Origin: an uncultured Candidatus Saccharibacteria bacterium
GTDB lineage: Bacteria > Patescibacteriota > Doudnabacteria > UBA920
Direction: 5' to 3'
Assembly: GCA_964612745.1 (NCBI GenBank)
Contig: CAZTCH010000007.1
Location: 1,327 to 65,326 of the forward strand
Length of the DNA stretch: 64,000 nt
Part shown: one piece after another, positions 1-64,000 of the stretch
Layout: each line of letters opens with the position of its first letter
How positions within the stretch are numbered: the first letter of the stretch is position 1
Notes under the pieces: generated by a model
Databases searched by the model: none
The model's input: only the letters and a program-made list of their open reading frames with translations
What the model was told of the DNA's origin: nothing
Translations under genes and position numbers: made by a program

Positions 1-2560
1 CTTTAATGACATCTGCAGCCAAAGATTGGATTGGGAAATTTACCGCCGCTCGTTCTGCTGCTTGGCGAATAAAGAATTGACCGGATTTAATTTCTGGAAA
101 CTTTCGCTTGCGACCAAGCTCATTAACCACGACTGCAGATGCCTTCACTTCTGCTTTTACTTGTTCGATGTACGCTTTAACTCCTGGGTAGGTGGCAAAA
201 TATTTCTCTATATACTGCTTCGCATCACCCAAGTTAAGCTCTGCCATCCGGTAAGAGAGTCCGAAAGCAGAAAGGCCGTATAATATACCAAAATTAACTG
301 TTTTTGCATGCCGGCGCATATCCTTAGTAACTTTTTCTGCGGTTACTCCAAACAAACCCATAGCTGTTGAAGTGTGAATGTCTTCACCGCGATGAAATAC
401 ATCCATCATCGCTTTGTCTTGCGACAAGTGTGCAACGACGCGCAGTTCAATCTGAGAATAGTCCAAAGAAAGTAATGTGTATCCTTTCGCTGCAACGAAA
501 GCTTTGCGGATTTCACTACCTAAGCCATCTCCTTTTACAGGAATATTTTGTAAGTTTGGATCTGTACTAGACAATCTCCCTGTTGCAGCAATCGTCTGAT
601 TGTAACTTGTATGAATGCGTCCAGTTTTTTTGTTTACCATTTCAGGTAACGCAAGCAAGTACGTAGACTGGAGTTTTGTCAGTTCACGATACTGCATTAT
701 TTTTTCTATAATCGGGTGCAGACCGAGCATTTTTTCCAACTCACCTGCTGCAGTAGAAAGACCTGTCTTAGTCTTTTTATTTCCTTCGCTAGACAAGCCT
801 AATTTTTCAAACAATATCTCTTTGAGTTGTTTTGGTGATGCAATATTAAACTCCTGACCAGCAAGTTTGTGTATTTCTTTTTCTAACTCTAGGATATCTA
901 TTTCGGCATGCCCAGAAAGCGCTTGTAATAGCTTTTTATCCAGCAAAATCCCTGCTTGTTCCATGTCTGCAAGCACCGGAATGAGCGGCATTTCAATATC
1001 GGTAAACACTGATTGTACGTTTTCTACTTCTAACTCCGGAGCATACTTTTCTTTCAGCCGTAGAGTCATGTCGACATCTTCACAGGAATACCAAGACACT
1101 TTCTCCACAGGAACATCTGCCATAGAAATCTGAGTCTTTCCCTTACCAATCAAGTCCTCGATCGGCTGCATTTGGTAACCAAATTCCGTAAAGGCAAGAG
1201 CATCTAACCCATGTTGTCGCGTACCCGCATTCAGCAAATACGAAGCAATCATAGTATCAAACCAACTCCCACCCAACACAATACCAGCGTTCTGGAGCAC
1301 GACATAATCATATTTAATGTTATGCCCAATCTTTATCAAGTCACTCTCCAAGAATTTTTGCAGCTCCTTACTTTCTTTGACCACTGCAGCCACCACATAG
1401 TATGCCACGCCAGCTTGTACACAAAACGAAACACCAAGCAGATCGGCATCTACTGCTTGTACAGACGTAGTTTCTGTATCTAACGCAAATTCGGTGGCAG
1501 TCTGCAATTCAGCAAGAAGTGGGGCGAGACGCTCCGGAGTATCCACCAAATGGTACTCTTGGGAAGTCACCGAGCCCGATTGAACACCACCAATTCCCAC
1601 ATGTACTTCTTCTGCTGTATCCACCTGCTCCACCGGAACGTTCGTGAGAGGATTGTAACTCTTTGGTAATTTATCGAGTAGCGTTCTAAATTCAAGCTCT
1701 TGAAACAGCGTGGTCACGTGCTGCAATTGCGTTTGGGAAAATTCGTACGCGGGTATTTCTATATGCATTGGCACAGTTTGCACAATCGTTGCCAAAAAAT
1801 AAGATTGCCGAGCAGACTCTTCCTGCTCTTGCAATAACTGCAATACCCGTGGTTTAATTTTTTCCCCAACAGTACCTGCATGAACATGCTCGTACAACGT
1901 TTCAATAGAATGAAACGCTTTCAAAATATCTACCGCCCCTTTTTCACCAATACCTTTTACTCCTTTGATGTTATCGGAAGGATCACCCCGAAGCGCTTTG
2001 TAGTCAATCATCTGACTTGGCTCTAACCCATATCGTTCCCTCACTGCCTTCGTATCATAAATAGCAGTGTCACTAATCCCTTTCTTTAAGGTGTACACCT
2101 TTACACAGTCATTAACCAGCTGCAATGTGTCCATATCCCCCGTCACAATCATGACTTCGCACGAGTGATTATTTTGCACGGTCAACTCACGCGCAAGAGT
2201 TCCAAGAACGTCATCTGCTTCAAAGCCCTCTTTTTCAAAAATGGGAATATTGAGCGCACGAACTACCTCTTTTACTTTTGGAAATTGATCGTAGAGCTCT
2301 TGATCTGCCTTCACCCGAGTACCTTTGTATTCTGCATACTGTTCATGCCTGAAAGTTGGTCCGGCAAGGTCGAAGCTACAAGCGATATGCGTTGGCTTTA
2401 AGTCTTTAATCGCACGCAAAAGAATCATAGTAAAGCCATACACAGCCCCTACCGGCTGTCCTGTTTTTGTCGTAAGCCCTGGAACAGCATGGTACCCGCG
2501 GTGTACGAGTGCGTTCCCATCTATGAGCATATATCGCTTTTTTGCTTGTTTTGTAGCCAT
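1..2560 (-). CDS. polA: DNA polymerase I, partial; the 3' end runs off the window
   Basis: Reverse-strand reading from the ATG at 2558-2560 gives MATKQAKKRYMLIDGNALVHRGYHAV..., an N-terminal 5'-3' exonuclease domain. Near position 1 it reads ...NFPIQSLAADVIK, the Pol I palm region. The frame is open to the window edge, which is why it is absent from the ORF track. The plus-strand ORFs at 26..2615 are antisense artefacts. Confidence 0.85.
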   Translation of the reverse strand, partial: MATKQAKKRYMLIDGNALVHRGYHAVPGLTTKTGQPVGAVYGFTMILLRAIKDLKPTHIACSFDLAGPTFRHEQYAEYKGTRVKADQELYDQFPKVKEVVRALNIPIFEKEGFEADDVLGTLARELTVQNNHSCEVMIVTGDMDTLQLVNDCVKVYTLKKGISDTAIYDTKAVRERYGLEPSQMIDYKALRGDPSDNIKGVKGIGEKGAVDILKAFHSIETLYEHVHAGTVGEKIKPRVLQLLQEQEESARQSYFLATIVQTVPMHIEIPAYEFSQTQLQHVTTLFQELEFRTLLDKLPKSYNPLTNVPVEQVDTAEEVHVGIGGVQSGSVTSQEYHLVDTPERLAPLLAELQTATEFALDTETTSVQAVDADLLGVSFCVQAGVAYYVVAAVVKESKELQKFLESDLIKIGHNIKYDYVVLQNAGIVLGGSWFDTMIASYLLNAGTRQHGLDALAFTEFGYQMQPIEDLIGKGKTQISMADVPVEKVSWYSCEDVDMTLRLKEKYAPELEVENVQSVFTDIEMPLIPVLADMEQAGILLDKKLLQALSGHAEIDILELEKEIHKLAGQEFNIASPKQLKEILFEKLGLSSEGNKKTKTGLSTAAGELEKMLGLHPIIEKIMQYRELTKLQSTYLLALPEMVNKKTGRIHTSYNQTIAATGRLSSTDPNLQNIPVKGDGLGSEIRKAFVAAKGYTLLSLDYSQIELRVVAHLSQDKAMMDVFHRGEDIHTSTAMGLFGVTAEKVTKDMRRHAKTVNFGILYGLSAFGLSYRMAELNLGDAKQYIEKYFATYPGVKAYIEQVKAEVKASAVVVNELGRKRKFPEIKSGQFFIRQAAERAAVNFPIQSLAADVIK

Positions 2561-2755
2561 AGCTGCATTATACAGAAGGGATAAGAGAGAAGGAAGAGCG
2601 CTGTCTGCCGGCTGACGGATAGTGTACTTCTGTTACATGTTGTATTACTACTCCCTACCCTTCGGCCGTGAGCTCAGGGTCGAACGACAACCTAGCTCCT
2701 AATACCTAAAAGCTTCTTAGCTTTTCAGCTTTCTAGCTACTAGCTTTTCTGCCGT

Positions 2756-2853
2756 TAGATGGGCACCATCTGACATGTATATTTTAGTTTACCAATGTCG
2801 ATAGGCTCGCAACTACTAACGATTGAACATGGTGTCAGATGGTGCCCATCTAA
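2756..2853. repeat. 24-bp inverted repeat (ttagatgggcaccatctgacatgt / acatggtgtcagatggtgcccatctaa) around a 47-bp spacer; MITE-like or a structured RNA stem
   Basis: Seen directly: a near-perfect 20-bp complementary core with a 3-nt indel, in the 395-bp polA-pilB intergenic region. A second hairpin, gacgagg-atacc-cctcgtc, follows at 2859-2877. Confidence 0.5.
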
Positions 2854-3010
2854 CTCCTGACGAGGATACCCCTCGTCGCAAATTACAAATCGCAAGCGCG
2901 AAATAGCAAACAAATTACAATATCGAATATACAAACAAAGAAAACTGTAAGTAGTTTACAGTTTTCAGTTGCAGTTTTGTCCGCCAACTGGCGGATTTGA
3001 GTTTTTCCGA

Positions 3011-4696
3011 TTACTCTCCTACCACACGAAACACTTCCTCTACATCTGTAATACCTTGTAATGCCTTCATGAGCCCATCTTGAAGCATGGTCAGTGTTCC
3101 GTCTGTAAGCGCTTGCGCCTTTAGCTCACTTGTAGAAGCTTCACGTAAAATGAGTTCTTTGATTACATCATTCACTTCAATAACTTCATAGACACCAACT
3201 CTCCCCTTGTACCCTAAACCATGACAAGCAGCGCACCCCGGTGCAGTATAGAACTCCGAACCAGTAACAACCACTGGACCAGAAGGAAGTGTTGCTAGTG
3301 TCGTGGTTATTTTCTCAAGCAAGGCAGCCGGTAACTGATACGTTCGCTTACAAGAATCACACAATCGTCGTACAAGCCTTTGTGCAATCACTGCGTTTAT
3401 TGCTGGTGCAATCACAAATGGCTTCACACCCATAGTAATTAATCTCGGGATTGCTCCAAAAGCATCGTTGGTATGCAGTGTAGACAACACCACATGCCCA
3501 GTCAGCGCTGCTTGTAGGGCGGTGTCTGCAGTTTCTGCATCGCGAATTTCACCAACCATTACAATATCTGGATCTTGTCGTAAGATAGCCCGCAGTGCTT
3601 TGGCAAACCCAAAATCTACAGCATGATCAATCGGAGTTTGCTGTACCCCTTCCAATCTATACTCTACTGGGTCTTCAATGGTAATTATTTTAACCCCTGG
3701 TTCATTCAGTTCGTTCAAAAAAGCGTAGAGTGTCGTAGTTTTTCCACTTCCTGTTGGCCCAGTGGTAATAATCATACCGTTTGGACGGGCAAGTTGTTTC
3801 TCTATAACTTCTTTTGACTTACCCACCAAACCCAAGTCTTCTATTTTTAAATTGACCGCCCCCACACCAAGCAAACGCATAACCACACCTTCGCCATAAG
3901 CAGAAGGCAAGGTGGATACACGAACATCCACTGCTGATTCATCCCAAATAAACGTTAAGCGCCCATCTTGAGGAATACTTTCTGTGTTCAACTTTAACTT
4001 TGCGATTATTTTTATTCTCGCAAGTAAGTTTTTTTGTTCAGGTTTGGAAAAATGGATAAGATCCTGCAACACACCATCTACTCGAAAGCGTACTTTTACA
4101 ACCCCCTCCTCTGGCTCAATGTGAATATCGGAAGCACCTAACTGCATAGCAAGACCGAAAAGCAAATCGACGTTTTCACCCACCAAACCCCGCAAAGATT
4201 CGCCAGTACTCGATATGGTTTTCTTAGATTTCTCCAAATAATTCACAGTGGAGCTCAAACGAACAGTATCGTTCGTGTGTTCTGGGGGTGTTACGACATG
4301 CTTGTAAAAATTAAGCGCATACGTAAAACCAGCTTTTGAAGCTACGTATAATTTCACCGTATACTTTTTTCCCAGTTCATTCAGTTTTTGCTGTAATAAT
4401 GGATTCTCGGGATTAGTTGTTGCCACTCGAATAACCTCGTGATCTCTGGAAAATGGAATAGCTTGGGATGCAGCAGCTTCGGCCTCTGTAAACAAACTAA
4501 TACTATTCAAGTCTGCAGGTGACAAGTACAGGTTAATGTAGGGCAACCCAAGTAATTTAGCTTGGGAAGTTGCGTTTACTTCTTCTAGCTGCCTTGAAAA
4601 CACCTTGCCTTTAGAAGTAGAAGTGTCTGGTTTTAAAAATGAATTACTCATTTTTAGTATATGCAAAAAATTAGAGTCATCGTGTTCATTATACAC
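3011..4696 (-). CDS. pilB: Type IV pilus / type II secretion assembly ATPase (PilB/GspE family)
   Basis: Walker A GPTGSGKTTT, Walker B DIVMVGEIRD, a tetracysteine motif CDSCK...CAACHGLGYKGRVGVYEV and a GSPII_E N-domain-like N-terminus. 561 aa. Confidence 0.9.
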   Translation of the reverse strand: MYNEHDDSNFLHILKMSNSFLKPDTSTSKGKVFSRQLEEVNATSQAKLLGLPYINLYLSPADLNSISLFTEAEAAASQAIPFSRDHEVIRVATTNPENPLLQQKLNELGKKYTVKLYVASKAGFTYALNFYKHVVTPPEHTNDTVRLSSTVNYLEKSKKTISSTGESLRGLVGENVDLLFGLAMQLGASDIHIEPEEGVVKVRFRVDGVLQDLIHFSKPEQKNLLARIKIIAKLKLNTESIPQDGRLTFIWDESAVDVRVSTLPSAYGEGVVMRLLGVGAVNLKIEDLGLVGKSKEVIEKQLARPNGMIITTGPTGSGKTTTLYAFLNELNEPGVKIITIEDPVEYRLEGVQQTPIDHAVDFGFAKALRAILRQDPDIVMVGEIRDAETADTALQAALTGHVVLSTLHTNDAFGAIPRLITMGVKPFVIAPAINAVIAQRLVRRLCDSCKRTYQLPAALLEKITTTLATLPSGPVVVTGSEFYTAPGCAACHGLGYKGRVGVYEVIEVNDVIKELILREASTSELKAQALTDGTLTMLQDGLMKALQGITDVEEVFRVVGE

Positions 4697-4720
4697 GATG
4701 ACTCTTACTCGGTCATACCA

Positions 4721-5911
4721 CTACACTTTCTTCCAAGCGCTTTCCACCACTTCTGCAAACTGCGACTCAATAATTTCTATTGTTTGCGTACTCACCCCAT
4801 ACATATATCTCGCACCCGTATCAAGCATGGCAGACTCCCACGCATTCACCCCAAAATGCAAAGCGAGAGCAGCACTATCCAATGCAGGATGTTGTATTGC
4901 ATATACCATAGTTTGTCCATCATGAGACACAACTAACACACACGAATGGGCCCCACTAAAATACTGTACGACATGTGTAAGTATGTATGGAGAGGCCTCC
5001 AATGTTTCGCCAGTTTTAGCAAAATCGCTCGGCAACAACATGGAATAGACAAGCCCGTGATCATCCGTTTGCTTTACTCGCGCCAAAGCCCTGCCGAGTA
5101 ATTGCGTTATACTCAGCGTCTGTGGAGCAAATAACTTCGCAACCACCCCCGCATGGTCTGCACCAGCAGCGACAACATCCGCCACTACTGGAAATAGTGT
5201 TGTGGAGGTTTTTAGGGTAGAGAGATTGTTTGTTGCGGCCAAAATACCCGCGAGAATAGCCGTAGCAGCTGCTGGTACAAGTTCCACTTCTCCAAAACGA
5301 GCCAATATATGATACACCAACTCAGACAGAGCACTTACCTCAATAGAGACTACATTGATTGTGCCAAAATTTTGATTCTCTGGGTGAATATCTATATTGA
5401 TCCTTGGTAAGGAATAGAATAGTTCGGTATTGTCTGTAAAAACGGCACCCAATTGCTCTGGAGTCTGAACTCCTACTACTATAATAAGCTCGAAAGGAAA
5501 CTCACCTGCATGCACGGTGACGTCGTGTGGTAAAAATTTACCCTCTTTCGGACTTAAAAAAATCTGCAGTTTATCTGGGAGAGAGTCATAACTAAGCTCT
5601 GCAAGCTTGGCATTACTTGTATCCACAGAAATAATAAGATGAGCAGCATCTACCCGTAGCGGTTGCATGGTGTCCGTAAACGGCAAAAACCATACCCGGT
5701 CAGGAACACCACCTTCGGCCACCAAAGTTACCGTCTTTTTCAGAGCAGTAAGACCAGAGGCAAGAGCACTCATGGCCGCCACCACATCCACAGAAGGGTT
5801 CTGGGGTCCCATAATTGCGATTTTCTGATATTTCTGGATATGTTCGAATACCTGTTGTAGCTGTGTGACTTCCATAGGAAAAACTTTATGAAGTTCTAAA
5901 CTATAGCCCAT
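4721..5911 (-). CDS. DHH/DHHA1-superfamily phosphoesterase-like protein (NrnA-like with a degenerate motif I)
   Basis: 396 aa. IISVDTSN (DHH motif III-like) and a C-terminal SGAH (GGGH-like) are present. Motif I lacks the His/Asp residues, so the protein may be inactive. Weak call. Confidence 0.4.
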   Translation of the reverse strand: MGYSLELHKVFPMEVTQLQQVFEHIQKYQKIAIMGPQNPSVDVVAAMSALASGLTALKKTVTLVAEGGVPDRVWFLPFTDTMQPLRVDAAHLIISVDTSNAKLAELSYDSLPDKLQIFLSPKEGKFLPHDVTVHAGEFPFELIIVVGVQTPEQLGAVFTDNTELFYSLPRINIDIHPENQNFGTINVVSIEVSALSELVYHILARFGEVELVPAAATAILAGILAATNNLSTLKTSTTLFPVVADVVAAGADHAGVVAKLFAPQTLSITQLLGRALARVKQTDDHGLVYSMLLPSDFAKTGETLEASPYILTHVVQYFSGAHSCVLVVSHDGQTMVYAIQHPALDSAALALHFGVNAWESAMLDTGARYMYGVSTQTIEIIESQFAEVVESAWKKV

Positions 5912-5970
5912 TTTACTTAGTGGGTCAATATCCGTACAATATATATACGCTCATTTAATACTGTCTTGTA

Positions 5971-6369
5971 ATGCCGAAAAAACCTCTACCCCTCACCACC
6001 TCCTTACCAGAGATTGCAGAATTTGCCCAAGTTATTTCCACGCGTATACATGGCGGGACAACCTTAGCTTTAATTGGGCCTTTAGGATCAGGTAAGACAA
6101 CTTTCACCCAACACCTCTTGCAGGCGCTTGGGTACACCGGCAGCGTCAGTAGTCCAACTTTCGTGCTCATGCAAGAATATGAAATACCGAAGCAATCACT
6201 GCATATTGAGCACTTTGATTTATACAGACTAGAATCTGAAACAGAAATAGTGCAGAGTGGCTTAACAGAACACTGGGGAAGCCCTGAAACCGTTTCAATT
6301 ATAGAGTGGGCAGATAAAGCAAAAGAATTACTGCCCGAGAATACTATTTATATACACTTCACTTCATAA
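5971..6369 (+). CDS. tsaE: tRNA threonylcarbamoyladenosine biosynthesis ATPase TsaE
   Basis: Walker A GPLGSGKTTF and a conserved SPTFVL motif. 132 aa. Confidence 0.85.
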   Translation: MPKKPLPLTTSLPEIAEFAQVISTRIHGGTTLALIGPLGSGKTTFTQHLLQALGYTGSVSSPTFVLMQEYEIPKQSLHIEHFDLYRLESETEIVQSGLTEHWGSPETVSIIEWADKAKELLPENTIYIHFTS

Positions 6370-6370
6370 C

Positions 6371-7606
6371 ATGCAGTACTCTAGCAAAACAATACAACAT
6401 CCCCTCCTCTGGCTCATCCCTGTGTTTTTTTTACTATTCACAGTACAGCACCAAACAGCCTACGCCAAAACTGCTACTGTAGCAGACATTATCAAAACCA
6501 CAAACCAAACGGATAGCCCTAAGTTAGAAATACCTTCGGAACTAGCTTCCACGACTCAAACTGGAAATACGTATGCTATTGCAACAACTCCTTTCGTTCT
6601 TTCGAGGCAAACTCTGCAGCAAAAACAAACCGAACCAGTACTACCAGCCTTAGCGCCAGATACTGTATACGCCTGGGTTAAAGCACAAATCCAATCACTC
6701 CCACTCAACCCTGAAAATGCCGTGTTTCAAATGTCAGGTGATAGAGTTGTGGAGTTCAACCCTGGCAAAGCAGGTATTACCCCCGACGCGCGACTCACTA
6801 CTTTGGCGGTCCTACAAGCACTGAAACAAGGCACCCCCACCCCTACCGCAGTAACCATAGCTGGTATCCCTATTGCCGCTGCTGTCACCCTACCAAAAAC
6901 AAATACGTTAGGTATTAATGAATTTCTTGCTGGTGGAATTTCCGACTTTTCTAATAGCTCCAAAAATAGACTCACTAATATAGAAACTGGGAAGAACCAA
7001 GTAAAAGGTGTGCTCGTAAAACCTGGTGAAATTTTTAGCTTTGGTGAATACTTGGGAGACATCACAGCAGAACAAGGCTTTAAACCAGAAATAGTTATCA
7101 AGGCAGATGGTTTAAAACCAGAACTTGGCGGGGGTATTTGCCAAGTCTCTTCTACGTTATACCGAGCGGTTATGCAATCGGGCATGGCAATTACCCAACG
7201 CAGAAACCACGCGTTCTCGGTAAGTCACTACTTCCCCGCTGGTACCGATGCAACAATTTATACACCAGTCACTGACCTTAAATTTAAAAATGATACTCCA
7301 GCTCATGTACTTATCTGGCCATATTACAAAGACAAAACACATCTTGCTTTTGACTTGTACGGCACGAGTGATGGAAGAACAGTAGTGGTTGATGAACCAG
7401 TTCACACAGATCGCAAGGCAGACGGCTCTCTGAAAGCAAGCTGGACAAGACATGTAACTATAAACGGCAGCACTCGAGATGACGTGTTTAAATCAAACTA
7501 CCTACCTCCAGCACTGTTCAAAAAAGAAGAGAAGTTTGTAGTTGCAGAACCAACACCAACTCCAGCTACCACCCCAACCCCAACCCCAACTCCAGCTGCA
7601 AACTAA
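6371..7606 (+). CDS. VanW-family protein with an N-terminal TM segment and a C-terminal Pro/Thr-rich tail
   Basis: The GGGICQVSSTLYRA...RRNH motif is typical of the VanW domain. A signal/TM segment sits at the N-terminus. The C-terminus reads EPTPTPATTPTPTPTPAAN. Confidence 0.75.
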   Translation: MQYSSKTIQHPLLWLIPVFFLLFTVQHQTAYAKTATVADIIKTTNQTDSPKLEIPSELASTTQTGNTYAIATTPFVLSRQTLQQKQTEPVLPALAPDTVYAWVKAQIQSLPLNPENAVFQMSGDRVVEFNPGKAGITPDARLTTLAVLQALKQGTPTPTAVTIAGIPIAAAVTLPKTNTLGINEFLAGGISDFSNSSKNRLTNIETGKNQVKGVLVKPGEIFSFGEYLGDITAEQGFKPEIVIKADGLKPELGGGICQVSSTLYRAVMQSGMAITQRRNHAFSVSHYFPAGTDATIYTPVTDLKFKNDTPAHVLIWPYYKDKTHLAFDLYGTSDGRTVVVDEPVHTDRKADGSLKASWTRHVTINGSTRDDVFKSNYLPPALFKKEEKFVVAEPTPTPATTPTPTPTPAAN

Positions 7607-7662
7607 ATAAACCAATAGAGTACGTTTCGACTCACGTTTGTTGCGTAACTTGCATAACGCCC

Positions 7663-8679
7663 ATGATAACGTCTAGCGACACCACAAATACACTTACCCA
7701 AGACCCTGAAACTCCCGAAGAGGCAGCGTTCGAAACGAACCTCAGACCAAACAGTCTTTTAGAGTACGTCGGACAAGACGCAATCAAGCAGAACCTTCAC
7801 ACTGCTCTATCGGCAGCAAAACTCAGAAGCGAACCTGTGGAGCACGTACTACTCTATGGCCCACCTGGGCTTGGAAAAACCACACTAGCCGGAATTATTG
7901 CTAAAGAAACTGGGAGAAACTTACGCATCAGCTCTGGCGCCAGCTTGCAACGCGCGGGTGATCTTGCGGCAATACTTACGAACCTAGAAGAAGGTGATGT
8001 CTTTTTTATTGATGAAATCCACCGCTTAAACCCTACAGCAGAAGAGGTTTTATACCCCGCAATAGAAGATGGCGTACTAGACATTGTCGTTGGAAAAGGC
8101 CCTGGAGCAAGAAGTATACGGATGCAGCTCCCAAAGTTTACCCTTGTCGGCGCCACCACTCGCGTTGGCCTTATTTCCAACCCTCTCCGCGATCGCTTTG
8201 GTCACATCTTTCACCTTGAGTACTACACCGATACTGACCTTGCTACAATTATTAACCGCTCAAGTGCAATCCTAAACTACCAAATAGAACAAACAGCCAG
8301 TGCAGAAATTGCCAAACGAAGCAGGGGCACCCCACGTATTGCCAATAGACTACTCAAGCGCTCACGAGATTATGCGCAACTGCACGGCTCAAGCACTATT
8401 ACCTTGTCGGACACCACTCAGAGCCTCCAACAGCTCGGCGTAGACCAACTCGGCCTCGACAGAGGTGATAGATTACTCTTAGAAACGTTAATAACCAAAT
8501 TCTCGGGTGGGCCAGTTGGCTTACAAACACTTTCAATTGCAACTGGTGAAGCAGAAGACACAATTACCGATATATACGAACCATATTTAATCCGCCAAGG
8601 ACTACTTGAACGAACCCCAAAAGGCAGGAAAGCCACCGCAAACGCATACACACACTTACATATACCAAACCCTAATTAA
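7663..8679 (+). CDS. ruvB: Holliday junction branch migration ATPase RuvB
   Basis: LLYGPPGLGKTTLAGIIA (Walker A) and VFFIDEIHRL (Walker B/sensor). 338 aa. Confidence 0.95.
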   Translation: MITSSDTTNTLTQDPETPEEAAFETNLRPNSLLEYVGQDAIKQNLHTALSAAKLRSEPVEHVLLYGPPGLGKTTLAGIIAKETGRNLRISSGASLQRAGDLAAILTNLEEGDVFFIDEIHRLNPTAEEVLYPAIEDGVLDIVVGKGPGARSIRMQLPKFTLVGATTRVGLISNPLRDRFGHIFHLEYYTDTDLATIINRSSAILNYQIEQTASAEIAKRSRGTPRIANRLLKRSRDYAQLHGSSTITLSDTTQSLQQLGVDQLGLDRGDRLLLETLITKFSGGPVGLQTLSIATGEAEDTITDIYEPYLIRQGLLERTPKGRKATANAYTHLHIPNPN

Positions 8680-8685
8680 AGAGCA

Positions 8686-8913
8686 ATGAATCAATTATTA
8701 GATATACCTTTTGGACTCACGAGTACGGCACTCATTTTATACGCTTTAGCTGTCATAATTCTTGGTGGTATAGGCGGTGTGAGTTTACTTATTCTGACAA
8801 AGAACGCAGAGAAAGCAAGCGTAGCTCGAATGACTAGTTTTTTGTTTATACTCAGCTTTGCTGGTATTGTTGGTGCTTCAATTATTACTATCGTTCGCTA
8901 CTTTTATGCATAA
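8686..8913 (+). CDS. Small two-TM membrane protein
   Basis: 75 aa with two hydrophobic helices. The stop overlaps the next gene's start (ATGCATAA). Confidence 0.4.
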   Translation: MNQLLDIPFGLTSTALILYALAVIILGGIGGVSLLILTKNAEKASVARMTSFLFILSFAGIVGASIITIVRYFYA

Positions 8914-9442
8914 ACTATTTGAATCGCAGCTCGACAACGAAAAAATTTACCTTGTTATTCGTGAACACCCAGTACTCTTTTATTTACGTTTGAGTATTGC
9001 TGGTTTTTTGTTTCTAGTCGGAATTCTGGCGCACATGTATATCCCCAACCTTGTTTCCACCGCACTCAGCGAGAGCGCCCTACTCGTACTTTCACTTCTG
9101 TTTTATACGTACTATTTGGTTATTTTGCTTGGGTTGTTATTGGTAGTTAAATTTTATTACCTCTCACTGCAAATAATAACTGATATGCGTATGGTGGACG
9201 TTGACCAGTCAGGGATTTTTAAGCGGAAAGTTACAGAGATTCAAATTGAGAACGTTGAAGAAGTCACCAGTAGTGCCCATGGGCTCCTCCCAACCGTCTT
9301 CAATTTTGGGAATGTCCTCGTGCAAACAAGTAGCGCCCAAAATGAATTTGAATTTGAAAATGTATCCCACCCAGAACAAATAAAAAAACTAATTCTGGAC
9401 TTGTACGAACAACGAAAACATAAATCTCCTCCTAAAAACTAA
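8906..9442 (+). CDS. Membrane protein with a bacterial PH-like (bPH_2/DUF304-like) domain
   Basis: The ATG at 8906 gives MHKLFESQLDNEKIYLVIREHP.... Two TM helices are followed by a PH-like segment (FKRKVTEIQIENVEEV...FNFGNVLVQTSS). The ORF-track start at 8858 is probably too far upstream. Confidence 0.5.
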   Translation: MHKLFESQLDNEKIYLVIREHPVLFYLRLSIAGFLFLVGILAHMYIPNLVSTALSESALLVLSLLFYTYYLVILLGLLLVVKFYYLSLQIITDMRMVDVDQSGIFKRKVTEIQIENVEEVTSSAHGLLPTVFNFGNVLVQTSSAQNEFEFENVSHPEQIKKLILDLYEQRKHKSPPKN

Positions 9443-9447
9443 AGCTT

Positions 9448-10500
9448 ATGATTCCAGTAATAATTTGTGGTGGTGTCGGAACAAAAATGTGGCCAGAAAG
9501 CCGCACTGCATCCCCTAAGCACTTCCTCCCCTTGTTTAATGGGAAGTCATTATTTGAGCTAAACTGGGAAGCTCTACGCTTACAATACACTCCCGCTGAA
9601 ATATTTTTACAAACCAACAAAGCGCAAAGCCTTCTCGCAATGGAGCTGGTACCAGAAATTGTAGAAGCGAATATTTTTATTGAACCAGAAACCAGAAACC
9701 AAGGACCAGCAACTGGCTTTACCGCTGCAATGCTCTACAACGAGCACCCAGACGAGCCGTTCATGCTTATTCAAGCAGATGTACTACGAACCCCCGCGAA
9801 ACGATTCATAGAAATGCTAGAAGTCTGCGATAGACTGGCAAGAGAAACAGGAAAATATATTACCGGCGGTTTTAAACCCACCTACCCCGTTATGGGTGTT
9901 GATTATTTAGTCCCTGGGAAACGCGTCTCCACAGATACTGAAGTTGGTGTATATGCCGTAGATCAATTTCTATGGAGAGGGACTAGAGAGCAAGCAGAAG
10001 AATACACAAAACAAAAAGGGGCGTTAATTCACGCAAACCACAGTTGTACCACTCCCCGATCGTTACTCCGAATGTTCGAGCAGTATAAACCAGAATGGTA
10101 CACTCCACTGAAAAATATTATTGCCGGTGGTGATATTGCTGCAGAATATGCCCTAATGCCGAAAGGGCCAATAGAGGACGTTACACAAGAAGTACACAAA
10201 AACGGTGACTCACTGGTGGTAGAACTACCTTTTGAATGGATAGACTTTGGCACTTGGGAATCACTCATGAACTACACCTCCCCGAAAGACCACACGAATG
10301 AAGCTCACACCACTGAAATTGACGCCAAGGACAACTTTATTCGTACGAGCAAGGAGAAACAAGTTGCCCTTATTGGGGTCTCTGATCTCATAGTAGTAGA
10401 CACGGAAGACGCGCTACTCATCTGCCACAAAAACCACACCGGCAGTGTTGGGAAAGTAGTCGAAGCCCTGAAAGAGGGCGGGAAACATGAATTAGTCTGA
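9448..10500 (+). CDS. Mannose-1-phosphate guanylyltransferase-like nucleotidyltransferase
   Basis: The N-terminal IICGGVGTKMWPESRTASPKHFLPL matches the NTP-transferase G-loop seen in GDP-mannose pyrophosphorylases. 350 aa. Confidence 0.7.
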   Translation: MIPVIICGGVGTKMWPESRTASPKHFLPLFNGKSLFELNWEALRLQYTPAEIFLQTNKAQSLLAMELVPEIVEANIFIEPETRNQGPATGFTAAMLYNEHPDEPFMLIQADVLRTPAKRFIEMLEVCDRLARETGKYITGGFKPTYPVMGVDYLVPGKRVSTDTEVGVYAVDQFLWRGTREQAEEYTKQKGALIHANHSCTTPRSLLRMFEQYKPEWYTPLKNIIAGGDIAAEYALMPKGPIEDVTQEVHKNGDSLVVELPFEWIDFGTWESLMNYTSPKDHTNEAHTTEIDAKDNFIRTSKEKQVALIGVSDLIVVDTEDALLICHKNHTGSVGKVVEALKEGGKHELV

Positions 10501-10506
10501 CTAACC

Positions 10507-10533
10507 AAAACACCCCCTGAGGGGTGTTTTTTT
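10507..10533. terminator. Bidirectional Rho-independent terminator (aaaacaccccctgaggggtgttttttt)
   Basis: A GC hairpin flanked by A- and T-runs, sitting between convergent genes. Confidence 0.7.
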
Positions 10534-11281
10534 ATTCCGGCAAAGAATTCCACATAATATCTAACATTTGTTTGTGCATTTGAACAATACTAGGATTTTC
10601 TATAATTATAGTCACTAGAGGCTGTACAAGTTGCTGGATAATAACTTTTTTTGGTATTAGCAGCATATTTGTTAAGAGCTCCGCGCCTGGTGGTAAAATT
10701 TTGACTTGGCAATTATATTGTTGTTGCAGTCGCTTAAACTCTTGTCCAATCGGGGTATCTTGTAAAATAAGCCGAACATCTAGATTGTATTTTCTTCTAC
10801 GCTTACGGTAATCAGCAAAATATTCTTCATCTAGCCCATACCAAATTTCTTCATTCGCAAATACATAGTAATAATCTTTAGGTCGTACATCCTCTAATAC
10901 ACTTTCATACGCAGTACGCATACCAACGATACCTTCGTAATATTTTATTACACTCTCCCCACCCTTTAAACTATAGAGTGCTTCTAACTCTGGTAAAGCA
11001 CTTTTTAATTTAAAACGTTTGCTCTCCAAAACCGTCTCCAAGCGGCTAGGACTCTCTGCAGCGAATAACCGCTTAAAACCTTTGGGCTCAATACGCACTA
11101 AACCTTTAGTCATGAGAGTATTAACCACAGAATAGACTGTGGTTCTTTTTATAAGTGCTGCATCTGCTATATCCATTACAGTAGACGGACCTAGGGATAA
11201 ACTAGCTAAATACACCTTGGATTCATGATCGCTTAAGCCAAGGTCAGTTAACAATTCAGAGAGTTTTTCTATATTTTTCAT
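10532..11281 (-). CDS. TrmB-family HTH transcriptional regulator
   Basis: The N-terminal LSDHESKVYLASLSLGPSTVMDIA is a TrmB-type wHTH. 249 aa. A paralog lies at 42730..43536. Confidence 0.65.
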   Translation of the reverse strand: MKNIEKLSELLTDLGLSDHESKVYLASLSLGPSTVMDIADAALIKRTTVYSVVNTLMTKGLVRIEPKGFKRLFAAESPSRLETVLESKRFKLKSALPELEALYSLKGGESVIKYYEGIVGMRTAYESVLEDVRPKDYYYVFANEEIWYGLDEEYFADYRKRRRKYNLDVRLILQDTPIGQEFKRLQQQYNCQVKILPPGAELLTNMLLIPKKVIIQQLVQPLVTIIIENPSIVQMHKQMLDIMWNSLPE

Positions 11282-11285
11282 ATTT

Positions 11286-11359
11286 TGTCGATTTATTCGA
11301 CATCATAATTGCAAATCTATGCATTAACATTTTAACATATTTTCATTATATTGTCGACA
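11286..11359. promoter_or_regulatory. Divergent promoter region with two palindromic operator-like sites, TGTCGA-N5-TCGACA (11286-11302) and TGTCGACA (11352-11359)
   Basis: Perfect palindromes seen in the AT-rich 184-bp gap between the TrmB-like gene and the secreted-protein gene. There is an RBS aggagg at 11455-11460. Confidence 0.45.
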
Positions 11360-11465
11360 TAAATGACATATTAAAATTATTGTGCAATAATTATTACATA
11401 AAAGCAAATATCCAAACTATCTAATCAAAAAACTTAGGCAACACTTCCAATCTCTAGGAGGAGAT

Positions 11466-12116
11466 ATGAAAAGCTTCACAATGTTATTATTGGCCTTGAC
11501 CACCATTTCAGTCGCCAGTGCTCAAACTTCGGTTAATGTTATTGCCAGAACAGCACTCGATTCCAATGGAAATGTGGTAAAAAATTTCACTGAAATCTCT
11601 TTCGAAAAAGGTCGTTGGACCCCTTTCGACATTGTGATTATTGGCAAACCAGATGGTCGCACCAGTGAAATAGCAATTGGTGGTGGATTAAAAATATCCA
11701 CAAATAAACACTTCACATGGTCTAGTGAGTTATTACTAGTAAAGGACTTGGGGGAGAAAACTCAAAAAGGTTTTTACTTGCAACCATTCCATTATTTTAG
11801 TGGGCACCTTAACCATGAACTCCGCTGGCAGATAGTAACCATTCCCTATCTCGCTTTAAGTAGTCGAAGCAAATTTCAATTTACGCTGGAGCGCGCACGA
11901 TTACTTAAAGATACGAGAGTTGGAACAGTAGGAATAGGTACCGGCGGGTTTAAATCAGGAAAAAGCAAATTCCAGACCCGCCCACTAGTCAGTTTTCAAC
12001 CAAAGGGTTGGCCAGTAGACTTTTGGTATCAAGTTTACTTACCAACAACTCAATCACCACACACAAGGCATACATTTCAAGTCCGATTCTCTTTTAAAAA
12101 GAAATTGGTCGGATAA
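11466..12116 (+). CDS. Secreted hypothetical protein (signal peptide, beta-rich)
   Basis: Signal peptide MKSFTMLLLALTTISVASA, a good RBS and 216 aa. It lies divergent from a TrmB regulator, as does the paralogous arrangement at 43783. Confidence 0.55.
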   Translation: MKSFTMLLLALTTISVASAQTSVNVIARTALDSNGNVVKNFTEISFEKGRWTPFDIVIIGKPDGRTSEIAIGGGLKISTNKHFTWSSELLLVKDLGEKTQKGFYLQPFHYFSGHLNHELRWQIVTIPYLALSSRSKFQFTLERARLLKDTRVGTVGIGTGGFKSGKSKFQTRPLVSFQPKGWPVDFWYQVYLPTTQSPHTRHTFQVRFSFKKKLVG

Positions 12117-12171
12117 CCCAACAACCCAGCCGCGAACAAATTGCACTCGTTCGCGGCTCCTTTCTCAAAAA

Positions 12172-12882
12172 GTGTTTCATATGAAGATATATTCAGAACA
12201 AGCAAAAAAATATTTAACACTAACCCAAAATGACCCTATCAAAGAGTTTAGCCAAAGACCAACGATTTTATCTTTACTCGGCAACCTAGGTAAAAATGTG
12301 TTGGATATTGGTTGTGGGAATGGTATTCTTGACCAATTACTGATTAATAATGGATACTGTGTGGTTGGCTTTGACAACTCTAAAGAGCAAATCATCCTAG
12401 CAAAGCAAAATTGTCCGAAAGGTAGACTCTTCATGGCTGATCAAAACTCTTTTTCCTGCGAAAAAAAGTTTGATTGCGTAATAGCCGTATTGGTGTTAAT
12501 GCACTCAAAAAACAATAAAGAGTTATTGCATTTTTTCCAATGCGCTAAAGATAACTTAAAACCTAGTGGGAAGTTTGTTGGAATGGTTTATAACGAAAAC
12601 TTTAACCATTTCAATTCTCCATATTACGGACGCATATGGAGAAAACTACCTAACCAAAAAATCGAAGTTAGCTTTCTAAACCCTAACAACAAATTACTAA
12701 CAAAAACCACCGCCAGAAACATTGGCCACACTGAATATGGCGCCACCGCAAATGCTGTGGGTTTTAATAAACTCACATGGCATCCTCTGGTAATTACTAA
12801 GGAAGGATTAAATACACTCGGTGATGATTACTGGAGCGAGTATAAACAAGACTGTCCTTACACTTGTTTTATCGCCTCATAA
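12172..12882 (+). CDS. Class I SAM-dependent methyltransferase
   Basis: Motif I VLDIGCGNG. An alternative start lies at 12181 (MKIYSEQ). A terminator follows. Confidence 0.75.
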   Translation: MFHMKIYSEQAKKYLTLTQNDPIKEFSQRPTILSLLGNLGKNVLDIGCGNGILDQLLINNGYCVVGFDNSKEQIILAKQNCPKGRLFMADQNSFSCEKKFDCVIAVLVLMHSKNNKELLHFFQCAKDNLKPSGKFVGMVYNENFNHFNSPYYGRIWRKLPNQKIEVSFLNPNNKLLTKTTARNIGHTEYGATANAVGFNKLTWHPLVITKEGLNTLGDDYWSEYKQDCPYTCFIAS

Positions 12883-12895
12883 CAACCAAAACAAA

Positions 12896-12929
12896 GCAGT
12901 TACTCGGCATACCGAGTAACTGCTTTTAA
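12896..12929 (+). terminator. Rho-independent terminator (gcagttactcgg-cat-accgagtaactgc plus a T-run)
   Basis: A 12-bp perfect stem followed by ttttaaaa. Confidence 0.7.
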
Positions 12930-12970
12930 AATGTTTGAAATTTGTTAATTGTTATTTGAACTTTACAATC

Positions 12971-14059
12971 TTATTGTTTATAAGCTTCTTCTGTAGAGGG
13001 GGTCAGAGTGACGTGCTGTGCGGGCATTTCAAGCGGATGGGTGGTTGTGATAAACGTCTGGAACTTGCCTTGTAAATATTTAAGCAAGAATGTTCGACGT
13101 TGGTCGTCTAGTTCTGAGAGTACATCGTCGAGTAACAATATCGGTTTGTCTTCCCCTTTGCTCAAATATTCAAGCTCTAATACTTTCATAGCTAAAATTT
13201 GGCTGCGCAACTCACCACGGGAAGAAAATGGAGACAAGAACAATCCATCACTCTTCAGGTTAAAATCGTCCCTATGTGGGCCAACGACACTCGAAGCGGT
13301 AGCAATTTCCCTATTCGCTTGTTCGTGCAATCCTTTGCGTAAAGATTCTTCTACTTCCTCTACTGTTGCACCAGCCAATGTTTCGTATTCAACTTCCACA
13401 GGGCGATGAAACCCAGATATAGAGCTGTAAATCTCGGCAATGTGTTGATTGAGAAAACTTATAAACCGCTTTCTGTGCATGATAATTGGCACACCCAGAC
13501 GAACAATTTGCTCGTTCCACGCAACCAACTCTTCCCTACTTGCAGCACCGGCTCTGATTTGCTGGAGTACTCTATTTTTTTGGCTTAACACCTTCTTGTA
13601 GTTTGCAACATCTTCTAAGTACTGCTGGTCTTTTTGGCTTAGTACCATATTCAGATACCGGCGGCGCCCATCTGGAGAACCTGTAAACAACATAACGTCC
13701 GCTGGTTCAAATATAACTACATTCAAAAAACCTTGTACTTCCCGCCTGCGCTTTACTACACCATCGAGCTTGAAGTTCGCATATATCCGCTCTCTTTGTT
13801 CTAGAAAAATCTCTATAGTGTGACTCTGGCCTCGTTTTTCCACAACAACCCGCACCTCTGCCGTGGACGTATCCCGCATAAAAATAAATTCGGAATCGTC
13901 TCGGAATGATTTAAACAAGGATGCAAAATACACTGATTCGAGAAGGTTAGTCTTCCCCACTGCGTTAGGACCCGAGAGAACCACGAGGTCACTCGTAATG
14001 TCTAATTCGAGTTCAGGGTAATTTCTGAAATTCTTTATGGAAATCTGTTTTACTTTCAT
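12971..14059 (-). CDS. recF: DNA replication and repair protein RecF
   Basis: MKVKQISIKNFRNYPELELD...LSGPNAVGKTNLLESV (Walker A). 362 aa. Confidence 0.9.
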   Translation of the reverse strand: MKVKQISIKNFRNYPELELDITSDLVVLSGPNAVGKTNLLESVYFASLFKSFRDDSEFIFMRDTSTAEVRVVVEKRGQSHTIEIFLEQRERIYANFKLDGVVKRRREVQGFLNVVIFEPADVMLFTGSPDGRRRYLNMVLSQKDQQYLEDVANYKKVLSQKNRVLQQIRAGAASREELVAWNEQIVRLGVPIIMHRKRFISFLNQHIAEIYSSISGFHRPVEVEYETLAGATVEEVEESLRKGLHEQANREIATASSVVGPHRDDFNLKSDGLFLSPFSSRGELRSQILAMKVLELEYLSKGEDKPILLLDDVLSELDDQRRTFLLKYLQGKFQTFITTTHPLEMPAQHVTLTPSTEEAYKQ

Positions 14060-14206
14060 AAGGTAGAGATTAGAGAATAGAGGGTAGAGAGTAGAGATAA
14101 AAGAGAAGAGTTAGTCGCCTCTTCGGCGACCCGCCGAAGAGGCGGGAAGAAATAGTAAGAAAGTATTAAATAAATCACAATCCGAATTATAGTACTACAG
14201 CATAGA

Positions 14207-15313
14207 TTATGTTTTAATTGGCATTACGAGATAGCGGTACTGTTTGTCGTCTGGATCTTCAAAGACCACTGCACTTGTAGGGCTATTTAGCTTAACTCGG
14301 ACACTTCCGGAAGTCAAAAACTGCAGGACGTCTAACAAATACCGAGGGTTAAACAAAGCTGTTCCAGATCCCCCAATAATTTTTGCTTCTACATCTACCG
14401 CCCCCTCCCCCGCGTCTTGCGATTGAGCAGCAAAAAGGATATTTTGGTCATCTTCATCATATCGGAATGAAACCCCCACGGCTCCTTTAGAGAACACGGA
14501 GACGGCGCGCAAAGCTGCCATACACTCCTGTTTCCCAGCTTCTATGGTAATTGAAAAATCTTTCGGAATAATGGCCTCATACTCTGGAAATTGACCATCT
14601 ACCAACCGTGTCGACACGGTTGTGTTGCCAATCGTGAAAACTGCTTGGTTTTCCGCTACTCCAAATACTACATCTGCCCCTTCGTTTGCGTGCAGCAAGC
14701 GGACAACTTCAGAAACGGCGCGAGTTGGAAAAATCACAGAAATAGTAGGTGTTACCACCCCAGCCCCCGTAACCACAGTATACTCCGACAATCGGTAACG
14801 ATCTGTAGCAGCTACGACTAATTCTTGCCCCCTACCCAGTACCGAAACTCCGCAAAGCTCTGACTGGGTTTCGTTGGTCGAGACCGAGAATAAAACACCA
14901 TCTAAAGCTTTAGAAAGCGCTGCTGCGGGCATGGAAACTACTTCTGCCGGTAGAGTGTCTGCTATCCGTGGAAAGTCTTCTGCAGGTACTGTTTTAAGCG
15001 TTGTACGAAATTTTCCAGCAGATAACCGCAACCCACCATCCACCACCTCCAGAGTGACCGGTTCTGCGGGGAGACTTGAAACAACCTCATTCAGAAGCTT
15101 CGCAGGAAGACAGACGGAGCCCTCTTCTTCCACCTTACAACGAACAAGTTCGGAAATACCTATTTCCAAATTCGTACTAGATATCTTTAGCATTCCATTT
15201 TGAGTCTTCAAAAGAACACTTCCTAAGATTGCTAATGTACTACTACTGGATACGGCTCTACTACATATTCCAAGAGCATTTTTTAGATTTTCTTGTACTA
15301 TTATTATTTTCAT
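14207..15313 (-). CDS. dnaN: DNA polymerase III beta sliding clamp
   Basis: The ATG at 15313 gives MKIIIVQENLKNALGICSRAVSS..., of DnaN clamp length and pattern. The 11 codons upstream in the ORF track are unlikely to be translated. Confidence 0.9.
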   Translation of the reverse strand: MKIIIVQENLKNALGICSRAVSSSSTLAILGSVLLKTQNGMLKISSTNLEIGISELVRCKVEEEGSVCLPAKLLNEVVSSLPAEPVTLEVVDGGLRLSAGKFRTTLKTVPAEDFPRIADTLPAEVVSMPAAALSKALDGVLFSVSTNETQSELCGVSVLGRGQELVVAATDRYRLSEYTVVTGAGVVTPTISVIFPTRAVSEVVRLLHANEGADVVFGVAENQAVFTIGNTTVSTRLVDGQFPEYEAIIPKDFSITIEAGKQECMAALRAVSVFSKGAVGVSFRYDEDDQNILFAAQSQDAGEGAVDVEAKIIGGSGTALFNPRYLLDVLQFLTSGSVRVKLNSPTSAVVFEDPDDKQYRYLVMPIKT

Positions 15314-15359
15314 TGGATATATAAATAAAATACTTAGTAATAACAATAAGAACGGTGGA

Positions 15360-15530
15360 AAAGTGGATAGCGTTTACAGGGTGTCTTTCTTTTCCAATAA
15401 ACATTGGTATTAAACGGCGATCGGTCGGATAAAAAATCTGTAGATAACTTGGGAGTAAGCAAGCTTGAGTGATGGGGATAAGTAGTTATGTAATCCACAG
15501 ATGGGCATGTGGGTGTAACTTATCCACTTT
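15360..15530. promoter_or_regulatory. Candidate oriC segment: a cluster of DnaA-box-like 9-mers in the dnaA-dnaN intergenic region
   Basis: TAATCCACA (15491-15499) and TTATCCACT (15520-15528) are near-consensus boxes. There are also GTGGATAG, TGGGGATAA and TGTAGATAA variants. The region is AT-rich. Confidence 0.5.
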
Positions 15531-15598
15531 TCGAGTGATTTCATGCACAACTTATAGCTGCCTTTTCCCTCCCCTTCTCCACAAGTTATACAGAGTGT

Positions 15599-16975
15599 TT
15601 ATGAGGCATAGAGTTTATCGGTGATTAAGTCGATTTCTTGTTTAAACCCTTCTTTATCCTTTATCATTGTGTGTACTTTTTCTACGGCGTGCATAACTGT
15701 GGTGTGGTCTCGTCCTCCGAAGAACTCCCCAATGCTTGGGAATGAGCTGGTTAGCTCTTGCCTGGCCAAAAACATAGCGATTTGCCTTGGTTTTACAAAT
15801 TCCTGGCGCCGTGACTGCTTTATGAGATCTTCACCGGTTACGTTGTAGAACTCCGCAACCAAAGCGACGATTTTCTTAACGGTTATCCCCTTTTTCTTGT
15901 TATTCATCATGCCTTGGAGCATGCTTTGCGCTTGTTCTAGGGTAACTGTTCTGTTTTCTAACTCTTGAAACACAAGGAGTCTATTTAATGCCCCTTCGAG
16001 TTCGCGGACGTTGTTTTGGATATTTTCTGCTATGTAGTAGACAATATCTTCGTCTATGGTTGCGCCTCTTTTGGTTAATTTTGTGCGGAGAATTGCCATT
16101 CTCGTTTCTAAATCAGGGGCTTGAATGTCGGCAACCATCCCCCATTCAAACCGAGAGACTAACCGCTGTTCAATAGATGGGATATCTTTTGGCAGGCGGT
16201 CGGCGGTGATGATTATTTGCTTGCCTTTGTCGCGAAGTTCATTAAAAGTATGGAAAAACTCTTCTTGAGTCCCCTCTTTTCCGGCAATAAACTGGATATC
16301 GTCAATAAGGAGCATGTCTACAGTGCGATAATGCTGCTTAAATTCATCCATTTTCTTAGTAGAAATGGCGTTAATGTAGTCGTTGGTGAATTTTTCACTG
16401 GTTAAGTAGAGTACTTTTGCGCGTTGGTTTTCACTTAACAGTTTATTGGCCACTGCGTGCATTAAGTGGGTTTTTCCAAGTCCTACTCCACCATATATAA
16501 ACAGTGGATTGTACTGAGTGCCTGGGTTTTTTGCCACTGCGAGGCTGGCTGCGTGTGCAAGTTCGTTATTTTTCCCAATAATAAAGTTATCGAATATGTA
16601 TTTTTGGTTAATATTCGACTGATTTTGAATTGTTTGCTGGATTGCGTTGTTTTGTGGGGTATTTTGTGGTGTTTGTTGCGAGTTTTGCTCTGTTTGCTGT
16701 GTGGTTTCTATTTGCACTTGAGGGCGTTGCATTTGCCCAACTTGGTACTTTATTGTTTTTATTTCTGGCGCTATCCCCTTGAGCGCTTTGAGCATCTCGG
16801 CGTTGTACTTACTAGAAATCCAATCTTTGTGGTAGGTGCTTGGTACGGAAACGGTTATAACATCTTCAGTTTTCTCTGAAATGTGAGTATTCTTGAGCCA
16901 TGTATTAAAATTCGCCTTAGAAAGAGATACTTCTAAGTGTCCAAGGATTGCCTGCCAGATTTGGTCGTTGTTCAT
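15599..16975 (-). CDS. dnaA: Chromosomal replication initiator DnaA
   Basis: AAA+ motifs GGVGLGKTHLMHA and LLIDDIQF. The C-terminal domain IV reads DHTTVMHAVEKV. 458 aa. Confidence 0.95.
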   Translation of the reverse strand: MNNDQIWQAILGHLEVSLSKANFNTWLKNTHISEKTEDVITVSVPSTYHKDWISSKYNAEMLKALKGIAPEIKTIKYQVGQMQRPQVQIETTQQTEQNSQQTPQNTPQNNAIQQTIQNQSNINQKYIFDNFIIGKNNELAHAASLAVAKNPGTQYNPLFIYGGVGLGKTHLMHAVANKLLSENQRAKVLYLTSEKFTNDYINAISTKKMDEFKQHYRTVDMLLIDDIQFIAGKEGTQEEFFHTFNELRDKGKQIIITADRLPKDIPSIEQRLVSRFEWGMVADIQAPDLETRMAILRTKLTKRGATIDEDIVYYIAENIQNNVRELEGALNRLLVFQELENRTVTLEQAQSMLQGMMNNKKKGITVKKIVALVAEFYNVTGEDLIKQSRRQEFVKPRQIAMFLARQELTSSFPSIGEFFGGRDHTTVMHAVEKVHTMIKDKEGFKQEIDLITDKLYAS

Positions 16976-17247
16976 TTCGGTTCGAGGTTTTAGAAATTTA
17001 AGTACAGAGCTAGGTAATTTTTATGTATTTCTAGTAAGTTTAGTGTACTTAAACTTAAAGATACTTCATTCTAACAAGGTAGTTATCAACATGCTATACC
17101 CATACGATTCCGCATATATAAGCGAATAATGTTTTAATTTGTTGATTAGCTGTGGATATCCTGTGTTTTCTGTGGATATAATTTGTGGGTTACATAGAAA
17201 AACCCACCAATTTTTGGTGGGTTTTGTTAGTTTTTATACGGTATATT
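16976..17247. promoter_or_regulatory. AT-rich dnaA upstream region with two TGTGGATAT DnaA-box-like sites (17151-17159 and 17171-17179); a second oriC-half candidate
   Basis: Two 8/9 matches to TGTGGATAA lie 20 bp apart in a roughly 270-bp AT-rich, non-coding stretch. Confidence 0.45.
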
Positions 17248-18483
17248 TTATGCTTCTGGGTTTGGTTGGTTTTCCTCTGTTGGAGGTGTTGGATTTTCTG
17301 TTGGTGTTGGCTCTGGCGCTGGCGGGGATTGCGAAACTATTTGCGTTGTTGCGCTTACATTTTGGAAACCACCCATGAGCATGACGCGTACCATTCCATT
17401 TGCATTTGGTACAAGGTCCAGTGAAACACCAATAAGTTGTCCTGTTACTGTGGCTTCCAGTTTTTGTGCTTTTCCAGCAATAGCGGAAGCGGTTAGTTTG
17501 TCGCCGAGTGCGATTGTGCCTGTGACTGCAACTTGTTTGTAGGTACCGGTTATTACAACACTCAGGAATTCTCCTGGTTTAACAACGGTTGGGTCGCTGC
17601 TGGAAATACTTGGATCGATGTTGAAGTCGGACAAGTTTTTGTCTGCAATACCTACAAGTACTACATTGTCACCAGAAACTGCTGGTGCAACGGTGATTGT
17701 GGGTTGTTCACCAAGTGTTGGTACGTCTACAGCGCCGGTGAGCATGAGCACATCTCCTTGGTGGATATCTTGTGTACTCGTGTTTTTTGCAATAATTGCT
17801 GTGGAACCAAGGATGCGTCCAAGTACAACCAAATCTTTTTTCACTAAGATGGTTCCTTGTGCAGTAATTGTCCCTGTGTGGGCAATAGAGAGTAGGGAAG
17901 TGTCGTTGTTTTTTATTTCAAACACATTTCCTGTGCTTGCAGAGGCAGACAGAAGGAAGGTGCCTTCGTTCGTGAGGAGTAATCTGTCCGTACTTTCTTT
18001 TTGTACTTGCAGAATAGAACCGCTACCTTTTTGGTTAATAACCAATGTGCCTACTTGTTCTGGGGGTGTAGGATTGTTTGTGTTTGCGAGCTGTTCGCCA
18101 TCTTCAAGTACAAAGGTGTTGTTTATGAACTGATACCCAGGTTTTATGTAGATAACAACAGTTTGCTTTGCAGGGTTGCTGCCGTCAAAGCTTTCTATTG
18201 CTTGACCAATAACTTGCCCGCTTCGGGTTGCTTTCATTGCATATCCTGCGGTTGTTGCAGAAGAGGTAATGTAGTCACCAGGAACTATTGGCCCATTTTC
18301 CATAGTGACTTTTACTGGAACGCGTCCGACAAGGGCGACCGCTGGGCGCATTGGGTTGTTGGTTGCGCTGGCAGTACCACCAGCAAGGAAGTTGGTGCCA
18401 TCGAGCAATGCTCCAGGGTTGGTAGAAACAACACCGAGTAAGCTCTTTTGGTAGCCTTTACTAGATTTTTCTACTTTCTCCAC
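17248..18483 (-). CDS. Thr/Gly-rich hypothetical protein (GTG start, no signal peptide); possibly a displaced C-terminal module of the upstream giant protein
   Basis: 411 aa with a Pro/Thr-rich tail PPAPEPTPTENPTPPTEENQPNPEA. Its GTG start overlaps the giant ORF's stop by 23 nt in another frame. Confidence 0.55.
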   Translation of the reverse strand: MEKVEKSSKGYQKSLLGVVSTNPGALLDGTNFLAGGTASATNNPMRPAVALVGRVPVKVTMENGPIVPGDYITSSATTAGYAMKATRSGQVIGQAIESFDGSNPAKQTVVIYIKPGYQFINNTFVLEDGEQLANTNNPTPPEQVGTLVINQKGSGSILQVQKESTDRLLLTNEGTFLLSASASTGNVFEIKNNDTSLLSIAHTGTITAQGTILVKKDLVVLGRILGSTAIIAKNTSTQDIHQGDVLMLTGAVDVPTLGEQPTITVAPAVSGDNVVLVGIADKNLSDFNIDPSISSSDPTVVKPGEFLSVVITGTYKQVAVTGTIALGDKLTASAIAGKAQKLEATVTGQLIGVSLDLVPNANGMVRVMLMGGFQNVSATTQIVSQSPPAPEPTPTENPTPPTEENQPNPEA

Positions 18484-21400
18484 CTACACTGCTCACGGCC
18501 AAGACTTCTCCAGCAGCGACTGGTGCTACTGAGTCGTAGATTTCAGCGTAGTCAGCACAATCAAAATCAGAGAATGCTGGGTCAACGTTACACGTGCCAC
18601 GGAACGTACCAGATGTGCGAATGTCACCAGAGACATCGAGTTTGTATGTTGGCGACATGCCAATTCCCATGTTGCCACCATCGGTTAGGGTGAGGAGCGC
18701 AGCACTGTAAGCACTGTTAATGACTTGCAATGAACTATCGCTCATCACACGGATAAATTTAGATACACCAGTACTGTTGTTGTTGTATAATTGTAGGTTT
18801 GTACCATTTGAGCTGTTTGAATCAAGACGGAGACCAGAGGTGTTACTTGCAGTATTTGCTACTACATGTAGTTGTGATACTGGTGCGCTTGTTCCAATAC
18901 CCACAAATCCGCCAATATATGCTCCATAGTTCGTATCTGCTCCTGATTGAGTGTCGACATATAAACCGTATTGCGTGCTGGTGCCAGTAGTATTCATACT
19001 ACCGTTAGCAATATAGATACCGTAGCTGTTTATGGTGCCACCAGTGGTGAGTGTCGCTGCGTTGGCAATGTAATTCCCATACACATTTACTGTAGAGCCG
19101 GTTGTTGAACCGGTTGAACTTGGGGCAAAGTAACCACCAAAGACTTGTGTGGTGCCTCCGGTGTTTGCGCCCGATGTGGAAGGCCCGGAATAAATACCCC
19201 AGACTTGTCTTGTACCAGTGGAAATAGCACCAGTGATGCTAGAGTTAAACAACCCAGCGGTGGTGGTGTCTGCAGTGGTAGAACTCGAAGATACGGTGAA
19301 GTACCCTGCATATGCATTTTTAGCAGCGTTTCCACTGAGTGTTATACCAGAATAAAAGTTGTTGTTGCTATTTGCAACGTTGGTTGAGTCAGTACCCGAA
19401 ATAACTATTCCGTAACTACTAGCAGCTGTGCCCGAGCTATAGTCTGGGTTAAAGCCTGCCAAGTAGCCACCAGTACCAGAAGCACCGACGTCAGAAGTGA
19501 CTCGTAATATACCTGTTCCAGTTATTCCTGTAGAGGTTGGTCCGACAATATTTAGTCCTGCTCCTGTAGTAAGAGAAGAGGTGGTTATTTTTTGTGCGGT
19601 GCCAGTAGTCACTGTTGAAACTAAGTCTAAACCAGCAGTAGCAGCAGCGCTGGAGCCAACTGTAATATTTCCAGTTGTTGTGTCAATAGCAAGGTATGTT
19701 GGGTCAAATGCGCCAGTGGTTCCAGCCCCAAAACCGAATATATTGCTCGTTTGTTTATATCCTAAACCAACCACAGAGCTAGCAGCTCGGATAAAAGAAA
19801 TGTGTGAGCCTGTGTGTCCAGTGGCTGCTTTTACTATTTGGATGGCACCGTAGTTAGAACTATCGCTTCCTCCATCTTCTATGGTTAATTTTGCAGGAGG
19901 TGTGGTGGTTCCAATACCGACATTTCCTGCTGCTACTAGCAACCCGTAGTTAGCAGTAGTAGCGCCAGAAGCAGAAAGGTACGCTGCTACGTTTGTACCA
20001 GATGTTACGTTTGTATTAGTTACTGTGGAGTAGAGGCCGTATGCTGTGTGGCCTGTGCTACCATTTGCGCCGGTTCTTGCGAGGTTGAGTAGGGTGGAGC
20101 TTCCGGATATGCCGCCAGCAGTAGAGCTTGATGAGATTGCAGTGAGGTTTCCAGTGCTCAGTGATGTACTAGAGATGTCTACGCCATTACCAGAGGTGAG
20201 GGAGTTGGCAGCGATTTGCACGCCAGCAGAAGCGCCGGTGCCATTGGTTACTGTAGGTTGGAAAATATTGTTTGCAGTAAATGTATTTGCAGCATTTTTG
20301 TATGCCACATTACTGAGTGTCCCTGCTGTGTTAATACTTGCTCCACCAAGTTGTAGAGCTGATGTTGCGTTGATGGTTGCAGAAGTAACACTGGTGGTTA
20401 CGGTTATGGCTGTTGACCACGCTGGTGCGACGCCGACACCTCCAGAAACAAGCACTGAGCCTGTGGCTACCCCTGCAAGTTTTGATAACGCAGAAGATGA
20501 AGATGCATAGAGTATGTCTCCAGTAGTGTAGCTGCTTTGTCCTGTACCGCCATGGTTTGCAGCGAGCGCTGTTGCATCTACAGACCATGTGCCACCTGTT
20601 ATATAGGGGACACCAGTAGAACCAGAGGTGTTAATTCCAGTGCCACCATAAGTAGAAGAAATGGCAGTGCCGTTCCAAGTGCCGCTGGAAATGGTACCAA
20701 CTGTGGTAATAGAGCTAAGGTTGCCCGTAGTAATAAGTGTGCCAGACGCGTCTGGGACGGTCATTGTTCTGTCTGCAGAAAGGTCGGTTACATCAAATAT
20801 TCCGTAGAAAGCACCACCGGCACTTTCTAGTATTTTTAGTTCTGATGCAGCGTTGTTGAGTGTGATATCGAACGCACCAGTTTGACTCCAGTCGGCGGAA
20901 AGTGCACCAAGTGCAAGTGTTAGTGCAGCACCTTCGGAACCGCCATTACCCCCAGAAATACCAGAGCCATTGGTAATACTTGTCACATAGTTGCCAGTTG
21001 TATGTGTGCCAAGTGTGATTAAGTCTGTGAGTGATGTTGCGCCAGTGCCACCATTACCTACTGCGAGTGTGCCAGCTACTTCCGCAGTGCCGAGATCGAC
21101 TGCGGTGGTGGTGGAACCACTTCCAGTGAAGAGGGAGGCGGTTAAGGTGTCGGATACATAGGCATCGGTAAGCGCAGTGCCATTCCATGTACCAGAAGTA
21201 ATTACACCAGTGTTTGCCGTGATAACTAATCCATTGTAAGAGGTGGCACCTGTAACAGCACCCGTCAGACCAAGGGTGGTAAATGACCCACCAGCAGTAC
21301 ACGCAAATGCACCAGTAGAGTTAGTAACAGTACAACCAGTGGAACCAGACCCGCCACCAAGAAGCACATCGCCAGTAGATGATGCGCCAATGCTCACTGT

Positions 21401-24400
21401 ACCACTTCCTTTTGCGTCAATGGTTATGTTTTCGTTTGTTCCCGAAGATATGGCTGCAAGAGCAACTCCACCAGCGGCAGCGGCAGAAGTAATCTTAAGT
21501 CCAGTTGCAGCAGATGCAGTAACTGTGTCTACTTGCAGTGCATAGTTAGTACCTGCTTTGGCTACGGTTAAAGCAGTTGCAGAGCTCACTGTTGTAGTAG
21601 TGACACCGGTGTTGGTTATGCCAACCACAGCGGCAATCGCACCAGAAGAGTTTACTTGGAAGAGGTCGCCAGAACCTACGGTTAATGCAGATGCAGGGGA
21701 GTTATCACCAATACCCACATTGCCACCAGTTGTGATGCGTAAGTCAGAGGTAGTACCGCCACCAGAAAGGCTAAGTCCTCCTGTGGCTGCTGATATGGCA
21801 AATTCTGAGCTGGATTGAATTGCAATACCTGCTCCACCGGTTGGGAACAGAGTTGCACTTACGAGCCTAGGGGTAAGTGTTATTGCTTGTGAATGGGCGC
21901 CAGTTGCTTTTATACGAACTTGTCCATCTGACGTATTATCTACTGCAAAGATGCTGTCTCCAGAGTTATATACATCCAAAAGTGCTGTTGGTGCTGTTGT
22001 CCCAATGCCTACGTTTCCACCCGCAAAGATTGCAGCGTAGTTTGTGTCTGCTCCGGTAGGGGACTCCACATAGAGACCTGTGTTGGTAGAAGTACCATCT
22101 GTGTCATATGTACCGTTTGCAATGTATAAACCGTATCCATTTACAGTTCCACCAGCACCAACGTCCGCAGAAGGTTTTACATATGCTCCGTATACATTTG
22201 TAGTGCCACCGGTAGACTCTGCACCAGCTGTTGGTTGTAATCTTGCACCGTACACATTTCTTGTTCCAGAAGTGATAATACCAGTGGCGGTAGATGCAAT
22301 ATCAATTCCAACTGCTGTATCTGCAGTGGTAGAAGAAGTACTTATGTTTAAATACTGACCAATTCCAGTTTTAGCAGCGTTGCCACTGAGTGCGATATCG
22401 GAGTAGTTACCATAGACTGTGTTTGCGAGTGCGGTGGCGTCGGTAACAGTGTTGTATATGCTATACGCTGTATCTGCGTTTGTAGTATTAGCGTTGGCAA
22501 ATGAGTTGTAGAGCCCATATGCAGTGCCAGAAGCAGTAGAAGTAGTGGTTGTTCCGGTGAACTTTGCCAATGCTTTTCCGTTAGCGATTGTTGCATTTAC
22601 AACGTCTAACTTTGCGTCTGGGGAGGTGTTGTTGATACCGACATTACCACCTGAAGATATATCAAACAATACAGTTCCTGAGCTGTTTTGGGCTTGGAAA
22701 AGATCAGATGTTTGTGAACCATTACCTTTAGCAACCACAGGGATGACCCGGGCTGATCCTGATTCAAAGAAGCCGGCATAACCCACAGGTGCGCTCGCTG
22801 TGGTAGAAGCAGTGGAGTAAATTCCATAAGGGGTTCCACCGTTTGTTCCTGCGGTGTTTCTAGTTTGCGTTGCCGAGAATCTACCCGCGGTAATATCATA
22901 ATTGTCGAACCCGGAGCTTAAGGTTGCTGTGAGTCCTCTCATTGAGCTATTGGCGAATGTGGTTGAAGCGTCTGTGTTCGTAAAGCTTATTCCATTTGAT
23001 TGCCCACTGGTAAATGAGGCATTTATTAGATTTCCTACTCCTGCACCTTTGGTGATGCTAATAACGTCAGAATTTGTTCCGTGACTAATTGATATTGCAG
23101 GTTGTGCTGTTGTGGTTTCGGTAATTGCCAACTTACCTGTTGGTGATGTTGCACCAACCCCCACGTTGCCATTTTCAAATATCGCAGCGTAGTTGTTGGT
23201 GGCACCAGTTGCAGTTGCGTATAAACCAACATTCGTAGTAGCTGCACCAGTGTTGCTAAAGTATCCAGCGTAGTCAGTGCCAGATGTCGCTCCTGTTTGA
23301 GAAACATTCAATGTTTTGTTTGCGCTACCTGTTGCGGAAGAGGCTAAGGTGGCTATGTCTCCACTGTTTCCAGATATAGAAATGACATCATTTGAAGTTG
23401 TTGGCTGCAAAGTCGTGCCAGTTCTAGACCAGTAACCCAAAGCACCGCTCGTTGGAGCGGTAGAGGTAAGGTTTTTAGATCCGTCGGTGTACACAATTCC
23501 TGAAGCGCTTAACCCCGAGAAGTTAATTGTTCCAGAAGAAGTAATACCAGTTGCAGCAGCAATTGCACCAGAAGAGTTTACTTGGAAGAGGTCGCCAGAG
23601 CCTACGGTTAAAGCAGCAGCAGGGGAGGTGTCGCCAATGCCGAGCCCTGTTGCATTTACTGTAACCCTGTCAGAGTTACCTGTTCTTAAATAAATTGGTT
23701 GCCCTGAAGCAGCGTTTAGGATGGTTACCCCACCAGAGCTTTGGTTGAGTGCCGAGTTAGCTGCTGATTCTGCTAAAGTTCCGTTTTGGAATGAAATATA
23801 TGAATTATCCCATGTTGGTGGTCCAACAATTCCACGCACAGTCCCTGAACTGGTAAAGTTCATCGCTCCTTCTACTGTTAACGCTTTTGTTGGTGTGGCA
23901 ATACCAATACCAACGCTACCATTCATAAATGCGGCGGCGTATTCGGTGCCAGCGCCGGTGCCAGCATCTACGTAGAGGCCGTATGCAGTAGATGAGGCGT
24001 CGTTGTTGGCGATTGTAATGTGGTCGCCGTATACGGTGTGCGACTGGCCAGCATCTGTGTCTACTGTTACGGTTGTTTTATTGCCATATACAGTTAGTCC
24101 TGCTGCTGCGTCTTGTACGGTGCCGGTAAGTGCCATGCCTAGTACTGCGGTGTCCGTAATAGTGTTGCTCGTTACTTGAATTGTTCCTGCGGTTTGTGTG
24201 GAGCCGGAAGAACTAATAACTATTCCTTGTATGTCTGCGGTCGCAGAGTTAGAAATGGTGAGTGAATCCCCAGCAGTGTCTGGTGCGATTGTTGTTTTGC
24301 CGTCGCTGTCTACGTCGAAGTCTGCAAGGTCAATGTTGCCGTCGCCGTTTAAGCTGTTGGCCACAAAAGCAAATGGAGCGGCTACAAATTGCTTGCGAGG

Positions 24401-24823
24401 AGACATTTCTCCGTCGTAGCTTGTGCCAGTTGGAGCAAAGTTTACAGAGAGGTACAGGCTGCCGGTGGTAAAGTCTACTCCGGTCAGTGCGTTACATGAG
24501 CCTAGTTTTGCATTGAACACAGCATTGGTCACAACCAGCTTTGCGCAGTCGCCACTTGCTTGGTCAAAAGTTTCTGTCCAGAGCAGGGACCCACTGGTTA
24601 GTGCGTCGTATAGTTTAAATTCAAAAGCGTAGCTGCCATTTGCAACGTTGGTGCCATCACTCGTTTTCGTAAGTTTTCCTTGGAAGTTTACAATTTTAGG
24701 GATTGTAGCACTCGCTTGCTGTGGGTTTGCGGCAAAAGAACTGAACACAACACAAACCAAAGTAACGTACACGAGGGTACGTCTCAGGTTTTTTACCTTA
24801 GTTAAAAAGATATTTTGGTTCAC
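18461..24823 (-). CDS. Giant secreted repetitive surface protein, Gly/Thr/Ser/Ala-rich with beta-helix / tail-fiber-like repeats
   Basis: 2120 aa. The N-terminal signal peptide is LVYVTLVCVVFSSFAANPQQASA. The motif NYAAIF-GGNVGIGTT-P--KL-V recurs at least 8 times. Apparent GTG start. All plus-strand ORFs inside this span are low-complexity antisense artefacts. Confidence 0.85.
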   Translation of the reverse strand: MNQNIFLTKVKNLRRTLVYVTLVCVVFSSFAANPQQASATIPKIVNFQGKLTKTSDGTNVANGSYAFEFKLYDALTSGSLLWTETFDQASGDCAKLVVTNAVFNAKLGSCNALTGVDFTTGSLYLSVNFAPTGTSYDGEMSPRKQFVAAPFAFVANSLNGDGNIDLADFDVDSDGKTTIAPDTAGDSLTISNSATADIQGIVISSSGSTQTAGTIQVTSNTITDTAVLGMALTGTVQDAAAGLTVYGNKTTVTVDTDAGQSHTVYGDHITIANNDASSTAYGLYVDAGTGAGTEYAAAFMNGSVGIGIATPTKALTVEGAMNFTSSGTVRGIVGPPTWDNSYISFQNGTLAESAANSALNQSSGGVTILNAASGQPIYLRTGNSDRVTVNATGLGIGDTSPAAALTVGSGDLFQVNSSGAIAAATGITSSGTINFSGLSASGIVYTDGSKNLTSTAPTSGALGYWSRTGTTLQPTTSNDVISISGNSGDIATLASSATGSANKTLNVSQTGATSGTDYAGYFSNTGAATTNVGLYATATGATNNYAAIFENGNVGVGATSPTGKLAITETTTAQPAISISHGTNSDVISITKGAGVGNLINASFTSGQSNGISFTNTDASTTFANSSMRGLTATLSSGFDNYDITAGRFSATQTRNTAGTNGGTPYGIYSTASTTASAPVGYAGFFESGSARVIPVVAKGNGSQTSDLFQAQNSSGTVLFDISSGGNVGINNTSPDAKLDVVNATIANGKALAKFTGTTTTSTASGTAYGLYNSFANANTTNADTAYSIYNTVTDATALANTVYGNYSDIALSGNAAKTGIGQYLNISTSSTTADTAVGIDIASTATGIITSGTRNVYGARLQPTAGAESTGGTTNVYGAYVKPSADVGAGGTVNGYGLYIANGTYDTDGTSTNTGLYVESPTGADTNYAAIFAGGNVGIGTTAPTALLDVYNSGDSIFAVDNTSDGQVRIKATGAHSQAITLTPRLVSATLFPTGGAGIAIQSSSEFAISAATGGLSLSGGGTTSDLRITTGGNVGIGDNSPASALTVGSGDLFQVNSSGAIAAVVGITNTGVTTTTVSSATALTVAKAGTNYALQVDTVTASAATGLKITSAAAAGGVALAAISSGTNENITIDAKGSGTVSIGASSTGDVLLGGGSGSTGCTVTNSTGAFACTAGGSFTTLGLTGAVTGATSYNGLVITANTGVITSGTWNGTALTDAYVSDTLTASLFTGSGSTTTAVDLGTAEVAGTLAVGNGGTGATSLTDLITLGTHTTGNYVTSITNGSGISGGNGGSEGAALTLALGALSADWSQTGAFDITLNNAASELKILESAGGAFYGIFDVTDLSADRTMTVPDASGTLITTGNLSSITTVGTISSGTWNGTAISSTYGGTGINTSGSTGVPYITGGTWSVDATALAANHGGTGQSSYTTGDILYASSSSALSKLAGVATGSVLVSGGVGVAPAWSTAITVTTSVTSATINATSALQLGGASINTAGTLSNVAYKNAANTFTANNIFQPTVTNGTGASAGVQIAANSLTSGNGVDISSTSLSTGNLTAISSSSTAGGISGSSTLLNLARTGANGSTGHTAYGLYSTVTNTNVTSGTNVAAYLSASGATTANYGLLVAAGNVGIGTTTPPAKLTIEDGGSDSSNYGAIQIVKAATGHTGSHISFIRAASSVVGLGYKQTSNIFGFGAGTTGAFDPTYLAIDTTTGNITVGSSAAATAGLDLVSTVTTGTAQKITTSSLTTGAGLNIVGPTSTGITGTGILRVTSDVGASGTGGYLAGFNPDYSSGTAASSYGIVISGTDSTNVANSNNNFYSGITLSGNAAKNAYAGYFTVSSSSTTADTTTAGLFNSSITGAISTGTRQVWGIYSGPSTSGANTGGTTQVFGGYFAPSSTGSTTGSTVNVYGNYIANAATLTTGGTINSYGIYIANGSMNTTGTSTQYGLYVDTQSGADTNYGAYIGGFVGIGTSAPVSQLHVVANTASNTSGLRLDSNSSNGTNLQLYNNNSTGVSKFIRVMSDSSLQVINSAYSAALLTLTDGGNMGIGMSPTYKLDVSGDIRTSGTFRGTCNVDPAFSDFDCADYAEIYDSVAPVAAGEVLAVSSVGGESRKI

Positions 24824-24937
24824 GTTGTGTTTTTCTTTTTTTAAACCGAGTAGCGCTATTTTTGCACTTCCTAGTTTTTCCGCTTATTTTTGGCGGTATT
24901 GTCTATTTTTGGACAATATAAAAGCCGCTTAACAGTA

Positions 24938-25138
24938 TTAAGCCGCTGTAATTTGGGTTTCTGTCTGGAAAAGGCTTACTAAGCTTTGCTTGGTAAAACG
25001 ACGATCCCGTCTTGAACCGATACGAATAGCTTCTAGTTTACCCATACGCTCCCAATTTCGGAGAGTGTTGGCGTGAACATGAAGGATCTGACAAGCCTCT
25101 TTGAGGGTTAGAAGCTCAGGAATCTGATTCTCTTGCAT
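24938..25138 (-). CDS. Excisionase/AlpA-family HTH DNA-binding protein
   Basis: MQENQIPELLTLKEACQILHVHANTLRNWERMGKL is the Xis/MerR-like HTH_17 pattern. The ORF-track start is a GTG at 25159; the ATG at 25138 is preferred. Confidence 0.6.
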   Translation of the reverse strand: MQENQIPELLTLKEACQILHVHANTLRNWERMGKLEAIRIGSRRDRRFTKQSLVSLFQTETQITAA

Positions 25139-25156
25139 TGTGTTTTTGTTTTTTAC

Positions 25157-25189
25157 CACAGATGCACAGATTTCTCAGATTACACAGAT
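25157..25189. promoter_or_regulatory. Direct heptamer repeats of CACAGAT (three full copies plus a partial) upstream of the Xis-like gene
   Basis: The sequence cacagatgcacagatttctcagattacacagat was seen directly. It resembles an iteron or operator. Confidence 0.4.
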
Positions 25190-25603
25190 ATTCCTACTAC
25201 TTTTTGGTAGTAAGTTGCATCCGTAGTATCTGTAAATTGGTGTACCGGTGGCTTATTTAATTTTGTTTTAGTTTTGGTTTCTTTTGTAAAGATGTTGTTG
25301 GGTTACAAATTTTGGTAACACAACTTAACAAAACCTGTATTTATAGTACCATAAGTTATAAACAGGGTCAAAGGTTTTTAAATAGATAGAATGTAGCTCA
25401 GAGATTGTTGTGTGTATCCAATTTCCTTTGCACTTAAGCGATTATTATGGTTTACTTGTTTTGGCCGGTGTACAGCTTGTGCGTTCGTTGTGGATAACTA
25501 TTCCGGAAAAGTGGATAACTTGTGAGTATTTTTTGCCAGCTCTGTTCATAGAAACTAAAAAAACCACCGGTTGGTGGTTTTTGGTTGGTCCTGTACCTTT
25601 TTG

Positions 25604-26608
25604 TTAACTGTTTTTTCGTTTTACCGTTTTCTTTATCAGAACATATACTACGATAAAAATAAAGGTACTTAATATGAGGAGGAAGCCTAGTACTAAACTG
25701 AGGAGCTCCCATGGTATAACCCAGAAGCTAGCGGTAGCTTTTGTCTGTTTTTGGGTGGAGTCGCCGTAAGTAAGCGTTAAGTTGGCGGTGTAGCGCCCAA
25801 GTGCAAAGTTGTTAAACTCATGTTTTACTGCGTTCCAAAACCCTTTGGGTGTATTTTCTGGCCTTTGTGCGTCTTTTGCTTGCACTTCTCCTTTTGTGTT
25901 GAGCCAAGAAGCTTCAAACCGGCGGATGGAGCGGGGGAGTACGTTGCTCCCGTCTGGGTTTGCGGTTACTATTTGGCTTGTTCCGCCGAACATGTTGTGT
26001 ATAACAATATCTCCGAGTGGTTTTACCCACGAAGCGCCTTCGTTTTGGAATCTGTAAAAGAAATCCACGGGTAAAGCACGGAAAAAGCGAGCATCTTTTG
26101 TTTTAAACTCCAGAATATCTGCACCTTCAAGGAAATTTCCATTTACTTGGGTAAGTAACAGGGTTCCTACTTGCGCTTCTACTGCGACATCACCAGCATT
26201 TTCTGGGGTTTCGCCTACGGTGCTAGCTAGTGCAGCAGCAAAGTAGCCTCCTGGTTCTGCATTTGCTGGTATGGTCACTGTGAACCCCACCTTTTTTCGC
26301 TCTAGAGGGCCAAACGACAACATGTCTTGGTCTAAAGTTATCCATTGGCTCAAGCCTTTTTTTTCTAAAACAAACTTTGGTTGGCCGCTTTCGTCCTTGC
26401 TTTCGAAATCTGCAATAGAAATTTGGTAGACTCTGGGTTTTCGCGCGTCGTTGTACAGTTCAAATTCACCAGAGATAGTTTGTCCTGGGTTTGCTGCAAG
26501 TTCTAGCCTAATTGGGGAAGCGGTTAACGCTGCTGCTGTCTGGGGAAGGCTAGTGACAAGGAGGATAAGGGTGGTTAGGCCCAGTATTGTTTTGTTTACG
26601 TTCCGCAT
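25604..26608 (-). CDS. DUF916/DUF3324-like cell-surface protein (signal peptide plus a C-terminal TM anchor)
   Basis: Signal peptide, then SPIRLELAANPGQTISGEFELYN (DUF916-like). A C-terminal TM helix is followed by the basic tail KKTVKRKNS. 334 aa. Confidence 0.6.
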   Translation of the reverse strand: MRNVNKTILGLTTLILLVTSLPQTAAALTASPIRLELAANPGQTISGEFELYNDARKPRVYQISIADFESKDESGQPKFVLEKKGLSQWITLDQDMLSFGPLERKKVGFTVTIPANAEPGGYFAAALASTVGETPENAGDVAVEAQVGTLLLTQVNGNFLEGADILEFKTKDARFFRALPVDFFYRFQNEGASWVKPLGDIVIHNMFGGTSQIVTANPDGSNVLPRSIRRFEASWLNTKGEVQAKDAQRPENTPKGFWNAVKHEFNNFALGRYTANLTLTYGDSTQKQTKATASFWVIPWELLSLVLGFLLILSTFIFIVVYVLIKKTVKRKNS

Positions 26609-26609
26609 G

Positions 26610-27530
26610 TTATCGAAGTTCTTGTGAAATTATCCATCTGTTGTACTTCTTTGTACCACTATATAACATAATACCAATAAATATCCCCAAAAGGCTAATT
26701 TTTGCCAAATCTAGTATGGGCCAGACCCAAATAGTGGCTTTTTGCCTTGTTTCCAAGGTGGGATTGTTCGAATAGTAAAGTATGGTTTCCACCGTGTACA
26801 TACCGGCGAGCCATTTTTGTGCCTTGGTGGTAAATGTTTTTTCTTCTGTGGGTAGCAGATGCAATGCGTTTTGGTTAATAGGTAGAGACTCGACTAGTCT
26901 TCCAAATACGTTGTAAATGTTTTGTTTTCCTTTTGGTGTGAGGTGCACGTTTCCAGTGTTTTTGAGTAATACAGACGAAGTGTAAGGTTTGTTAACGAAA
27001 TGGGTATCGTTTTTTGAAGTGGTATTGAGCTGGGGTTTGCTGGCTCCGTAGTCTACAAGCAGCAATGTACCTAATTTCCTTGAGACAACGATCGCATTTT
27101 CCTTTGCATCTTCAAAAGAAAAAAGGATGGCTGCGTAGTGTCCACCAGCTGTCGCGTCTGCCGGTGGGGATATTTCAAATTTTACTGTTGTGCTCCCTTT
27201 GGCGGGAATAATAAATTCTGGCTGCTGGGTAATTTTTACCCAAGAGCTCATGGAGTAGCTGTTGTTTATTTGCTCATTTGTTGCAAGAAATCGTGGTTCT
27301 CCAGCTGGGCCGACTGGGATAAAGTCTTGGATGGCATAACTAAGTGTGTGGTCAGTCGTGTCAGTGTTGAACACGGTAATGGTTTTGGTAATGCTTTGCC
27401 CCGGTTCTACTACCGCGTCAATTAAGAATGGTGAAATAGACAAACTTCCTTCGGAAAGTTGCTCTGCGGCGGACACTGTTCCCATAGAAGCAACAAAAAG
27501 TGCAAAAACGAGAGTAATTAGTTTTTTCAT
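26610..27530 (-). CDS. DUF916/DUF3324-like cell-surface protein, paralog
   Basis: Signal peptide, then SPFLIDAVVEPGQSITKTITVFN, then a C-terminal TM with a basic tail. 306 aa. Its start is coupled to the neighbour's stop. Confidence 0.6.
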   Translation of the reverse strand: MKKLITLVFALFVASMGTVSAAEQLSEGSLSISPFLIDAVVEPGQSITKTITVFNTDTTDHTLSYAIQDFIPVGPAGEPRFLATNEQINNSYSMSSWVKITQQPEFIIPAKGSTTVKFEISPPADATAGGHYAAILFSFEDAKENAIVVSRKLGTLLLVDYGASKPQLNTTSKNDTHFVNKPYTSSVLLKNTGNVHLTPKGKQNIYNVFGRLVESLPINQNALHLLPTEEKTFTTKAQKWLAGMYTVETILYYSNNPTLETRQKATIWVWPILDLAKISLLGIFIGIMLYSGTKKYNRWIISQELR

Positions 27531-27568
27531 GGTTTAGGTACTATTGTCCGATTACGAGGCTGCCGGGG

Positions 27569-28690
27569 TTAGTATTGAGCAGTGGTAATATACGTAACTG
27601 TGTTGGTGTACTGGCCTGCGGCTTGCCCAGTGCCAATTTCTAGCTTGTAGCTGACAGTTGTTTCTTCGCTTGTTGCAGGTCCAGTGGAGCAGGCAACTTC
27701 GTAGTTTCCGGTGTCCAGCGCTGCCCATGTGTTGTTTGTAGAAAAACGGCTTGTTGTGCCGGTGCAGAGTGACTCATCGCTACTATGGTAGCCAAAGGCC
27801 CCAGTGGTAATACTCCCAGGCCAAGTTGCTGGCGTGCTGTTGGTGCCGCTGACTGGGCTAATAGTTTCGCTGCCGCCGTCTCTGGTGAGTGCTTGGTTCT
27901 GCCGAATGGTAGTGGTGTATCCCGCCGAGGCGTTTGTGGTGACGGTAATTTTATGAGCAGCAATTGCTGGGACGTTGACCCCTAATTGACCATAGGCGAT
28001 AGCATTTGCTGTGGTGGTAATAGTAGTGGTTTCGCCGTCGAACAAGGTGCCAGATCCAATCCCAGAAAAGGTAATACTCAGGCTTGCTCCTACCGTTGCA
28101 GCGGTGGCTGTGTTGGAGAACCCAGTTTCGGTGTTGGTGCCATACCGTGCTTTCACTTTTATTTTATACGTAGTACTGGCGGTAAGGCCAGTAACTCGCC
28201 CACCACTGCCACCACCCCATGCGGTGTAGCTTTGCCAAGCTGCTGTTGTTCCTACCGTGTTATCTACTTGAATATAGTTTGTTGTGACAAAATCGTCGCT
28301 AGAAATTGCAATGGCGTAATTTGTATCTGTTTGTTGGCCGTCGCCTGTGGTAATAACGTAGTCCAGTGCGTTGTATAGGCTACCACCAGTATTTGTGAGT
28401 GTAGGTGTAGCAGGGACACCTGGGAAAGCATGCTGGAAAAAGCCTGGGAATATGGAATAGTTTCCTGAGGCTGTACTGCTGTCGTTAGAGTCGCCAATAC
28501 CATCTCTGCTGGCGTAATTGGTAGAGCTAGAAGCACCACCACCGCTGTCTAGGCTTGGGTTTTCTATTTGGTAATTGCTGCCACTCAATGTTTCTGCCTG
28601 TGCTATTGGGGCAAACACAAGACTGCACAAGGCACAGAGCCATACGAGTTGTTTTACAATCTGTAGCTGCATATACAGTAAGTTTACCAC
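27569..28690 (-). CDS. Secreted Thr/Gly-rich protein with an Fn3-like domain and a WxL-like C-terminus in which Trp is replaced by Tyr
   Basis: It has a signal peptide. STTYKIKVKARYGTNTETGFS is Fn3-like. The C-terminus GQYTNTVTYITTAQY aligns to the WxL consensus G-x-Y-x-x-x-L-T-W-x-L with W replaced by Y. 373 aa. Confidence 0.55.
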   Translation of the reverse strand: MVNLLYMQLQIVKQLVWLCALCSLVFAPIAQAETLSGSNYQIENPSLDSGGGASSSTNYASRDGIGDSNDSSTASGNYSIFPGFFQHAFPGVPATPTLTNTGGSLYNALDYVITTGDGQQTDTNYAIAISSDDFVTTNYIQVDNTVGTTAAWQSYTAWGGGSGGRVTGLTASTTYKIKVKARYGTNTETGFSNTATAATVGASLSITFSGIGSGTLFDGETTTITTTANAIAYGQLGVNVPAIAAHKITVTTNASAGYTTTIRQNQALTRDGGSETISPVSGTNSTPATWPGSITTGAFGYHSSDESLCTGTTSRFSTNNTWAALDTGNYEVACSTGPATSEETTVSYKLEIGTGQAAGQYTNTVTYITTAQY

Positions 28691-28702
28691 GGGCTTGTTT
28701 GC

Positions 28703-29731
28703 TTATCCGATCTCTCGCCTTCTTTTTTCCCTGGCAATAATATATTTATTGTATTGCTTGAGAGCGAGCCGGAGAATGAGCAGTGCCACAATCCCAGATG
28801 GGATAACAACTGCCAGTAATTCCCAAGGGATAATCCAAAACGAGGTTGTTATTTGGGCACGATTTTGGTTTTGTGATCCGTATGTCAGTGTTAGTCTTGC
28901 TTTGTACCATCCAATAGGCGCATATGTTGCTTGATGTTGTACTTTGGCGAAAAAGGTATTTGGTGCTGACGGCGGTGGTTGGTTTTGTGGGTTCTCTGTG
29001 TCGCCACTCTTGGTGAGCCATGAGGCAGTATACTTGCGAATTGACTTTGGTAATACATTGCCACCAGTCGGGTTCGCTGGGATGATCTTCTTTGTTTTAC
29101 CCCACGCATTCTCTATTACAACATCACCGAGTGGTTTGGCCCAATCTTCGCCATTGTTTTGAAAACGGTAGAAAAAGTCCACTGGTAGGGTGGAAAAAAA
29201 CTTTCGGTTTTGCGCAGTGGAAAATTCTAAAATATCAGCGCCTTCTGTAAAGTCACCAGAGACCCTAAGGAGTACGAGCATGCCAATTTGGCTGCCAATC
29301 GCAACACCGTCTGCTTCGGCTGCTATCTGCGGTGGTTCGTTTCTGAGTAGGATGGCGGCAAAATGCCCCCCAGCATCGGCGTCTGTTGGTACGGAAAGCA
29401 GCACGGTGATTTTTTGTCGTTCACTTGGGCCAAGGGTTATGTCGCTTGGGCCAGAAAACCACTGCGAAATGCCTTCTTTTTGCCGGCTTAAGACAGGGTT
29501 ACCGCTCTCATCTTTGGCATTAAAAGTTTGGTAGTCCAAGTAATAGACTTTTGACTCTTTTTGGTCGTTGTAGGCATCAAAGGTGATTGTGAGAATGCTT
29601 CCGGCAGAAGCAGTGAGCTCTGTTTTAACGGGGGAGACTGTTATGGCTTGTGTTGGGGTGGTATTTGCCCAAAATGCTAAAAGTATCCCACAAACGAGTA
29701 GTGAGTATATGTGTTTTGGTTGTGTGAACAA
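28703..29731 (-). CDS. DUF916/DUF3324-like cell-surface protein, third paralog
   Basis: Signal peptide, then SPVKTELTASAGSILTITFDAYN, then a C-terminal TM with the tail KQYNKYIIAREKRRREIG. 342 aa. Confidence 0.6.
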   Translation of the reverse strand: MFTQPKHIYSLLVCGILLAFWANTTPTQAITVSPVKTELTASAGSILTITFDAYNDQKESKVYYLDYQTFNAKDESGNPVLSRQKEGISQWFSGPSDITLGPSERQKITVLLSVPTDADAGGHFAAILLRNEPPQIAAEADGVAIGSQIGMLVLLRVSGDFTEGADILEFSTAQNRKFFSTLPVDFFYRFQNNGEDWAKPLGDVVIENAWGKTKKIIPANPTGGNVLPKSIRKYTASWLTKSGDTENPQNQPPPSAPNTFFAKVQHQATYAPIGWYKARLTLTYGSQNQNRAQITTSFWIIPWELLAVVIPSGIVALLILRLALKQYNKYIIAREKRRREIG

Positions 29732-29820
29732 AGCGTTTTTGTAGGGTTACTTCGAAAATAATTATACACCATTCAGAGGTGAATGGTGTATAGATTGGTT
29801 GTAAAACAGTTTTTGTGAGT

Positions 29821-30924
29821 TTAGAAATTCCCTGTTGCGATGTACGTCAAGGTGGTAGAATAGCTACCTGCTTCAGTGAGTGTGGAAATGTTAGCTAGAT
29901 AGGAAACGCTTAAAGTTTCTGTTGCAGTCGGTACTGTTTCAGAGACAATAGTGGTTGCGGTGCTGGCAACAAAGTTCCAGCTACTGTTTGTCCCACGTGC
30001 GTACCCAGAAGCTACAGTTGCGTCGCCACTCGCGCTGACCGACAATGCAAATTGTTCGCTACCTGTTGTACCGTCACTATCGGTGGTAATGCTTGCTGCG
30101 GTAATAGTGTTGCCTCCACTGGTGAGTGTAGCACCGAAATACGTTACACTGTACCCGCTCTGAGCGTTTGTACCAACTGTTAAGGTGTGTGCTGCTGTCG
30201 GGGTGTTGCCAGCTGTGGCGTTGCCACCAACGGCGTCTCCTGTAGCCCAGCGACCAGTGCTAGAAGACAGAGTGCCAAACCCAATAGTGTTGTCGTCTAC
30301 AGTAAATGTGATAGATGGAGCGACTGTAGCGCTAATACTGACTTGGTCGTCGGTAATAATGTCATATGAAAGAGTGCCGCTGTCACCAAATGTACCACCC
30401 ACAGTTAAGGTGTCGTCATCATCTGCTGCGCCATTGCTAATTTGGTTGGTTCCAGCAACACCTGTGCTGGCGTGTGTACCAATTTTAATGCGTACACAAC
30501 GGCTTGCGGTTACTGTACCAGTTCCAGAAGTAATGGTGACTACTTGGCCAGATGCTCCAATGCCCCACGTTGCCCCACTGGGGGAGCCAGCGAGTGTTTG
30601 TTCTGTGTACGATGCAGTTGTACATGTGGCGCTATCGCCTGTAGCAAAGTCAACATCCCCGAACACTATACTGCTTACCCCAGTAAAATCAGCAGAAAAT
30701 GTTAGGGTTATGTCTTGCCCAGCAGTAACACCTGTAGGGGTAACAAAAAATATTGTGTGGTTTGCCGCAGTGCTCGCTTTTAATCTGCTGAGAGTGTCGG
30801 AGAATGAAGTTATTGCAGCAGCTTGTGCTACTTGGATGTTTGGTAGTAATAAGGCAAGAGAGACTATAACAACCAGAATGTGTTTTAGTCTTTTTTTGAG
30901 TGCGGTTGGGATAACGTTTCGCAT
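29821..30924 (-). CDS. Secreted Thr/Gly-rich protein with a WxL-like (YxI-variant) C-terminus
   Basis: Signal peptide. The C-terminus EAGSYSTTLTYIATGNF matches that of the 373-aa protein. SSWNFV is a candidate first motif. 367 aa. Confidence 0.55.
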   Translation of the reverse strand: MRNVIPTALKKRLKHILVVIVSLALLLPNIQVAQAAAITSFSDTLSRLKASTAANHTIFFVTPTGVTAGQDITLTFSADFTGVSSIVFGDVDFATGDSATCTTASYTEQTLAGSPSGATWGIGASGQVVTITSGTGTVTASRCVRIKIGTHASTGVAGTNQISNGAADDDDTLTVGGTFGDSGTLSYDIITDDQVSISATVAPSITFTVDDNTIGFGTLSSSTGRWATGDAVGGNATAGNTPTAAHTLTVGTNAQSGYSVTYFGATLTSGGNTITAASITTDSDGTTGSEQFALSVSASGDATVASGYARGTNSSWNFVASTATTIVSETVPTATETLSVSYLANISTLTEAGSYSTTLTYIATGNF

Positions 30925-30981
30925 TACGGTAAGTTTACTTTTTGTTTCAATGGCTGAACTATCTCTTTACAATTTAGTATA

Positions 30982-31926
30982 TCACTTTTCTTCTTGTTTG
31001 TACAGCAATCTTTTCCCTAGAATAATTACGAACAGTAGCAAGACTACTGAAATAAGTGAAAGCCACACGAGAGTAGGTTGATTCTGTCTGTTTCCTTTTG
31101 CAATTTTGCTTATTACCGTTTCATTACCAGACATGTCCACTGCTTTGAGGAATACCTTGATGTCTTTGTCTCCTTGGTTTTTGAGTTGGTATGGGGATCG
31201 TGTTCTTACCCAATCGGTTTCAGTAGGGTACTCTTTTTTTGCGTCTATTTCGGCAATCTCGTAGTATTGTATACCGCTTTCCACATCTTCTGCTTGAAAA
31301 GCCGCAAACCAATTGCCTGAGAAAAGTGTTTCATCCTTCCCAATGGCAAGCTCGAGGTGTATTGGGGGAGTGTTGTCTGGAGTATTTGCGAGAGGGGTTT
31401 CTACAGCTTTTTCTGTGGGTTTGCCAATATTGATTGTTATCGGGGTGTATTGGTGAGGGATAACGCTACCGAGTCCGTCATTTGCTAAGGCTTTTGTGTT
31501 TTCGGCATATGATATGGTTGCAGTTCCTTCTGCAAGTGCTTTAAAAGAGATAGAGAAGAGTTGGCCTTGTCTACCGGTGAAACCTGGTGTAGGTAATCCT
31601 CCAGTAAAGCTAATAACTCCAGAATTTTGGGCTTGGCTGGGTTTTGACTGCCAGTACGAGATAATTGAATTAGCCGTGCTGAGGCTTGTTACTGCAAGCA
31701 TCTTACTCGGATAGTTCACGCTTCCTTCGAGTGCATTTGCTGCCGTGGTTGTATTGAGGAATGCCGAAACGGTAAAGGTTTCACCTATTACAACAGCTTT
31801 TTTTGAGCTAAAAGTAAATGTGCTGTCACTTGCCAGTAGCGCCGATGGGGATACGCAGAAGAGTAGTACTACAACGGCAAGTAATTGTGTGGTTTTGTGT
31901 AAAGACATAGAGTGTTTGTTAGTCAT
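30982..31926 (-). CDS. Membrane-anchored protein with a cohesin-like beta-sandwich domain
   Basis: It has a signal peptide. GETFTVSAFLNTTTAANALEGSVNYPSKMLAV...GQLFSISFKALAEGTATISY follows the cohesin pattern. The C-terminal TM is LVWLSLISVVLLLFVIILG followed by KR. 314 aa. Confidence 0.5.
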   Translation of the reverse strand: MTNKHSMSLHKTTQLLAVVVLLFCVSPSALLASDSTFTFSSKKAVVIGETFTVSAFLNTTTAANALEGSVNYPSKMLAVTSLSTANSIISYWQSKPSQAQNSGVISFTGGLPTPGFTGRQGQLFSISFKALAEGTATISYAENTKALANDGLGSVIPHQYTPITINIGKPTEKAVETPLANTPDNTPPIHLELAIGKDETLFSGNWFAAFQAEDVESGIQYYEIAEIDAKKEYPTETDWVRTRSPYQLKNQGDKDIKVFLKAVDMSGNETVISKIAKGNRQNQPTLVWLSLISVVLLLFVIILGKRLLYKQEEK

Positions 31927-33412
31927 TCCACCAGTAGAGAAGGATGCTAAAGTCTACTAAGTTTACTATTTTATCTTTATTTATATCTGCAAGTGTTGTG
32001 CCACTTTTCTGCCAGTAGTACATGAGAATGCTCAGATCTGTCAGATTTACTTTGGTATCACAGTTTAGATCTGCTGGAATACTTGCACATTGCAAGCCGA
32101 CTTTTTTGCTACCCAGAATAGCAAGATTTCCAATAGTGTTCAGTGGTATTTGGAATTGGTTTGATTTATTCAGTAGTGGTTGTATTGGCGTGATATTCCA
32201 GCGATTTTCTGGTGCAAAGAAAGCATTTCCCCATTCTGGGGTAAACACACTCACTTGTTGTGGGGTATACACCAGAGTCGCAGTAAGGGCTTGTTTGGGG
32301 TAGCGCACTACTCTACCAGTGGCGTCTTGGATAAAAATTCCGAAGAGTACATCTGCGATGGCGAATTTATTTGGGGCACCAGTTTTATTTGGAAACCCAG
32401 ACCATGAAAGACACGTTAGGGAGAGCTGGCTTTGGTCTGGAATGCTACCAGCGGGGATGTGTAGTTGTATATATGCCCCATTTTGGCACGCAATACCGTA
32501 CACACCGCTCAGTGTGGCGTCTATGACTGTAGCGTTTGCACTAGGGAGTAATACAACGCCGGTGTTACTTTGTGTGTGAGAAATAGTATATATTTCTTCG
32601 ACAATCCCACTAGCTGTGTAATCGGTCTTAGCTGCCAAAGCTTTCAGGGTTGTAGTTTCGGTGAAAGTGAGAGGGGTAGTATATACGGAGCTACTTATGG
32701 TGGGGTTACTGCCGTCAGTTGTATAATAAATGGTTGCTCCACTTGTTGCGCTGGTAATGCTTACCGTTACTGTGTTTTCAAACAACGCTGTCGTAGGGTT
32801 CATGACAGGGCTTGCTACCGTACCAAGGGTGCCAACGAGAGAACTAATACCAACAGGGTCAGTGATGGCTATGGATACTTCACCTGAGTCGATAAGTGCG
32901 TCTAGGCTTGTACTCGTAGCGATATTGAGAGAATATGTCCCAATACTGCTAGGATTGGTTATGTCTTGGTCTCCAGCGCTTTGAAATGTGGCGTTACTAC
33001 CAATTTCGATTACTATAGTGCTTCCAGCACTGATGGGGTCAGTGTCGTTCAAGGTGAATTGGATGCTGCCACTGCTTCCAGATATGGCCTGAGCTCCTAT
33101 GCTACTTCCAGAGCCTGTGCCGGCGCTAGCGCTTAAAGACGCGTCAGTAGCGTTAATCTCGAGGTCTAAGTCTTCATGGTTTAGGCTGGGGATGGTAAAA
33201 GCGCTGCTTTGTGGAGTAATGGTGATTTTGCCACCCGCTGGTATTTCTGTGGGGTTGGTAAAAGTAATTCGATGTCTTGCTGGTTCTGACTTTGCTGAAG
33301 TACTTATTCTGTCACTTCTGTTGGTGAGTGTGGCAGCTTGTGTGTTTGTGCTCTGGTGCAAAACCCACAACAATCCAGTTGCAAGCACGAGAAGTGCGCA
33401 TAGTTTTTTCAT
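31919..33412 (-). CDS. Secreted protein with an Fn3-associated (chitobiase-C-like) domain and a C-terminal dockerin (two Ca-binding repeats)
   Basis: It has a signal peptide. GATIYYTTDGSNPTISSSVYTTPLTFTETTTLKALA is an Fn3_assoc-type segment. The C-terminus DLNCDTKVNLTDLSIL...ADINKDKIVNLVDFSILL gives two dockerin repeats. 497 aa. Confidence 0.65.
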   Translation of the reverse strand: MKKLCALLVLATGLLWVLHQSTNTQAATLTNRSDRISTSAKSEPARHRITFTNPTEIPAGGKITITPQSSAFTIPSLNHEDLDLEINATDASLSASAGTGSGSSIGAQAISGSSGSIQFTLNDTDPISAGSTIVIEIGSNATFQSAGDQDITNPSSIGTYSLNIATSTSLDALIDSGEVSIAITDPVGISSLVGTLGTVASPVMNPTTALFENTVTVSITSATSGATIYYTTDGSNPTISSSVYTTPLTFTETTTLKALAAKTDYTASGIVEEIYTISHTQSNTGVVLLPSANATVIDATLSGVYGIACQNGAYIQLHIPAGSIPDQSQLSLTCLSWSGFPNKTGAPNKFAIADVLFGIFIQDATGRVVRYPKQALTATLVYTPQQVSVFTPEWGNAFFAPENRWNITPIQPLLNKSNQFQIPLNTIGNLAILGSKKVGLQCASIPADLNCDTKVNLTDLSILMYYWQKSGTTLADINKDKIVNLVDFSILLYWWND

Positions 33413-33421
33413 ACGGATTGC

Positions 33422-33790
33422 TTAGGCTTTTAAAAGCGTTCTTGCTCGTCTTTGGTCAAGGTAAAAGTTGGTCACTATTAAACCAAAGAGAGTGGTAATT
33501 GCAATAGCGAGCAGCCACTGTCTCGATGTCTCCGTTTGGTTTTGGTATCGTTGTTGTGCGTCGAGTTGTTGTGCTCGTTTTTCTAAAACCTGCTTTTCTT
33601 CTTGTAGTTGTTGGTAGAGGGTGTTTTCTGGAGTAGGGTCAACGGTCCCACCAACTGCAATCCCGGCAACAGTGCCAATTGGGCCTGTTTGTTCGACGGT
33701 GTATGCGTCTATTGCCGGTAGAACCAGCATAAGGCAGGCGCACGCGCTGAGTAAGAGTGTATAGGTACCAGTGAGAAAAGAGATTTTCAT
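33422..33790 (-). CDS. Small membrane protein with a coiled-coil (N- and C-terminal hydrophobic segments)
   Basis: 122 aa. It has a signal/TM at the N-terminus, a Gln/Glu-rich coiled-coil in the middle, and a C-terminal TM. Confidence 0.45.
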   Translation of the reverse strand: MKISFLTGTYTLLLSACACLMLVLPAIDAYTVEQTGPIGTVAGIAVGGTVDPTPENTLYQQLQEEKQVLEKRAQQLDAQQRYQNQTETSRQWLLAIAITTLFGLIVTNFYLDQRRARTLLKA

Positions 33791-33942
33791 ATAAGGTAGA
33801 TCTTTCTGTAAGTATTATACAACCTTTTTGGACTGTCTTGGCCGGTTGACCAATTTGTTTTTTTTCAGTATACTTATCCCAGCAATGTTATTTGCGCCCT
33901 AGTTTTCTGCAGGGTTTTCCAGTATTAATATTCATTCATAAA

Positions 33943-34083
33943 ATGAAGCGAACATACCAACCAAAAGTTAAAAAGCGTTTAAAGACGCATGGTTTTCGCG
34001 CCCGAATGAAAACAGTTACGGGGCAGGCAGTTATTGCCCGCAGACGGGCAAAGGGGCGAAAGAGACTGTCTATTAGCGAATAG
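33943..34083 (+). CDS. rpmH: 50S ribosomal protein L34
   Basis: [46 protein letters not shown]. The ORF-track start lies upstream of the true ATG. Confidence 0.95.
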
Positions 34084-34139
34084 CTTTAGATCGGCAAGCT
34101 TATAAAGCTAAAGCTTTATAAGCTTTTATTTTATACACT

Positions 34140-34484
34140 ATGTTTTCTCGGGAGAACCGTTTAGCGCAAGATGGTGATATTCAGAGGGTCTTACGAACAG
34201 GTCGTAAGTTTTTTTGCCCTCTTTTTACTATTCGGTGGCGTGAGGTGCACAATACTGTCACACCTCCTCGGTTTGCGGTCGTGGTGTCTACGAAGGTGGC
34301 GAAACGGGCGGTAAAGCGGAATCGACTACGTAGGATTACTCGTGAATTATTGCGTAAAAACCTGCGAAGTATACACTCTGCAGACTATATGATCATCTTA
34401 CGCCCTGAGGTCCTTAAGGTGCCCGAGGCGCAATATCTGCAAACACTTGCTGGGGCATTTGAAAAGGCGAAACTGTTGGTATAG
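34140..34484 (+). CDS. rnpA: Ribonuclease P protein component
   Basis: A 114-aa basic protein containing the RnpA motif RLRRITRELLR. It sits in the conserved rpmH-rnpA order. Confidence 0.9.
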   Translation: MFSRENRLAQDGDIQRVLRTGRKFFCPLFTIRWREVHNTVTPPRFAVVVSTKVAKRAVKRNRLRRITRELLRKNLRSIHSADYMIILRPEVLKVPEAQYLQTLAGAFEKAKLLV

Positions 34485-34560
34485 TGTAAGTATTTCTCAT
34501 AAAAAGTGCTTTGAGCACTTTTTTGTTTATCCACAGAATCTGGTACACTACCTGAGTAAT

Positions 34561-34791
34561 ATGCGATATTTACTTGCCGGAATCATTGTATTGTACCAGC
34601 GCACGATATCCTTAGATCATGGATTGTTTCGGGGTTTGTACCCGCATGGGTATTGTAGGCATTTTCCTACATGTAGTGAATACGCACGGCAATCGATTCT
34701 AAAGTACGGTGTTTTTCGAGGTGTGGGGAAATCTACTTTGCGCGTCTTACAGTGCCATCCTTTTGCTAAGCCGTCTGTTGATTTACCATAA
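34561..34791 (+). CDS. yidD: Membrane protein insertion efficiency factor YidD
   Basis: The ATG at 34561 gives MRYLLAGIIVLYQRTISLDHG...CRHFPTCSEYARQSILKYG, which is the YidD signature. Confidence 0.85.
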   Translation: MRYLLAGIIVLYQRTISLDHGLFRGLYPHGYCRHFPTCSEYARQSILKYGVFRGVGKSTLRVLQCHPFAKPSVDLP

Positions 34792-34926
34792 AGGGTATAG
34801 GGTTTGTTGTTTTTAGAAAAGGAGATAGTGGTCGAGCTCTGTACGAATGTAACTTCTTTTGCTGTTCTTTGGTCTCTACTGCTCAGTGAGTAGAGAGTGA
34901 AGATTAGTAATTAGAAAATATTTCCA

Positions 34927-35625
34927 ATGTTGGAACTTTACCATCAGTTTATTTATAACCCGTTACTGAATTTGTTGGTTTGGGGGTACAATTCGTTACC
35001 AGGTCACGATATCGGTATTGTTATTGTCGTGCTTACTATTTTAGTTCGCTTGCTGCTTGCACCAACAATGCACAAGCAGATTAAAAGTCAGCATGCAATT
35101 GCAAAACTGCAGCCAAAACTAGAAGAGTTAAAAGAAAAGCATAAAGATAATAAAGAGGTTCAGGCTCGCGCAGTAATGGATTTGTATAAAGAACACAATG
35201 TGAACCCCTTTGCTTCTTGTTTGCCCTTGCTGTTGCAGCTGCCAATCCTCATCGCCCTGTATCAAGTGTTTAATAAAGCACTCCATGGAAACTTGGATGG
35301 CTTATATCGTGTAGTGTACAACCCAGGGGTGATTGACCCTATGTTCTTAGGTGTTATAAACTTGGCCAATCCGAATATTATTTTGGCAGTTTTGGCTGGT
35401 GGTTTGCAGTTTTGGCAAGCTCGAATGATGCAAGCAAAATCTGCTACAAAACCCACAGATGCTTCGGCGCAAATGATTCAGATGCAGACAATGTACTTGC
35501 TACCACTGGTGAGTATCTTTATTGCGTGGCGTTTGCCAGCAGGTCTGCCGTTGTACTGGATCGTGACCACATTGTTTGCAATCGCACAACAGTATTACGT
35601 TACGAAGCGTCACACGAACGAGTAG
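34927..35625 (+). CDS. yidC: Membrane protein insertase YidC (short form)
   Basis: 232 aa with five TM helices and the conserved LLLQLPILIALYQVF. It lies downstream of yidD. Confidence 0.9.
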   Translation: MLELYHQFIYNPLLNLLVWGYNSLPGHDIGIVIVVLTILVRLLLAPTMHKQIKSQHAIAKLQPKLEELKEKHKDNKEVQARAVMDLYKEHNVNPFASCLPLLLQLPILIALYQVFNKALHGNLDGLYRVVYNPGVIDPMFLGVINLANPNIILAVLAGGLQFWQARMMQAKSATKPTDASAQMIQMQTMYLLPLVSIFIAWRLPAGLPLYWIVTTLFAIAQQYYVTKRHTNE

Positions 35626-35657
35626 TTGGTTATTGGTAAAATATTAAAGCAAGCCAT

Positions 35658-36128
35658 ATGAACTCTGACACTATAGAGGGTATTACCTCGGTTATTACCG
35701 GTTTAGTTTCTGCTATGGGTCTAGTTGCGACAGTGGAAGTAGAAGATATCCCCCATAGAGGGATCGTATTCTCTATTCACCCTGAGTCATCTGCGTATAT
35801 GCTTATTGGTCACCGTGGGGAACATTTGCACGCGCTTGAAGTTTTGGTAGTTGCGATGTCTCGCCGGATATTGCCTGAAACTCCTTGGTTTAGTTTGGAT
35901 GTAGATGATTATAAACGGAAGCGTGAGTGGTATTTGAAAGAGACTGTACAAGGTGCGGTGGCGCATCTCGAGAAAGCGGGTAAACAGGTGGGATTAGTGC
36001 CAATGCCTAGTTATGAACGAAGGTTCGTGCACTCCTATATACAAGAACGGTACCCGCAGGTAGAGTCTGAAAGTGTTGGTGTTGCGCAGTCACGGCGCAT
36101 TGTTTTGAAAAAAAAGTCTAAAGAATAA
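35658..36128 (+). CDS. khpB: Jag/KhpB RNA-binding protein (KH plus R3H)
   Basis: The C-terminus RRFVHSYIQE...GVAQSRRIVLK is an R3H signature. It follows yidC, as jag does in other bacteria. Confidence 0.8.
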   Translation: MNSDTIEGITSVITGLVSAMGLVATVEVEDIPHRGIVFSIHPESSAYMLIGHRGEHLHALEVLVVAMSRRILPETPWFSLDVDDYKRKREWYLKETVQGAVAHLEKAGKQVGLVPMPSYERRFVHSYIQERYPQVESESVGVAQSRRIVLKKKSKE

Positions 36129-36135
36129 TACGTAC

Positions 36136-36627
36136 ATGTCTCGAACACATACAACTTTAAGCGTGGAGGTATTGCAGTTTGTAGAAGGCGTGGGTACTCC
36201 TTGTCCTCTCTCTGAGGTGTATACTGCATTTCAGAAGATGTATCCTCGTAAGAAAGTGTATGATGTGGTTTTTCGGCTAGAAGCACAAGGGTTGTTGCTC
36301 TATGCGAATCCTGCGAAAACAATGTTGGAGATGTCTTCTGATGGGAGGGCGCTCCTGAGTACTCGGCGACCAGTAAAAGATGGTGTGTGGAAGTTGGTTA
36401 TCTTTGATATTCCAGAGACGCAACGAAAGATACGAACTGTTTTGCGGAATCAGTTAAAAGCAATTGGATTTCGTAAGTGGCAAGGCAGTATTTGGATCTC
36501 TCCCTATGCTCTTGATGCGAGTGTTGAACAAGAATTGTCTGAGCTTGCAAAACACTACTTTGTTCGACTGATAAAAACTACGGACATAAATGTAACAACA
36601 GATTTAGAAGAGTTGTTTAGAGAGTAG
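36136..36627 (+). CDS. PaaX-like wHTH protein with a Cas2-like C-terminal domain
   Basis: VWKLVIFDIPETQRKIRTVLRNQLKAIGFRKWQGSIWISPY follows a Cas2/VapD-like beta-alpha-beta pattern. It is preceded by a roughly 80-aa HTH-like N-terminal region. No CRISPR array or cas1 is in the window. Confidence 0.45.
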   Translation: MSRTHTTLSVEVLQFVEGVGTPCPLSEVYTAFQKMYPRKKVYDVVFRLEAQGLLLYANPAKTMLEMSSDGRALLSTRRPVKDGVWKLVIFDIPETQRKIRTVLRNQLKAIGFRKWQGSIWISPYALDASVEQELSELAKHYFVRLIKTTDINVTTDLEELFRE

Positions 36628-36651
36628 AGAGTAGAGAATAGGAGCTAAGAC

Positions 36652-36683
36652 AAAAAACCTAGCGCTATGCGCTAGGTTTTTTT
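36652..36683. terminator. Bidirectional terminator (aaaaaacctagcgc-tat-gcgctaggttttttt) nested inside a roughly 25-bp purine-rich inverted repeat (tagagagtagag...)
   Basis: A perfect 8-bp GC stem flanked by A- and T-runs. Imperfect gagagtagagaatag / ctattctctaccctctc arms lie outside it. Confidence 0.7.
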
Positions 36684-36724
36684 ATTTCTACCCTCTACTC
36701 TCTATTCTCTACCCTCTCTCAGTA

Positions 36725-39544
36725 CTACTCCACCGTAAACACTACCTTGCTGCTACTATTTGTTCCCGACTTTGCTTGTATGGCATACGAACCAGGAGCG
36801 GGGGCGTCCCAAATGGTGCTATAGGCATATGTGCCATCTTGCATGCGGATACCCGAACTTGTCCCTACTGCAAAATCGTTGAGATAAAATGTAACACTAT
36901 CTAGTTGGCTATTGCTGACCGCTTGGAAAGCAACAGGGCTACTAATTGTTTGGTTTTTAACAGGGCTGGTAATGCTCAGGGGAGTACTGGCTGAGACGGT
37001 GACCCGTACGCTTGTTTCGGTACTCTTCCCGAAAGAATTAACGACTTGCACGGCTATGACATGTTCACCATCTGCTACTTTTTTGTTGATGGTGAATAGG
37101 TATGGTTCCGTAGTTTTGCTCTCTACTAACTGACCGTCCAGGAGCAGCTCTACACGTTGGCCTGGGGTGGCATTTTGCACTTTGGCAGATACGGTAATAG
37201 GGAGTTGAGTGATGCGCGCGCCATTTCGAGGTTCTTGGATGGATACTTGCGTTACTTCATTCTGATTTTCTTCTGTGGTGGTAGTTGCTCCACTCGGTGG
37301 GAGACTAAAGCCCTTGCTTTCCATCCATGCTCGCACAGGGTCTTCCCACGCAGCATTGTCTGGTTTCTCACTTCGGAAAACCGTGTAAGGTCTGAACTCG
37401 ATATTCTCGGAAGGGGTGCTAGATGTGGCGGCGAGCCCTGTAGTTCTGTCTATGCGCGCAATGATATGTACGTCATCGTATTCTTTCGGGACGGAGTAAC
37501 TTGCAAACACCTCTTCTTTTGTCTGTGGGGTGAAGTTTGTTGGAAGTTTCCCACTGACACTATCGACGCTAATCTTTTGGATTCCATCGGGCACGGAAAA
37601 GTTTTCTACTGGTGTATCTTTGAGTGCTTGTCGTAAGAATGTGTTCACAATTGGCGCCGCGACGACAACTCCATCTGCGCCACGCTTCATAGGTTCTCTA
37701 AAGTAGTTGTTTCCAGTCCAGACTCCCACAGCAATGCTAGGGGTGAAGCACATGGTCCAACCATCTCGCCACTCGTTGGTTGTTCCTGTCTTACACGCAA
37801 CGGGTCTTCCGGGGAGGGTGAGAGGGTTGTTTACACCAAAGATATAGGAGCGGGCAGCGTTGTCCGTCATGATGCTTGTGAGTTCATAGACTGCTTGTTC
37901 GTCCACTGCTCGTTGGCTTTTATCGGAGTATTCCTCAAGAATTTCGCCAGTACGGCTTTCGATTTTCAAAATTGGGGTTGCGGGATTGCGTACGCCTCCG
38001 TTGGCGAGAGTGGCGTATGCAGCGGTGTGATCCAAGAGTCTTACCTCACAACCTCCAAGTACCAGCGACAGCCCACAATCGTTAAAGTTACTGGTTATCC
38101 CAAGGTCTTGCGCAGTTTTAATTGCGTTGTTTACACCTACGAGTGCCAAGGTTTTTACTGCAGGAATGTTTAAGCTACCGGCAAGTGCTTGCCGCATAGA
38201 GACTGGTCCGAAATTGGCACCGGTATAGTTTTTCGGGATGTAAGATTTTCCGCCGTACGTTCCGAAGTTGGTGGTTACATCCATGAGCATGGAGGCTGGT
38301 GCGTAACCGAATTCTTTTTTGAACGCCGTGAGGTAGACGAATGGTTTAAAGCTGCTTCCAGGTTGGCGCAGGCTTAAGGCAACGTTTACACTAGGGTCAA
38401 ATAAACAATCTTTACCAGGGGTGCATCCTTCGGGGGTGCTTGTACCAAAGAAATCTTTACTACCAACCATGCTCAGTATTTGTCCGGTTTTGGAGTCTAT
38501 GGCAACAAGTGCTGCATTGTTTGCGTTGTAAGACTTAGCGTTTTTCTCTGCTCTGTCAGAAATAGCTTTCTCGGCTAAGTTTTGCAGTTTCAGGTCGAGG
38601 GTGGTGTATACTTTCAGACCACCTTCTTCAAGAGATTGTTCTCCAAACTTGTCTGCGAGATAATTTTGTACGTAGAGCACGAAGTGCGGAGCTTTGAGGC
38701 TGTTCTGTGGTGGAATGAACGCTACGGTTTCTTTGCTCGCTTGTTCCTTTTCCTGTGCCGTAATATACCCTTGGGCCTCCATAAGGCTTAAGATTGTCTG
38801 CTGTCTTCTGTCGAGCGCATCTCGGTTTGGTCCGAATGGGTTCAGGTATGTAGTGGATTGGGGGAGCGCAGCAAGGTATGCACTCTCTGCGAGGGTGAGG
38901 TCTTTTGCAGATTTATTGAAATACGATTTACTGGCTGCTTCTATGCCGTATGCGTTTCGTCCGTAAGGAATTTCGTTCAGATACAACTGGAGAATTTCTT
39001 CTTTACTGTATCGTGCTTCTAGTTCTATAGATAAGATGACTTCTTTTATTTTGCGCGAGATTCGTTTGTCTGAAGTAAGGAGTGCATTTTTAACGAATTG
39101 TTGCGTAATGGTGCTGCCCCCTTGTTTTTTGCTGCCTGAGGTAATGTCTACCCATGCAGAGCGAGCAAGCGCGCGAAGTGAAATACCTTTATGTTTAAAG
39201 AAGTCTTTGTCTTCTACAGCCACAGTGGCGTTTTTGAGGTATGGCGAAATAGCGTCTAATTGTACGAGTGTGCGTTTTGCTTCGCCGTGGATTTCGTAGA
39301 GTAGTTCGCCGTTGCGGTCGTAGATCTTAGATGACTCAGGGACTGTGCGTTGGAGGAGTGTGTTTGGGTCAGGAAGGGTAAAACTAAAATAGACGAACAT
39401 GAGTGCGAGCAGCGCTATACCAATAGCAAAAGCTCGAAACAGCCATGTCGTAATAAGACGTTTATTTCGTTTAGCGTATTTCCACCATTTTTTAATATTG
39501 GTTGCCGACTGCTCGGATACGCGCTCAAATGAATATATTTTCAT
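36725..39544 (-). CDS. Class A penicillin-binding protein (PBP1A-type transglycosylase/transpeptidase) with C-terminal Ig-like extensions
   Basis: The GT51 motif is LDAISPYLKNATVAVEDKDFFKHKGIS. The transpeptidase motifs are SSFKPFVY (SxxK) and KTGTT. There is an N-terminal TM anchor. 939 aa. Confidence 0.9.
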   Translation of the reverse strand: MKIYSFERVSEQSATNIKKWWKYAKRNKRLITTWLFRAFAIGIALLALMFVYFSFTLPDPNTLLQRTVPESSKIYDRNGELLYEIHGEAKRTLVQLDAISPYLKNATVAVEDKDFFKHKGISLRALARSAWVDITSGSKKQGGSTITQQFVKNALLTSDKRISRKIKEVILSIELEARYSKEEILQLYLNEIPYGRNAYGIEAASKSYFNKSAKDLTLAESAYLAALPQSTTYLNPFGPNRDALDRRQQTILSLMEAQGYITAQEKEQASKETVAFIPPQNSLKAPHFVLYVQNYLADKFGEQSLEEGGLKVYTTLDLKLQNLAEKAISDRAEKNAKSYNANNAALVAIDSKTGQILSMVGSKDFFGTSTPEGCTPGKDCLFDPSVNVALSLRQPGSSFKPFVYLTAFKKEFGYAPASMLMDVTTNFGTYGGKSYIPKNYTGANFGPVSMRQALAGSLNIPAVKTLALVGVNNAIKTAQDLGITSNFNDCGLSLVLGGCEVRLLDHTAAYATLANGGVRNPATPILKIESRTGEILEEYSDKSQRAVDEQAVYELTSIMTDNAARSYIFGVNNPLTLPGRPVACKTGTTNEWRDGWTMCFTPSIAVGVWTGNNYFREPMKRGADGVVVAAPIVNTFLRQALKDTPVENFSVPDGIQKISVDSVSGKLPTNFTPQTKEEVFASYSVPKEYDDVHIIARIDRTTGLAATSSTPSENIEFRPYTVFRSEKPDNAAWEDPVRAWMESKGFSLPPSGATTTTEENQNEVTQVSIQEPRNGARITQLPITVSAKVQNATPGQRVELLLDGQLVESKTTEPYLFTINKKVADGEHVIAVQVVNSFGKSTETSVRVTVSASTPLSITSPVKNQTISSPVAFQAVSNSQLDSVTFYLNDFAVGTSSGIRMQDGTYAYSTIWDAPAPGSYAIQAKSGTNSSSKVVFTVE

Positions 39545-39698
39545 AGTGAATTAAAAGGCTAGTAGATGTAGTATACCGGCTTTCTGTACCCCTGTAAAAA
39601 TGCTACAATGAAGCCATATTTATGAAATTCGAGTGCTTACTGTTGCGGATTTTGTGGTGTGTTGCTATCCGTACGTACTCTCTAGGGGATTTAGCGTT

Positions 39699-40877
39699 AT
39701 GACCAAAGAACAAAAAATAGAAGAATTGTTGAGTCGTGGTGTGGCTGATGTGGTAGATAAGGAAAACTTGCGCAAAGCGCTGCTTTCCAAGCGGGTGTTG
39801 CGTGTGAAGCTAGGGATCGATCCAACCAGTCCCAATTTGCATATTGGGCGTGCGGTGGCTTTGTGGAAACTACGCGCTTTTCAAGATTTGGGTCACCAAG
39901 TGGTTTTTATTGTTGGGGACTTTACCGGTTTGATTGGTGACACTTCCGACAAAGATGCAGAACGACCAATGCTTACAGAAGCAGAGGTGGAGCAGAACAT
40001 GCAGACGTATCTTGCCCAAGCATATAAAATTTTAGATAAGACTAAAACAGAAGCTCACTTTAATTCCAAGTGGTTGAAAAAACTTGGGTTCAAGGAAATC
40101 GGTCTCATGGCAAATGGGTTTGGGCTGCATGAGTTTTCTGCGCGCGAGCTGATTAAAAAACGACTCGATGCTGGCAAGCGCGTGAGCCTTCGTGAACTTT
40201 TGTACCCACTCATGCAAGGGTATGACAGTGTTGCGGTACAGGCAGATGTTGAACTTGGTGGGAGTGACCAGTGGTTTAATTTGCTTGCTGGTAGGACTAT
40301 CCAGCCACTATACGGTCAAAAGCCACAAGATATCATGACGTTCCAACTGCTCGAAGGAACAGATGGGCGCAAGATGTCTTCGTCGTGGGGGAATGTGATT
40401 ACCTTAAACGATGCGCCAACGGACATGTTTGGGAAAGTTATGTCGTTGCGGGATGAACTTATTGGTCGCTACTTTGAGCTTGCCACTCGCGTGCCTTTGC
40501 AAGAAGTAGAGCAGTTCATGCAAAGCACACCAAACCCACGTGATCAAAAGATGCGCTTAGGAGAAGAGCTGGTAACGTTGTACCACGGAGCCGCAGCTGC
40601 ACAGCAAGCGCGCGAAGCATTTATTTCGCAGTTTAGTAACAAAGAATTACCTTCCGATATTCCAGAAGTAAAGCTGGGCTCGGGGGAGTATAAGCTTGTG
40701 GAGCTGCTCGTGCAAACCGAGTTGGTCACTTCAAAAGCAGAAGCGCGCAGGCTTTTGGAACAAGGTGGGGTGCGGGTGAACCAAGAAGTGGTGAAGACGG
40801 ATATTCAGATTACGCACAAAAAAAATACCGACTTACTCCTGCAAGTCGGAAAACGGAAATTTATAAAGCTTGTATAA
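39699..40877 (+). CDS. tyrS: Tyrosyl-tRNA synthetase (class I, with a C-terminal S4 domain)
   Basis: The ATG at 39699 gives MTKEQKIEELL.... It has a HIGH-like HIGR, a KMSSS (KMSKS) motif and a C-terminal S4-like LVTSKAEARRLLEQGGVRVN. Confidence 0.8.
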   Translation: MTKEQKIEELLSRGVADVVDKENLRKALLSKRVLRVKLGIDPTSPNLHIGRAVALWKLRAFQDLGHQVVFIVGDFTGLIGDTSDKDAERPMLTEAEVEQNMQTYLAQAYKILDKTKTEAHFNSKWLKKLGFKEIGLMANGFGLHEFSARELIKKRLDAGKRVSLRELLYPLMQGYDSVAVQADVELGGSDQWFNLLAGRTIQPLYGQKPQDIMTFQLLEGTDGRKMSSSWGNVITLNDAPTDMFGKVMSLRDELIGRYFELATRVPLQEVEQFMQSTPNPRDQKMRLGEELVTLYHGAAAAQQAREAFISQFSNKELPSDIPEVKLGSGEYKLVELLVQTELVTSKAEARRLLEQGGVRVNQEVVKTDIQITHKKNTDLLLQVGKRKFIKLV

Positions 40878-40882
40878 ATAAT

Positions 40883-40913
40883 AAAACCCTTTCTTTACAG
40901 AAAGGGTTTTATT
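40883..40913 (+). terminator. Rho-independent terminator (aaaaccctttctttacagaaagggttttatt)
   Basis: Hairpin plus a T-run located 6 nt after the tyrS stop. Confidence 0.7.
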
Positions 40914-40921
40914 ATAAAGAA

Positions 40922-41080
40922 CTAAGCGGCTGGAGTTGGTTCAACTTCTTCGCCTTCTTTTTCTTCTTCTTTGATTTCTTCTGTTGGCTCTACTGGAGCT
41001 TCCATTGCTGGCATTTCTGCTGCTGCAGGAGCATCCATTACTGGAGCTGTAGGAGTTGCTGGTACTTCTTCTGGGTTCAT
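40922..41080 (-). CDS. Small acidic Pro/Glu/Ala-rich protein (52 aa)
   Basis: The minus-strand ATG at 41078-41080 has an upstream aaggag RBS. It translates to MNPEEVPATPTAPVMDAPAAAEMPAMEAPVEPTEEIKEEEKEGEEVEPTPAA. It falls below the ORF-track length cutoff. Confidence 0.4.
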   Translation of the reverse strand: MNPEEVPATPTAPVMDAPAAAEMPAMEAPVEPTEEIKEEEKEGEEVEPTPAA

Positions 41081-41202
41081 AATCTTCTCCTTGTTCTCAC
41101 TTTTTACAGCGAGAAAAGTTACTTGTATGTATAAACAATTGCTTGTCTTGGAGCAAGTGTACCAGCTATTGGTTGTTTTGTCCAGTCGGTGGGGCGTTTA
41201 GA

Positions 41203-41326
41203 CATGTAAACATATAAGCATGTGAACATGTAAACATTAAAACATAAAACATTAGAACATTGAAACATGTAAACATTCAAACATTAGAACATAGAAACAG
41301 TAAAACATGGAATCATTAAAACACGG
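41203..41326. repeat. Tandem array of about 17 degenerate heptamers (A/G)AACAT(N)
   Basis: The sequence catgtaaacatataagcatgtgaacatgtaaacattaaaacataaaacattagaacattgaaacatgtaaacattcaaacattagaacatagaaacagtaaaacatgg was seen directly. It lies between the ruvC 3' end and the small acidic gene. Confidence 0.7.
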
Positions 41327-41359
41327 ATGGGGGAAGAGTGATGCTTGTGAATGGGTTGG

Positions 41360-41845
41360 TTACTTTGTGTGGGGTTTGTGATGGAGAGCACAGCAGAGTG
41401 CAATGGCGAGCGCGTCCGCGGCGTCGTCTGGTTTTGGAATGGTGTCCAGAGTAAACGTGTGCTTGACCATGAATTGCATTTGTTTTTTGTCTGCTTGGCC
41501 GTTACCCGTGAGCGTACTTTTTACTTGTAGAGGGGTATATTCGTAAATTGGTACGTGGTGTGCAGCTAGAGTTTGCAGTATAACTCCTCTGGCTTGTGCA
41601 ACGTTGATTGCAGTTTTTACGTTGGTTTCAAAGAATAGTTTCTCTACTCCTGCAGCAGCTGGCTTATGTGTGCTGAGTAACTGCGAGAGGTCTTGTGCGA
41701 GTATATGCAGTCGTTCGGCATCGGTGAGTGATTTGTCCGTGGTAACAACGCCAAAATCAACAGCTTTCCAGCCGCCTTTACCGTCTTTTTGAATTACCCC
41801 AAAGCCTGTCGTGGCGGTCCCAGGGTCGATACCGAGTATAATCAT
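41360..41845 (-). CDS. ruvC: Crossover junction endodeoxyribonuclease RuvC
   Basis: The ATG at 41845 gives MIILGIDPGTATTGFGVI..., the RuvC catalytic-Asp start. The ORF-track start lies 8 codons upstream. Confidence 0.9.
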   Translation of the reverse strand: MIILGIDPGTATTGFGVIQKDGKGGWKAVDFGVVTTDKSLTDAERLHILAQDLSQLLSTHKPAAAGVEKLFFETNVKTAINVAQARGVILQTLAAHHVPIYEYTPLQVKSTLTGNGQADKKQMQFMVKHTFTLDTIPKPDDAADALAIALCCALHHKPHTK

Positions 41846-41925
41846 GTAAGCATTAAAACATAGAAACATATAAACACAAAACCTTTTGCTTACATGTTTC
41901 TATGTTTATATGTTCAAGTTTTGCC

Positions 41926-42657
41926 TTAGAGCTGGGCGGAGGTGTATATAGCGACGACGTCTTCGTTGTCTTCTAATTCTTCGTATATAGCTTCTACTTC
42001 AGCTTGTTGTTCAGGGGTAAGGGCTACTGGTTGCGTGGCAAGTTTTGCGGTGTGTGCTTGTGCTACTATTGCGCCTGCTTGTTCTAGTGCGTTCTTTACT
42101 TGCTCTAACGTACTAGGATTTGTTTGCACTTCCAACCCCTCTTCTGTCTCCACGACATCTTCTGCTCCAGCGTCTATTGCCACCAGTTCCAGCGTCGATA
42201 ACTCTATTTTCTGACCTCTGTTTTCTGTCCTCTCTATTAATATCTGTCCTCTATCGCTAAACTGCCATGCGACGCTTCCCATTGCTCCAAGGCTGCCTCC
42301 GTGCTTACTTAAGGTGTGCTTAATAGTTTGCACAGCGCGGTTGGTGTTGTCGGTTGCTACTTCTACCATGAAGGCTGTGCCAAAAGGTCCGTATCCTTCG
42401 TAGAGTGCTTCTGTGAGGCTTGCGCTATTTTTGTCCGATGCTTTTTTGATTGCTCGCTCTATGTTGTCATTTGGCATGCCTTCTGCTCGTGCGTTGTCTA
42501 CTTCTGTTCTGAGTTGGAAATTGAGCGCGGGGTCAGGAGTACCATTTTTTGCGGCAATGGTAATCTTTTTGGATAACTTCGAAAACAGGACGCCTCGTTT
42601 TGCATCTTTGGCTCCTTTACTGCGTTTGATTTGTGACCATTTGCTGTGTCCGGACAT
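41926..42657 (-). CDS. yebC: YebC/PmpR-family transcriptional regulator
   Basis: MSGHSKWSQIKRSKGAKDAKRG is the canonical YebC N-terminus. 243 aa. Confidence 0.9.
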   Translation of the reverse strand: MSGHSKWSQIKRSKGAKDAKRGVLFSKLSKKITIAAKNGTPDPALNFQLRTEVDNARAEGMPNDNIERAIKKASDKNSASLTEALYEGYGPFGTAFMVEVATDNTNRAVQTIKHTLSKHGGSLGAMGSVAWQFSDRGQILIERTENRGQKIELSTLELVAIDAGAEDVVETEEGLEVQTNPSTLEQVKNALEQAGAIVAQAHTAKLATQPVALTPEQQAEVEAIYEELEDNEDVVAIYTSAQL

Positions 42658-42729
42658 ACAATGAATGCGAATGAGTGAATGCTGATTGCAGAAGTATAAT
42701 ACTGTAGAACAAAAATAGTGCCAAGCAGC

Positions 42730-43536
42730 TTACTTTTGGTGCTTTGTGGTTTTGTCCCACTGTGGTTCTGTGGCCTTCCAAAGTGCTTGCAGGAATTGCC
42801 GCAAGTTCTGTGCCAAGAGTGGTTCTTTAAGTTCTATTAAGTAATGTGGGTGAGTTTCAAGAGAGAGTAGGACTAAATAATTTCCATAAATCCAGATATC
42901 TGTCGTAAAGTCTATATCTGGAATAAGCAAAAATTCGCCAGTGCCTGGGCCTGTTGCCGCTGCTGTTTTGCGTACAATGGCATCATCACTAAAGAGTTTT
43001 AAGGTAAGGTTCTCGCTTCTGGGTTGTTGCCAGTACCAAGAGATCCATTCTTTGTAGCCTGTTTCAAACTGGGCAGATTCAAACCCCCAGACAGTGGAGC
43101 CGAACTGGTGCGCACTTTCCATCCATTTATCTGCTCGTTTGTATAAAAAATCTAGTATTCTTTCTTCTTCTATGTAGGTAAGTCTGGGTTCTGTCTGTGT
43201 CTTTTGGGGGATTATTTTATCCAGCTCGTATACTGCGCGTTTTGCCAGTTCCAATTTTTTTACCACACTTGCTTGTTCTTTCTCGAGCTGTGCTATAAGC
43301 GCTTCTGGGGGTTTAGCAAGTAATTGTGTTACAGGCGTTCCAAGATCTTCTACGAGTAACTCTTGCTTTATGAGTTGCTTTGCGACTGCATAGCATGTGG
43401 TGCGGTTGAGTTTTGTGAGTTCCGCCACTTTGTTGTAGCTAATCGGATTGTGGTGCAAAACAGTTAAATACACTACTGTTTCATTTCGGCTCAGTCCTAT
43501 TTCTGCAAGGAGGCTATGCAGTAACTCATTTGTCAT
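42730..43536 (-). CDS. TrmB-family HTH transcriptional regulator, paralog
   Basis: LLAEIGLSRNETVVYLTVLHHNPISYNKVAELTKLNRTTCY is a TrmB-type HTH. It lies divergent from a secreted-protein gene, as the 10532..11281 copy does. Confidence 0.6.
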   Translation of the reverse strand: MTNELLHSLLAEIGLSRNETVVYLTVLHHNPISYNKVAELTKLNRTTCYAVAKQLIKQELLVEDLGTPVTQLLAKPPEALIAQLEKEQASVVKKLELAKRAVYELDKIIPQKTQTEPRLTYIEEERILDFLYKRADKWMESAHQFGSTVWGFESAQFETGYKEWISWYWQQPRSENLTLKLFSDDAIVRKTAAATGPGTGEFLLIPDIDFTTDIWIYGNYLVLLSLETHPHYLIELKEPLLAQNLRQFLQALWKATEPQWDKTTKHQK

Positions 43537-43782
43537 AGTTAGTACAACAATAATAATACGCTTATTCTAGTACAGTTTACGAAATTTGTCGAAACTAGTT
43601 ATATTCAAAAATGAACAGATTAGGTATCGTGAGGGTACAAAAGTAGAACTTTCTAGTGACTCTTTTTCGAGCACCTGATGCATGGGGTGCTCAAAACAGG
43701 GGAAAGAAAGCGAGAAGTCCAAGGGTTAGCCATTCTGGCCAGACCGCTCGCTTTGCACCTGAGAAAAACCACAGGAGGTTCT

Positions 43783-44535
43783 ATGAACAAAGTATTCAGT
43801 ATAGGTGTGTTGGTTGCATTGTTTGTACTGCCAGTTTTTGCCCAAGAAACGGCGTCGTGGGATACTTCGGTCCACGGTTATGTCTGGGTTGGGTCACGGT
43901 ATTGGGGTGGAATCGCCAATGCCGAGTTTGACTCAAGGCCGGTCGCACAGGGTGGGGTAAATGTGGTGCTCCAGAAACGAGGAACCCAAGTTGTTTTGAA
44001 AACTTGGTTTTCCGGAAGCACTGCAAGAAACGCTGCTGGTGAGCGGTTCACAGGAAACGCACAAGAGTTTGATCTTGGCGTTGACTTGGTCCAGAAACTG
44101 GGACACGGATGGGCTGCTAAGGTGGGTTATTCGCACTTCTTTATTACTAAGAGTGCGGGTAGCGATGTTGAGATGTTGGTTGTAACTATTACAAAAGACG
44201 TAGTAGTAACAGAACGGCATCAAATTACAACAGGTATGGAGTTTTACGACTTCGTACCTACTCACAAAACTGGTCCGGCTGGTGGGCAGTTCTACTTGCC
44301 GAACATTGCGTATAGCTTTGTTCTTGGTAAAGTTGTGCTGAACACAGGCGCTGCAGTAGCGTTTAACTCGAATGGGGCGTTCGGACTCAGGTCTGAACGA
44401 ACTGTGAGGGTAACGGCGCAGCTGCTATGGAAACTGCCAAAAGGGAGTACGGGGCCAGACGTAACATACGGAGGCTCCTTCAATAGCAAGCAACGACCAA
44501 TGCGCACCACCGTCGGGTGGTCGTGGATATTTTAG
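43783..44535 (+). CDS. Secreted hypothetical beta-rich protein
   Basis: The ATG at 43783 has an aggagg RBS. The signal peptide is MNKVFSIGVLVALFVLPVFAQE. The upstream part of the ORF-track call is non-coding. Confidence 0.6.
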   Translation: MNKVFSIGVLVALFVLPVFAQETASWDTSVHGYVWVGSRYWGGIANAEFDSRPVAQGGVNVVLQKRGTQVVLKTWFSGSTARNAAGERFTGNAQEFDLGVDLVQKLGHGWAAKVGYSHFFITKSAGSDVEMLVVTITKDVVVTERHQITTGMEFYDFVPTHKTGPAGGQFYLPNIAYSFVLGKVVLNTGAAVAFNSNGAFGLRSERTVRVTAQLLWKLPKGSTGPDVTYGGSFNSKQRPMRTTVGWSWIF

Positions 44536-44581
44536 TGCTCTGCACAAACGCCCAGAAGCTTTTGCTTTCTGGGCGTTCTTT

Positions 44582-45001
44582 TTATTCTTCTTCTAAGATT
44601 CTGAAAAAGAATTCGGATATCCTATCTGCATTTTTCATATTTTTATTGCAGTGTTCGTATTTAGAGCACATCCATGTGCCTCTAGACCTGTATTCAATTC
44701 CTTTTGGTCGTTTCTTGGTTTCGCAAGAAACAAAGAATACGTCACTTTGCTTTCTATGCTTGTGGCAAAATTCGCAGAACCCAAGCCGGAGTGCGCCAAT
44801 GGGTGGTTGTACTACTTCTAAGCGCAAACCAGAAAGGGAGTTTTTGTATTCAAATAGTACAAATAAGCACATCTCAGATTGGTCCAGCCAGCTAAAGTAT
44901 GTTAAATCTGAAAAGGCCACTTCTTCTAGTCGCGCTGGAAGACGTAGGTGTTTTACTTTTTTGAATAATGTTCGAATCTGTTCACGTGTGACTTGTTTCA
45001 T
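44582..45001 (-). CDS. Cys-rich hypothetical protein (zinc-finger-like CxxC...C...C pattern)
   Basis: CEFCHKHRK...FVSCETKK...WMCSKYEHCN. Its start overlaps the rsmI stop by 4 nt, suggesting translational coupling. The opposite-strand ORF at 44517..45005 was rejected. Confidence 0.5.
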   Translation of the reverse strand: MKQVTREQIRTLFKKVKHLRLPARLEEVAFSDLTYFSWLDQSEMCLFVLFEYKNSLSGLRLEVVQPPIGALRLGFCEFCHKHRKQSDVFFVSCETKKRPKGIEYRSRGTWMCSKYEHCNKNMKNADRISEFFFRILEEE

Positions 45002-45663
45002 TTAAACGATATGAGTAGAACTATTTCACCTTTTATGCTTGTGCGGTTTGCTAAAATTTGTGCGACTTCGACTGCGCTACCGCGAATGTATTCCTCGTGG
45101 AGTTTTGTAATTTCTCGAGCCACTACTACTTTGGCGGTGGGGAAGTACTTGGCGATTACTTGTGCTGACTTTACGATGCGTTGTGGGGATTCGTAAATAA
45201 TGAGTGTGCTGCTAGTTTGCTCTGCGTCTTTCAGTGCAGCGAGTAATTTTGGTTCTGTTTTGGGTAGGAAGCCTACAAACAAAAAGCGGTCGCTGGGGAG
45301 GCCTGAACCAGCCAGTGCTGTTGTAACAGCGCTTGGTCCAGGGATGCTCTCTACGGAGAGTTGTGCTTCTGTGCATGCGCGCACTAGTTTGAACCCAGGG
45401 TCAGAAATAGCAGGAGTTCCGGCGTCGCTCACAAGGGCGGCATTGTGTGTCTGGAGCTTGGCGAGAATTTTTGGAATAGCAATTGCTTCATTATGGTCTG
45501 CGAGCTGTACGAGCTCCTTTTTAGGTATTCCTAAATGTTTTAAAAGCGTACCGGTATGTAAAGGGTTTTCGGCAATAATAAAATCTACCTCGGTTAGGGT
45601 ACGAATGGCCCTGAGAGTAATATCTTCGAGGTTGCCAATGGGGGTTGGGACGATTGTGAGCAT
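44998..45663 (-). CDS. rsmI: 16S rRNA (cytidine1402-2'-O)-methyltransferase RsmI
   Basis: MLTIVPTPIGNLEDITLRAIRTL...FIIAE is the RsmI tetrapyrrole-methylase-fold N-terminus. 221 aa. Confidence 0.9.
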   Translation of the reverse strand: MLTIVPTPIGNLEDITLRAIRTLTEVDFIIAENPLHTGTLLKHLGIPKKELVQLADHNEAIAIPKILAKLQTHNAALVSDAGTPAISDPGFKLVRACTEAQLSVESIPGPSAVTTALAGSGLPSDRFLFVGFLPKTEPKLLAALKDAEQTSSTLIIYESPQRIVKSAQVIAKYFPTAKVVVAREITKLHEEYIRGSAVEVAQILANRTSIKGEIVLLISFK

Positions 45664-45699
45664 GACTATAGTATACGTATTTCACAATTTTTCGTATAG

Positions 45700-45728
45700 T
45701 TGCCCAATGGGCTTTGCTTCGGTATAAT
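45700..45728 (+). promoter_or_regulatory. Sigma70-like promoter (TTGCCC-17-TATAAT) upstream of tRNA-Ile
   Basis: The -35 element is ttgccc at 45700-45705 and the -10 element is tataat at 45723-45728. The spacer is 17 bp and the site lies about 45 nt upstream of the tRNA. Confidence 0.45.
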
Positions 45729-45774
45729 TGCTCTACGGGCGAAGCGTTTAGTGCTTCTTTGCCCACCTTAGCGC

Positions 45775-45851
45775 GGGCGTGTAGCTCAGCTGGTTAGAGC
45801 ACGAAGCTTATACCTTCGGGGTCCATGGTTCGAATCCATGCACGCCCACCA
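45775..45851 (+). tRNA. tRNA-Ile (anticodon UAU), CCA encoded
   Basis: A manual cloverleaf gives acceptor GGGCGUG/CACGCCC, D-stem GCUC/GAGC, anticodon stem CGAAG/CUUCG with loop CUUAUAC, and a T-arm CAUGG-UUCGAAU-CCAUG. A terminator follows at 45853-45883. Confidence 0.85.
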
Positions 45852-45852
45852 T

Positions 45853-45883
45853 AAAATAGACCACAGGTGTGGTCTATTTTATT
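45853..45883 (+). terminator. Rho-independent terminator (aaaatagaccac-aggtg-tggtctattttatt)
   Basis: A perfect 10-bp stem plus a T-run. Confidence 0.75.
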
Positions 45884-45917
45884 GCCAGAAATAAATTACA
45901 TTTGTATTCTCCTTTAC

Positions 45918-45950
45918 AAAAAACCACCAGATTGCTCTGGTGGTTTTTTG
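45918..45950. terminator. Bidirectional terminator (aaaaaaccaccag-attgct-ctggtggttttttg), downstream of gyrA
   Basis: A 9-bp stem flanked by A- and T-runs. It lies 16 nt beyond the gyrA stop. Confidence 0.75.
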
Positions 45951-45965
45951 TAAAGTTTGTACTTT

Positions 45966-48431
45966 CTATATTATTGTAGCGCTGGCAACTGAGTCATTTG
46001 CATCTAGTTTCATCACTCGTACGCCTTGCGTGGCTCTACCAAGGGTGGAGATGGCGTTCAGTGGTGTGCGAATGGTTTGCCCTTGGCGGGAGATGATCAC
46101 TAAGTCATGCTCTTCTTTTGTACTCAAGATATACATAGCCATGATTTTTCCGGTCTTTGGGGTAATCTTCACTGTTTTGATTCCACTGCCTGCTCGCTTT
46201 TGAATCTTGTAGTCTTTGAGCGGGCTCTTTTTACCCATACCGTTTTCGGTAATAACTAAGACTTCAAGGTCTTTGACTTCAACGTCTTTGCGGATGATGT
46301 CCATGGAGATAATGTCGTCATCCTTTTTTATACGCATACCGGTGACCCCTGCAGCGGTGCGTCCCATTGGGCGAACATCTTTTTCGTTAAAGCGAATTGC
46401 TTGGCCATTTTCTGTGGAAAGCATGACCTCATCTGCGCCACTGGTGGTTTCTACCCATTTGAGTTCATCGCCATCTTTGATGCCGATAGCAATCATGCCG
46501 CTGCGCCTTACTTTGGCAAATTCTTCTCGGGCTACTTTTTTAATGAGCCCTTTCTTTGTTGCCATGACCAAGAATTTTACGGTGTCTTTCTTGGAGAAGG
46601 TGAGAATGGCCGTGGTGGTTTCACCTTGGCCGAGTTGTAGGAAGTTTACGAGTGCTTGACCCTTACTTGTTCTAGAGCCTTCGGGGAGTTCGTAGACTTT
46701 TGTTTGGAAGACGCGACCCTTGTTGGTAAAGAATAAGATATCATCGTGCGTATTTGCACTAATCATTTTCTCTACAACATCTTCTTCTTTCAGGGATTGT
46801 CCGATAACTCCTTTACCACCACGAGACTGTTGTTTGTAGGTGTCGGGGAGGAGGCGTTTTACGTAACCAGATTTTGTTACGGTCACAATCATCTGGTTTT
46901 CCGGTATAAGGTCTTCTGCAACAAAGGTGCCTACAGCGGAAGGGACGATTTGAGTTCTGCGCTCGTCTCCGTACTTGTCACGCATTTCCTCTGTTTCTGT
47001 TCTAACGATCCCCAGAATCTTTTTTGGATGAGCTAGTAAATCTTCCAGTCTTGCTATGAGTTTGAGCTTTTCTTCCAGTTCGTCTTCTATTTTCTTTCGC
47101 TCTAATCCAGCTAAGGTTTGCAAACGCATTTCTAAAATTGCAGTTGTTTGCAAATCAGAAAGCTTGAACTTCTTCATTAAGGCTGCGTGCGCATCTTCTT
47201 TAGTTGGGCTTTTCTTAATCACAGCGATTATTTCGTCGATGTGGTCAAGCGCTATTTTCAACCCTTCTAAAATGTGCGCTCGTTCTTTGGCTTTCTTGAG
47301 TTCGTATTCGGTGCGCCTGCGTACGACAATCTGCCGGTGAGTAATAAACTCCTCGAGCATGGATTTTAGGTTGAGCAGGTTTGGCTCGAGTCCGCCAACA
47401 AGCGAGATGGTGTTTAGATGGAATGTATCTTGGAGTTGGGTAAAGCTGTAGAGTTGGTTTAAGATCTTGTTCGGTAGGGATTCGCGCTTGAGATCTACGA
47501 CAATACGGACTTTGTCGGAGGATTCATCACGGACATCTTTAATACCTTCGAGGCGTTTGTCGCGCACAAGGTCTGCAATCTTTTCGAGCAGCGTCGCTTT
47601 GTTTACGCGGTAAGGGATTTCGGTAATGATGATGCGGAACGCGCCACTTTTCGTTTCTTCTATTTCTGCTTTGCCTCGGACCACGATACCACCACGTCCA
47701 GTAGCGTAGGCGTTCTTAATAGCGGTGCGGTCGTAGATAATGCCACCAGTAGGGAAGTCTGGGCCTTTGATGATATCAGTGAGCTCTTCTATGGTGGTGT
47801 CAGGGTGATCAATAAGTTGGATTACACCATTGGTTACTTCGGTCAGGTTGTGAGGCGGTATATCTGTTGCCATACCAACCGCAATACCAAGAGTGCCATT
47901 GAGGAGCAGTTGTGGCAGTTTCCCTGGGAGTACTGTTGGTTCTTTTTCGGTCGCGTCGAAGTTATCTCGCCAGTCCACTGTTTCTTTTTCTATGTCTACC
48001 AGTAACTCTTCTGCGATTGCCGTCATTTTTGCTTCGGTGTATCGGTATGCAGCAGCACCGTCGCCATCCATGGAACCAAAGTTACCTTGCCCTTTCACGA
48101 GAGGATAGCGCATGGCAAAATCTTGTGCCATGTGTACCATGGCGTCGTATACGGCGGAGTCACCGTGAGGGTGGTATTTACCCAAAACTTCTCCAACAAT
48201 TTTTGCTGATTTGGTTGTTTTTGCAGAAGCTCTGAGTCCCATTTTTTGCAGGGCGTAGAGTATGCGTCTGTTTACTGGCTTTAAGCCATCTCGTACGTCA
48301 GGTAATGCACGCATGACAATAACAGACATGGCATAGTCAAGGTAAGAGCCTTGCATTTCTGCTTCAATGGTCCGTGGTCTGATTATGCCTACGTTGTCAC
48401 TCAGTGGTTTGTCGGAATCAATGTTTGCCAT
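45966..48431 (-). CDS. gyrA: DNA gyrase subunit A
   Basis: 821 aa. The active-site region is AAMRYTEA-like ([13 protein letters not shown]...[11 protein letters not shown]), and C-terminal beta-pinwheel repeats are present. Confidence 0.95.
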
Positions 48432-48460
48432 ACATTCTATTGTTTCTGTCTAAAGGAAGA

Positions 48461-48658
48461 TTATCTTGGAAAATCTGCTTTTGCTTTATTTATTTTATCT
48501 TTAATGTCGGTAAAGAAAGCGGCGGGTCGTTTTGGGTGTCTGGGGATTTGACTCGTTACTATCCATAAGAGCGATAGTATTACCAGCGCACCGATGATAA
48601 TTGCCCAGAGTAAGCGTTGGCGTTTATGCTCGGGCATTCGCTGTACATTTTCTAACAT
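48461..48658 (-). CDS. Small single-TM membrane protein
   Basis: 65 aa with a central hydrophobic helix. It lies between the MBL-hydrolase gene and gyrA on the same strand. Confidence 0.4.
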   Translation of the reverse strand: MLENVQRMPEHKRQRLLWAIIIGALVILSLLWIVTSQIPRHPKRPAAFFTDIKDKINKAKADFPR

Positions 48659-48684
48659 GGTTTTTGTATTGGAGCGTGTGTTTC

Positions 48685-49308
48685 TTACGCGCTAATAATA
48701 ATTACTTTTGCTGTTTCGATGTTGGCCAAATCTTTCTTCTTGAGCACTAGCTTTTCTACAGTTTCTGCTTTACCACCCATTTCTTTTACAAAGCGCTCTA
48801 GTGGTTCTAGCTGCAATGTCACTCCTTCTTGCTGGTAGTGGCTTGGTATAACGATTTTAGGGTCAATCTGGTTTACGAGCTTTGCTGCGGTGGTCGCTGC
48901 GAGTACTCTTTCCCCACCAACAGGGAGTATGAGAACATCGATTTCTCCGAGTGCTTCGAGCTCATCTTCCTTCATGGTGAAGTCCTTGATGTGTGTAAGG
49001 TTTAAAATTTTTAAATCTTCACTTTCAATTAGGTATACAGTCACAAAGCCACCATCTTGTTTTATAGGGATACCGGTTACGGTAACACCTTTGATGTCGT
49101 ACTCTCCAGGGTTTGGAATGATGAATGGTTCACCAGAGAGTGATTGGTATGCGTTGTACAGCTTGTTCTGTTCGTCGGCAAGGATAACGATGTCGGCGTT
49201 GCCTCGTGGAGGAGTGAGTCCAGAATCTTTTCCGGTTGGGTCAGTAACTACTACTGCATCCTTTGTTGTGAATTTAAAGCTAGATAAGCCTAAGTATTGG
49301 ATATGCAT
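48685..49308 (-). CDS. Metallo-beta-lactamase-fold metal-dependent hydrolase (UPF0173-like)
   Basis: MHIQYLGLSSFKFTTKDAVVVTDP...ILADEQ follows the pattern of the small MBL-fold hydrolases. 207 aa. Confidence 0.65.
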   Translation of the reverse strand: MHIQYLGLSSFKFTTKDAVVVTDPTGKDSGLTPPRGNADIVILADEQNKLYNAYQSLSGEPFIIPNPGEYDIKGVTVTGIPIKQDGGFVTVYLIESEDLKILNLTHIKDFTMKEDELEALGEIDVLILPVGGERVLAATTAAKLVNQIDPKIVIPSHYQQEGVTLQLEPLERFVKEMGGKAETVEKLVLKKKDLANIETAKVIIISA

Positions 49309-49721
49309 ATGTTGTGTAACAAAATTCTCATTATGTAGTACAGGACTGGTATGTGTACCAGTGGGTTGGCAGTAGAAAGTAGACTCTTTCTAGAGAAAAT
49401 GGCTGTGTGTATAGCTCTGTGGCACAGTCCAAATATGGGTTAATTTTAGCATTTTTTGACCCCTTTCGTAAAACTAATGGGGCTTGCTTTTTTCGTTGGA
49501 TTTGCCTATAATATTGGAACTTACATGGTTTGGTGCTCGCTACTGCCACTTTGAAATAAGGGGCAAAAACTTAATTTTTAATCCCTGTGTAAGTGTTCTC
49601 AGTAGCACCAAAAGAATATTAACCAACTATGAAACACACTTTGTAACTCTCCAGGCAGTTTGTGCGTGGTTTTTTATTTGCCAACGCAGGAGTAAACAAG
49701 TGTATTTTGTAGAATAAATTT

Positions 49722-50996
49722 ATGTCAGACGAACCAGTACAAGCAGTTAATACTGCACAACAAAATATTGACGAAGTAAAAGCAAACAAGGCCCAGAGTA
49801 TGGAAGACTTGCTTTCCACCGGAGCTGAAATCCGCGTGTTGAAAGTTGGCGATATGGTAGAGGGCACATTGCTTTCTGTTGGTAAAAATGAAGTTTACAT
49901 TGACATCGAAGGTATTGGCATTGGCGTTGTCCGTGGTCGTGAATTGTACGATGACCAAGCAACCCTCGCTTCTTTGAAGGTAGGGGATACCATTTTGGCA
50001 TCTGTTGTTGAATCGGAAAACAAAGATGGCAACATCGAGCTTTCCCTCAGACAAGCAGGGCACGAACGAGTATGGCAAGCACTCAAGGCTAAGATGGAAA
50101 GCGCAGAAATTGTGAGCACGAAGATTCTTGGTGCAAACAAAGGTGGTCTTATGGTAGAAATCAATGGCGTACTCGGGTTCTTGCCTGTGTCCCAGTTGAA
50201 CTTAGAACACTACCCACGCGTAGAAGATGGTGACAAACAGAAGATTCTTTCCGCTTTACAAAGCTATGTTGGTCAATTGTTTGCAGTGCAAATCATTACT
50301 GCTGATCCAGAAGAAGAGAAGTTGATTGTGAGCGAAAAAGCTGTGTTTGAAAAAGAAACAGAAGGTCGCTTGGCTCAACTCAAGATGAACGACGTTATTA
50401 CCGGTATGGTAACTGGTGTTGTTGACTTCGGTATCTTTGTGAAGTTTGGTGATTTGGAAGGGTTGGCACATATCTCTGAGCTTGCTTGGCAGCGCGTAGA
50501 AAATCCAAAGGATTTGTTCCGTGTCGGTCAGGAAGTGCAAGCAAAGATTATTGCTATAGACAAAGGACGTGTTTCTTTGTCCATCAAGCAATTGCAGCCA
50601 GATCCATGGCTCGAAGCTGTGAAGCAGTACAAGATAGGGCAAGTTGTAGAGGGTAAGGTCACAAAAATCATGCCATTTGGTGTGTTTGTAGAACTCTCTC
50701 CACAAATCCAAGGTTTGGCTCATTTGGCAGAATTGTCACATGACGCAATCAAGGACCCAGAATCTGTACTTAAGGTTGGTGAAATGAAGGCTTTCAAGAT
50801 TATCTCTATTGAGCCAGCAGATCACCGCTTAGGTCTTTCTTTGAAGGCTATGGAAGAAAAGCCAGCAAAGGCAGAAGTAAAAGCAGAAGAAGTCTCCTCC
50901 TCCGCTTCCGACGCTGCTGAAGCTATGTCGGACGAGAAAGCTACGGCGGACCTTCGGGAGGAAAAGACTGAAGAGTCTGCTCCTATCGCTGAATAA
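49722..50996 (+). CDS. rpsA: 30S ribosomal protein S1 (four S1 domains)
   Basis: Repeated S1 OB-fold segments (GDMVEGTLLSVGKNEVYIDIEG, VITGMVTGVVDFGIFVKF, VVEGKVTKIMPFGVFVEL). A terminator follows at 51005-51033. Confidence 0.85.
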   Translation: MSDEPVQAVNTAQQNIDEVKANKAQSMEDLLSTGAEIRVLKVGDMVEGTLLSVGKNEVYIDIEGIGIGVVRGRELYDDQATLASLKVGDTILASVVESENKDGNIELSLRQAGHERVWQALKAKMESAEIVSTKILGANKGGLMVEINGVLGFLPVSQLNLEHYPRVEDGDKQKILSALQSYVGQLFAVQIITADPEEEKLIVSEKAVFEKETEGRLAQLKMNDVITGMVTGVVDFGIFVKFGDLEGLAHISELAWQRVENPKDLFRVGQEVQAKIIAIDKGRVSLSIKQLQPDPWLEAVKQYKIGQVVEGKVTKIMPFGVFVELSPQIQGLAHLAELSHDAIKDPESVLKVGEMKAFKIISIEPADHRLGLSLKAMEEKPAKAEVKAEEVSSSASDAAEAMSDEKATADLREEKTEESAPIAE

Positions 50997-51004
50997 ATCA
51001 GACT

Positions 51005-51033
51005 AAAAAAGAGCCAACATGGCTCTTTTTTAG
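51005..51033 (+). terminator. Rho-independent terminator (aaaaaagagccaacatggctcttttttag)
   Basis: Hairpin plus a T-run located 9 nt after the rpsA stop. Confidence 0.75.
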
Positions 51034-51040
51034 CGAAAAA

Positions 51041-51077
51041 ATAAAGAGCCGGGCTAGTTGGATAATATCCTTCTAGT
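51041..51077 (-). terminator. Terminator-like hairpin (gagccgggctag...ctagtccggctc) followed on the minus strand by a U-run, downstream of the GC-rich LysM gene
   Basis: A 12-bp stem with one mismatch. The minus strand then reads tttattttttcg. Confidence 0.6.
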
Positions 51078-51109
51078 CCGGCTCTGAGTCGTTTCGCGTG
51101 AAGCAGTCT

Positions 51110-52276
51110 TTATGCAGCGGCGGATGCCGCTGCTGTGTCAGGTGGTGAGGGAGGTAGTTCCGCCACCGGTTTTGCTTCGAGCAGAATGCGTTCTGCTGGC
51201 TTTGGCGCGTCCGGGAGGACAAGCACTCCCGGCGTGACCGTCACCCGGAAGTCCCCGCGGGTAAAGACAATCCCGTCCGCGCTCCGGTTAATAGCCACAT
51301 CTTGCCCCATGTTATCAACACGCAACATTTTAGTGCCGGTTTGCACCGTTGCTGAATTTGCGTCGAAGTGGACGGTTAATCGGCTGGGGTGGTCGTCGGT
51401 CGCTGCCTGTGTGATGGCCGGGGTTTCTGCCTGAATGGTGGGCGGTAGTGCGGTGCGGTGGGTTGGTGCATCGTCTTTGGTCCAGCTCACAGGCAACTCA
51501 ACGGCTGCACCGACGCGATTCGGGGTAAAGACAAAGTCTTGCCCCGGAACTACGTCTGGTCTACCGTAGCGAACTGGGTTAGCGCATCCTTGAAGCGAGT
51601 AGGCCCGTTGTTCACCCTCGTGACCGTCAGCCGTATAAACACATTCGAAGCATGCGCGCTCACGGAGATATTGCGGCCGGTCATGGTCCGCATATCCCAC
51701 GTTCGCCCAGCCTGTCGCCGTGCCAGCACTGATACTCATCACCTGTATACCGTTAACCGGCAGGCCGAAGTCATGTGCGGCTTGCGCCCGCATGACCTCT
51801 GGAGCGGTGTCGTTGTTAATACCGCCACGGATAACCGCGGGGCCCGCCTGTTCGGGACGAAGCCATTTACGGTGCGCTAAGTAGCCCAGCAGGCCGATCA
51901 ATATTAATATCCCGAACAATACCCGCAGCCAGGTGTAGCTTTCGGTGGGTGGAGGTGGGGGCGGCGGTGCGATGCCGAGTTGGGCGAGGTTCGCGACCTG
52001 CGGCAGAATGCCTGCTGCTTCAAGACCAGCGAGTTGTTCGCCGGGTTTGATCAGCACGACCGTTTTGCCGTCGCTCGCCTTGAACACTCGGCCCGCCTCT
52101 TGCAGGAATGGGTTTGCGGCGACAACCTTTTGCCATTGTGTGGGGTTGTCCAGCTTCACGCCGGACAATTCCCATACGGTGTCATTGGGTTGGACTGTGT
52201 AGAGCGGTTGCGGGTTTTGCGCGAAGACTGCGAAAGTCAGCGCGCAGAGAATTGCGATTGTGAAAGTTTGCTTCAC
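51110..52276 (-). CDS. LysM-domain membrane protein with a poly-Pro linker; the gene is strongly GC-rich
   Basis: It has a signal peptide. YTVQPNDTVWELSG...W.KVVAANP is LysM-like, PPPPPPP follows, then the TM helix LRVLFGILILIGLLGYLA, then a Cys-containing domain. By eye the gene is about 60% GC, against about 42% in the flanks. Confidence 0.7.
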   Translation of the reverse strand: MKQTFTIAILCALTFAVFAQNPQPLYTVQPNDTVWELSGVKLDNPTQWQKVVAANPFLQEAGRVFKASDGKTVVLIKPGEQLAGLEAAGILPQVANLAQLGIAPPPPPPPTESYTWLRVLFGILILIGLLGYLAHRKWLRPEQAGPAVIRGGINNDTAPEVMRAQAAHDFGLPVNGIQVMSISAGTATGWANVGYADHDRPQYLRERACFECVYTADGHEGEQRAYSLQGCANPVRYGRPDVVPGQDFVFTPNRVGAAVELPVSWTKDDAPTHRTALPPTIQAETPAITQAATDDHPSRLTVHFDANSATVQTGTKMLRVDNMGQDVAINRSADGIVFTRGDFRVTVTPGVLVLPDAPKPAERILLEAKPVAELPPSPPDTAAASAAA

Positions 52277-52643
52277 GATTTGCCTCCTTTAAAGCAATGT
52301 GAAAGAGTTGGTTACGCTCTCAGGTACCGCCTCCGTAAATTGAGGCACTGAAAGCACTTGAAATTCGGCCGTGCGAGTCAGATTACCCGCTGCCGAGTAT
52401 GGGGTGAATTCCGCATGGAACCCACAGTTATAGGGCAAATAAGATTTGCCATACTTATTGGGTTTCACTAGTGATAATTCAGAGTATAATATATTTGACT
52501 GTATGTCAATAATATTGCATAGTAATTTTACTTTACCGCATAAACATGGTAACTATTGTGAATTTAGGTTTTTGGACGTAATATTTGCTCTGTTAAGGCA
52601 GTGTTTGATAATATTTACAGTATAGATTGTTACCACCAATTGT

Positions 52644-53360
52644 ATGGGGATTAAATACAAGGTCAATGCTAATTTTTTTGAGAAGTGGACTCCTGAAATG
52701 GCCTATCTTCTAGGATATCTGTACGCCGATGGTAGCTTGGAGGATGCTTCTTACTTACGCGGTAAGTATCTGAGGTTGACTAGTACTGATTTTGAATTGG
52801 TGGACTTCACGAAAAAGGTTCTGGGTTCAGAGCATACTATTGTTACTATCCCTCCGAAGTCTAAGTTAGAAAAGACCAGATATTTTTTGCGGATTGGCAA
52901 CCATAAAATATTTGATGACCTGATTGGTTTGGGTCTGCATCCTAAGAAATCATTGACGATGAAATTCCCTCAAGTCCCTCAACGGTTTTTATCACATTTC
53001 GTTCGTGGTTATTTTGATGGAGATGGACATGTCGGGATAGTGAAAAGCGGGAATTCATTCAGGCGGGTGACTATAGTTTTTGTAAGTGGTAGTTTAGATT
53101 TTCTGATAGGTGTTGCAAATTGTTTGGAACAGAATTTGGGGTTACGGATAAATAAAGTTTACAAACGTCCTGGTGTATACCGTTTGGCCTATTCCACGCA
53201 TGACAGTATCAAGGTATTTAAATACATGTACGCGGATGCAAATGGTGTATTTTTAAGAAGAAAATTTGGGGTGTTCAAAAAGTTTTTTAATGATTATAAT
53301 AAGTGGGTAGATTCAGAAATCCAGGGGATTTTAAGCGTAAATGGTCGTGTGGTGAAGTAG
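52644..53360 (+). CDS. LAGLIDADG homing endonuclease, double-motif single-chain type, free-standing
   Basis: The two motifs are LLGYLYADGSL (aa 22-32) and VRGYFDGDGHV (aa about 121-131). 238 aa. The stop codon TAG at 53358-53360 lies inside the first 18 nt of the predicted tRNA-Cys. Confidence 0.85.
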   Translation: MGIKYKVNANFFEKWTPEMAYLLGYLYADGSLEDASYLRGKYLRLTSTDFELVDFTKKVLGSEHTIVTIPPKSKLEKTRYFLRIGNHKIFDDLIGLGLHPKKSLTMKFPQVPQRFLSHFVRGYFDGDGHVGIVKSGNSFRRVTIVFVSGSLDFLIGVANCLEQNLGLRINKVYKRPGVYRLAYSTHDSIKVFKYMYADANGVFLRRKFGVFKKFFNDYNKWVDSEIQGILSVNGRVVK

Positions 53361-53419
53361 TCTAACACGGCGGTCTGCAAAACCGCTATTCATGGGTGCG
53401 AATCCCATCACGACCTCCA
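53343..53419 (+). tRNA. tRNA-Cys (anticodon GCA), non-canonical (3-bp D-stem, G at T-loop position 55)
   Basis: The acceptor is GGUCGUG/CACGACC with discriminator U and CCA. The anticodon stem GCGGU/ACCGC carries the loop CUGCAAA. The T-arm is AUGGG-UGCGAAU-CCCAU. The deviations from consensus lower confidence. Confidence 0.55.
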
Positions 53420-53424
53420 TTGTA

Positions 53425-53509
53425 GCCCGAGTGGTGGAACTGGTATACACGCGACACTTAAAATGTTGTGCCGAAAGGATTGAGGGTTCGAGTCCCTCCT
53501 CGGGCACCA
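53425..53509 (+). tRNA. tRNA-Leu (anticodon UAA), long variable arm
   Basis: The acceptor is GCCCGAG/CUCGGGC plus A-CCA. The anticodon stem CGACA/UGUUG carries the loop CUUAAAA. The variable arm is UGCCGAAAGGAUU and the T-arm is GAGGG-UUCGAGU-CCCUC. It is contiguous, with no intron. Confidence 0.85.
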
Positions 53510-53512
53510 CAT

Positions 53513-53542
53513 AAAAAACACCGACATAAGCCGGTGTTTTTA
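53513..53542 (+). terminator. Rho-independent terminator (aaaaaacaccg-acataag-ccggtgtttttatg)
   Basis: Hairpin plus a T-run directly after tRNA-Leu. Confidence 0.7.
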
Positions 53543-53564
53543 TGTGCTCCTCATTGTTTGCATA

Positions 53565-53590
53565 CAAAACAAAACCCCCTCAAGGGAGGG
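53565..53590 (-). terminator. Terminator (ccccctc-aag-ggaggggg plus a U-run on the minus strand) for the 53599..54234 gene
   Basis: The minus strand reads accccctcccttgagggggttttgtttt. Confidence 0.65.
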
Positions 53591-53598
53591 GGTAAAAT

Positions 53599-54234
53599 TT
53601 ATTTTGCTAAAGCCAACTCTTGGTGAGCAGGTTTAATTGCGTATTTCTGGTTAACAGTTTCTTGTATAGCTGCCATTTCACGTTCTACTTTTTCACAACC
53701 ACGTAGCCAGTTAGCTGACCCTGGTACAACGTACACACCCATCTTTTTCTTACAGGTATTGTACTTATTTTTGTACAATGGTTTGTCGAGTAGTTTGGTT
53801 ACGGCTTGAAAGCCTTGAAAATGGTTTTCAAACTTTCTCCATTGTGAATGCCCAGGCTTTACACCAACGCTACCACAGTTAAGGTTTGCAGCGCGAGCAC
53901 AAAAGTTGCTTTCCACAAAGGTAATACCGAGTGCTTGTTCCCAATTTGGCTCCAGAATAATCTGGTCTGCGTATGGGGCAAGTGGAGACTTTTTGGACTC
54001 CAAGTATTTTTGCACAGCTTCTGCGAGTTCCGCATTAGCCAAATCTTGCACATTAAGGCTCTGTTTCTGAGTGATTAAGCTTAGTGCACTTGGTTTCATC
54101 TCAAACACAAGGCTCTGAGTGTTCTCGTTTATAGTCTGTGCGGCACCACTATGTGGGTAGACTAAGCTTACTAATGTAATGAGTAATCCTACGGCTGATA
54201 ATTGAATATTTGTATAAGTAAGGGGAGCTTTCAT
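53599..54234 (-). CDS. Secreted hypothetical protein (signal peptide; possibly a cell-wall hydrolase-like fold)
   Basis: The N-terminal hydrophobic segment is LLITLVSLVYPHSGAAQ. ALGITFVESNFCARAANLNCGSVGV weakly resembles a lytic-transglycosylase (SLT) motif. 211 aa. Confidence 0.5.
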   Translation of the reverse strand: MKAPLTYTNIQLSAVGLLITLVSLVYPHSGAAQTINENTQSLVFEMKPSALSLITQKQSLNVQDLANAELAEAVQKYLESKKSPLAPYADQIILEPNWEQALGITFVESNFCARAANLNCGSVGVKPGHSQWRKFENHFQGFQAVTKLLDKPLYKNKYNTCKKKMGVYVVPGSANWLRGCEKVEREMAAIQETVNQKYAIKPAHQELALAK

Positions 54235-54578
54235 TGTTCAAACTCCTTTCTACAATCGATCGCGTTTGTCTGAAAACAGATGTGGGCGATTCGAGAATTA
54301 TAAGGTCTGGCAACTGTCACAACATATAGAACTTGCCAAACAAAAAAGCGCCACAAGGCACTTCTTATGGACCTAGTATGCCAAATATGGGCCGATTAGT
54401 CAATACTTAAAAGTTAAAATAAGCTTTATTTAAGAGGATATTTGTTTTTTACCTCTCAGAATAGGCGTAAATACCCTGTCAATACCACACTCTATTTGAC
54501 TTTTCATATCTATTTGGCACTGATATGCAGGGTTTTAAAATTTAGCTTTAATTGTAAGGGTTTTATTGGTGGCGTGGG

Positions 54579-54632
54579 TAACCCTGACACGAAACAGTCG
54601 GGATGTCGAAGACTCCAGGGGAACCCAACTTC
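54579..54632 (-). repeat. Copy 1 of an approximately 50-nt direct repeat (minus-strand sense ...UUCCCCUGGAGUCUUCGACAUCCCGACUGUUUCGUGUCAGGGUUACCCACGCCACCA)
   Basis: The plus strand gggtaaccctgacacgaaacagtcgggatgtcgaagactccaggggaa is 44/50 identical to copy 2 at 55243. Three substitutions keep a 6-bp stem pairing (CCUGAC/GUCGGG vs CCCGAC/GUCGGG, one pair via G-U wobble). It ends with a tRNA-3'-end-like ACCCACGCCACCA. Confidence 0.6.
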
Positions 54633-54694
54633 GCCAAGGCTACGTCGGGCTCAGTCGAACCCAAAAGTTCCTTCATTCATTCTTTCTCTTTCAA

Positions 54695-54728
54695 AAACAA
54701 AAGACACCCACTAAAGTGAGTGTCTTTT
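54695..54728 (-). terminator. Rho-independent terminator of the ParB-like gene (minus strand aaaagacactcac-ttta-gtgggtgtcttttgtttttg)
   Basis: A 12-bp stem with one mismatch, followed by a U-run. Confidence 0.65.
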
Positions 54729-54762
54729 GTTTGGAGCTCCATAATACGAGATGTCAGAACTG

Positions 54763-55182
54763 CTATCTGTGCAATAGATCATAGATAACTCTATCTTCAG
54801 TGTAGATAATATTGATAAATGGGGGTTTGAACTTTTTTAATGCTTCGAACGTATGATTACCATCGAGTAAGTAATAATTGCTATCAAATTTCTCACACAG
54901 TAAAACTATTTGTTCAGCCATAAATTCTTCAATGATGATTTTATCAGTAGTATCTTGAAATTTCACTACTGATTCATGATTGAGCATTTCTGGCTCAGGA
55001 CCTACGGTTCGTATAATCAATTCTGGGTTAACTTTTTCTGGACCTTTTATATTATCTTTTCGGCTTTGAATATACTTTAAAAGATTCGTATTATTAGCTT
55101 CTAAATGTTTAAAAGTATCAACTAACCATTGAGAGTAGTTTCCAACATTTTTAGCTTCCTCAATTTGTTTAACTGTTAACAT
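54763..55182 (-). CDS. ParB-like nuclease domain protein (ParB/Srx superfamily), small and stand-alone
   Basis: YYLLDGNHTFEALKK matches the ParB/sulfiredoxin DGHHR-type motif, with DGNH in place of DGHH. 139 aa. Flanked by the approximately 50-nt direct repeats. Confidence 0.6.
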   Translation of the reverse strand: MLTVKQIEEAKNVGNYSQWLVDTFKHLEANNTNLLKYIQSRKDNIKGPEKVNPELIIRTVGPEPEMLNHESVVKFQDTTDKIIIEEFMAEQIVLLCEKFDSNYYLLDGNHTFEALKKFKPPFINIIYTEDRVIYDLLHR

Positions 55183-55242
55183 GATTTCAGTATAACAAAA
55201 AATTCCCTTTAGGGAGAGTTTAATGCTGGAGCGGGTAACCCC

Positions 55243-55296
55243 GACGCGAAACGGTCGGGATGTCGGGGACTCCAGGGGAAGACCGCACTACATCTC
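55243..55296 (-). repeat. Copy 2 of the approximately 50-nt direct repeat; its minus-strand 3' end ...GGGGUUACCCGCUCCA equals the last 12 nt of tRNA-Gly(GCC)
   Basis: The plus strand reads tggagcgggtaaccccgacgcgaaacggtcgggatgtcggggactccaggggaa. Confidence 0.6.
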
Positions 55297-55305
55297 ATAA
55301 ACATA

Positions 55306-55345
55306 TAGACCTCACCGTAAAGGTGAGGTCTATATGTTTGGAGCG
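55306..55345. terminator. Perfect 17-bp hairpin (aacatatagacctcacc-gtaaa-ggtgaggtctatatgtt)
   Basis: Seen directly. It lies immediately 3' (minus sense) of the tRNA-Gly 3' fragment. Confidence 0.5.
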
Positions 55346-55358
55346 GGTAAGGGGAATC

Positions 55359-63583: not shown

Positions 63584-63658
63584 CCCTTTGTAGCTCAATG
63601 GATAGAGCAGCTCCGTCCTAAGGAGACGATGGGGGTTCGATTCCCTCCAAGGGGACCA
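63584..63658 (+). tRNA. tRNA-Arg (anticodon CCU)
   Basis: The acceptor is CCCUUUG/CAAGGGG with a U4-G69 wobble. D-stem GCUC/GAGC. The anticodon loop is GUCCUAA and the T-arm is GGGGG-UUCGAUU-CCCUC. CCA is encoded. Confidence 0.75.
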
Positions 63659-63840
63659 GTGGTGCCGGATAAAATTCCTGGTGAGGAGACCAGTGATTTA
63701 GTGTGAAGTAGATTATCGGTTTAGAAGAATATGGCACGCTGGATGCTTGCTCTGAGCTCGGTGCTACTGCACTTTAGAGAGGCGAGGGTGAGTTGTGTCT
63801 TAGTATTTGCTATTATGTACTTAGAGTAATAACACAAACA

Positions 63841-64000
63841 CATGACTGACACAGAACTAAAAAATTATTTAGAAGAGATTTCGGAGAGTACCCAAGTAAT
63901 TGCAAAAGGGTTGCCATGGTGGAGGGTTTTCTTAAACGGGGTTCTTGGTGGCTTTGGGTACGTACTTGGTTTTGTTTTTGCAGTTGCATTACTCGGTGTT
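63841..64000 (+). CDS. Hypothetical membrane protein, partial (continues past the window end)
   Basis: The ATG at 63841 gives MTDTELKNYLEEISESTQVIAKGLPWWRVFLNGVLGGFGYVLGFVFAVALLGV... and the frame is open to position 64000. Confidence 0.35.

Follow-up and report, generated by a model that had tools for sequence, protein, structure and literature searches.

A frameshift within a Peptidase_G2-like domain probably splits a giant tail-fibre-like gene beside oriC in a Saccharibacteria chromosome

Introduction

Among the closest described systems to the protein analysed here are phage fibres that carry an intramolecular-chaperone (IMC) domain. IMC domains aid trimerisation and then release themselves (PMC9128512), and the IMC of gp12, the pre-neck appendage of phage phi29, is missing from the virion (PMC9863714). 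Cultivated Saccharibacteria require multiple adhesins for epibiotic growth (PMC10633639).

We analysed 64,000 nt of a Candidatus Saccharibacteria (Patescibacteria) assembly, referred to as the window, in which an original prediction had proposed that two neighbouring ORFs encode a single protein of about 2530 aa cut by a frameshift. This core idea is strongly supported by our data, as the split cuts one conserved domain. We conclude with high confidence that a single ancestral gene of ~2,525 codons, encoding a Sec-secreted, probably trimeric, tail-fibre-like surface fibre of the cell, has been split into the two ORFs, and that this gene is inactivated as sequenced by a lesion that is either recent or an assembly artefact rather than a conserved programmed frameshift.

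Results

Gene pair and frameshift

ORF analysis recovered both predicted ORFs, with an overlap of 23 nt and the 411-aa ORF in the +1 frame relative to the 2120-aa ORF.

18461..24823, (-) strand: upstream ORF, 2120 aa, GTG start; ancestral fibre residues 1-2116, then 4 codons out of frame, then TAG
17248..18483, (-) strand: downstream ORF, 411 aa, GTG start; the C-terminal 409 residues of the same gene, out of frame and still stop-free
18474..18480, (-) strand: frameshift site, from a DNA alignment of the window (GG-AGAAA-GTAG) with its closest relative L002 (GG-AAAAAAA-GTAG)

The GTG of the 411-aa ORF had been taken for a genuine start. A TAG in the +1 frame at 18484-18486 directly precedes it, and the GTG is merely the first start-type codon past that stop. 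Shine-Dalgarno motifs are missing from 39 of the 43 ORFs, which makes motif analysis uninformative for this start. We also rejected an alternative genetic code, since the stop in question is TAG and table 11 translates the other genes normally.

Within 18440-18500, the window sequence across the frameshift site is GGAGAAAGTAG. Relative to L002, a syntenic Ca. Saccharibacteria MAG at 86% nucleotide identity, the window is 2 nt shorter and has an A>G change, both inside a Lys-Lys poly-A tract. By codon, L002 has GGA AAA AAA GTA where the window has GGA GAA A--GT A. Both intact relatives have an A6 or A7 tract here, against AGAAA in the window. L002, whose contig stops 240 nt upstream of the frameshift site, reads through the site in frame 0, and 68 of 83 homologues span the split in one alignment (HSP). 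Relatives have the region as one ORF. Two word-index homologue searches recovered no full-length orthologue and gave only proteins of at most 1,005 aa. An exact 20-mer scan of metagenome contigs for further copies of the junction produced chance matches only, no further contig encoding the 411-aa protein is on record, and a dnaA look-up for an independent assembly found only a 1.7-kb ENA contig that falls short of the junction.

Across the ~11 kb common to the window and L002, this is the sole uncompensated frameshifting (non-3n) indel in coding sequence. Given that the window contains 116 A/T runs of at least 6 nt, this argues that the assembly is not generally error-ridden. The 408 codons past the split contain no stop and show a dN/dS of 0.145 at a dS of 0.79 against L002, which points to a recent lesion or to an assembly error. 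Among the causes originally offered for the frameshift, real loss and sequencing or assembly error both stand. A homopolymer slip does not stand as a single-base event, since the loss is 2 nt in a poly-A tract, and a programmed event is unlikely given that the nearest relative has no shift. The lesion is an ordinary, mundane event in a common gene family.

The 2-nt loss shifts the frame 25 residues into the Peptidase_G2-like domain described below. This leaves the first product with hardly any of its folding domain and puts the remainder in a start-less +1 ORF, so that the gene as sequenced is inactivated. In annotation, the pair should become one entry with a frameshift or pseudogene flag rather than two GTG-started proteins.

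Junction domain

The split falls within a domain of ~150 residues.

18145..18622, (-) strand: Peptidase_G2-like IMC (beta-tulip) domain, merged residues ~2068-2227, split by the frame break; from Pfam, a family HMM, AF2 and Foldseek
18542..18553, (-) strand: DYAE motif, D2091-E2094; from the family alignment and profile comparison with phi29 gp12

When searched alone, neither ORF matched Pfam. The rejoined junction matched PF11962 (Peptidase_G2) marginally, at 27.2 bits against a gathering cut-off of 25 (E 3.1e-6), in a partial match (profile positions 32-102 of 228) that spans the junction; against the HMM of the junction-domain family it scored 184.8 bits. In the AF2 model of the rejoined domain, model residues 50-200 reach a pLDDT of 86-96 before as well as after the split, and each ORF supplies some of the strands. 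An alignment of 22 sequences is conserved before the split (DxAE, GDVV) as well as after it (LGVVS, GRVPVKV, GYAMKA), and the D and E of the motif (alignment D21 and E24) are invariant in all 22.

Profile comparison aligned the motif D with residue 1 of 3gqh_A (DFAEYF), the C-terminal fragment of phi29 gp12, and with residue ~692 of 6qz9. The profile match covers 6qz9 residues 687-743, the PDB sequence match being weak (E ~0.02). The D and E are presumably catalytic in gp12. Foldseek matched the model to 3gqh_A (E 1.9e-3, prob 1.00, TMt 0.53) and also to 3suc, with PDB E-values of ~1e-3 that give modest support, and to 'preneck appendage' proteins in BFVD (E 5e-9, TMt 0.61). PHROG tail-fibre families match at their C-termini. 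Neither the two ORFs nor the rejoined junction matched S74, so that the peptidase S74 originally put forward as a candidate gives way to a Peptidase_G2-like domain. The description 'tail-fibre-like' was borne out by this C-terminal domain and by homologues that their sources name 'tail fiber domain-containing'.

In IMG/VR, 264 stretches carry the domain, which lies at the very C-terminus of ORFs of 300-1,900 aa (33 examined), 3-40 residues from the end. The window's protein instead continues for ~285 residues beyond it. Giants of 2,456-2,529 aa place the domain at about residues 2,050-2,190 and have only mosaic patches of sequence in common with the window's protein. The family comprises 30,096 representatives at 50% clustering. 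Among the 148 top-scoring members, counted as those not already retrieved in earlier searches, 130 carry DxAE in two copies, and the median length beyond the domain is 368 residues. Family members often have the domain at an internal position, as two or three tandem copies that each bear DxAE.

If it behaves as in phi29 gp12 and other phage fibres, the IMC-like domain would start trimer folding at the C-terminal end, after which it may release itself by cleavage immediately ahead of the DYAE Asp. Its internal position, together with the two DxAE copies in most top members, suggests that its role may differ from that of a released terminal chaperone.

Remainder of the fibre

From N- to C-terminus, the rejoined protein would consist of a signal peptide, a beta-sandwich, a shaft, the IMC domain from D2091-Y-A-E and a C-terminal module of ~285 residues.

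24707..24823, (-) strand: predicted Sec signal peptide, residues 1-39; K/R n-region, 17-residue hydrophobic core and ASA|T, read from sequence, with an AF2 helix
24386..24691, (-) strand: N-terminal beta-sandwich domain, residues ~45-146; AF2 pLDDT 85-96
17395..17781, (-) strand: degenerate second beta-tulip/G2-like copy, merged residues 2349-2477, without DxAE; family HMM 13.7 bits, i-E 2.3e-6
17251..17334, (-) strand: Pro/Thr-rich C-terminal tail, read from sequence

A signal peptide on the giant, as originally proposed, is likewise predicted here from the sequence and from the AF2 helix at residues 2-30. The beta-sandwich is common to many Patescibacteria fibre-like proteins, and its fold matches only generic Ig-like domains (E at least 0.03). 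The shaft comprises ~1,900 residues and is modular and Thr/Gly/Ala/Ser-rich, with GGTG/GTWNG motifs. In the AF2 monomer of the N-terminal 485 aa, residues 150-485 have a pLDDT below 50. The 2120-aa ORF had no match in Pfam, NCBIfam or PHROG. Neither these profile searches nor the AF2 model thus showed the beta-helix, pectate-lyase-like or otherwise, that had been proposed for the giant. In agreement with the described Gly/Thr/Ser/Ala-rich composition and recurring module, T+G+A+S make up 54.5% and a GNVGIG-type motif occurs eight times, dispersed. The many near-identical internal repeats that had been reported were not recovered. At the DNA level the repeat families share 64-84% identity, the longest repeat running to 101 nt at 84%. 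At the protein level identity is 40-46%, save for one 34-aa stretch at 85%, and no tandem repeat arrays were found in the gene. As the repeats are not near-identical, recombinational length variation is not especially likely.

Past the junction domain, the second copy was modelled with a pLDDT of ~76-87 over model residues ~390-440. The 411-aa ORF ends in a Pro/Thr-rich tail and has no signal peptide of its own, both as first described. Distal modules after the domain vary, being a degenerate copy plus Pro/Thr tail in the window and a lectin-like domain in others. Trimer formation, a surface location and an adhesin function are all plausible for a fibre of this kind.

Locus and transcription unit

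The fibre gene is followed on the same strand by dnaA (15599-16975), dnaN and recF.

17083..17179: DnaA-box cluster, part of oriC, between the fibre gene and dnaA
15439..15583: second DnaA-box cluster, from a DnaA-box scan
17199..17225: intrinsic-terminator-like hairpin with a 12-bp stem, ending the transcription unit

The GC skew changes sign near 16 kb, and together with dnaA and the DnaA-box clusters it agrees with the placement of the giant directly upstream of oriC/dnaA. The gene upstream of the giant was correctly called Xis-like, its 73-aa product being an excisionase/MerR-type HTH protein; the GTG start claimed for it is in doubt, as an in-frame ATG exists 7 codons downstream.

A terminator scan found no hairpin comparable to the 12-bp stem between the two ORFs. 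Inside the downstream ORF it matched the consensus just once, at a 5-bp stem (18216-18228) that lies on the opposite (+) strand. With no comparable hairpin between the ORFs and a strong one after the second, the pair appears to form one transcription unit. Promoter-like matches were no commoner than in shuffled sequence. A prophage origin was rejected because the fibre gene has dnaA/oriC and cell-surface protein genes for neighbours and L002 shows a syntenic layout.

Discussion

Alternative explanations

The explanation that competes most seriously with a real loss is that the gene is intact in the organism, encodes a functional 2,525-aa protein and appears 2 nt short only because sequencing or assembly went wrong at a homopolymer, in which case the real codons would be GGA GAA AAA GTA or similar. 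We consider this possible, while leaning against it. The lesion lies exactly in the tract that is A6/A7 in both intact relatives, the downstream codons are open and under purifying selection, and the 65,592-nt contig that holds the window is of metagenome type. Errors of 2 nt are, however, rarer than those of 1 nt, the AGAAA of the window is no pure homopolymer, and despite many longer homopolymers no second uncompensated coding frameshift lies in the sequence common with L002.

It is far less probable that the split is itself functional, with full-length fibre made only sometimes through a programmed +1 frameshift, transcriptional slippage (e.g. AGA AAA AUC with tRNA-Lys re-pairing +1) or a phase-variable poly-A switch. 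The A AAA A context in the overlap permits +1 re-pairing, the longer tract of the relatives is a possible slippage hotspot, and surface adhesins are typical phase-variable genes. Yet neither the nearest relative nor the 68 contiguous homologues are shifted, and the G-interrupted tract of the window, at just A3/A5, is too short for efficient slippage. In the family alignment, moreover, the conserved Val of V-x-K, in the +1 frame, lies upstream of the A5 run, and slippage at A5 would therefore yield non-conserved sequence. No stimulatory element is evident. Two truly separate genes, for a fibre and for a separately translated chaperone or tip protein acting in trans, seem scarcely credible. Such an arrangement has precedent in phages that encode separate fibre chaperones. 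The 411-aa ORF is intact and GTG-initial, its overlap with the upstream stop makes translational coupling conceivable, and in a genome mostly without Shine-Dalgarno motifs their absence is no argument against its start. The boundary nevertheless falls inside what is confidently modelled as one compact domain and parts the invariant DxAE from the remainder, and no homologue starts there.

Implications

With the pair read as one interrupted gene, this Saccharibacteria chromosome bears beside oriC a giant fibre, predicted to be secreted, on the phage tail-fibre plan with a phi29 gp12-type folding domain. The adhesin requirement of cultivated Saccharibacteria makes such fibres candidate host-attachment structures. 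The ~30,000 representative clusters of the domain, often with tandem non-terminal copies, give a modest clue to the folding and processing of these giants. An internal, multi-copy IMC domain followed by variable distal modules might allow for several processing sites or a permanent tip structure. We therefore raise, as an improbable speculation, that Patescibacteria may have made the phage IMC domain into something new, either fibres processed at several sites or a permanent beta-tulip tip for host-cell binding, in which case the Lys-Lys poly-A tract could act as an on/off switch in episymbiont populations.

Comparison with known systems

The phi29 gp12 pre-neck appendage (PF11962; 3GQH, 3SUC, 6QZ9) resembles the window's protein in its above-cut-off Pfam match, invariant D-x-A-E and similar fold, and in having the domain after a long fibre or spike body. 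In contrast to gp12, whose domain ends the protein, the window's domain is followed by ~285 residues that include the degenerate copy; it is ~14% identical to that of gp12 and matches part of the profile, and its gene carries a Sec signal peptide and lies in a cellular chromosome, not in a phage.

Peptidase_S74 (endosialidase-type, PF13884) is likewise an IMC placed after a trimeric fibre and terminates many relatives of the N-terminal region of the window's protein. It belongs to a different fold family and is absent from the window's protein, split or rejoined; homologue P0005 has S74 in exactly the place that the G2-like domain takes in the window, with the same C-terminal module after it. 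The junction domain resembles in fold the beta-tulip capsid cement and decoration proteins (DUF2190/Phage_cement_2; HFTV1 8QSY, phi29 gp8.5 base 6QYY), and Phage_cement_2 weakly matches the second copy in homologue P0006. Unlike the fibre C-terminus considered here, these proteins belong to a capsid setting, and the window sequence has no Pfam match to their families.

The Patescibacteria giants annotated as 'tail fiber domain-containing' or 'beta strand repeat-containing' differ in that the window copy has a broken frame and a degenerate second domain copy, and the common segments are mosaic. They have in common with it the N-terminal domain, the GNVGIG modules and C-terminal IMC-type domains.

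One gene split within a conserved domain

The original prediction read two overlapping ORFs as a single protein of about 2,530 aa broken by a frameshift. Both were reproduced by an ORF scan, and their translations fit the description:

18461-24823 (-), upstream ORF, 2120 aa
17248-18483 (-), downstream ORF, 411 aa

At the junction the minus strand reads ...AGT GTA GGT GGA GAA AGT AGA AAA ATC TAG. The 411-aa ORF begins at G18483 in the +1 frame, and a +1-frame TAG (18484-18486) immediately precedes it, so that the frame change necessarily lies inside the 23-nt overlap. The GTG that had been taken as its start is no more than the first codon of start type past this TAG.

Neither ORF by itself matched Pfam, PHROGs or NCBIfam, and the Peptidase_S74 domain that had been suggested was absent from the Pfam results for both. 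Instead, the rejoined junction (...AGEVLAVSSVGG|EKVEKSSKGYQKSLLGVVSTNPG...) matched PF11962, the Peptidase_G2 IMC (intramolecular chaperone) autoproteolytic cleavage domain, at 27.2 bits (cut-off 25) over a stretch spanning the junction, and also, at their C-termini, two PHROG families, of which one is annotated as tail fibre. By homology to the rejoined C-terminal 576 residues, 83 relatives were recovered, and in 68 of them a single BLASTP HSP crosses the junction. Conserved alignment blocks lie upstream (D-x-A-E, GDVV) and downstream (V-x-K, LGVVS-x-PG, GRVPVKV, GD-x-T, GYAMKA) of the split. AlphaFold2 modelled the rejoined C-terminal 486 residues with a pLDDT of 86-96 over residues 50-200, the junction domain taking two strands from the upstream ORF and its remaining strands from the downstream one. 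A HMMER family scan recovered single proteins, 2,456-2,529 aa long, in which the junction domain lies at ~2,050-2,190, as it does in the rejoined 2,525-aa protein. The closest GTDB genome, a Ca. Saccharibacteria MAG (L002; CAZZBG010000012.1; ~86% nucleotide identity), encodes the region in one uninterrupted frame (...AGEVLAVSSVGGKKVEKSSKGYQ...). The rejoined Pfam match, the relatives' single ORFs and the read-through in L002 strongly support both ORFs being one gene, as had been proposed.

The 2120-aa protein is 54.5% Thr/Gly/Ala/Ser, with eight dispersed GNVGIG-type motifs (residues 302, 552, 725, 935, 1033, 1633, 1971 and 2049) and GGTG and GTWNG motifs in its middle. The AlphaFold2 model of its N-terminal 485 aa was confident for only a helix (2-30) and a generic beta-sandwich (45-146), so that the beta-helical shaft of the original prediction stays putative. 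Residues 783-951 and 1800-1987 are 40-46% identical, and one 34-residue repeat stretch reaches 85%. At the DNA level the repeat families of the gene are 64-84% identical, the longest pair being 101 nt at 84%, and no tandem arrays were found among them; the repeats are not near-identical, and the repeat instability predicted from them is unsupported.

Origin of the frameshift

Alignment with L002 (GGT GGA AAA AAA GTA GAA, against GGT GGA GAA A--GT AGA in the window) places the lesion, a 2-nt gap and an A>G change, inside a Lys-Lys poly-A tract; the more distant orthologue, on contig L001, reads AAT AAA AAA GTT there. The 408 codons after the split contain no stop and show a dN of 0.114 and a dS of 0.788 against L002 (dN/dS 0.145; for comparison, dnaA 0.023 and dnaN 0.059). 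The frameshift therefore arose recently compared with the split from L002, or it is an artefact. Over the ~11 kb aligned, it is the only uncompensated frameshift inside coding sequence, the remaining non-3n indels being intergenic or compensated within ~10-20 nt. As the window nevertheless holds 116 A/T runs of at least 6 nt, homopolymer errors are not a general problem of this assembly. We rank a genuine, recent mutation somewhat above assembly error. A programmed event ranks far behind both, since the nearest relative lacks the shift and a slip at A AAA A, the only plausible slippery site, would replace the conserved Val of V-x-K. The truncated product of the split gene keeps the DYAE motif (the local D-x-A-E) and ~20 further residues; lacking the rest of the junction domain, it is predicted to be misfolded or non-functional.

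Genomic setting

The neighbourhood of the fibre gene contains the following features:

15439-15583, five DnaA-box-like 9-mers in the dnaA-dnaN spacer
17083-17179, three DnaA-box-like 9-mers upstream of dnaA
17199-17225, terminator hairpin (12-bp stem) downstream of the fibre gene
25489-25518, further DnaA-box pair, one perfect (TTATCCACA), upstream of the HTH gene
25604-33412 (-), seven ORFs (called at 150 aa or more) beyond the HTH gene, upstream of the fibre gene

The genes dnaA, dnaN and recF follow the fibre gene on its own strand, and the GC skew switches sign near 16 kb. Together these genes, the DnaA-box clusters and the skew bear out the predicted position of the fibre gene beside oriC, and the clustering of boxes on each side of dnaA suggests a bipartite origin. 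Synteny with L002 covers the end of the fibre gene, oriC, dnaA, dnaN and recF. The upstream neighbour is a 73-aa excisionase/MerR-type HTH gene. The seven-ORF cluster beyond it codes for secreted proteins, of which three have no Pfam match and four do: one of 497 aa has chitobiase-C/Fn3-associated and dockerin domains, and the other matches are weak, to WxL-interacting protein, Fn3-like and cohesin domains. One protein of the cluster has a signal peptide as well as a membrane anchor at its C-terminus. The cluster may encode a cell-surface complex.

A ~2.4-kb segment (10510-12884) is missing from L002:

10532-11281 (-), TrmB-type regulator
11466-12116 (+), unknown 216-aa ORF with the window's only strong Shine-Dalgarno motif, AGGAGG
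12172-12882 (+), SAM methyltransferase

G+C is lower in the 2-kb bins that cover this segment (0.39-0.41), and the segment may represent a small acquired island. Most translation in this genome seems to start independently of SD motifs: of the 43 window ORFs of at least 150 aa, 39 have nothing resembling a Shine-Dalgarno motif within 25 nt upstream. The window also carries nine tRNA genes (45775-45848, 53343-53506, 55544-56491 (a cluster of four), 61370-61440 and 63584-63655).

Relation of the junction domain to phage chaperones

Profile and fold comparisons point to kinship between the junction domain and the C-terminal auto-chaperone of phi29 gp12. Its profile matches 6qz9 residues 687-743 (E ~0.02), and the crystallised C-terminal gp12 fragment, 3gqh_A, starts DFAEYF, its D aligning with the family's invariant D in the profile (E ~0.02). 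By fold the domain matches 3gqh_A (E 1.9e-3, TMt 0.53), 3suc, beta-tulip capsid cement proteins and, in BFVD, a 'preneck appendage protein' (E 5e-9). We found 264 IMG/VR stretches encoding it; in the 33 examined, the domain opens with 'ADLAE' and finishes 3-40 residues short of the stop codon in ORFs of 300-1,900 aa. Such terminal placement of the IMC is classic for phage fibres. In contrast to phi29 gp12 and such fibres, the window protein continues for ~285 residues beyond the domain, through a degenerate second copy lacking DxAE (merged residues 2349-2477; 13.7 bits) and a Pro/Thr tail.

According to reviews, IMC domains help trimers to form and detach themselves once folding is complete (PMC9128512), and that of gp12 is not present in the virion (PMC9863714). 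From the gp12-type match, these reviews and the N-terminal homologues, we infer that the rejoined protein would be a Sec-exported, trimeric surface fibre whose folding the G2-like domain would nucleate and which may cut itself before D2091. Epibiotic growth of Saccharibacteria needs multiple adhesins (PMC10633639).

A large family with non-terminal chaperone domains

The N-terminal region has homologues among Patescibacteria proteins, several of them source-named 'tail fiber domain-containing' and many of the homologues ending in Peptidase_S74. In P0005, a close homologue (a 779-aa JGI metagenome protein), S74 (residues 378-430) takes precisely the place that the G2-like domain has in the rejoined protein, and the module that comes next is shared between them; their best alignment is 46.7% identical. 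This domain swap suggests that the two IMC types hold an equivalent position in these proteins. Other relatives have a lectin-like module after the junction domain (weak H_lectin matches). P0002, the 56%-identical orthologue on L001 (Ga0490053_001811, 184-2670), has an N-terminus open to the contig edge, and unrelated sequence takes the place of its final ~60 residues, which do not resume in any other frame; here this type of gene may have been disrupted or rearranged a second time, independently of the window.

The full HMMER scan gave 30,096 family members among 1.84 billion representatives. Among 148 top-scoring members (P0153-P0300, excluding those retrieved in earlier searches), 144 have two tandem G2-like copies and four have three, D-x-A-E is present in both copies in 130, and the median distance from junction domain to C-terminus is 368 residues; these proteins are up to 5,766 aa long. 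The locus is one frameshifted copy within a very large family of tail-fibre-like proteins of Patescibacteria that was already recognisable. The non-terminal, often duplicated domain arrangement is its only mildly novel aspect and belongs to the family rather than the locus: phage contigs carry the G2-like domain singly and terminally, whereas the top-scoring family members carry two or three copies in tandem.

Follow-up and report, generated by a model that had tools for sequence, protein, structure and literature searches.

An eight-gene operon on the minus strand, running from position 33790 to 25604 of the window (the whole 64,000-nucleotide stretch of DNA that was analysed), probably constitutes a Pam-type pilus locus, Pam pili being surface filaments described only recently from ultra-small CPR bacteria. 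By analogy with Ca. Mycosynbacter amalyticus, the most likely function of its products is that of a donor-strand-exchange pilus. A preliminary description had seen a WxL/DUF916-type surface locus, and it was half right, because the genes are best read as a Pam pilus operon, yet its helper proteins are DUF916/WxLIP relatives. The five consecutive minus-strand genes on which that description was based (B2, A3, B1, A2 and A1) were all found as ORFs at the same coordinates, each with a hydrophobic signal-like segment at the N-terminus of its product. The features of the locus are as follows:

33422..33790, minus strand: g122, small protein with hydrophobic segments 3-32 and 91-112, heading the tightly packed operon
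31919..33412, minus strand: g497, secreted protein with a pilin-like N-domain, a CHB_HEX_C/Fn3_assoc domain and a C-terminal dockerin
30982..31926, minus strand: g314, signal peptide, cohesin-like beta-sandwich, second Ig-like domain, C-terminal membrane helix and basic tail
29821..30924, minus strand: B2 (367 aa), major pilin candidate (Pam pilin)
29763..29792, minus strand: terminator-like hairpin directly 3' of B2 (13-bp stem, U-rich tail), from a sequence scan
28703..29731, minus strand: A3 (342 aa), membrane-anchored WxLIP-like two-domain protein, candidate pilin chaperone
27569..28690, minus strand: B1 (373 aa), minor or tip pilin candidate
26610..27530, minus strand: A2 (306 aa), divergent membrane-anchored WxLIP-like protein, candidate second chaperone type
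25604..26608, minus strand: A1 (334 aa), membrane-anchored WxLIP-like protein, structure-modelled here
25559..25582, minus strand: intrinsic-terminator-like hairpin from the scan (10-bp stem, then a run of T), 22 bp past the A1 stop and the probable end of the operon

The first gene, g122, lies 9 bp upstream of g497; its product gave no significant family match in profile searches, and it occupies the same position in two related loci, L002 (93% identity) and L005 (38%). The operon is adjoined by a gene for a very large Thr/Gly-rich secreted protein.

The pilin candidates B2 and B1

B2 belongs to the Pam pilins: it matched the NCBIfam model NF058581 (CPR_Pam_pilin_C, "Pam pilus system pilin subunit") with 72.2 bits (E 4.7e-20), above the curated cut-off of 55 bits, and the same model was matched by 57/57 of its relatives. 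Over 1000 homologues of B2 were found, and every named one is from the CPR. The AF2 model (pLDDT 93.1) comprises two beta domains with an unstructured linker between them, namely an N-terminal beta-sandwich (residues ~35-190) and the C-terminal Pam pilin domain (residues 234-367, window 29824-30225). The linker holds a conserved strand, QVSISATVAPS (residues ~193-204, window 30313-30348), and conservation within the family is highest there and at the C-terminus; Cys101 and Cys143 are near-invariant.

B1 shares with B2 the C-terminal ~150-200 aa (28% identity, E 8e-7) and, by its sequence, is a sub-threshold relative with a PamT-like N-terminus. It scored 26.9 bits against NF058581, under the cut-off of 55, yet was aligned over positions 2-148 of the 148 in the model. 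Its N-terminus matched NF058579 (PamT) at E 2e-8 (34 bits, far under the cut-off of 240), and such a match was found in six of the eight proteins scanned, namely in B1 itself and in five out of seven orthologues (E 1e-7 to 6e-11). B1 is made up of a PamT-like N-terminal region of ~80 aa, an FN3 insert (residues ~95-190; FN3-like match in PDB at E 0.007) and a divergent Pam pilin C-domain (227-373), and carries a linker-like strand, TAATVGASLSITF. Met7 is the more probable translation start, as the protein collection has no exact entry for the 373-aa form.

Both proteins are Thr/Gly-rich, as described previously (T 17-18.5%, G 10.6-11.3%), acidic (pI 4.4-4.5, with 8.8-9.1 for the basic A proteins) and end directly in a beta-strand, without a membrane helix. 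This ending also speaks against a sortase-assembled pilus of the Gram-positive type. No LPXTG-like motif is present in any protein of the locus, in agreement with the preliminary description, no ORF of the window has a C-terminal LPXTG, and the TLxTC sortase motif is absent from the window; sortase assembly is effectively refuted by this absence of sorting signals.

The membrane-anchored A proteins and the WxL reading

A1, A2 and A3 are homologues of the DUF916/WxLIP proteins of Firmicutes. They are paralogs (46% identity between A1 and A3, E 1e-92, and 26% between A1 and A2 across their whole length, E 7e-20; A3 against the A-family profile, E 3.3e-118), and each has a hydrophobic C-terminal helix (297-326 in A3, 267-293 in A2) followed by a K/R-rich tail. 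The N-domain motif once ascribed to all three is PGQ...DF in A1 and A2, but AGS...TF in A3. PF06030 (DUF916, WxLIP_PGBD) matched 42/97 members of the family (best E 2.7e-12); A2 itself remained under the cut-off of 27.3 (22 bits, E 1.8e-4), and precomputed PF06030 matches exist for several of its orthologues. In a search of 177,635 PDB sequences with the A-family profile, EfmWxLIP1 was the sole match at E < 0.01 (E 9e-4). Profile-profile alignment with Firmicutes WxLIPs (hhalign) gave a probability of 98.3% (E 1.2e-14), 96.4% after removal of the signal peptide and membrane helix, and 97.4% for the N-domain alone. The DUF916 half of the earlier DUF916/DUF3324 assignment is thereby upheld, while DUF3324 was undetectable by sequence.

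In the A1 model (pLDDT 94.4), residues 28-155 and 163-297 each form a beta-sandwich domain and residues 300-333 the membrane helix, with a pLDDT dip to 77-86 at residues 131-150. Its best Foldseek matches, in PDB copies that yielded no Pam structures, were the Enterococcus WxLIPs 9i1y and 9i25 (E 1.2e-11, ~280 aligned columns, both domains), followed by RbmA (4kkp, E 3.5e-10) and then by the chaperone-usher chaperones CsuC, CfaA, Caf1M and FimC (with DraB, E 1e-9 to 1e-8, target-normalised TM 0.54-0.60). TM-scores were 0.37-0.42 for WxLIP and chaperone-usher chaperones and 0.24-0.26 for RbmA. By analogy with such chaperones, the flexible loop and last strand of domain 1 (residues ~131-155, window 26144-26218) are proposed as the donor strand of A1. 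Architecture and fold, rather than direct comparison, make the A proteins probable counterparts of PamC/PamD, as part of the Pam-pilus reading as a whole. The Pam pilus itself is already known, if only very recently; a link between its chaperones and WxLIP was not found in the literature.

In the WxL/Csc clusters of Lactobacillales and Bacillales, WxL-domain proteins are encoded together with a WxLIP, which comprises DUF916, DUF3324 and a membrane helix (Siezen 2006; Hassan & Williamson 2023, PMC10599100; PDB 9i1y, 9i25). The WxLIP is predicted to complete the open WxL beta-sandwich with a strand of its own, which is the same principle as donor-strand complementation by chaperones. The A proteins share with WxLIPs the domain order, C-terminal membrane helix and basic pI, along with the 98% profile-profile probability and the best match among solved structures. 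The partner subunits of the two systems are alike in being Thr-rich secreted proteins with multiple gene copies beside a WxLIP-type gene, the longer forms bearing extra N-terminal domains.

Such parallels are the basis of the alternative that B1 and B2 are divergent WxL proteins, bound non-covalently to peptidoglycan as monomers or small complexes and held by the A proteins, with no polymer formed. The A proteins are WxLIP homologues, and Firmicutes clusters have a parallel gene content, in which a single WxLIP accompanies a large adhesin and several genes for small subunits. The B C-termini previously read as the terminal WxL motif, GQYTNTVTYITTAQY and GSYSTTLTYIATGNF, are present and visibly resemble the second WxL motif of real WxL proteins (e.g. 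AQYNSTLTWELSSTP), of which one bona fide annotated example has Tyr at this place (ITYNL, L028:5032-5748); four co-linear motif blocks appeared in a low-stringency hhalign alignment. The resemblance is, however, statistically weak (a short C-terminal local hhalign match with P ~0.01, hhalign probability < 5%), and HMMER WxL scores of the C-termini were not in excess of those of shuffled sequences. The strings NTWAAL and SSWNFV, suggested as first motifs, do occur, but in the low-stringency alignment they were misaligned with the first WxL motif, whose better positional counterpart was TNAxSGY(S/T)(V/T)T. PF13731 (WxL) matched neither B1 and B2 nor any of the 57 B2 relatives, the B2-family profile matched no WxL chain in PDB by sequence, and no WxL structure was among the fold matches listed. 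B1 and B2 also lack Trp-x-Leu, the small LPXTG protein of WxL clusters is absent, and the A proteins lack the WxLIP motif NQIDKxxxYFDLK and a second domain detectable as DUF3324. Moreover, the organism belongs to the CPR and not to Firmicutes, and WxL proteins are described as peptidoglycan-bound and not as filaments, whereas B2 scores above the cut-off of the Pam pilin model, and filaments are formed by the nearest relatives of that model on which experiments have been done. With no PF13731 match and with B2 above the Pam pilin cut-off, a WxL-domain identity of B1 and B2 is unsupported, and a non-covalent peptidoglycan-bound complex is unlikely, being rated below a polymerised pilus.

Dockerin and cohesin partners and gene order in related loci

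Residues ~8-197 of g497 matched the B2-family profile (E 1.9e-16) and are accompanied by a linker-like strand, GEVSIAITDPVG, without the pilin C-terminal domain. Pfam-type matches were CHB_HEX_C_1 (63 bits) and Dockerin_1 (27.5 bits, cut-off 22.9), the latter also present in 13/13 g497-related proteins from other loci. The neighbouring g314, with a hydrophobic segment at 282-310, fell just below the Cohesin cut-off (PF00963, 23.1 bits against 24.1, E 9.2e-5), and 10/24 of its relatives matched this model (best 1.7e-7). Relatives of g314 adjoin pilin and chaperone genes in 15/20 loci. A scan for the linker motif [VI][STA][IV][STA]A[TINVL][VI] found it in 13/37 pilin ORFs, each time at the linker, in 4/14 dockerin proteins, each time at the mature N-terminus ahead of a poly-Gly spacer, and in one of 986 other ORFs. 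This N-terminal occurrence of the pilin linker motif in dockerin proteins indicates coupling to a pilin acceptor domain. We propose g497 as a strand-donating terminator and anchor adaptor and g314 as the membrane anchor that binds its dockerin; recurring pairs of this kind may anchor the fibre base.

An A-family gene directly follows the B2 homologue in 20/20 related loci; L002 and L005 preserve the whole gene order, and L004, L006, L008 and L014 preserve part of it. The conserved cohesin-dockerin pair beside the cluster could also be taken to indicate a cellulosome-like, non-filamentous scaffold, in which cohesins and dockerins would assemble Ig-domain adhesins at the membrane, with the A proteins serving as structural Ig-domain anchors, like the RbmA matrix proteins, and not as chaperones. 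The match of A1 to RbmA fits this, as do the many adhesin-type Ig domains among the B2 matches listed. Nevertheless, the TM-scores of A1 are lower to RbmA than to WxLIP and chaperone-usher chaperones, the dockerin proteins bear the pilin linker motif, and the pilin-chaperone adjacency is universal among these loci, at least three of which (L004, L008 and L018), with sequence on both sides, have no adjacent dockerin/cohesin gene. A scaffold is therefore very unlikely.

Assembly model and comparison with known pili

The evidence argues strongly for a CPR/Patescibacteria pilus that is built by donor-strand exchange with the help of chaperones but without an usher. All operon products, having signal-peptide-like N-termini, would be exported by Sec, and A1, A2 and A3 would remain tethered to the cell membrane by the C-terminal helix, their basic tail lying inside and their two Ig-like domains facing outward. 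By analogy with PapD/FimC, and with WxLIP on WxL, they would fill the open groove of a pilin C-domain with the final strand of their first domain and so keep the pilin folded. The linker strand of the next pilin would then displace the chaperone strand, and therefore the fibre would grow from its base. B1, with its PamT-like N-terminus, FN3 domain and acceptor domain, would occupy the tip and B2 would be the repeating shaft subunit, while g497, which lacks an acceptor domain, would cap the proximal end and, through its dockerin and the cohesin of g314, tie the fibre to the cell. A host-attachment device, as suggested earlier, is a reasonable guess for a pilus and a WxL complex alike.

Pam pili consist of two-domain pilins joined via a donated linker strand; their chaperones are PapD/FimC-like and bear a C-terminal membrane helix, their terminator is RbmA-like and anchored in the membrane, and a trans-envelope machine is lacking; pam operons were reported near ATP synthase, with emphasis on Saccharimonadia and Microgenomatia (Troman et al. 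2026, bioRxiv 10.64898/2026.03.03.709456). The present locus resembles that of M. amalyticus in being a CPR-restricted operon for signal-peptide proteins, in its pilins, whose two domains are joined by a conserved linker and include the Pam pilin C-domain, and in its several membrane-anchored proteins, each with two Ig domains ahead of the C-terminal helix, which match RbmA and PapD/FimC-type chaperones. An usher or other envelope-spanning machine is likewise absent, and the very large Thr/Gly-rich neighbour possibly corresponds to the "tail fibre-like" one. It differs in having three chaperone-like paralogues, a tip candidate with an FN3 insert that fails the PamT equivalog cut-off, and dockerin and cohesin/membrane-helix proteins, which are unmentioned by Troman et al. 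Named relatives are mostly of Paceibacteria type (Nomurabacteria, Kerfeldbacteria, Paceibacterota) instead of Saccharimonadia/Microgenomatia, and the locus is situated between dnaA and rpmH; a motif search of the window revealed no ATP-synthase signature.

With chaperone-usher pili (Pap, Fim, Caf1, Csu, CFA/I) the locus shares the two-Ig-domain chaperone fold and, presumably, donor-strand complementation and exchange. However, it has neither an outer-membrane usher nor an outer membrane, the chaperones are membrane-tethered and not soluble, the proposed donated strand is an internal inter-domain linker and not an N-terminal extension, and sequence similarity is undetectable. In pap-type operons, a stem-loop follows the gene for the major subunit. 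Here, the B2-A3 spacer forms a hairpin in the MFE fold, and equivalent hairpins of different sequence follow the B2 homologue in L002, L004, L005, L008 and L018, so that terminator-like hairpins occur 3' of the pilin gene in six loci in all. The one after B2 is proposed to act as an attenuator or mRNA stabiliser, which would raise the pilin-to-chaperone ratio and leave pilin in excess.

Organization of the locus

On the family membership, folds, homology, synteny and shared motifs observed here, the locus is most likely a Pam-type pilus operon, best filed as a further example of the recently described kind of filament of Ca. Mycosynbacter amalyticus (Troman et al. 2026, bioRxiv 10.64898/2026.03.03.709456). 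It is a tightly packed unit of eight minus-strand genes (33790 to 25604), whose downstream portion encodes three paralogues with a C-terminal membrane helix (A1, A2 and A3) and two Thr/Gly-rich secreted proteins (B1 and B2). The preliminary description had read these five genes as a WxL/DUF916-type cell-surface complex. Its observations are confirmed: all five ORFs were found at 25604-30924, the C-termini quoted for the Thr/Gly-rich proteins are exact and an LPXTG-like motif is indeed absent; its interpretation proved half right. A sortase pilus was rejected, as motif searches found neither an LPXTG nor a TLxTC motif.

Features of the operon (position in the window, strand, description)
33422-33790, minus, g122, 9 bp upstream of g497
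31919-33412, minus, g497, upstream of g314 with an 8-bp overlap
30982-31926, minus, g314, 57 bp upstream of B2
29821-30924, minus, B2, 367 aa
29763-29792, minus, second strong hairpin, directly after B2
28703-29731, minus, A3, 342 aa
27569-28690, minus, B1, 373 aa
26610-27530, minus, A2, 306 aa
25604-26608, minus, A1, 334 aa
25559-25582, minus, terminator-like hairpin after A1

All five proteins (5/5) begin with a hydrophobic signal-like segment. A1, A2 and A3 are basic and end in a hydrophobic helix followed by a Lys/Arg-rich tail, while B1 and B2 are acidic and Thr/Gly-rich. A1 shares 46% identity with A3 and 26% with A2 (full length, E 7e-20); B1 and B2 resemble each other in the C-terminal portion alone (28% identity, E 8e-7). 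In six loci the major pilin gene is followed by a terminator-like hairpin, and these hairpins differ in sequence without sign of relatedness.

The operon is located in the replication-origin region, enclosed by recF-dnaN-dnaA (12971-16975) and, at the opposite end, by rpmH, yidC and a jag-like R3H gene (33892-36128); the GC-skew changes sign near 16 kb. The same dnaA-rpmH interval encloses the gene of a giant secreted protein of 2120 aa (18461-24823, minus; 54% Thr/Gly/Ser/Ala, without a Pfam match), followed by a 411-aa ORF (17248-18483, minus). Homologues of the giant protein are encoded downstream of the pilus cluster in five of the comparison loci (L002, L004, L005, L006 and L014), and it may correspond to the "tail fibre-like protein" reported as a conserved neighbour of the pam operon (Troman et al. 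2026). Between its gene and the operon there is a gene for a 73-aa HTH_17/MerR-type DNA-binding protein (24938-25159, minus), which could be a local regulator; L004 has such a gene at the equivalent position. The window also encodes a PilB/GspE-type type IV pilus assembly ATPase (3011-4696, minus; E 5e-103 to PilB structures), and therefore the organism has type IV pilus machinery besides the Pam-type operon. A signature-motif search of the window found no ATP-synthase neighbourhood.

Pilin candidates and their conserved neighbours

B2 matches the NCBIfam model NF058581 ("Pam pilus system pilin subunit", covering the C-terminal Pam pilin domain) with 72.2 bits (E 4.7e-20), above the curated cut-off of 55 bits, and each of the 57 B2 relatives examined also matches this model (57/57). 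B1 aligns with the model from end to end at 26.9 bits, under the cut-off. Its N-terminus matches PamT (NF058579, an equivalog model with a cut-off of 240 bits) at 34 bits (E 2e-8), limited to the N-terminal 80 model positions and below the cut-off, and this match is repeated in 5 of 7 B1 orthologues (30-42 bits). An FN3-like insert separates the PamT-like N-terminus from the Pam-pilin-like C-terminal part; judged by sequence, B1 is at most a PamT-related protein with an additional FN3 domain. A Pfam search found no domain in B1 or B2, and PDB sequence searches (B1, B2, A2 and the B2-family profile) gave chance-level matches only, none to a Pam or WxL structure.

The AF2 model of B2 (pLDDT 93.1) contains an N-terminal beta-sandwich of about ten strands (residues 39-190) and a C-terminal beta domain of seven strands (205-365), joined by an unstructured, conserved linker (191-204). 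Conservation in the B2 family is highest in the linker (consensus DDQV.itATVdPtITF) and in the C-terminal strand (AGsYsTTiTYIATgtF), and two cysteines are nearly invariant. By the description in the preprint, this resembles PamA and PamB, two-domain pilins that donate the single strand between their domains to a neighbouring subunit, whose C-terminal domain is open; conservation peaks at the linker and at the site that binds it, and the cysteines form pairs (Troman et al. 2026).

Very large proteins (up to >2900 aa) ending in a Pam pilin C-terminal domain are encoded immediately upstream of the major pilin gene in four comparison loci (L009:1567-8748, L010:3-5750, L013:3-8783 and L017:8019-9800, the last scoring 84 bits with NF058581). 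These are probably tip adhesins, analogous to the "large WxL" proteins.

The neighbourhood was compared in 20 related loci taken from GTDB species representatives, and an A-family gene directly follows the B2 homologue in each of them (20/20). The gene order g122-g497-g314-B2-A-B1-A-A is whole in L002 and L005 and partial in L004, L006, L008 and L014. Homologues carrying names all belong to the CPR (Nomurabacteria, Paceibacterota, Kerfeldbacteria, Falkowbacteria and Saccharibacteria). Two loci titled "uncultured Gammaproteobacteria bacterium" (L015, CAYVOI010000001.1, 876 kb; and L018) hold a CPR-type pilin-chaperone-dockerin-cohesin cluster; this label is probably wrong, and many "Candidatus Saccharibacteria" titles in the same MAG series may be coarse too.

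Cellulosomes are the best-known setting of cohesin-dockerin pairs. In 14 of the 20 loci, a dockerin-bearing protein adjoins the pilin and chaperone genes, and in 13 of these it is accompanied by between one and three cohesin-like proteins that have a membrane helix. The pair was noted in the window (30982-33412) and in L003, L005, L010-L013, L015-L017 and L019-L021. The Dockerin_1 domain was detected in 13/13 dockerin proteins and Cohesin in 10/24 cohesin-like proteins. In the dockerin proteins of about 300 aa, the signal peptide is succeeded by a strand such as VTVSANV and then by a poly-Gly spacer. This strand shows the motif of the pilin linker, which occurs in 13/37 pilins, 4/14 dockerin proteins and 1/986 other ORFs. 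In the window, g497 has an entire pilin-like N-domain (E 1.9e-16, B2 profile) with a linker-like strand and lacks the acceptor domain; a CHB_HEX_C domain and then the dockerin follow. By analogy, the conserved cohesin-dockerin pair probably anchors the Pam-type fibre.

Chaperone candidates and the relation to WxL systems

The AF2 model of A1 (pLDDT 94.4) shows two beta-sandwich domains followed by a long helix at the C-terminus (residues 300-333), with a dip in confidence at residues 131-150, the loop ahead of the final strand in domain 1. The homology of A2 and A3 to A1 extends along their full length, and the transmembrane nature of the C-terminal helix is supported by hydropathy and by the A1 model. 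Among solved structures, the best Foldseek matches were 9i1y ("WxLIP from Enterococcus faecium") and 9i25 ("WxLIP bound to long WxL"), each with E 1.2e-11 over about 280 aligned columns, which covers both domains; next came RbmA (E 3.5e-10, TM 0.26) and then the chaperone-usher chaperones CsuC, CfaA, Caf1M, FimC and DraB.

The three paralogues had been proposed to be DUF916/DUF3324 proteins. For DUF916 (PF06030, WxLIP_PGBD; cut-off 27.3 bits) this holds as homology, and none of the three passes the Pfam cut-off singly: A2 reaches 22 bits, and no match was obtained for A1 or A3. The homology of the A family to WxLIP is supported because PF06030 is matched by 42 of 97 family members (E up to 0.01, best 2.7e-12), EfmWxLIP1 is the sole PDB match of the family profile at E < 0.01 (E 9e-4), and both structures and profile-profile alignments agree. 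The latter were made with hhalign against Firmicutes WxLIPs from Enterococcus, Listeria, Lactiplantibacillus, Lactococcus and Bacillus plasmid WxL clusters, and gave 98.3% (E 1.2e-14) for full-length proteins, 96.4% (E 1.3e-9) after removal of the signal peptide and membrane helix, and 97.4% (E 1.3e-11) for the first domain alone. For the second domain, sequence comparison gave no support for DUF3324 (PF11797, WxLIP_HBD, 0/97 members; hhalign 2.9%, P 0.015, not significant), and its relation to WxLIP is supported at the level of structure, by the Foldseek alignment. The conserved N-terminal WxLIP motif NQIDKxxxYFDLK (Hassan & Williamson 2023, PMC10599100) is missing in the A proteins, where the aligned stretches are SPIRLELAANPGQ, SPVKTELTASAGS and SPFLIDAVVEPGQ. 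The family comprises 19,461 representatives (clusters at 50% identity, E up to 1e-3) and matches no NCBIfam model.

In architecture and fold, the A proteins resemble the chaperones PamC (WP_260763277.1) and PamD (WP_260763284.1), described as having FimC/PapD-like folds and a C-terminal membrane helix (Troman et al. 2026). PamR of the same system (WP_260763282.1) is described as RbmA-like; it has two domains and a membrane helix, and donates its N-terminal strand (Troman et al. 2026). Among the proteins compared here, A1 matches RbmA, g314 combines two beta domains with a membrane helix, and the dockerin proteins carry a pilin-linker motif at the N-terminus. A distant A-family member (P0153, 287 aa) was noted in a Saccharibacteria MAG (L029:1288-4169, JAUNQR010000022.1), followed by a 638-aa secreted protein with pilin-C-domain-like motifs (ATITVAES..., ...TYTGKVKYTMVHP) in its N-terminal ~200 residues and a weak Fib_succ_major match at its C-terminus.

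The identification of the Thr-rich proteins as WxL proteins was not borne out: PF13731 (WxL) matches neither B1 nor B2 (E up to 1), nor any of the 57 B2 relatives, and B2 passes the Pam pilin model. Trp-x-Leu motifs are absent from both, their positional counterparts being GYSV/GYTT and TYIA/TYIT. The pilin C-terminal domain was compared with 10, then 25 real WxL domains from plasmids, by hhalign (local, global and low-mact modes) and by HMMER with shuffled and reversed controls, and reached significance in none of these. Against the 25 domains, only the last ~20 residues align (AGSYSTTLTYIAT with AxxYTTTLTWxL; P ~0.01, probability <5%). Low stringency extends this co-linearly over four blocks (ITFTVDDNTIGFG with LSIDYVSxxxFG, GTNAxSGYSVTY with RGTNxGWxLxV, TNSSWNF with GxGTW, and the C-terminal strand) without raising the score. 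As hhalign support is weak, HMMER scores of real sequences are not above those of shuffled ones and no WxL chain is among the matches listed for the B2 model, WxL homology of the pilin domain is graded as no more than suggestive.

The main rival reading is a WxL-like wall complex that does not polymerise. Genes of WxL proteins are clustered with one for WxLIP and, in most cases, with one for a small LPXTG protein; here, WxLIP homologues adjoin the B genes and the LPXTG protein is absent. Tyr in place of Trp is not disqualifying by itself, because two annotated proteins of an Enterococcus WxL cluster (sp. CR-Ec1, plasmid pCREc1, L028) have Tyr or Phe instead of the second Trp: a WxL-domain protein (L028:5032-5748, C-terminus ...AQYTTTITYNLTADP) and, beside it, a large BspA-family LRR protein (L028:6857-11335, C-terminus ...ETYTANITFDLRSAP). 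Set against the Pam pilin match of B2, such a complex appears improbable.

Proposed assembly and wider reading

For the preferred Pam-type pilus, strand identities, subunit order, anchoring and a role in host contact are proposed by analogy with the Pam preprint, chaperone-usher pili and the WxLIP-WxL pair. Filaments assembled by donor-strand exchange were described for the Pam system from cryo-EM (Troman et al. 2026), and WxLIP-WxL strand insertion is a prediction. All eight products would be exported by Sec. The membrane-tethered A proteins would use the final strand of domain 1 (around residues 140-155 in A1 and A3) to close the presumed open groove in the C-terminal domain of the pilin, and the linker strand of the incoming pilin (residues 193-204 in B2) would displace it, so that the fibre would grow from its base. 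B1 would form the tip and B2 the shaft, and growth would terminate at g497, since it can give a strand and cannot take one; its dockerin (residues 447-491) would bind the cohesin (residues 41-165) of membrane-anchored g314. The hairpin after B2 may raise the pilin-to-chaperone ratio. Judged by size and domain content, none of the eight products could be an outer-membrane usher of the kind that chaperone-usher pili have: all are too small, and none resembles a beta-barrel.

A large part of bacterial diversity belongs to the CPR, whose members live attached to other cells, and identification of their attachment organelles has only just begun. Pam-type pilus operons reach relatives named Nomurabacteria, Kerfeldbacteria and Paceibacterota. 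Added to the Pam preprint are the homology of the chaperones to Firmicutes WxLIP/DUF916 and the conserved cohesin-dockerin pair, neither of which was found in the literature searched; the preprint text does not mention WxL, DUF916 or DUF3324, and donor strands or pili are not discussed in the WxL literature searched. The role of WxLIP/DUF916 in WxL surface clusters is debated, and these clusters are linked to virulence and gut colonisation. If the WxLIP link is true, models of Pam assembly could draw on the solved WxLIP-WxL complex and, conversely, the structures of Pam filaments could hint at the product of WxL clusters.

Tentatively, and with somewhat more doubt than confidence, Pam pili and Firmicutes WxL/Csc complexes may be two offshoots of a single ancient system in which single-membrane bacteria used chaperone-assisted donor strands. 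In that case WxLIP (DUF916/DUF3324) would act as a pilin chaperone tethered to the membrane, and the WxL domain as a strand-deficient acceptor that shares ancestry with the C-terminal domain of Pam pilins, Trp-x-Leu being the counterpart of Tyr-x-Ile/Val; many CPR lineages would tie the fibre base by a cohesin-dockerin pair and not by a single PamR-type protein, and WxL proteins, too, might polymerise over short lengths by strand donation. In small WxL proteins (L022, L024-L028 and L031-L036), the mature chain opens with a short "G/A-x-I-x-F" strand, and a Pro/Asp-rich spacer leads from there to the WxL domain. This start is reminiscent of the N-terminal extension by which chaperone-usher pilins donate a strand, and the "G-x-I-x-F" strand with its Pro-rich spacer looks like a donor extension. 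Many WxL clusters contain two or three small WxL genes and one WxLIP gene.

Follow-up and report, generated by a model that had tools for sequence, protein, structure and literature searches.

The ultra-small Patescibacteria, or CPR bacteria, presumably spend their lives attached to host cells, a lifestyle in which surface fibres have a central place. PapH, a subunit of the chaperone-usher P pili, is folded like a pilin with a groove that is non-exchangeable, and it remains at the usher in the outer membrane. Some cohesin-dockerin bonds rank with the strongest of all known non-covalent bonds. In Clostridium perfringens, cohesin-dockerin modules join secreted enzymes to each other, and in Ruminococcus flavefaciens the cell-anchored, single-cohesin ScaE tethers scaffoldins and the CttA adhesin.

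The Pam pilus of CPR bacteria was first described in a 2026 preprint (Troman et al., bioRxiv 10.64898/2026.03.03.709456). In Ca. Mycosynbacter amalyticus, its parts are the pilins PamA, PamB and PamE, the tip PamT, the transmembrane-anchored chaperones PamC and PamD and the tether PamR, encoded in the order PamC-PamB-PamR-PamD-PamE-PamA-PamT, and a conserved tail-fibre-like neighbour gene is also reported (10.64898/2026.03.03.709456). PamR (WP_260763282.1 / QHN43270.1) is a 32.8 kDa protein with two β-sandwich domains and a transmembrane helix, and is proposed to be both terminator and tether; termination of the pilus and its retention on a cell without outer membrane, usher or sortase are still a model (10.64898/2026.03.03.709456).

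The window analysed here, the whole stretch of 64,000 nucleotides, encodes two adjacent proteins of 497 and 314 aa, referred to as DOC and COH. The reading that we set out, and hold with about even confidence, is that they are a divergent, non-cellulosomal cohesin-dockerin pair in the operon of a Pam-type (CPR) donor-strand-exchange pilus. No cohesin or dockerin is reported from the M. amalyticus operon, which counts against this reading.

The dockerin protein

DOC (31919..33412, minus strand) was characterised from the ORF list, Pfam, an AF2 monomer model (pLDDT 80.4) and a family alignment (A2). It begins with a signal peptide (aa 1-26), followed by a Pam-pilin-type N-terminal β-sandwich (aa 27-184), a linker, a CHB_HEX_C/Fn3_assoc region (aa 200-278), a further β-sandwich (aa 295-434) and the dockerin (aa 445-497). 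The signal peptide was confirmed, and DOC is accordingly predicted to be secreted. The earlier note on this DNA had described the protein as ending in two canonical dockerin repeats and as carrying an Fn3-associated, chitobiase-C-like segment, and both descriptions hold. The two peptides, DLNCDTKVNLTDLSIL (aa 448-463) and ADINKDKIVNLVDFSILL (aa 475-492), are present, and CHB_HEX_C_1 and Fn3_assoc score 63 and 60 bits, respectively. In the Pfam run that the earlier note had proposed, Dockerin_1 passes its gathering threshold on DOC (27.5 bits, cut-off 22.9), whereas Cohesin (PF00963) reaches 23.1 bits on COH, 1 bit under its cut-off of 24.1.

The dockerin module (31922..32080, minus strand; assigned by Dockerin_1, A2 and the AF2 helices) is of the canonical two-loop type. 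Its 12-residue calcium-binding loops, DLNCDTKVNLTD (448-459) and DINKDKIVNLVD (476-487), are each followed by a helix, at aa 457-465 and 485-493 in the AF2 model. Among the loop residues, D448-N450-D452-D459 and D476-N478-D480-D487, all are invariant in A2 except N478, which is nearly so. A duplicated calcium-binding F-hand dockerin is shared with the cellulosomal type I, II and III systems; however, cellulosomal dockerins differ from that of DOC, which has a conserved cysteine pair (Cys442 and Cys451) and the aromatic-rich helices SILMYYW and SILLYWW. When ORFs of 60 aa and longer in the window were scanned for tandem dockerin loops, DOC alone matched.

The cohesin protein

COH (30982..31926, minus strand) was characterised with AF2, Foldseek, Pfam and NCBIfam. 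A signal peptide (aa 1-32) precedes a cohesin domain (aa 35-170; 31417..31824, minus strand; assigned by Pfam, Foldseek and the family profile), a Pro/Thr linker, an FnIII/OmpL47-type domain (aa 185-280) and a C-terminal transmembrane anchor at about aa 282-306 (31009..31077, minus strand), located by a hydrophobicity scan and by an AF2 helix at 284-313. COH is therefore a bitopic, type-I membrane protein with its cohesin outside the cell on an FnIII/OmpL47-like stalk. Both reading frames were recovered at the coordinates given earlier, together with every peptide quoted from them, including GETFTVSAF, LEGSVNYPSKMLAV and GQLFSISFKALAEGTATISY in the COH translation. The signal peptide and C-terminal anchor previously ascribed to COH stand, but its gene had been called upstream of that of DOC; since both are on the minus strand, the COH gene lies downstream in transcription.

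The Pfam Cohesin match of COH is borderline compared with cellulosomal cohesins, although it has an E value of 9e-5 and spans positions 7-137 of the 139 in the profile. Among 11 close homologues, six match Pfam Cohesin (best 4e-12), whereas just 12 of 62 wider relatives do so at 1e-3; this low share and the 1-bit shortfall of COH both count against our reading. The AF2 model (pLDDT 79.9) was compared with the PDB by Foldseek. The cohesin-FN3 construct 2w1n ranks first (E=2.5e-12). Of the top 34 rows, cohesin entries fill 32, at TM (target) values of 0.7-0.8 and a probability of 1.0, and the other two rows are 2w1n and 2o4e, a related module. A fold other than cohesin, named beforehand as the outcome that would discard the assignment, did not appear. 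Thus, the central cohesin-type domain claimed for the 314-aa protein is borne out by both homologues and model, and COH is predicted to adopt the nine-stranded β-sandwich (jelly-roll) cohesin fold, as in the cellulosomal types. The family profile of COH also gives weak PDB matches to 5aoz (E 3e-4) and 5m2o (1e-3), whose chains are annotated as putative cellulosomal scaffoldin proteins.

The closest structural matches come from the non-cellulosomal pairs of C. perfringens, with 2w1n (from GH84C) joined by 2jh2 and 2vo8 at TM values of 0.77-0.80. Like COH, these proteins carry an FnIII-type domain behind the cohesin and function without a cellulosome. In contrast, COH is anchored in the membrane and has no enzyme domain, its partner is derived from a pilin, and identity is just 12-16%.

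A cellulosome was considered and ruled out: there is one cohesin, on a 314-aa transmembrane protein, and one tandem dockerin in the scanned ORFs of the window (60 aa or longer), and Pfam finds no catalytic domain or CBM in DOC or COH. Unlike cellulosomal systems, this locus has no multi-cohesin scaffoldin, CBM or dockerin-bearing catalytic enzymes, and the anchor is a transmembrane helix instead of a sortase or SLH attachment. The likeness would lie in an anchored cohesin that holds a dockerin-bearing extracellular structure under load.

Conservation of the gene pair

The DOC and COH genes overlap by 8 nt. A search through the cohesin protein gave 66 loci, of which 62 are paired, three are truncated at a contig end and one is without a dockerin gene; the paired loci include two (L027 and L042) that were missed by the ORF-overlap threshold of the script and added by hand. 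Hence, in 62 of 63 assessable Patescibacteria loci, a dockerin-protein gene lies immediately upstream of a cohesin-transmembrane gene on the same strand, and the dockerin-then-cohesin gene order is conserved across Patescibacteria. For the 60 pairs called by the script, the median intergenic gap is 13.5 nt, and in 59 of them the dockerin lies at most 7 aa from the C terminus. Dockerin_1 matches 49 of 54 partner proteins of related loci.

The Cohesin matches of homologues, the cohesin-like AF2 model and the gene order in 62 of 63 loci argue that the pairing of DOC and COH goes beyond chance. DOC and COH probably bind each other through cohesin and dockerin. On the other hand, a mirror-tree comparison gave a cohesin-dockerin correlation (r=0.51) no higher than that between a control domain and the dockerin (r=0.55), which counts against our reading. 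The alternative that the two domains do not interact, adjacency reflecting common regulation of unrelated secreted proteins whose folds serve other ends, would accommodate this lack of specific co-evolution, and the many cohesin-like and dockerin-like modules outside cellulosomes for which no partner is known are in its favour, but it is very improbable given an order and strand kept in so many CPR lineages with near-zero gaps, dockerins at the extreme C terminus and invariant calcium-loop residues.

The surrounding Pam-type pilus operon

The earlier note had placed the pair beside a WxL-like locus, and this part has to be given up. The 367-aa neighbour (29821..30924, minus strand) matches the NCBIfam model CPR_Pam_pilin_C (NF058581) with 72.2 bits against a cut-off of 55, pointing to a Pam pilus operon. 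A WxL/Csc locus was rejected: at E<=1 no WxL match was found in the eight operon proteins, and the sole sub-threshold match, to WxLIP_PGBD (22 bits vs 27.3), falls on the 306-aa protein.

On the evidence of these gene products, the neighbours of DOC and COH are a Pam-type pilus operon, containing two pilins and three transmembrane-anchored chaperone-like proteins and accompanied by a giant fibre protein. The first gene (33422..33790, minus strand; from the ORF list) encodes a protein of 122 aa whose Gln/Glu-rich, coiled-coil-like middle lies between a hydrophobic segment at the N terminus and a transmembrane helix at the C terminus, with hydrophobic segments at aa 5 and 92. It has no significant Pfam match, and a homologue of about 125-137 aa precedes the dockerin gene in the loci L001-L013 and L043. 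After DOC and COH comes the 367-aa pilin, which has more than 1000 homologues, the best 120 being 53-92% identical and bearing various CPR lineage labels; it is probably the major subunit. Right after its gene, a terminator-like scan detected a 13-bp hairpin by consensus match only (29763..29792, minus strand), which may act as an intra-operon attenuator.

The operon continues on the minus strand with a 342-aa, PamC/PamD-like chaperone-like protein (28703..29731; transmembrane helix at aa 297, weak fn3_5 match), a second pilin of 373 aa (27569..28690), a 306-aa chaperone-like protein (26610..27530; transmembrane helix at aa 267, weak WxLIP_PGBD and fn3_5 matches) and, as the last gene, a 334-aa chaperone-like protein (25604..26608; transmembrane helix at aa 293-330), followed by a terminator-like hairpin at 25559..25582. 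The three chaperone-like proteins share C-terminal transmembrane helices, as reported for PamC and PamD, and gene positions conserved in related loci, that of the 342-aa protein among them; Pfam gave nothing beyond the weak fn3_5 and WxLIP_PGBD matches. The synteny of the operon as a whole is conserved. In the 373-aa pilin, an N-terminal motif resembling PamT precedes a middle part that is FnIII-like and a C-terminal domain of the Pam pilin type, the last called by a pilCTD HMM match and by Pam_pilin_C at 26.9 bits, below the NCBIfam cut-off. Beyond the operon lies the gene (18461..24823, minus strand; from the ORF list) of a 2120-aa, Gly/Ser/Thr-rich giant secreted protein, "tail-fibre-like" and without a Pfam match; giant genes flank related loci and are conserved neighbours of these operons.

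[quoted passage not shown] It differs in that a module of small protein, dockerin protein and cohesin protein heads the operon. Also, no PamT equivalog (NF058579) was detected, the best score being 34 bits against a cut-off of 240, in the 373-aa protein, where the match is confined to the first 70 residues.

Pilin ancestry of the dockerin protein

The N-terminal domain of DOC (aa 27-184; 32861..33334, minus strand) is homologous to that of the adjacent 367-aa pilin, with 32% identity over 154 aa (BLASTP, E=5e-12), and an HMM of this domain ("ntd") matches the two kinds of protein in L001-L013. The alignment continues as far as the linker QVSISATVAP between the N- and C-terminal domains of the pilin. 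By its position in the alignment, the DOC segment at aa 185-196, DPVGISSLVGTL (core PVGISSLVGT, aa 186-195; 32825..32860, minus strand), is the equivalent of this linker and a candidate donor strand. Although the monomer model gives it a pLDDT below 50, A2 shows an invariant V187 and an almost invariant G188. However, the similarity of PVGISSLVGT to the pilin linker is weak (BLOSUM 14, below the 17 of the 95th percentile of shuffles), which speaks against our reading. The acceptor domain of the pilin was not found in DOC: no pilCTD HMM match was obtained, and the middle domain of DOC has no similarity to the pilin C-terminal domain (hhalign probability 0.6%). With the pilin N-terminal domain and linker present and the acceptor domain absent, DOC is therefore a pilin derivative and not a pilin. 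A 298-aa relative (L010) consists of the N-terminal domain, linker, a Pro/Thr-rich stretch and dockerin, and nothing more.

In short dockerin partners of other lineages, the signal peptide is directly followed by a strand similar to the pilin linkers. For example, ADVVSISATVG, AVEVSVSAGV, AVNVLITALV and GDVAVSATVS were compared with the pilin linkers DDQVSISATVAP and DDQVAVSSTVSQ. In five of seven dockerin proteins without a pilin N-terminal domain, the best pilin-linker match along the whole protein lies at the mature N terminus, and the scores of dockerin-protein strands average 18-20 versus 9.4 ± 4.3 for shuffles. Nonetheless, cognate-specific covariation between these strands and the pilin linkers was not detected (20.2 vs 18.3), a result that we count against our reading. 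Three dockerin partners match the NCBIfam PamT model, and the gene order pilin, chaperone, dockerin protein, cohesin protein occurs in L075, L076 and L080.

Proposed mechanism and alternatives

In the mechanism that we propose, the pilin-like N-terminal domain and linker strand of DOC would plug into the last pilin of the growing fibre, and DOC, having no acceptor groove of its own, would end polymerisation. Its dockerin would bind the cohesin of COH in a calcium-dependent manner, and this bond would keep the completed pilus attached to the membrane, the Ig-like domains in between spanning the wall as a stalk. DOC would thus cap the base of the pilus and dock it onto the membrane protein COH, and the terminator-plus-tether role proposed for PamR would be divided between two proteins, a pilin-derived dockerin adaptor and a membrane cohesin. 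That the DOC-COH complex anchors or terminates the pilus is a tentative conclusion, to which we give slightly less than even weight.

The proposed logic resembles that of PapH, in which the last subunit donates a strand and cannot accept one, so that growth ends and the fibre is anchored. The means are different: DOC has spacer domains and a dockerin in place of the acceptor domain, and the anchor would be a separate, inner-membrane cohesin. In the earlier note, the pair was taken for a surface scaffold, with the dockerin protein tethered by the anchored cohesin. Its calls of a non-cellulosomal cohesin and dockerin are retained on sequence, fold and synteny, whereas, as DOC carries a pilin N-terminal domain and the flanking genes are a Pam-type operon, the tethered object is probably the base of a pilus and not a free-standing scaffold protein.

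The strongest alternative is generic surface display, where COH tethers DOC as a stand-alone adhesin or glycan-binding protein that is never part of a pilus, the cohesin tether takes the role that sortase or SLH anchoring has elsewhere, and the pilin-like domain is a recycled Ig-like module. The passengers of the 54 dockerin partners scanned vary widely (Big_6 in 32, MG2 in 7, DUF4215 in 6 and CHB_HEX_C in just 5), CHB_HEX_C/Fn3_assoc is typical of carbohydrate-active surface proteins, and in about half of the dockerin-cohesin loci crude HMMs found no Pam chaperone or pilin match nearby. Moreover, five of eight loci found via the pilin have the pilin-chaperone core and no dockerin-cohesin pair within 10 kb. 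These last two findings also count against our reading: not all of these pili have the pair, and the pair is also found apart from them. Nevertheless, we consider this alternative unlikely, because DOC and the adjacent pilin share a full N-terminal domain and linker, the short dockerin partners open with a pilin-linker-like strand, and the pair shares a gene run with pilin and chaperone genes, both in this locus and across many lineages.

A second alternative takes COH for a PamR-type terminator and tether that acts through its own inserted strand. In this case, the cohesin-like domain would be merely structural and the dockerin would bind something else, such as calcium-dependent host or wall glycans or another genome-encoded cohesin. 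[quoted passage not shown] However, in the AF2 model the first strand of COH after the signal peptide belongs to the cohesin sandwich and no extra N-terminal strand is seen. Also, PamR was matched to RbmA by its authors, whereas the top PDB matches of COH are nearly all cohesins, and the dockerin gene that almost always lies beside it argues for the cohesin as a functional receptor of dockerins. Altogether, this alternative appears improbable.

Occurrence across Patescibacteria

Extending the pilus-base reading, a cohesin-dockerin cassette could serve throughout Patescibacteria as the non-covalent, load-bearing membrane anchor of Pam pili and perhaps of giant surface fibres, with the joining element of the fibre at the N terminus of the adaptor; we regard this generalisation as possible but doubtful. 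The cassette would consist of a secreted adaptor ending in a dockerin, a short transmembrane cohesin and, often, a longer transmembrane cohesin with a cytoplasmic coiled-coil tail. The joining element would be a full pilin N-terminal domain with linker, a bare donor-like strand or a PamT-like motif and, bearing it, the adaptor would both stop assembly and dock the fibre.

A phylum-wide cassette that often lies within pilus operons, and whose dockerin partner bears pilin joining elements, makes the question of pilus termination and retention directly testable, as concrete candidate binding partners, domain boundaries and predicted interfaces are now to hand. If true, pili would be anchored in a way that differs from ushers and sortases and had not been recognised before. 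Cohesin-dockerin would then gain a new biological role, and its uses would widen from enzyme scaffolding to the anchoring of a polymerised fibre.

More than 3,500 protein clusters match the cohesin-protein profile at E<=1e-30, some of the top ones being multi-domain giants that match through the second domain. The OmpL47-type domain (NCBIfam) is present in 40 of 62 COH relatives, and a hydrophobicity scan found a C-terminal transmembrane helix in 67 of the 76 short cohesin proteins of the fetched loci.

The gene pair and its domains

The region 30982-33412 holds two minus-strand ORFs, coding for the secreted 497-aa dockerin protein (31919..33412) and the membrane-anchored 314-aa cohesin protein (30982..31926), exactly as delimited in the earlier note, whose quoted peptides were all found. 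The 314-aa gene had been placed directly upstream of its partner; both ORFs being minus-strand, transcription in fact reaches the 497-aa gene first, and the stop of this gene shares an 8-nt overlap with the first ATG of its 314-aa neighbour. Pfam matches to CHB_HEX_C_1 (63 bits) and Fn3_assoc (60 bits) agree with the Fn3-associated, chitobiase-C-like segment described for the 497-aa protein. Of the two Pfam domains expected for the pair, Dockerin_1 is present in the 497-aa protein (27.5 bits, cut-off 22.9), and Cohesin falls 1 bit under its cut-off in the 314-aa protein (23.1 bits, E=9e-5), though nearly the entire profile is spanned.

An AF2 model of the 314-aa protein (pLDDT 79.9) was obtained on an alignment of 11 close homologues from a word-based search, six of which match Pfam Cohesin (best 4e-12). 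In it, the signal peptide is followed by two beta-sandwiches (aa 35-170 and aa 185-280), with a Pro/Thr linker between them, and by a C-terminal helix (aa 284-313); both the signal peptide and the C-terminal anchor attributed to this protein are thus present. The top Foldseek match in the PDB is 2w1n, a cohesin-FN3 construct of C. perfringens GH84C (E=2.5e-12), followed by dozens of type I, II and III cohesins with TM values of 0.7-0.8. The cohesin-like central domain proposed in the earlier note, which had named an unrelated fold as the contrary outcome, is therefore borne out by the model and its best structural matches.

The family profile of the 314-aa protein gives 10,997 matches among 1.84 billion representatives, 3,585 of them with E<=1e-30; most of the matches listed correspond to full-length proteins around 300 aa long, and a few are multi-domain giants matched repeatedly via the second domain. 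This second domain corresponds to an NCBIfam OmpL47-type domain in 40 of 62 wider relatives, and Pfam Cohesin is reached at 1e-3 by only 12 of the 62. Against the PDB, the profile finds weak matches to two chains annotated as putative cellulosomal scaffoldin proteins. By these profile comparisons, the relatives of the 314-aa protein form a large, divergent cohesin clade.

The two Ca-binding repeats claimed for the end of the 497-aa protein (module 31922..32080, minus strand) are confirmed beyond the Pfam score: in an alignment of 14 orthologues, D448, N450, D452, D459, D476, D480 and D487 are invariant in two 12-residue loops and N478 of the second loop is nearly so, and the AF2 model (pLDDT 80.4) shows one helix behind each loop. 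Among the ORFs of 60 aa or more in the 64-kb window, only that of the 497-aa protein contains tandem dockerin loops. With the whole 497-aa model, Foldseek returns generic multi-Ig matches only. The same alignment shows a conserved Cys pair, C442/C451. Such a pair is conserved in CPR-family dockerins, with one Cys about 6-10 residues ahead of the first Ca loop and its partner inside that loop, and it is also found at L075:12252-13109 and L080:12215-13051, two of the related genome loci fetched for comparison. A disulfide at such a position would be unusual for canonical type I dockerins.

The Pam pilus operon around the pair

The first account of Pam pili, from 2026, concerns Ca. Mycosynbacter amalyticus. 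Their pilins join an N-terminal sandwich to a truncated Ig-like C-terminal domain through a single linker strand, which is donated to the next subunit; in M. amalyticus the operon is PamC-PamB-PamR-PamD-PamE-PamA-PamT, with PamC and PamD as chaperones that a C-terminal TM helix retains in the membrane, PamT as the proposed tip, and PamR (about 33 kDa, two FnIII domains and a TM helix) as the proposed terminator and tether of the fibre, acting via its N-terminal strand (Troman et al., bioRxiv 10.64898/2026.03.03.709456). In the window, the gene following that of the cohesin protein (29821..30924, 367 aa) matches NCBIfam CPR_Pam_pilin_C with 72 bits (cut-off 55), and a 373-aa protein gives weaker NCBIfam Pam matches. 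The order of transcription is a 122-aa small protein, the 497-aa dockerin protein, the 314-aa cohesin protein, the 367-aa pilin followed by a hairpin, a 342-aa chaperone-like protein, the 373-aa second pilin, and two further chaperone-like proteins of 306 and 334 aa followed by a terminator-like hairpin. Each of the three chaperone-like proteins carries a C-terminal TM helix.

By domain content and gene order, then, the pair lies in a Pam pilus operon. The label of WxL-like locus is rejected, because Pfam detected no WxL domain in the operon proteins, only one sub-threshold WxLIP_PGBD match. A PDB sequence search with both window pilins returned nothing relevant, 25PZ and 25QA being absent from the searched copy or too divergent; a homologue search with the window pilin yielded numerous CPR pilins but no sequence recognisable as one from M. 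amalyticus.

The first product of the operon (33422..33790, minus strand, 122 aa) has a hydrophobic segment at either end and is rich in Gln and Glu in between; homologues lie ahead of the dockerin gene in L001-L013 and L043. The 13-bp hairpin directly 3' of the 367-aa pilin gene (29763..29792, minus strand) and the terminator-like hairpin with Ts 3' of the last chaperone gene (25559..25582, minus strand) are consensus matches only; the former could give a high pilin-to-accessory ratio.

Pilin ancestry and the proposed anchor

Residues 2-153 of the 497-aa protein align with the N-terminal domain (NTD) of the adjacent pilin at 32% identity (E=5e-12), and when the two protein types of 13 loci are aligned together, the alignment is continuous from the conserved mature N-terminus up to the pilin linker. 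The linker DDQVSISATVAP is aligned with DPVGISSLVGT, a segment with pLDDT below 50 in the monomer model, with a conserved PVG core, V187 invariant and G188 nearly so; taken alone, the linker similarity in the window is weak (score 14, against 17 for the 95th percentile of shuffles). Past the linker, the pilin continues into its acceptor domain and the 497-aa protein into CHB_HEX_C, another beta-sandwich and the dockerin. Comparing this latter sandwich with the C-terminal domain of the pilin, hhalign gave no similarity (probability 0.6%). A relative in L010 is reduced to the NTD, linker, a Pro/Thr-rich stretch and dockerin. The 497-aa protein is, judged from these alignments, a pilin derivative.

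What is established is the identity of the domains, the topology of the proteins, their conserved adjacency and the descent of the dockerin partner from a pilin. On this basis, the dockerin of the 497-aa protein would bind the cohesin of the 314-aa protein, which is considered probable. The pilin-like NTD and linker would join the proximal fibre end by strand donation, fibre growth would end for want of an acceptor groove in the 497-aa protein, and the cohesin-dockerin bond would then keep the fibre on the membrane. This role as pilus anchor is put forward tentatively, at slightly under an even chance. It would be the same terminate-and-tether role as that proposed for PamR in M. amalyticus, but divided over two proteins; the logic is similar to that of PapH of P pili, again with the division over two proteins. 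Cohesin and dockerin are not mentioned in the Pam pilus preprint (Troman et al., bioRxiv 10.64898/2026.03.03.709456), and no paper linking cohesin-dockerin pairs with Pam pili was found. Non-cellulosomal cohesin-dockerin pairs and Pam pili are both already known, the new element being their combination.

Conservation of the pairing

Contigs with 497-aa orthologues have the same synteny, beside rnpA-yidD-yidC-jag. Moreover, scanning the cohesin-protein alignment against one genome per species gave 68 loci, from MAGs labelled Saccharibacteria, Doudna-, Nomura-, Falkow-, Parcu- and Paceibacterota and Minisyncoccia. With HMMs of the window families, the cohesin gene was found in 66 loci, and in 62 of these (including L027 and L042, added by hand after the script's ORF-overlap threshold had excluded them) the same-strand gene directly upstream encodes a protein ending in a dockerin; three of the remaining loci are cut by contig ends and one has no dockerin gene. 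For the 60 script-called pairs, the median gap between the genes is 13.5 nt, and the dockerin ends at most 7 residues from the C-terminus in 59. Pfam Dockerin_1 is matched by 49 of 54 dockerin partners. A mirror-tree comparison of 63 pairs was uninformative (r=0.51 for dockerin-cohesin distances vs r=0.55 for dockerin and a control domain).

The passenger domains of the 54 partners differ (Big_6, MG2, DUF4215, fn3). This variability favours the main rival explanation, a variable passenger protein simply displayed at the surface, as do the dockerin-cohesin loci lacking pilus genes; such a role for the window pair is regarded as unlikely. A cellulosome is rejected, there being neither scaffoldin nor enzymes. 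SEML1_0315 of Southlakia epibionticum is an essential dockerin protein (Wang et al. 2023); its 927-aa gene stands alone between hydrolase and tRNA genes and is therefore rejected as an instance of the dockerin-cohesin cassette.

At least one additional cohesin gene is present in 48 of the 66 loci. Genes just 3' of the short cohesin gene encode cohesin proteins of a longer class (about 400-700 aa), which is absent from the window. Six of the longer proteins were read in their entirety: each combines a cohesin and Ig domains with a signal peptide and a TM helix, and five (L029:11044-12774, L047:10815-12566, L056:10720-12492, L059:9947-11716 and L041:10766-12199) carry a charged, coiled-coil-like cytoplasmic tail of about 70-100 aa, which hints at a link between cell surface and cytoplasm.

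Donor-strand-like N-termini in other lineages

Among eight loci found through the pilin, three (L075, L076 and L080) have the order pilin, chaperone, short dockerin protein, cohesin protein and long cohesin protein; the other five have the pilin-chaperone core, with no dockerin-cohesin pair found within 10 kb. The short dockerin proteins measure about 280-350 aa. Directly behind the signal peptide they have a strand that resembles the pilin linker, then a spacer rich in Gly and Pro, followed by Big_6 domains and the dockerin. The N-terminus and the pilin linker are ADVVSISATVG and DDSVNITATVDP in L075, AVEVSVSAGV and DEQVSVTATVDP in L076, AVNVLITALV and DDTVDITATVDP in L080, and GDVAVSATVS and DDQVAVSSTVSQ in L026. 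The mature N-terminus is the protein-wide best match to the pilin linker in five of seven dockerin proteins without a pilin NTD, with mean scores of 18-20 against 9.4 +/- 4.3 for shuffles. The resemblance is at family level only, with no cognate-specific covariation between N-terminal strands and linkers.

A third class of dockerin partners (about 420-460 aa; L014:7456-8766, L018:5780-7039, L041:8580-9890, L055:3914-5236 and L068:8614-9966) has an N-terminal motif xFxSxNYxVxxPV... in common with the 373-aa pilin of the window (ETLSGSNYQIENPSL) and NCBIfam PamT, which three of these partners match. Their loci have no nearby Pam chaperones, and L014, L018 and L068 adjoin giant fibre genes. The broader reading, in which the dockerin-cohesin cassette would anchor fibres phylum-wide, is considered less likely than not.

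Genomic surroundings

Downstream of the terminator-like hairpin lie a gene for a 73-aa HTH_17/MerR-type DNA-binding protein (24938..25159, minus strand; HTH_17 39.9 bits) and then one for a 2120-aa Gly/Ser/Thr-rich secreted protein (18461..24823, minus strand), overlapped by a downstream 411-aa gene (17248..18483, minus strand). An equivalent small HTH gene occupies the corresponding position in L004, L077, L078, L079 and L081, and the 73-aa protein may therefore be a putative regulator of the giant gene. A Pfam scan of the 2120-aa and 411-aa proteins gave no match. Giant genes, from 1,700 to more than 4,000 aa, flank related loci, and that of the window probably corresponds to the 'tail fibre-like' neighbour of Troman et al.

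The locus is near the replication origin, with dnaA, dnaN and recF at 13-17 kb (12971..16975) and a GC skew sign switch near 16 kb. The genes rpmH (33943..34083, plus strand, assigned by eye), rnpA, yidD, yidC and jag (together 33943..36128) diverge from the operon promoter region, and the location beside rnpA-yidD-yidC-jag is kept in L001-L006. Finally, a tRNA-Ile with anticodon TAT (UAU), uncommon in bacteria, is found at 45775..45851 (plus strand), and the interval from 53 to 64 kb contains eight further tRNA genes.

Follow-up and report, generated by a model that had tools for sequence, protein, structure and literature searches.

A GC-rich single-gene cassette for a predicted LysM-type membrane protein between rpsA and tRNA-Cys in Doudnabacteria-like Patescibacteria

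The window, the whole 64-kb stretch of DNA that was analysed, carries the following features at and around the locus of interest:

49722-50996, plus strand: rpsA, the left neighbour.
51003-51033, either strand: bidirectional terminator of rpsA, a perfect 14-bp hairpin that bounds the insertion site on the left.
51033-51085, minus strand: intrinsic-terminator-like hairpin (stem 51045-51057/51073-51085) with a T-tract after it, 3' of the gene, as read from the sequence.
51110-52276, minus strand: CDS of a 388-aa protein from the ORF list, GTG start at 52276 and stop at 51110-51112, corresponding to the GC-rich island.
52283-52290, minus strand: Shine-Dalgarno sequence AAAGGAGG, read 6 nt before the GTG codon.
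52277-52474, minus strand: 5' leader of ~200 nt from a putative start site, GC 0.47, predicted to be structured (fold z-score -3.8).
52481-52509, minus strand: promoter-like element of putative function, TTGACA (52504-52509), 17 nt, TACTCT (52481-52486).
52644-53360, plus strand: free-standing LAGLIDADG homing-endonuclease gene (Pfam LAGLIDADG_3, E=4e-13), divergent from the LysM-type gene.
53343-53509, plus strand: tRNA-Cys(GCA) and tRNA-Leu(UAA), bounding the insertion site on the right.

An earlier note on this DNA had placed rpsA on one side of the gene and the LAGLIDADG gene and tRNAs on the other, as found here. Alignment with two related lineages that carry the gene, L001 and L010, showed that the promoter-like element is conserved in position (TAGAGT in L001, TAAAAT in L010), as are the first ~100 nt of the leader in sequence. 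Neither the leader nor the gene matched Rfam, at the gathering threshold or at E≤5, and a riboswitch or other known RNA was rejected there; a weak hairpin-type Rfam alignment spans 51002-51085. The LAGLIDADG gene has a host-like GC of 0.386 and is also present in L001 (68% identity). A possible terminal inverted repeat (51097-51111/52263-52277, 13/15 nt) is missing from L001 and from three further loci of the family (L084, L127, L128); we treat it as chance, because by our estimate ~3 such pairs are expected in a region of this size.

By eye, the gene had been judged to be ~60% GC in lower-GC DNA, and computation bore this out. The GC of the CDS is 0.590, compared to 0.435±0.038 in the 45 other window ORFs (z=4.1), and its GC3 is 0.612, compared to 0.400±0.047 (z=4.5); GC1 (0.671 vs 0.519) and GC2 (0.486 vs 0.388) are raised as well. 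In a sliding scan of the 64 kb, the 1167-nt segment of highest GC falls on the LysM-type gene (0.595), the best elsewhere reaching 0.521. A two-breakpoint likelihood fit delimited the island to 51075-52249, with edges ~30 nt or less from the CDS ends, in agreement with the earlier view that the GC shift falls at the ends of the gene. The leader is intermediate between the CDS and the promoter/intergenic stretch upstream (52475-52643), where GC is 0.28. When the window's own usage was taken as reference, codon adaptation of the gene was also deviant (CAI 0.650 vs 0.754±0.033; z=-3.2). GCG, CCG, CTG, CGG and GGC are over-used, GCG and CGG having been pointed out before. In nine family genes, open stretches in the alternative frames were no longer than in synonymous-codon shuffles, and an overlapping or antisense gene was therefore rejected as the source of the high GC.

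The GC excess might be a by-product of an Ala/Pro/Gly/Arg-rich protein. The product does contain Pro/Ala linkers, and its GARP fraction is 0.36 against 0.23±0.04. However, this would leave the GC3 excess unexplained, as well as the four-fold-site GC at conserved residues, which is 0.65/0.70 in the window and L001 genes and 0.28-0.58 in their neighbours. GC3 is high in the regions encoding the LysM module, the transmembrane (TM) helix and the core, not in the linkers alone, and the untranslated leader is enriched too (0.47 vs 0.28). We regard a purely amino-acid-driven excess as very improbable.

From its N-terminus, the product is predicted to be organised as follows:

52217-52276, minus strand: putative signal peptide, aa 1-20, MKQTFTIAILCALTFAVFAQ, read from the sequence; AF2 helix at residues 2-18.
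51992-52216, minus strand: LysM-like ectodomain, aa 21-95 (YTVQPNDTVW...NPFL...GR...PGEQLAGL), from profile matches and the AF2 model.
51947-51967, minus strand: poly-proline stalk, P104-P110 (PPPPPPP in the sequence).
51860-51934, minus strand: transmembrane helix, aa 115-139, an AF2 helix with pLDDT up to 95.
51509-51871, minus strand: core domain specific to the family, aa 136-256, with a single helix ahead of a long β-hairpin sheet, from alignments and the domain model.
51113-51508, minus strand: Pro/Ala-rich linker, then a small β-domain near the C-terminus and a tail, aa 257-388, poorly conserved.

A hydrophobic N-terminal helix with AQ at its end is conserved throughout the family alignment, as is a hydrophobic stretch with basic residues behind it. 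In the window protein the TM helix is followed by HRKWLR, which suggests by the positive-inside rule that the C-terminal part is cytoplasmic. The poly-Pro tract and TM helix described in the earlier note were thus both recovered, and its LysM assignment held at the level of the family. For the window protein itself, the sole LysM match in Pfam is sub-threshold (LysM2_NFP, E=0.003, 17.9 bits, the cutoff being 36). Among 35 family members, PF01476 matched six, at E of 5e-4 or weaker, and NCBIfam LysM models matched 19 (best 3e-6). In the AF2 model, the ectodomain (strands 33-38 and 64-66/72-76, helices 45-54 and 56-59; pLDDT 79-91) has the β-α-α-β order of the LysM fold (~45-65 residues), as judged by a comparison of secondary-structure order. 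These data point to a LysM-type module, predicted to bind peptidoglycan.

Conservation is highest in the core (80% identity of window to L001), which has five residues that are invariant in the family, G185, G189, L228, C231 and N233, the last three within an 'LQxCxN' motif. Its model has a pLDDT of 80 and a pTM of 0.74. Searches of Pfam, NCBIfam and PDB sequences and with Foldseek found no analog, consistent with a novel α/β domain, probably cytoplasmic, that carries an invariant Cys-x-Asn motif. A Cys-rich domain had been described; in fact, the protein has four cysteines in total, three of them in the core, and only C231 is invariant. Residues 257-388 are 45-48% identical to L001 and were modelled with low pLDDT as five short strands. 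Since dN/dS relative to the L001 ortholog is ~0.09, the gene is under purifying selection. The architecture is that of a putative bitopic envelope protein, which may link the cell wall, of the bacterium itself or of a host, to the membrane or to a partner in the cytoplasm.

TsaP, a secretin-associated protein of type IV pili, carries FlgT-like domains at its C-terminus and associates with the PilQ secretin. Like TsaP, the protein has an N-terminal signal peptide and a LysM module, and the LysM of TsaP was the best sequence match of the family profile among solved structures (6ve2, E=6.6e-10). This match covers profile positions 5-65 only, and Foldseek found nothing for the rest, so that membership in TsaP was rejected. 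With LysM outside, a TM helix and a domain inside, the layout presumably also resembles that of FimV/HubP. In contrast to TsaP and FimV/HubP, the protein has neither FlgT-like nor TPR domains, and the likeness ends at the LysM, the core being without analog. A Pfam scan of ten neighbouring window ORFs (44998-45663 and 48685-63474) detected no pil or secretin genes.

A chimeric contig, in which DNA of a GC-rich organism had been joined to Patescibacteria DNA, was the trivial alternative named in the earlier note. The contig of the species' GTDB representative ends inside rpsA, ~290 nt before the gene, which suggests that assemblers struggle at this locus. However, both junctions are present in two independent assemblies: L002, from an independent run, reproduces them at 99.96% identity. 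The diverged ortholog of L001 (65% aa identity) occupies the same site in the same synteny, and L010 has the same architecture with another allele. The conserved promoter, leader, Shine-Dalgarno sequence and terminator of the gene are also in register with the flanks. Taken together, these observations make a mis-assembly negligibly probable. Since the GC island coincides with the assembly break in the representative genome of the species, such genes are likely under-recovered in metagenome-assembled genomes.

Comparison with the independent assembly also revealed strain-level variation. Three differences were found in 7,539 nt, all inside the LysM-type gene (P ~0.004 by chance) and clustered:

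51729-51757, minus strand: micro-diversity cluster, three differences, all non-synonymous (aa 174, 182 and 183).

On the coding strand the differences are G/C, A/G and G/C. Hypermutation of the DGR type was rejected: the differences are not A-specific, the region 50950-53450 contains no long direct copy of gene sequence that could serve as template, and the ten neighbouring ORFs scanned include no reverse transcriptase.

The syntenic site was then compared among relatives. The window, L001 and L010 carry the cassette, and the site is empty in five related lineages (L004, L005, L006, L007 and L011), where tRNA-Cys follows rpsA at ~100 nt with no remnant of the cassette. In different relatives, the same site holds LAGLIDADG, HNH and serine-recombinase genes. 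Carriers form no supported clade over 1,364 concatenated residues. Between L001 and L010, rpsA has dN 0.039 and dS 0.72, with an identity of 94% in the full-length pairwise comparison and 98.9% on a trimmed 368-column alignment. In contrast, the family gene, under a shared promoter and leader, has dN 0.82 and is only 31% identical, the L001 allele grouping with the window allele. The gene tree is thus incongruent with the species tree and demonstrates that the allele was replaced between L001 and L010. We conclude that the stretch from the rpsA terminator to tRNA-Cys is an insertion hotspot and that the gene is an accessory cassette within it.

Deviant composition and codon usage, patchy distribution with empty sites, and tree incongruence are among the hallmarks of horizontally acquired genomic islands and are seen here. 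The locus is like tRNA-adjacent islands in its composition, its tRNA neighbour, its patchy presence, the mobility genes at the site and the replacement of alleles. It differs from classical islands in being a single gene without an integrase of its own or att repeats; no integrase was found travelling with the gene. Classical islands are also usually AT-richer than their host, whereas this cassette is GC-richer, and its deviation is common to the whole family in different contexts, with no amelioration. Homing endonucleases offer a second comparison. Free-standing enzymes, such as those encoded by phage T4 seg/mob genes, promote co-conversion of flanking markers. As at such hotspots, LAGLIDADG or HNH genes lie directly beside the cassette in three lineages and presence is polymorphic. 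However, no endonuclease gene adjoins the family members at dprA|topA and gyrB|pheS, and the GC of the endonuclease genes is itself host-like.

Homolog searches defined an unannotated and uncharacterised family of ~309 cluster representatives at E≤1e-3, of which 150 are listed. Only two homologs are close (99% and 65% identity); both come from the same Doudnabacteria-like lineage and the same site, with equal or higher GC. This outcome had been named in advance as speaking against the acquisition proposal. A search of 15 billion proteins gave no homolog above 40% identity from outside the lineage. Word-indexed protein searches recovered few family members, a search of GTDB genomes by target peptide patterns found no relatives, and a metagenome scan returned mostly LysM-only proteins, the sole true family members being L085 and L086. 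A phage, plasmid or defence origin was rejected: a pattern scan of IMG/VR, tblastn of the core domain against INPHARED phages and PLSDB plasmids, and PADLOC gave no match, and the only match in PHROGs was to the LysM module of the endolysin phrog_380. In the literature we found no account of the family, nor one of single-gene islands of high GC in Patescibacteria.

Flanking DNA was available for 13 family members, a sample drawn from the ~309 representatives that is partly non-independent (two ortholog pairs, and some members mutually related). Twelve of the 13 are GC islands (mean +0.139, Wilcoxon p=0.0005), L083 being the member without high GC, and flank GC is 0.51 or lower in all 13 contexts. 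In three lineages, change-points were located at the CDS ends. The family gene has a GC of ~0.54-0.65 in genomes of 0.33-0.50, and its GC is uncorrelated with that of the host (Spearman rho 0.28, p=0.35).

These data bear on the proposal that the gene is a recent, one-off transfer that has yet to ameliorate and whose donor was a high-GC organism of another lineage, such as an actinobacterium hosting an episymbiont. A sharp one-gene island, a shift in all three codon positions, foreign codon usage and a high GARP fraction would all be expected of such an import, as would the adjoining tRNA and homing endonuclease and the sister lineages that lack the gene. However, the nearest homologs are syntenic orthologs in relatives, no homolog above the 40% mark lies outside the lineage, all 13 contexts are low-GC, and the cassette's own promoter region has a GC of 0.28. 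Since relatives of the gene are GC islands in almost every low-GC carrier genome, its recent arrival from a high-GC host is not supported. Across the 13 family loci and the homolog, phage and plasmid searches, no donor lineage of matching composition was found. Of the horizontal acquisition proposed earlier, the foreign-looking accessory gene, the empty sites and allelic replacement stand, and the actinobacterial-type high-GC donor does not.

Two syntenic ortholog pairs, window/L001 and L084/L124, provide further evidence on the age of the excess. In both, synonymous sites are saturated and the GC excess is kept: GC3 is 0.56-0.72 and four-fold-site GC 0.44-0.70, against a flank GC3 of 0.27-0.54 (in L084/L124 alone, 0.56-0.64 and 0.44-0.68, respectively). 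Under the assumptions of the calculation, ~10% or less of an initial GC3 excess would be left under neutrality at a pairwise dS of at least 2.9. Amelioration toward host composition is therefore absent from either pair, and an excess that outlasts saturated synonymous divergence is not that of an un-ameliorated recent import, a reading that we consider improbable. That the window and L001 genes co-diverged vertically is an assumption, because allele replacement at the locus is demonstrated; separate imports of diverged alleles into one site would also give saturated dS.

Such repeated imports are the substance of another alternative, in which unsampled GC-rich Patescibacteria, or a mobile element of theirs, continually re-seed AT-rich hotspots and most copies are young. 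Demonstrated allelic replacement, the patchy distribution and a gene GC that stays at the same level whatever the host GC fit this alternative, the codon signature fits a GC-rich mutation bias, and GC-rich Patescibacteria do exist (L022, GC 0.59). Against it, none of the 13 sampled contexts is GC-rich, which is compatible with a GC-rich reservoir in up to ~20% of members. Also against it, IMG/VR, the INPHARED phages and the PLSDB plasmids hold no match, no integrase accompanies the gene, and the AT-rich promoter belongs to the cassette. Moreover, orthologs in two different contexts have diverged roughly in step with the neighbouring genes. We consider continual re-seeding unlikely.

The reading that we favour, with a probability of about 0.6, is that of a lineage-internal mobile cassette whose family-wide GC-richness has been actively maintained over the long term in AT-rich genomes. 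The cassette would comprise a promoter, the ~200-nt leader, a single CDS and a terminator. It would lie, flanked by the rpsA terminator and tRNA-Cys, at a site where homing endonucleases and a recombinase also accumulate in a Doudnabacteria-like Patescibacteria clade. After cleavage of the signal peptide, its product would expose the LysM-type module outside the cell on a proline stalk, followed by one TM helix and the novel α/β domain in the cytoplasm. Alleles of this fast-evolving, exchangeable surface determinant would swap horizontally, but inside the lineage, while a force specific to the transcription unit would hold GC high. G-ending codons and a GARP-rich protein are also exactly the outcome of a GC-rich background, an observation that runs counter to maintenance.

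As to the maintaining force, we tentatively suggest GC-biased repair or gene conversion tied to frequent allelic recombination; selection on the coding sequence or the transcript seems rather unlikely. A gene-specific GC-elevating process might also operate throughout Patescibacteria, either as unusually strong GC-biased gene conversion (gBGC) at a hyper-recombining surface cassette or as selection for a GC-rich unit, a possibility that we hold with similar reserve to the first. As in bacterial gBGC (Lassalle et al. 2015, PMC4450053), GC3 is raised in a recombining gene of an AT-biased genome. Unlike in gBGC reports, the excess is confined to one transcription unit and amounts to +20 to +30 GC3 points. 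The genome-wide bacterial signals of Lassalle et al. are reportedly far smaller and blunter than that.

Compositional islands are routinely taken for recent foreign DNA that is bound to ameliorate, and this family would be a counter-case. If confirmed, base composition would here be set per transcription unit by a force other than genome-wide mutation bias, with biased gene conversion accompanying allelic exchange, or selection on the sequence, as the candidates. This would bear on the debate over what fixes bacterial GC content and on the trust placed in GC-based calling of horizontal transfer in metagenome-assembled genomes. In that event the family would offer a natural readout, with sharp boundaries, of a force other than mutation that acts on base composition in bacteria and, if its predicted architecture is true, would define a new envelope module of ultra-small bacteria, LysM-TM-cytoplasmic domain. 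A fast-evolving, exchangeable membrane protein predicted to bind peptidoglycan is a plausible determinant of the cell surface or host interface in Patescibacteria, a group whose host-recognition biology is little understood.

Two neighbours of family genes outside the window are at most suggestive of a link to pili or a T4SS, which is not seen in the window itself. At L124, a weak Flp-pilin-like ORF follows the family gene (E=2e-3, sub-threshold), and at L086 a TrbC/VirB2-like pilin adjoins it.

The gene lying between rpsA and tRNA-Cys differs sharply from the rest of the window in base composition.

51110-52276, minus strand: GC-rich target open reading frame, 388 codons, GTG start

The motif AAAGGAGG sits 6 nt upstream of the GTG start. 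The earlier note had proposed a single GC-rich gene embedded in low-GC DNA, and this was borne out far beyond chance. The gene has a GC content of 0.590, compared to 0.435 ± 0.038 across 45 other ORFs in the window, and a GC3 of 0.612 compared to 0.400 ± 0.047 (z = 4.5), with GC1 and GC2 likewise raised. GC3 is elevated across all parts of the gene and not in its linkers alone. Windowed GC and codon adaptation, the measures that the note had suggested, both deviate: the gene is the GC-richest gene-sized segment within the 64 kb (0.595, with the runner-up at 0.521), and its codon adaptation index of 0.650, against 0.754 ± 0.033, indicates foreign codon usage. GCG, CCG, CTG, CGG and GGC codons are enriched, and Gly, Ala, Arg and Pro make up 0.36 of the protein versus 0.23. 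The shift was also said to coincide with the gene ends; a two-breakpoint likelihood fit placed the island limits at 51075-52249, about 30 nt or less from the ends of the CDS. GC is intermediate in the untranslated leader (0.47), and the promoter/intergenic DNA beside it is very AT-rich (0.28).

A search of a 5.8-billion-sequence database returned only two whole-protein matches beyond the source record. The first, 99% identical, comes from an unrelated sequencing run, and its 7.5-kb contig agrees with the window at 7,536 of 7,539 positions and spans both junctions. The second, on contig L001, is an ortholog from a different organism at the same place (LAGLIDADG, gene, rpsA, Lactamase_B_3, gyrA), with 60% identity by BLASTP and 65% in pairwise and multiple alignments. 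It is richer than the target (GC 0.635; GC3 0.716 compared to 0.40-0.54 in its flanks). Since an independent run reproduces both junctions and a syntenic ortholog exists in another organism, a chimeric contig, raised by the earlier note as the trivial alternative, is excluded as the source of the GC island. Several submitters give the name Candidatus Doudnabacteria to relatives retrieved with rpsA; the TPA label reads 'uncultured Candidatus Saccharibacteria'. For this species, the contig of the GTDB representative (L003, CAZZBG010000043.1; rpsA 100% identical) ends inside rpsA, about 290 nt short of the GC-rich gene. This break at the island may point to heterogeneity among strains or to an effect of coverage or GC, and such GC-rich genes may be under-recovered in MAGs.

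The encoded protein begins with a signal peptide and continues through a LysM-like module, a stalk of seven prolines and one TM helix with basic residues after it to a conserved core domain of ~120 aa, a Pro/Ala linker and a small, poorly conserved β C-terminus. Its own LysM falls below the Pfam threshold. At the family level the LysM assignment is supported by NCBIfam LysM models, which match 19 of 35 members, by a profile match to the LysM of the pilus-secretin protein TsaP (E = 6.6e-10), and by the β-α-α-β order of secondary structure in the modelled module. TsaP is closest to this module and the overall layout recalls FimV/HubP; membership of either family was rejected, as the target fails their defining features. 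Signal-peptide cleavage and the positive-inside rule would place the LysM outside and the core domain in the cytoplasm. The ectodomain is a putative peptidoglycan binder, and the protein may serve as an exchangeable envelope or host-interface determinant. The core domain was confidently modelled as one helix plus a long β-hairpin sheet (pLDDT 80, pTM 0.74), with G185, G189, L228, C231 and N233 invariant in the family, and had no relatives in Pfam, NCBIfam, PDB sequences, PDB folds or viral folds. The description 'Cys-rich' did not hold, the protein having four cysteines of which one is conserved in the family. An exhaustive HMMER search gave 309 cluster representatives with the same architecture, 24 of them at E ≤ 1e-30, and no member whose source record was looked up carried an annotation or name. 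Because dN/dS against the L001 ortholog is ~0.09, the target is a real, working gene under purifying selection. The tests run rejected a DGR target, a defence gene and a phage gene.

In five related lineages (L004, L005, L006, L007 and L011) the site is empty: rpsA is followed after ~100 nt by tRNA-Cys, tRNA-Leu and a conserved gene of ~215 aa, with no trace of a cassette remnant between rpsA and tRNA-Cys. In the window, L001 and a third carrier, L010, a family gene, together with its promoter and leader, occupies exactly the interval from the rpsA terminator to tRNA-Cys. At this site or the adjacent tRNAs there are also a LAGLIDADG gene (window, L001, L013, L014), an HNH endonuclease (L010, 9185-9664; similar ORFs of 158-171 aa in L009, L015 and L020) and a large serine recombinase (L007, 7470-9056). 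The rpsA/tRNA-Cys/tRNA-Leu interval is a general insertion hotspot in the clade, marked by the recombinase and HNH genes. In a tree of 1,364 concatenated GyrA, LactB3 and RpsA residues, carriers formed no supported clade, and L010 clustered with the non-carriers L004 and L011. L001 and L010 are close relatives by rpsA (dN 0.039, dS 0.72) and have in common the promoter and first ~100 nt of the leader; their family genes are only 31% identical (dN 0.82), ~10 times the divergence predicted from the window/L001 rate ratio. The L010 allele is ≤35% identical to every known family member. Empty sites, carriers without a supported clade and the L001/L010 divergence together show that the locus is a true hotspot, polymorphic for gain and loss, where an allele has been replaced at least once. 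The only three differences between the window and the near-identical independent assembly are all non-synonymous (V/L, I/V, S/T) and cluster in a 29-nt stretch of the core domain, just before the invariant G185. The chance of all three landing in the target is ~0.004, and the cluster, though small in number, is in line with positive selection or with a short conversion tract.

Several neighbours of family genes were recorded. At its 3' end the LAGLIDADG ORF runs into tRNA-Cys and covers the first 18 nt of that gene (window 53343-53360), with the same adjacency in L001, consistent with homing into or beside a tRNA gene. A Lactamase_B_3 homolog is divergently adjacent to a family gene on two other contigs (L128, 19-249; L129, 152-673) and lies two genes from the target in the window (48685-49308); the neighbourhood may be weakly conserved. 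Beside other members are a weak Flp/Fap-pilin-like ORF, itself GC-rich (L124, 2498-2788; E = 2e-3), a TrbC/VirB2-type T4SS pilin (L086, 2285-3199; E = 1.6e-8) and, inside the GC island, a 186-aa ORF whose N-terminal part, judged by eye, has hydrophobic stretches (L084, 9203-9763). A link of the family to pili or T4SS is possible.

The GC island in low-GC genomes is a family-wide trait. Thirteen members, a small and partly non-independent sample, were placed in genomic context, including rpsA/tRNA-Cys, dprA/topA, gyrB/pheS, LactB3-adjacent and T4SS-pilin settings. GC exceeds that of the flanks in 12 of the 13 (mean +0.139, range +0.08 to +0.25, Wilcoxon p = 0.0005), the exception being the member on L083. 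Gene GC (~0.54-0.65) did not correlate with host GC (0.33-0.51). Change-points coincide with the CDS ends in the window, L001 and L010, and the islands of L084 and L124 take in one extra small ORF. These contexts resemble small Patescibacteria genomes, one being from the 0.1-µm fraction of a groundwater sample. Two members were each called as two ORFs. One (L126, 1082-2170) has a single in-frame TGA aligned with the invariant Gly84, suggestive of genetic code 25 (UGA = Gly), as in Gracilibacteria/Absconditabacteria; the other (L124, 1239-2345) has a single in-frame TAG just before the TM helix and may be a pseudogene, a read-through or a sequencing error.

Every gene compared between the window and L001 has reached synonymous saturation (pS 0.74-0.79), with just 28-40% agreement at four-fold sites, and target protein identity (65%) is in step with that of LactB3 (66%) and LAGLIDADG (68%). 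Four-fold-site GC is nevertheless 0.65 in the target and 0.70 in its ortholog, compared to 0.28-0.58 in the neighbours. The syntenic pair L084/L124 (dprA-X-topA) behaves in the same way. We estimated relaxation assuming an equilibrium GC3 of ~0.4, GC-altering changes at ~3/4 of synonymous substitutions and vertical descent, the last an assumption at a locus with demonstrated replacement. A pairwise dS of at least 2.9 then implies that ~90% of any initial GC3 excess was lost per lineage, predicting GC3 ≤0.45. Since the observed values are 0.61 and 0.72, and GC3 is raised in every part, the excess is not fading but maintained or re-supplied; we infer active maintenance. The target behaves like a tRNA-adjacent accessory island. 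Unlike such islands, it is a single gene, exceeds its host in GC, does not ameliorate and shares its anomaly with its whole family.

The interpretation in the earlier note is partly supported. Horizontal exchange stands, seen in the empty sites and in allele replacement within the clade. Donation by a high-GC host does not: the flanks of all 13 members are ≤0.51 GC, neither these contexts nor our searches turned up a high-GC donor or a source in phages or plasmids, and BLASTP with the product, meant to reveal its affinity, led back to the 99% copy and the 60-65% ortholog at the same place (GC 0.635). Re-seeding from an unsampled GC-rich reservoir is one candidate: none of the 13 contexts is GC-rich, a count that still leaves room for as many as about 20% of members in such a reservoir. 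As a second candidate, GC-biased gene conversion, a concept for bacteria taken from PMC4450053, could keep the gene GC-rich if coupled to frequent allelic recombination. It would fit the recombination evidence and the endonuclease neighbours, but the endonuclease genes have host-like GC and are missing from other family contexts. A third candidate is selection acting on the transcript or the coding sequence, which would be in keeping with the CDS-sharp boundaries and the enriched leader; translational selection, however, does not usually show itself as an enrichment of G-ending codons.

The ~200-nt leader of the target (52277-52474, minus strand) is predicted to be strongly structured (z = -3.8), with counterparts in L001 (about 2790-2967) and L010 (about 8830-8940). 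Two hairpins are conserved in the three lineages, some base changes seeming by eye to keep pairing, and no Rfam family matched. The leader may be a cis-regulatory RNA. A second GC-rich stretch (~0.55; 56495-57165), ORF-free, adjoins tRNA-Leu(GAG) (56408-56494). It is built of ~4 degenerate direct repeats, 143-198 nt long, and every unit closes with a copy of the tRNA-Leu T-arm/3' end; the final copy (57137-57162) has 96% identity to the 3' end of the true tRNA. The repeats, without a match in Rfam, resemble a stack of integration (att) scars or an array derived from the tRNA 3' end. A tRNA-Ile with anticodon UAU (TAT), uncommon in bacteria, lies at 45775-45851 and is conserved upstream of gyrA in L004, L007, L010 and L011; bacteria usually read AUA through a lysidine-modified CAU tRNA. 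A 2,120-aa ORF (18461-24823, minus strand) has an unusual codon-position composition, with GC2 (0.58) above GC1 (0.48). The same pattern appears in two nearby ORFs at 27569-28690 and 29821-30924, and such ORFs may encode repetitive or low-complexity surface proteins.
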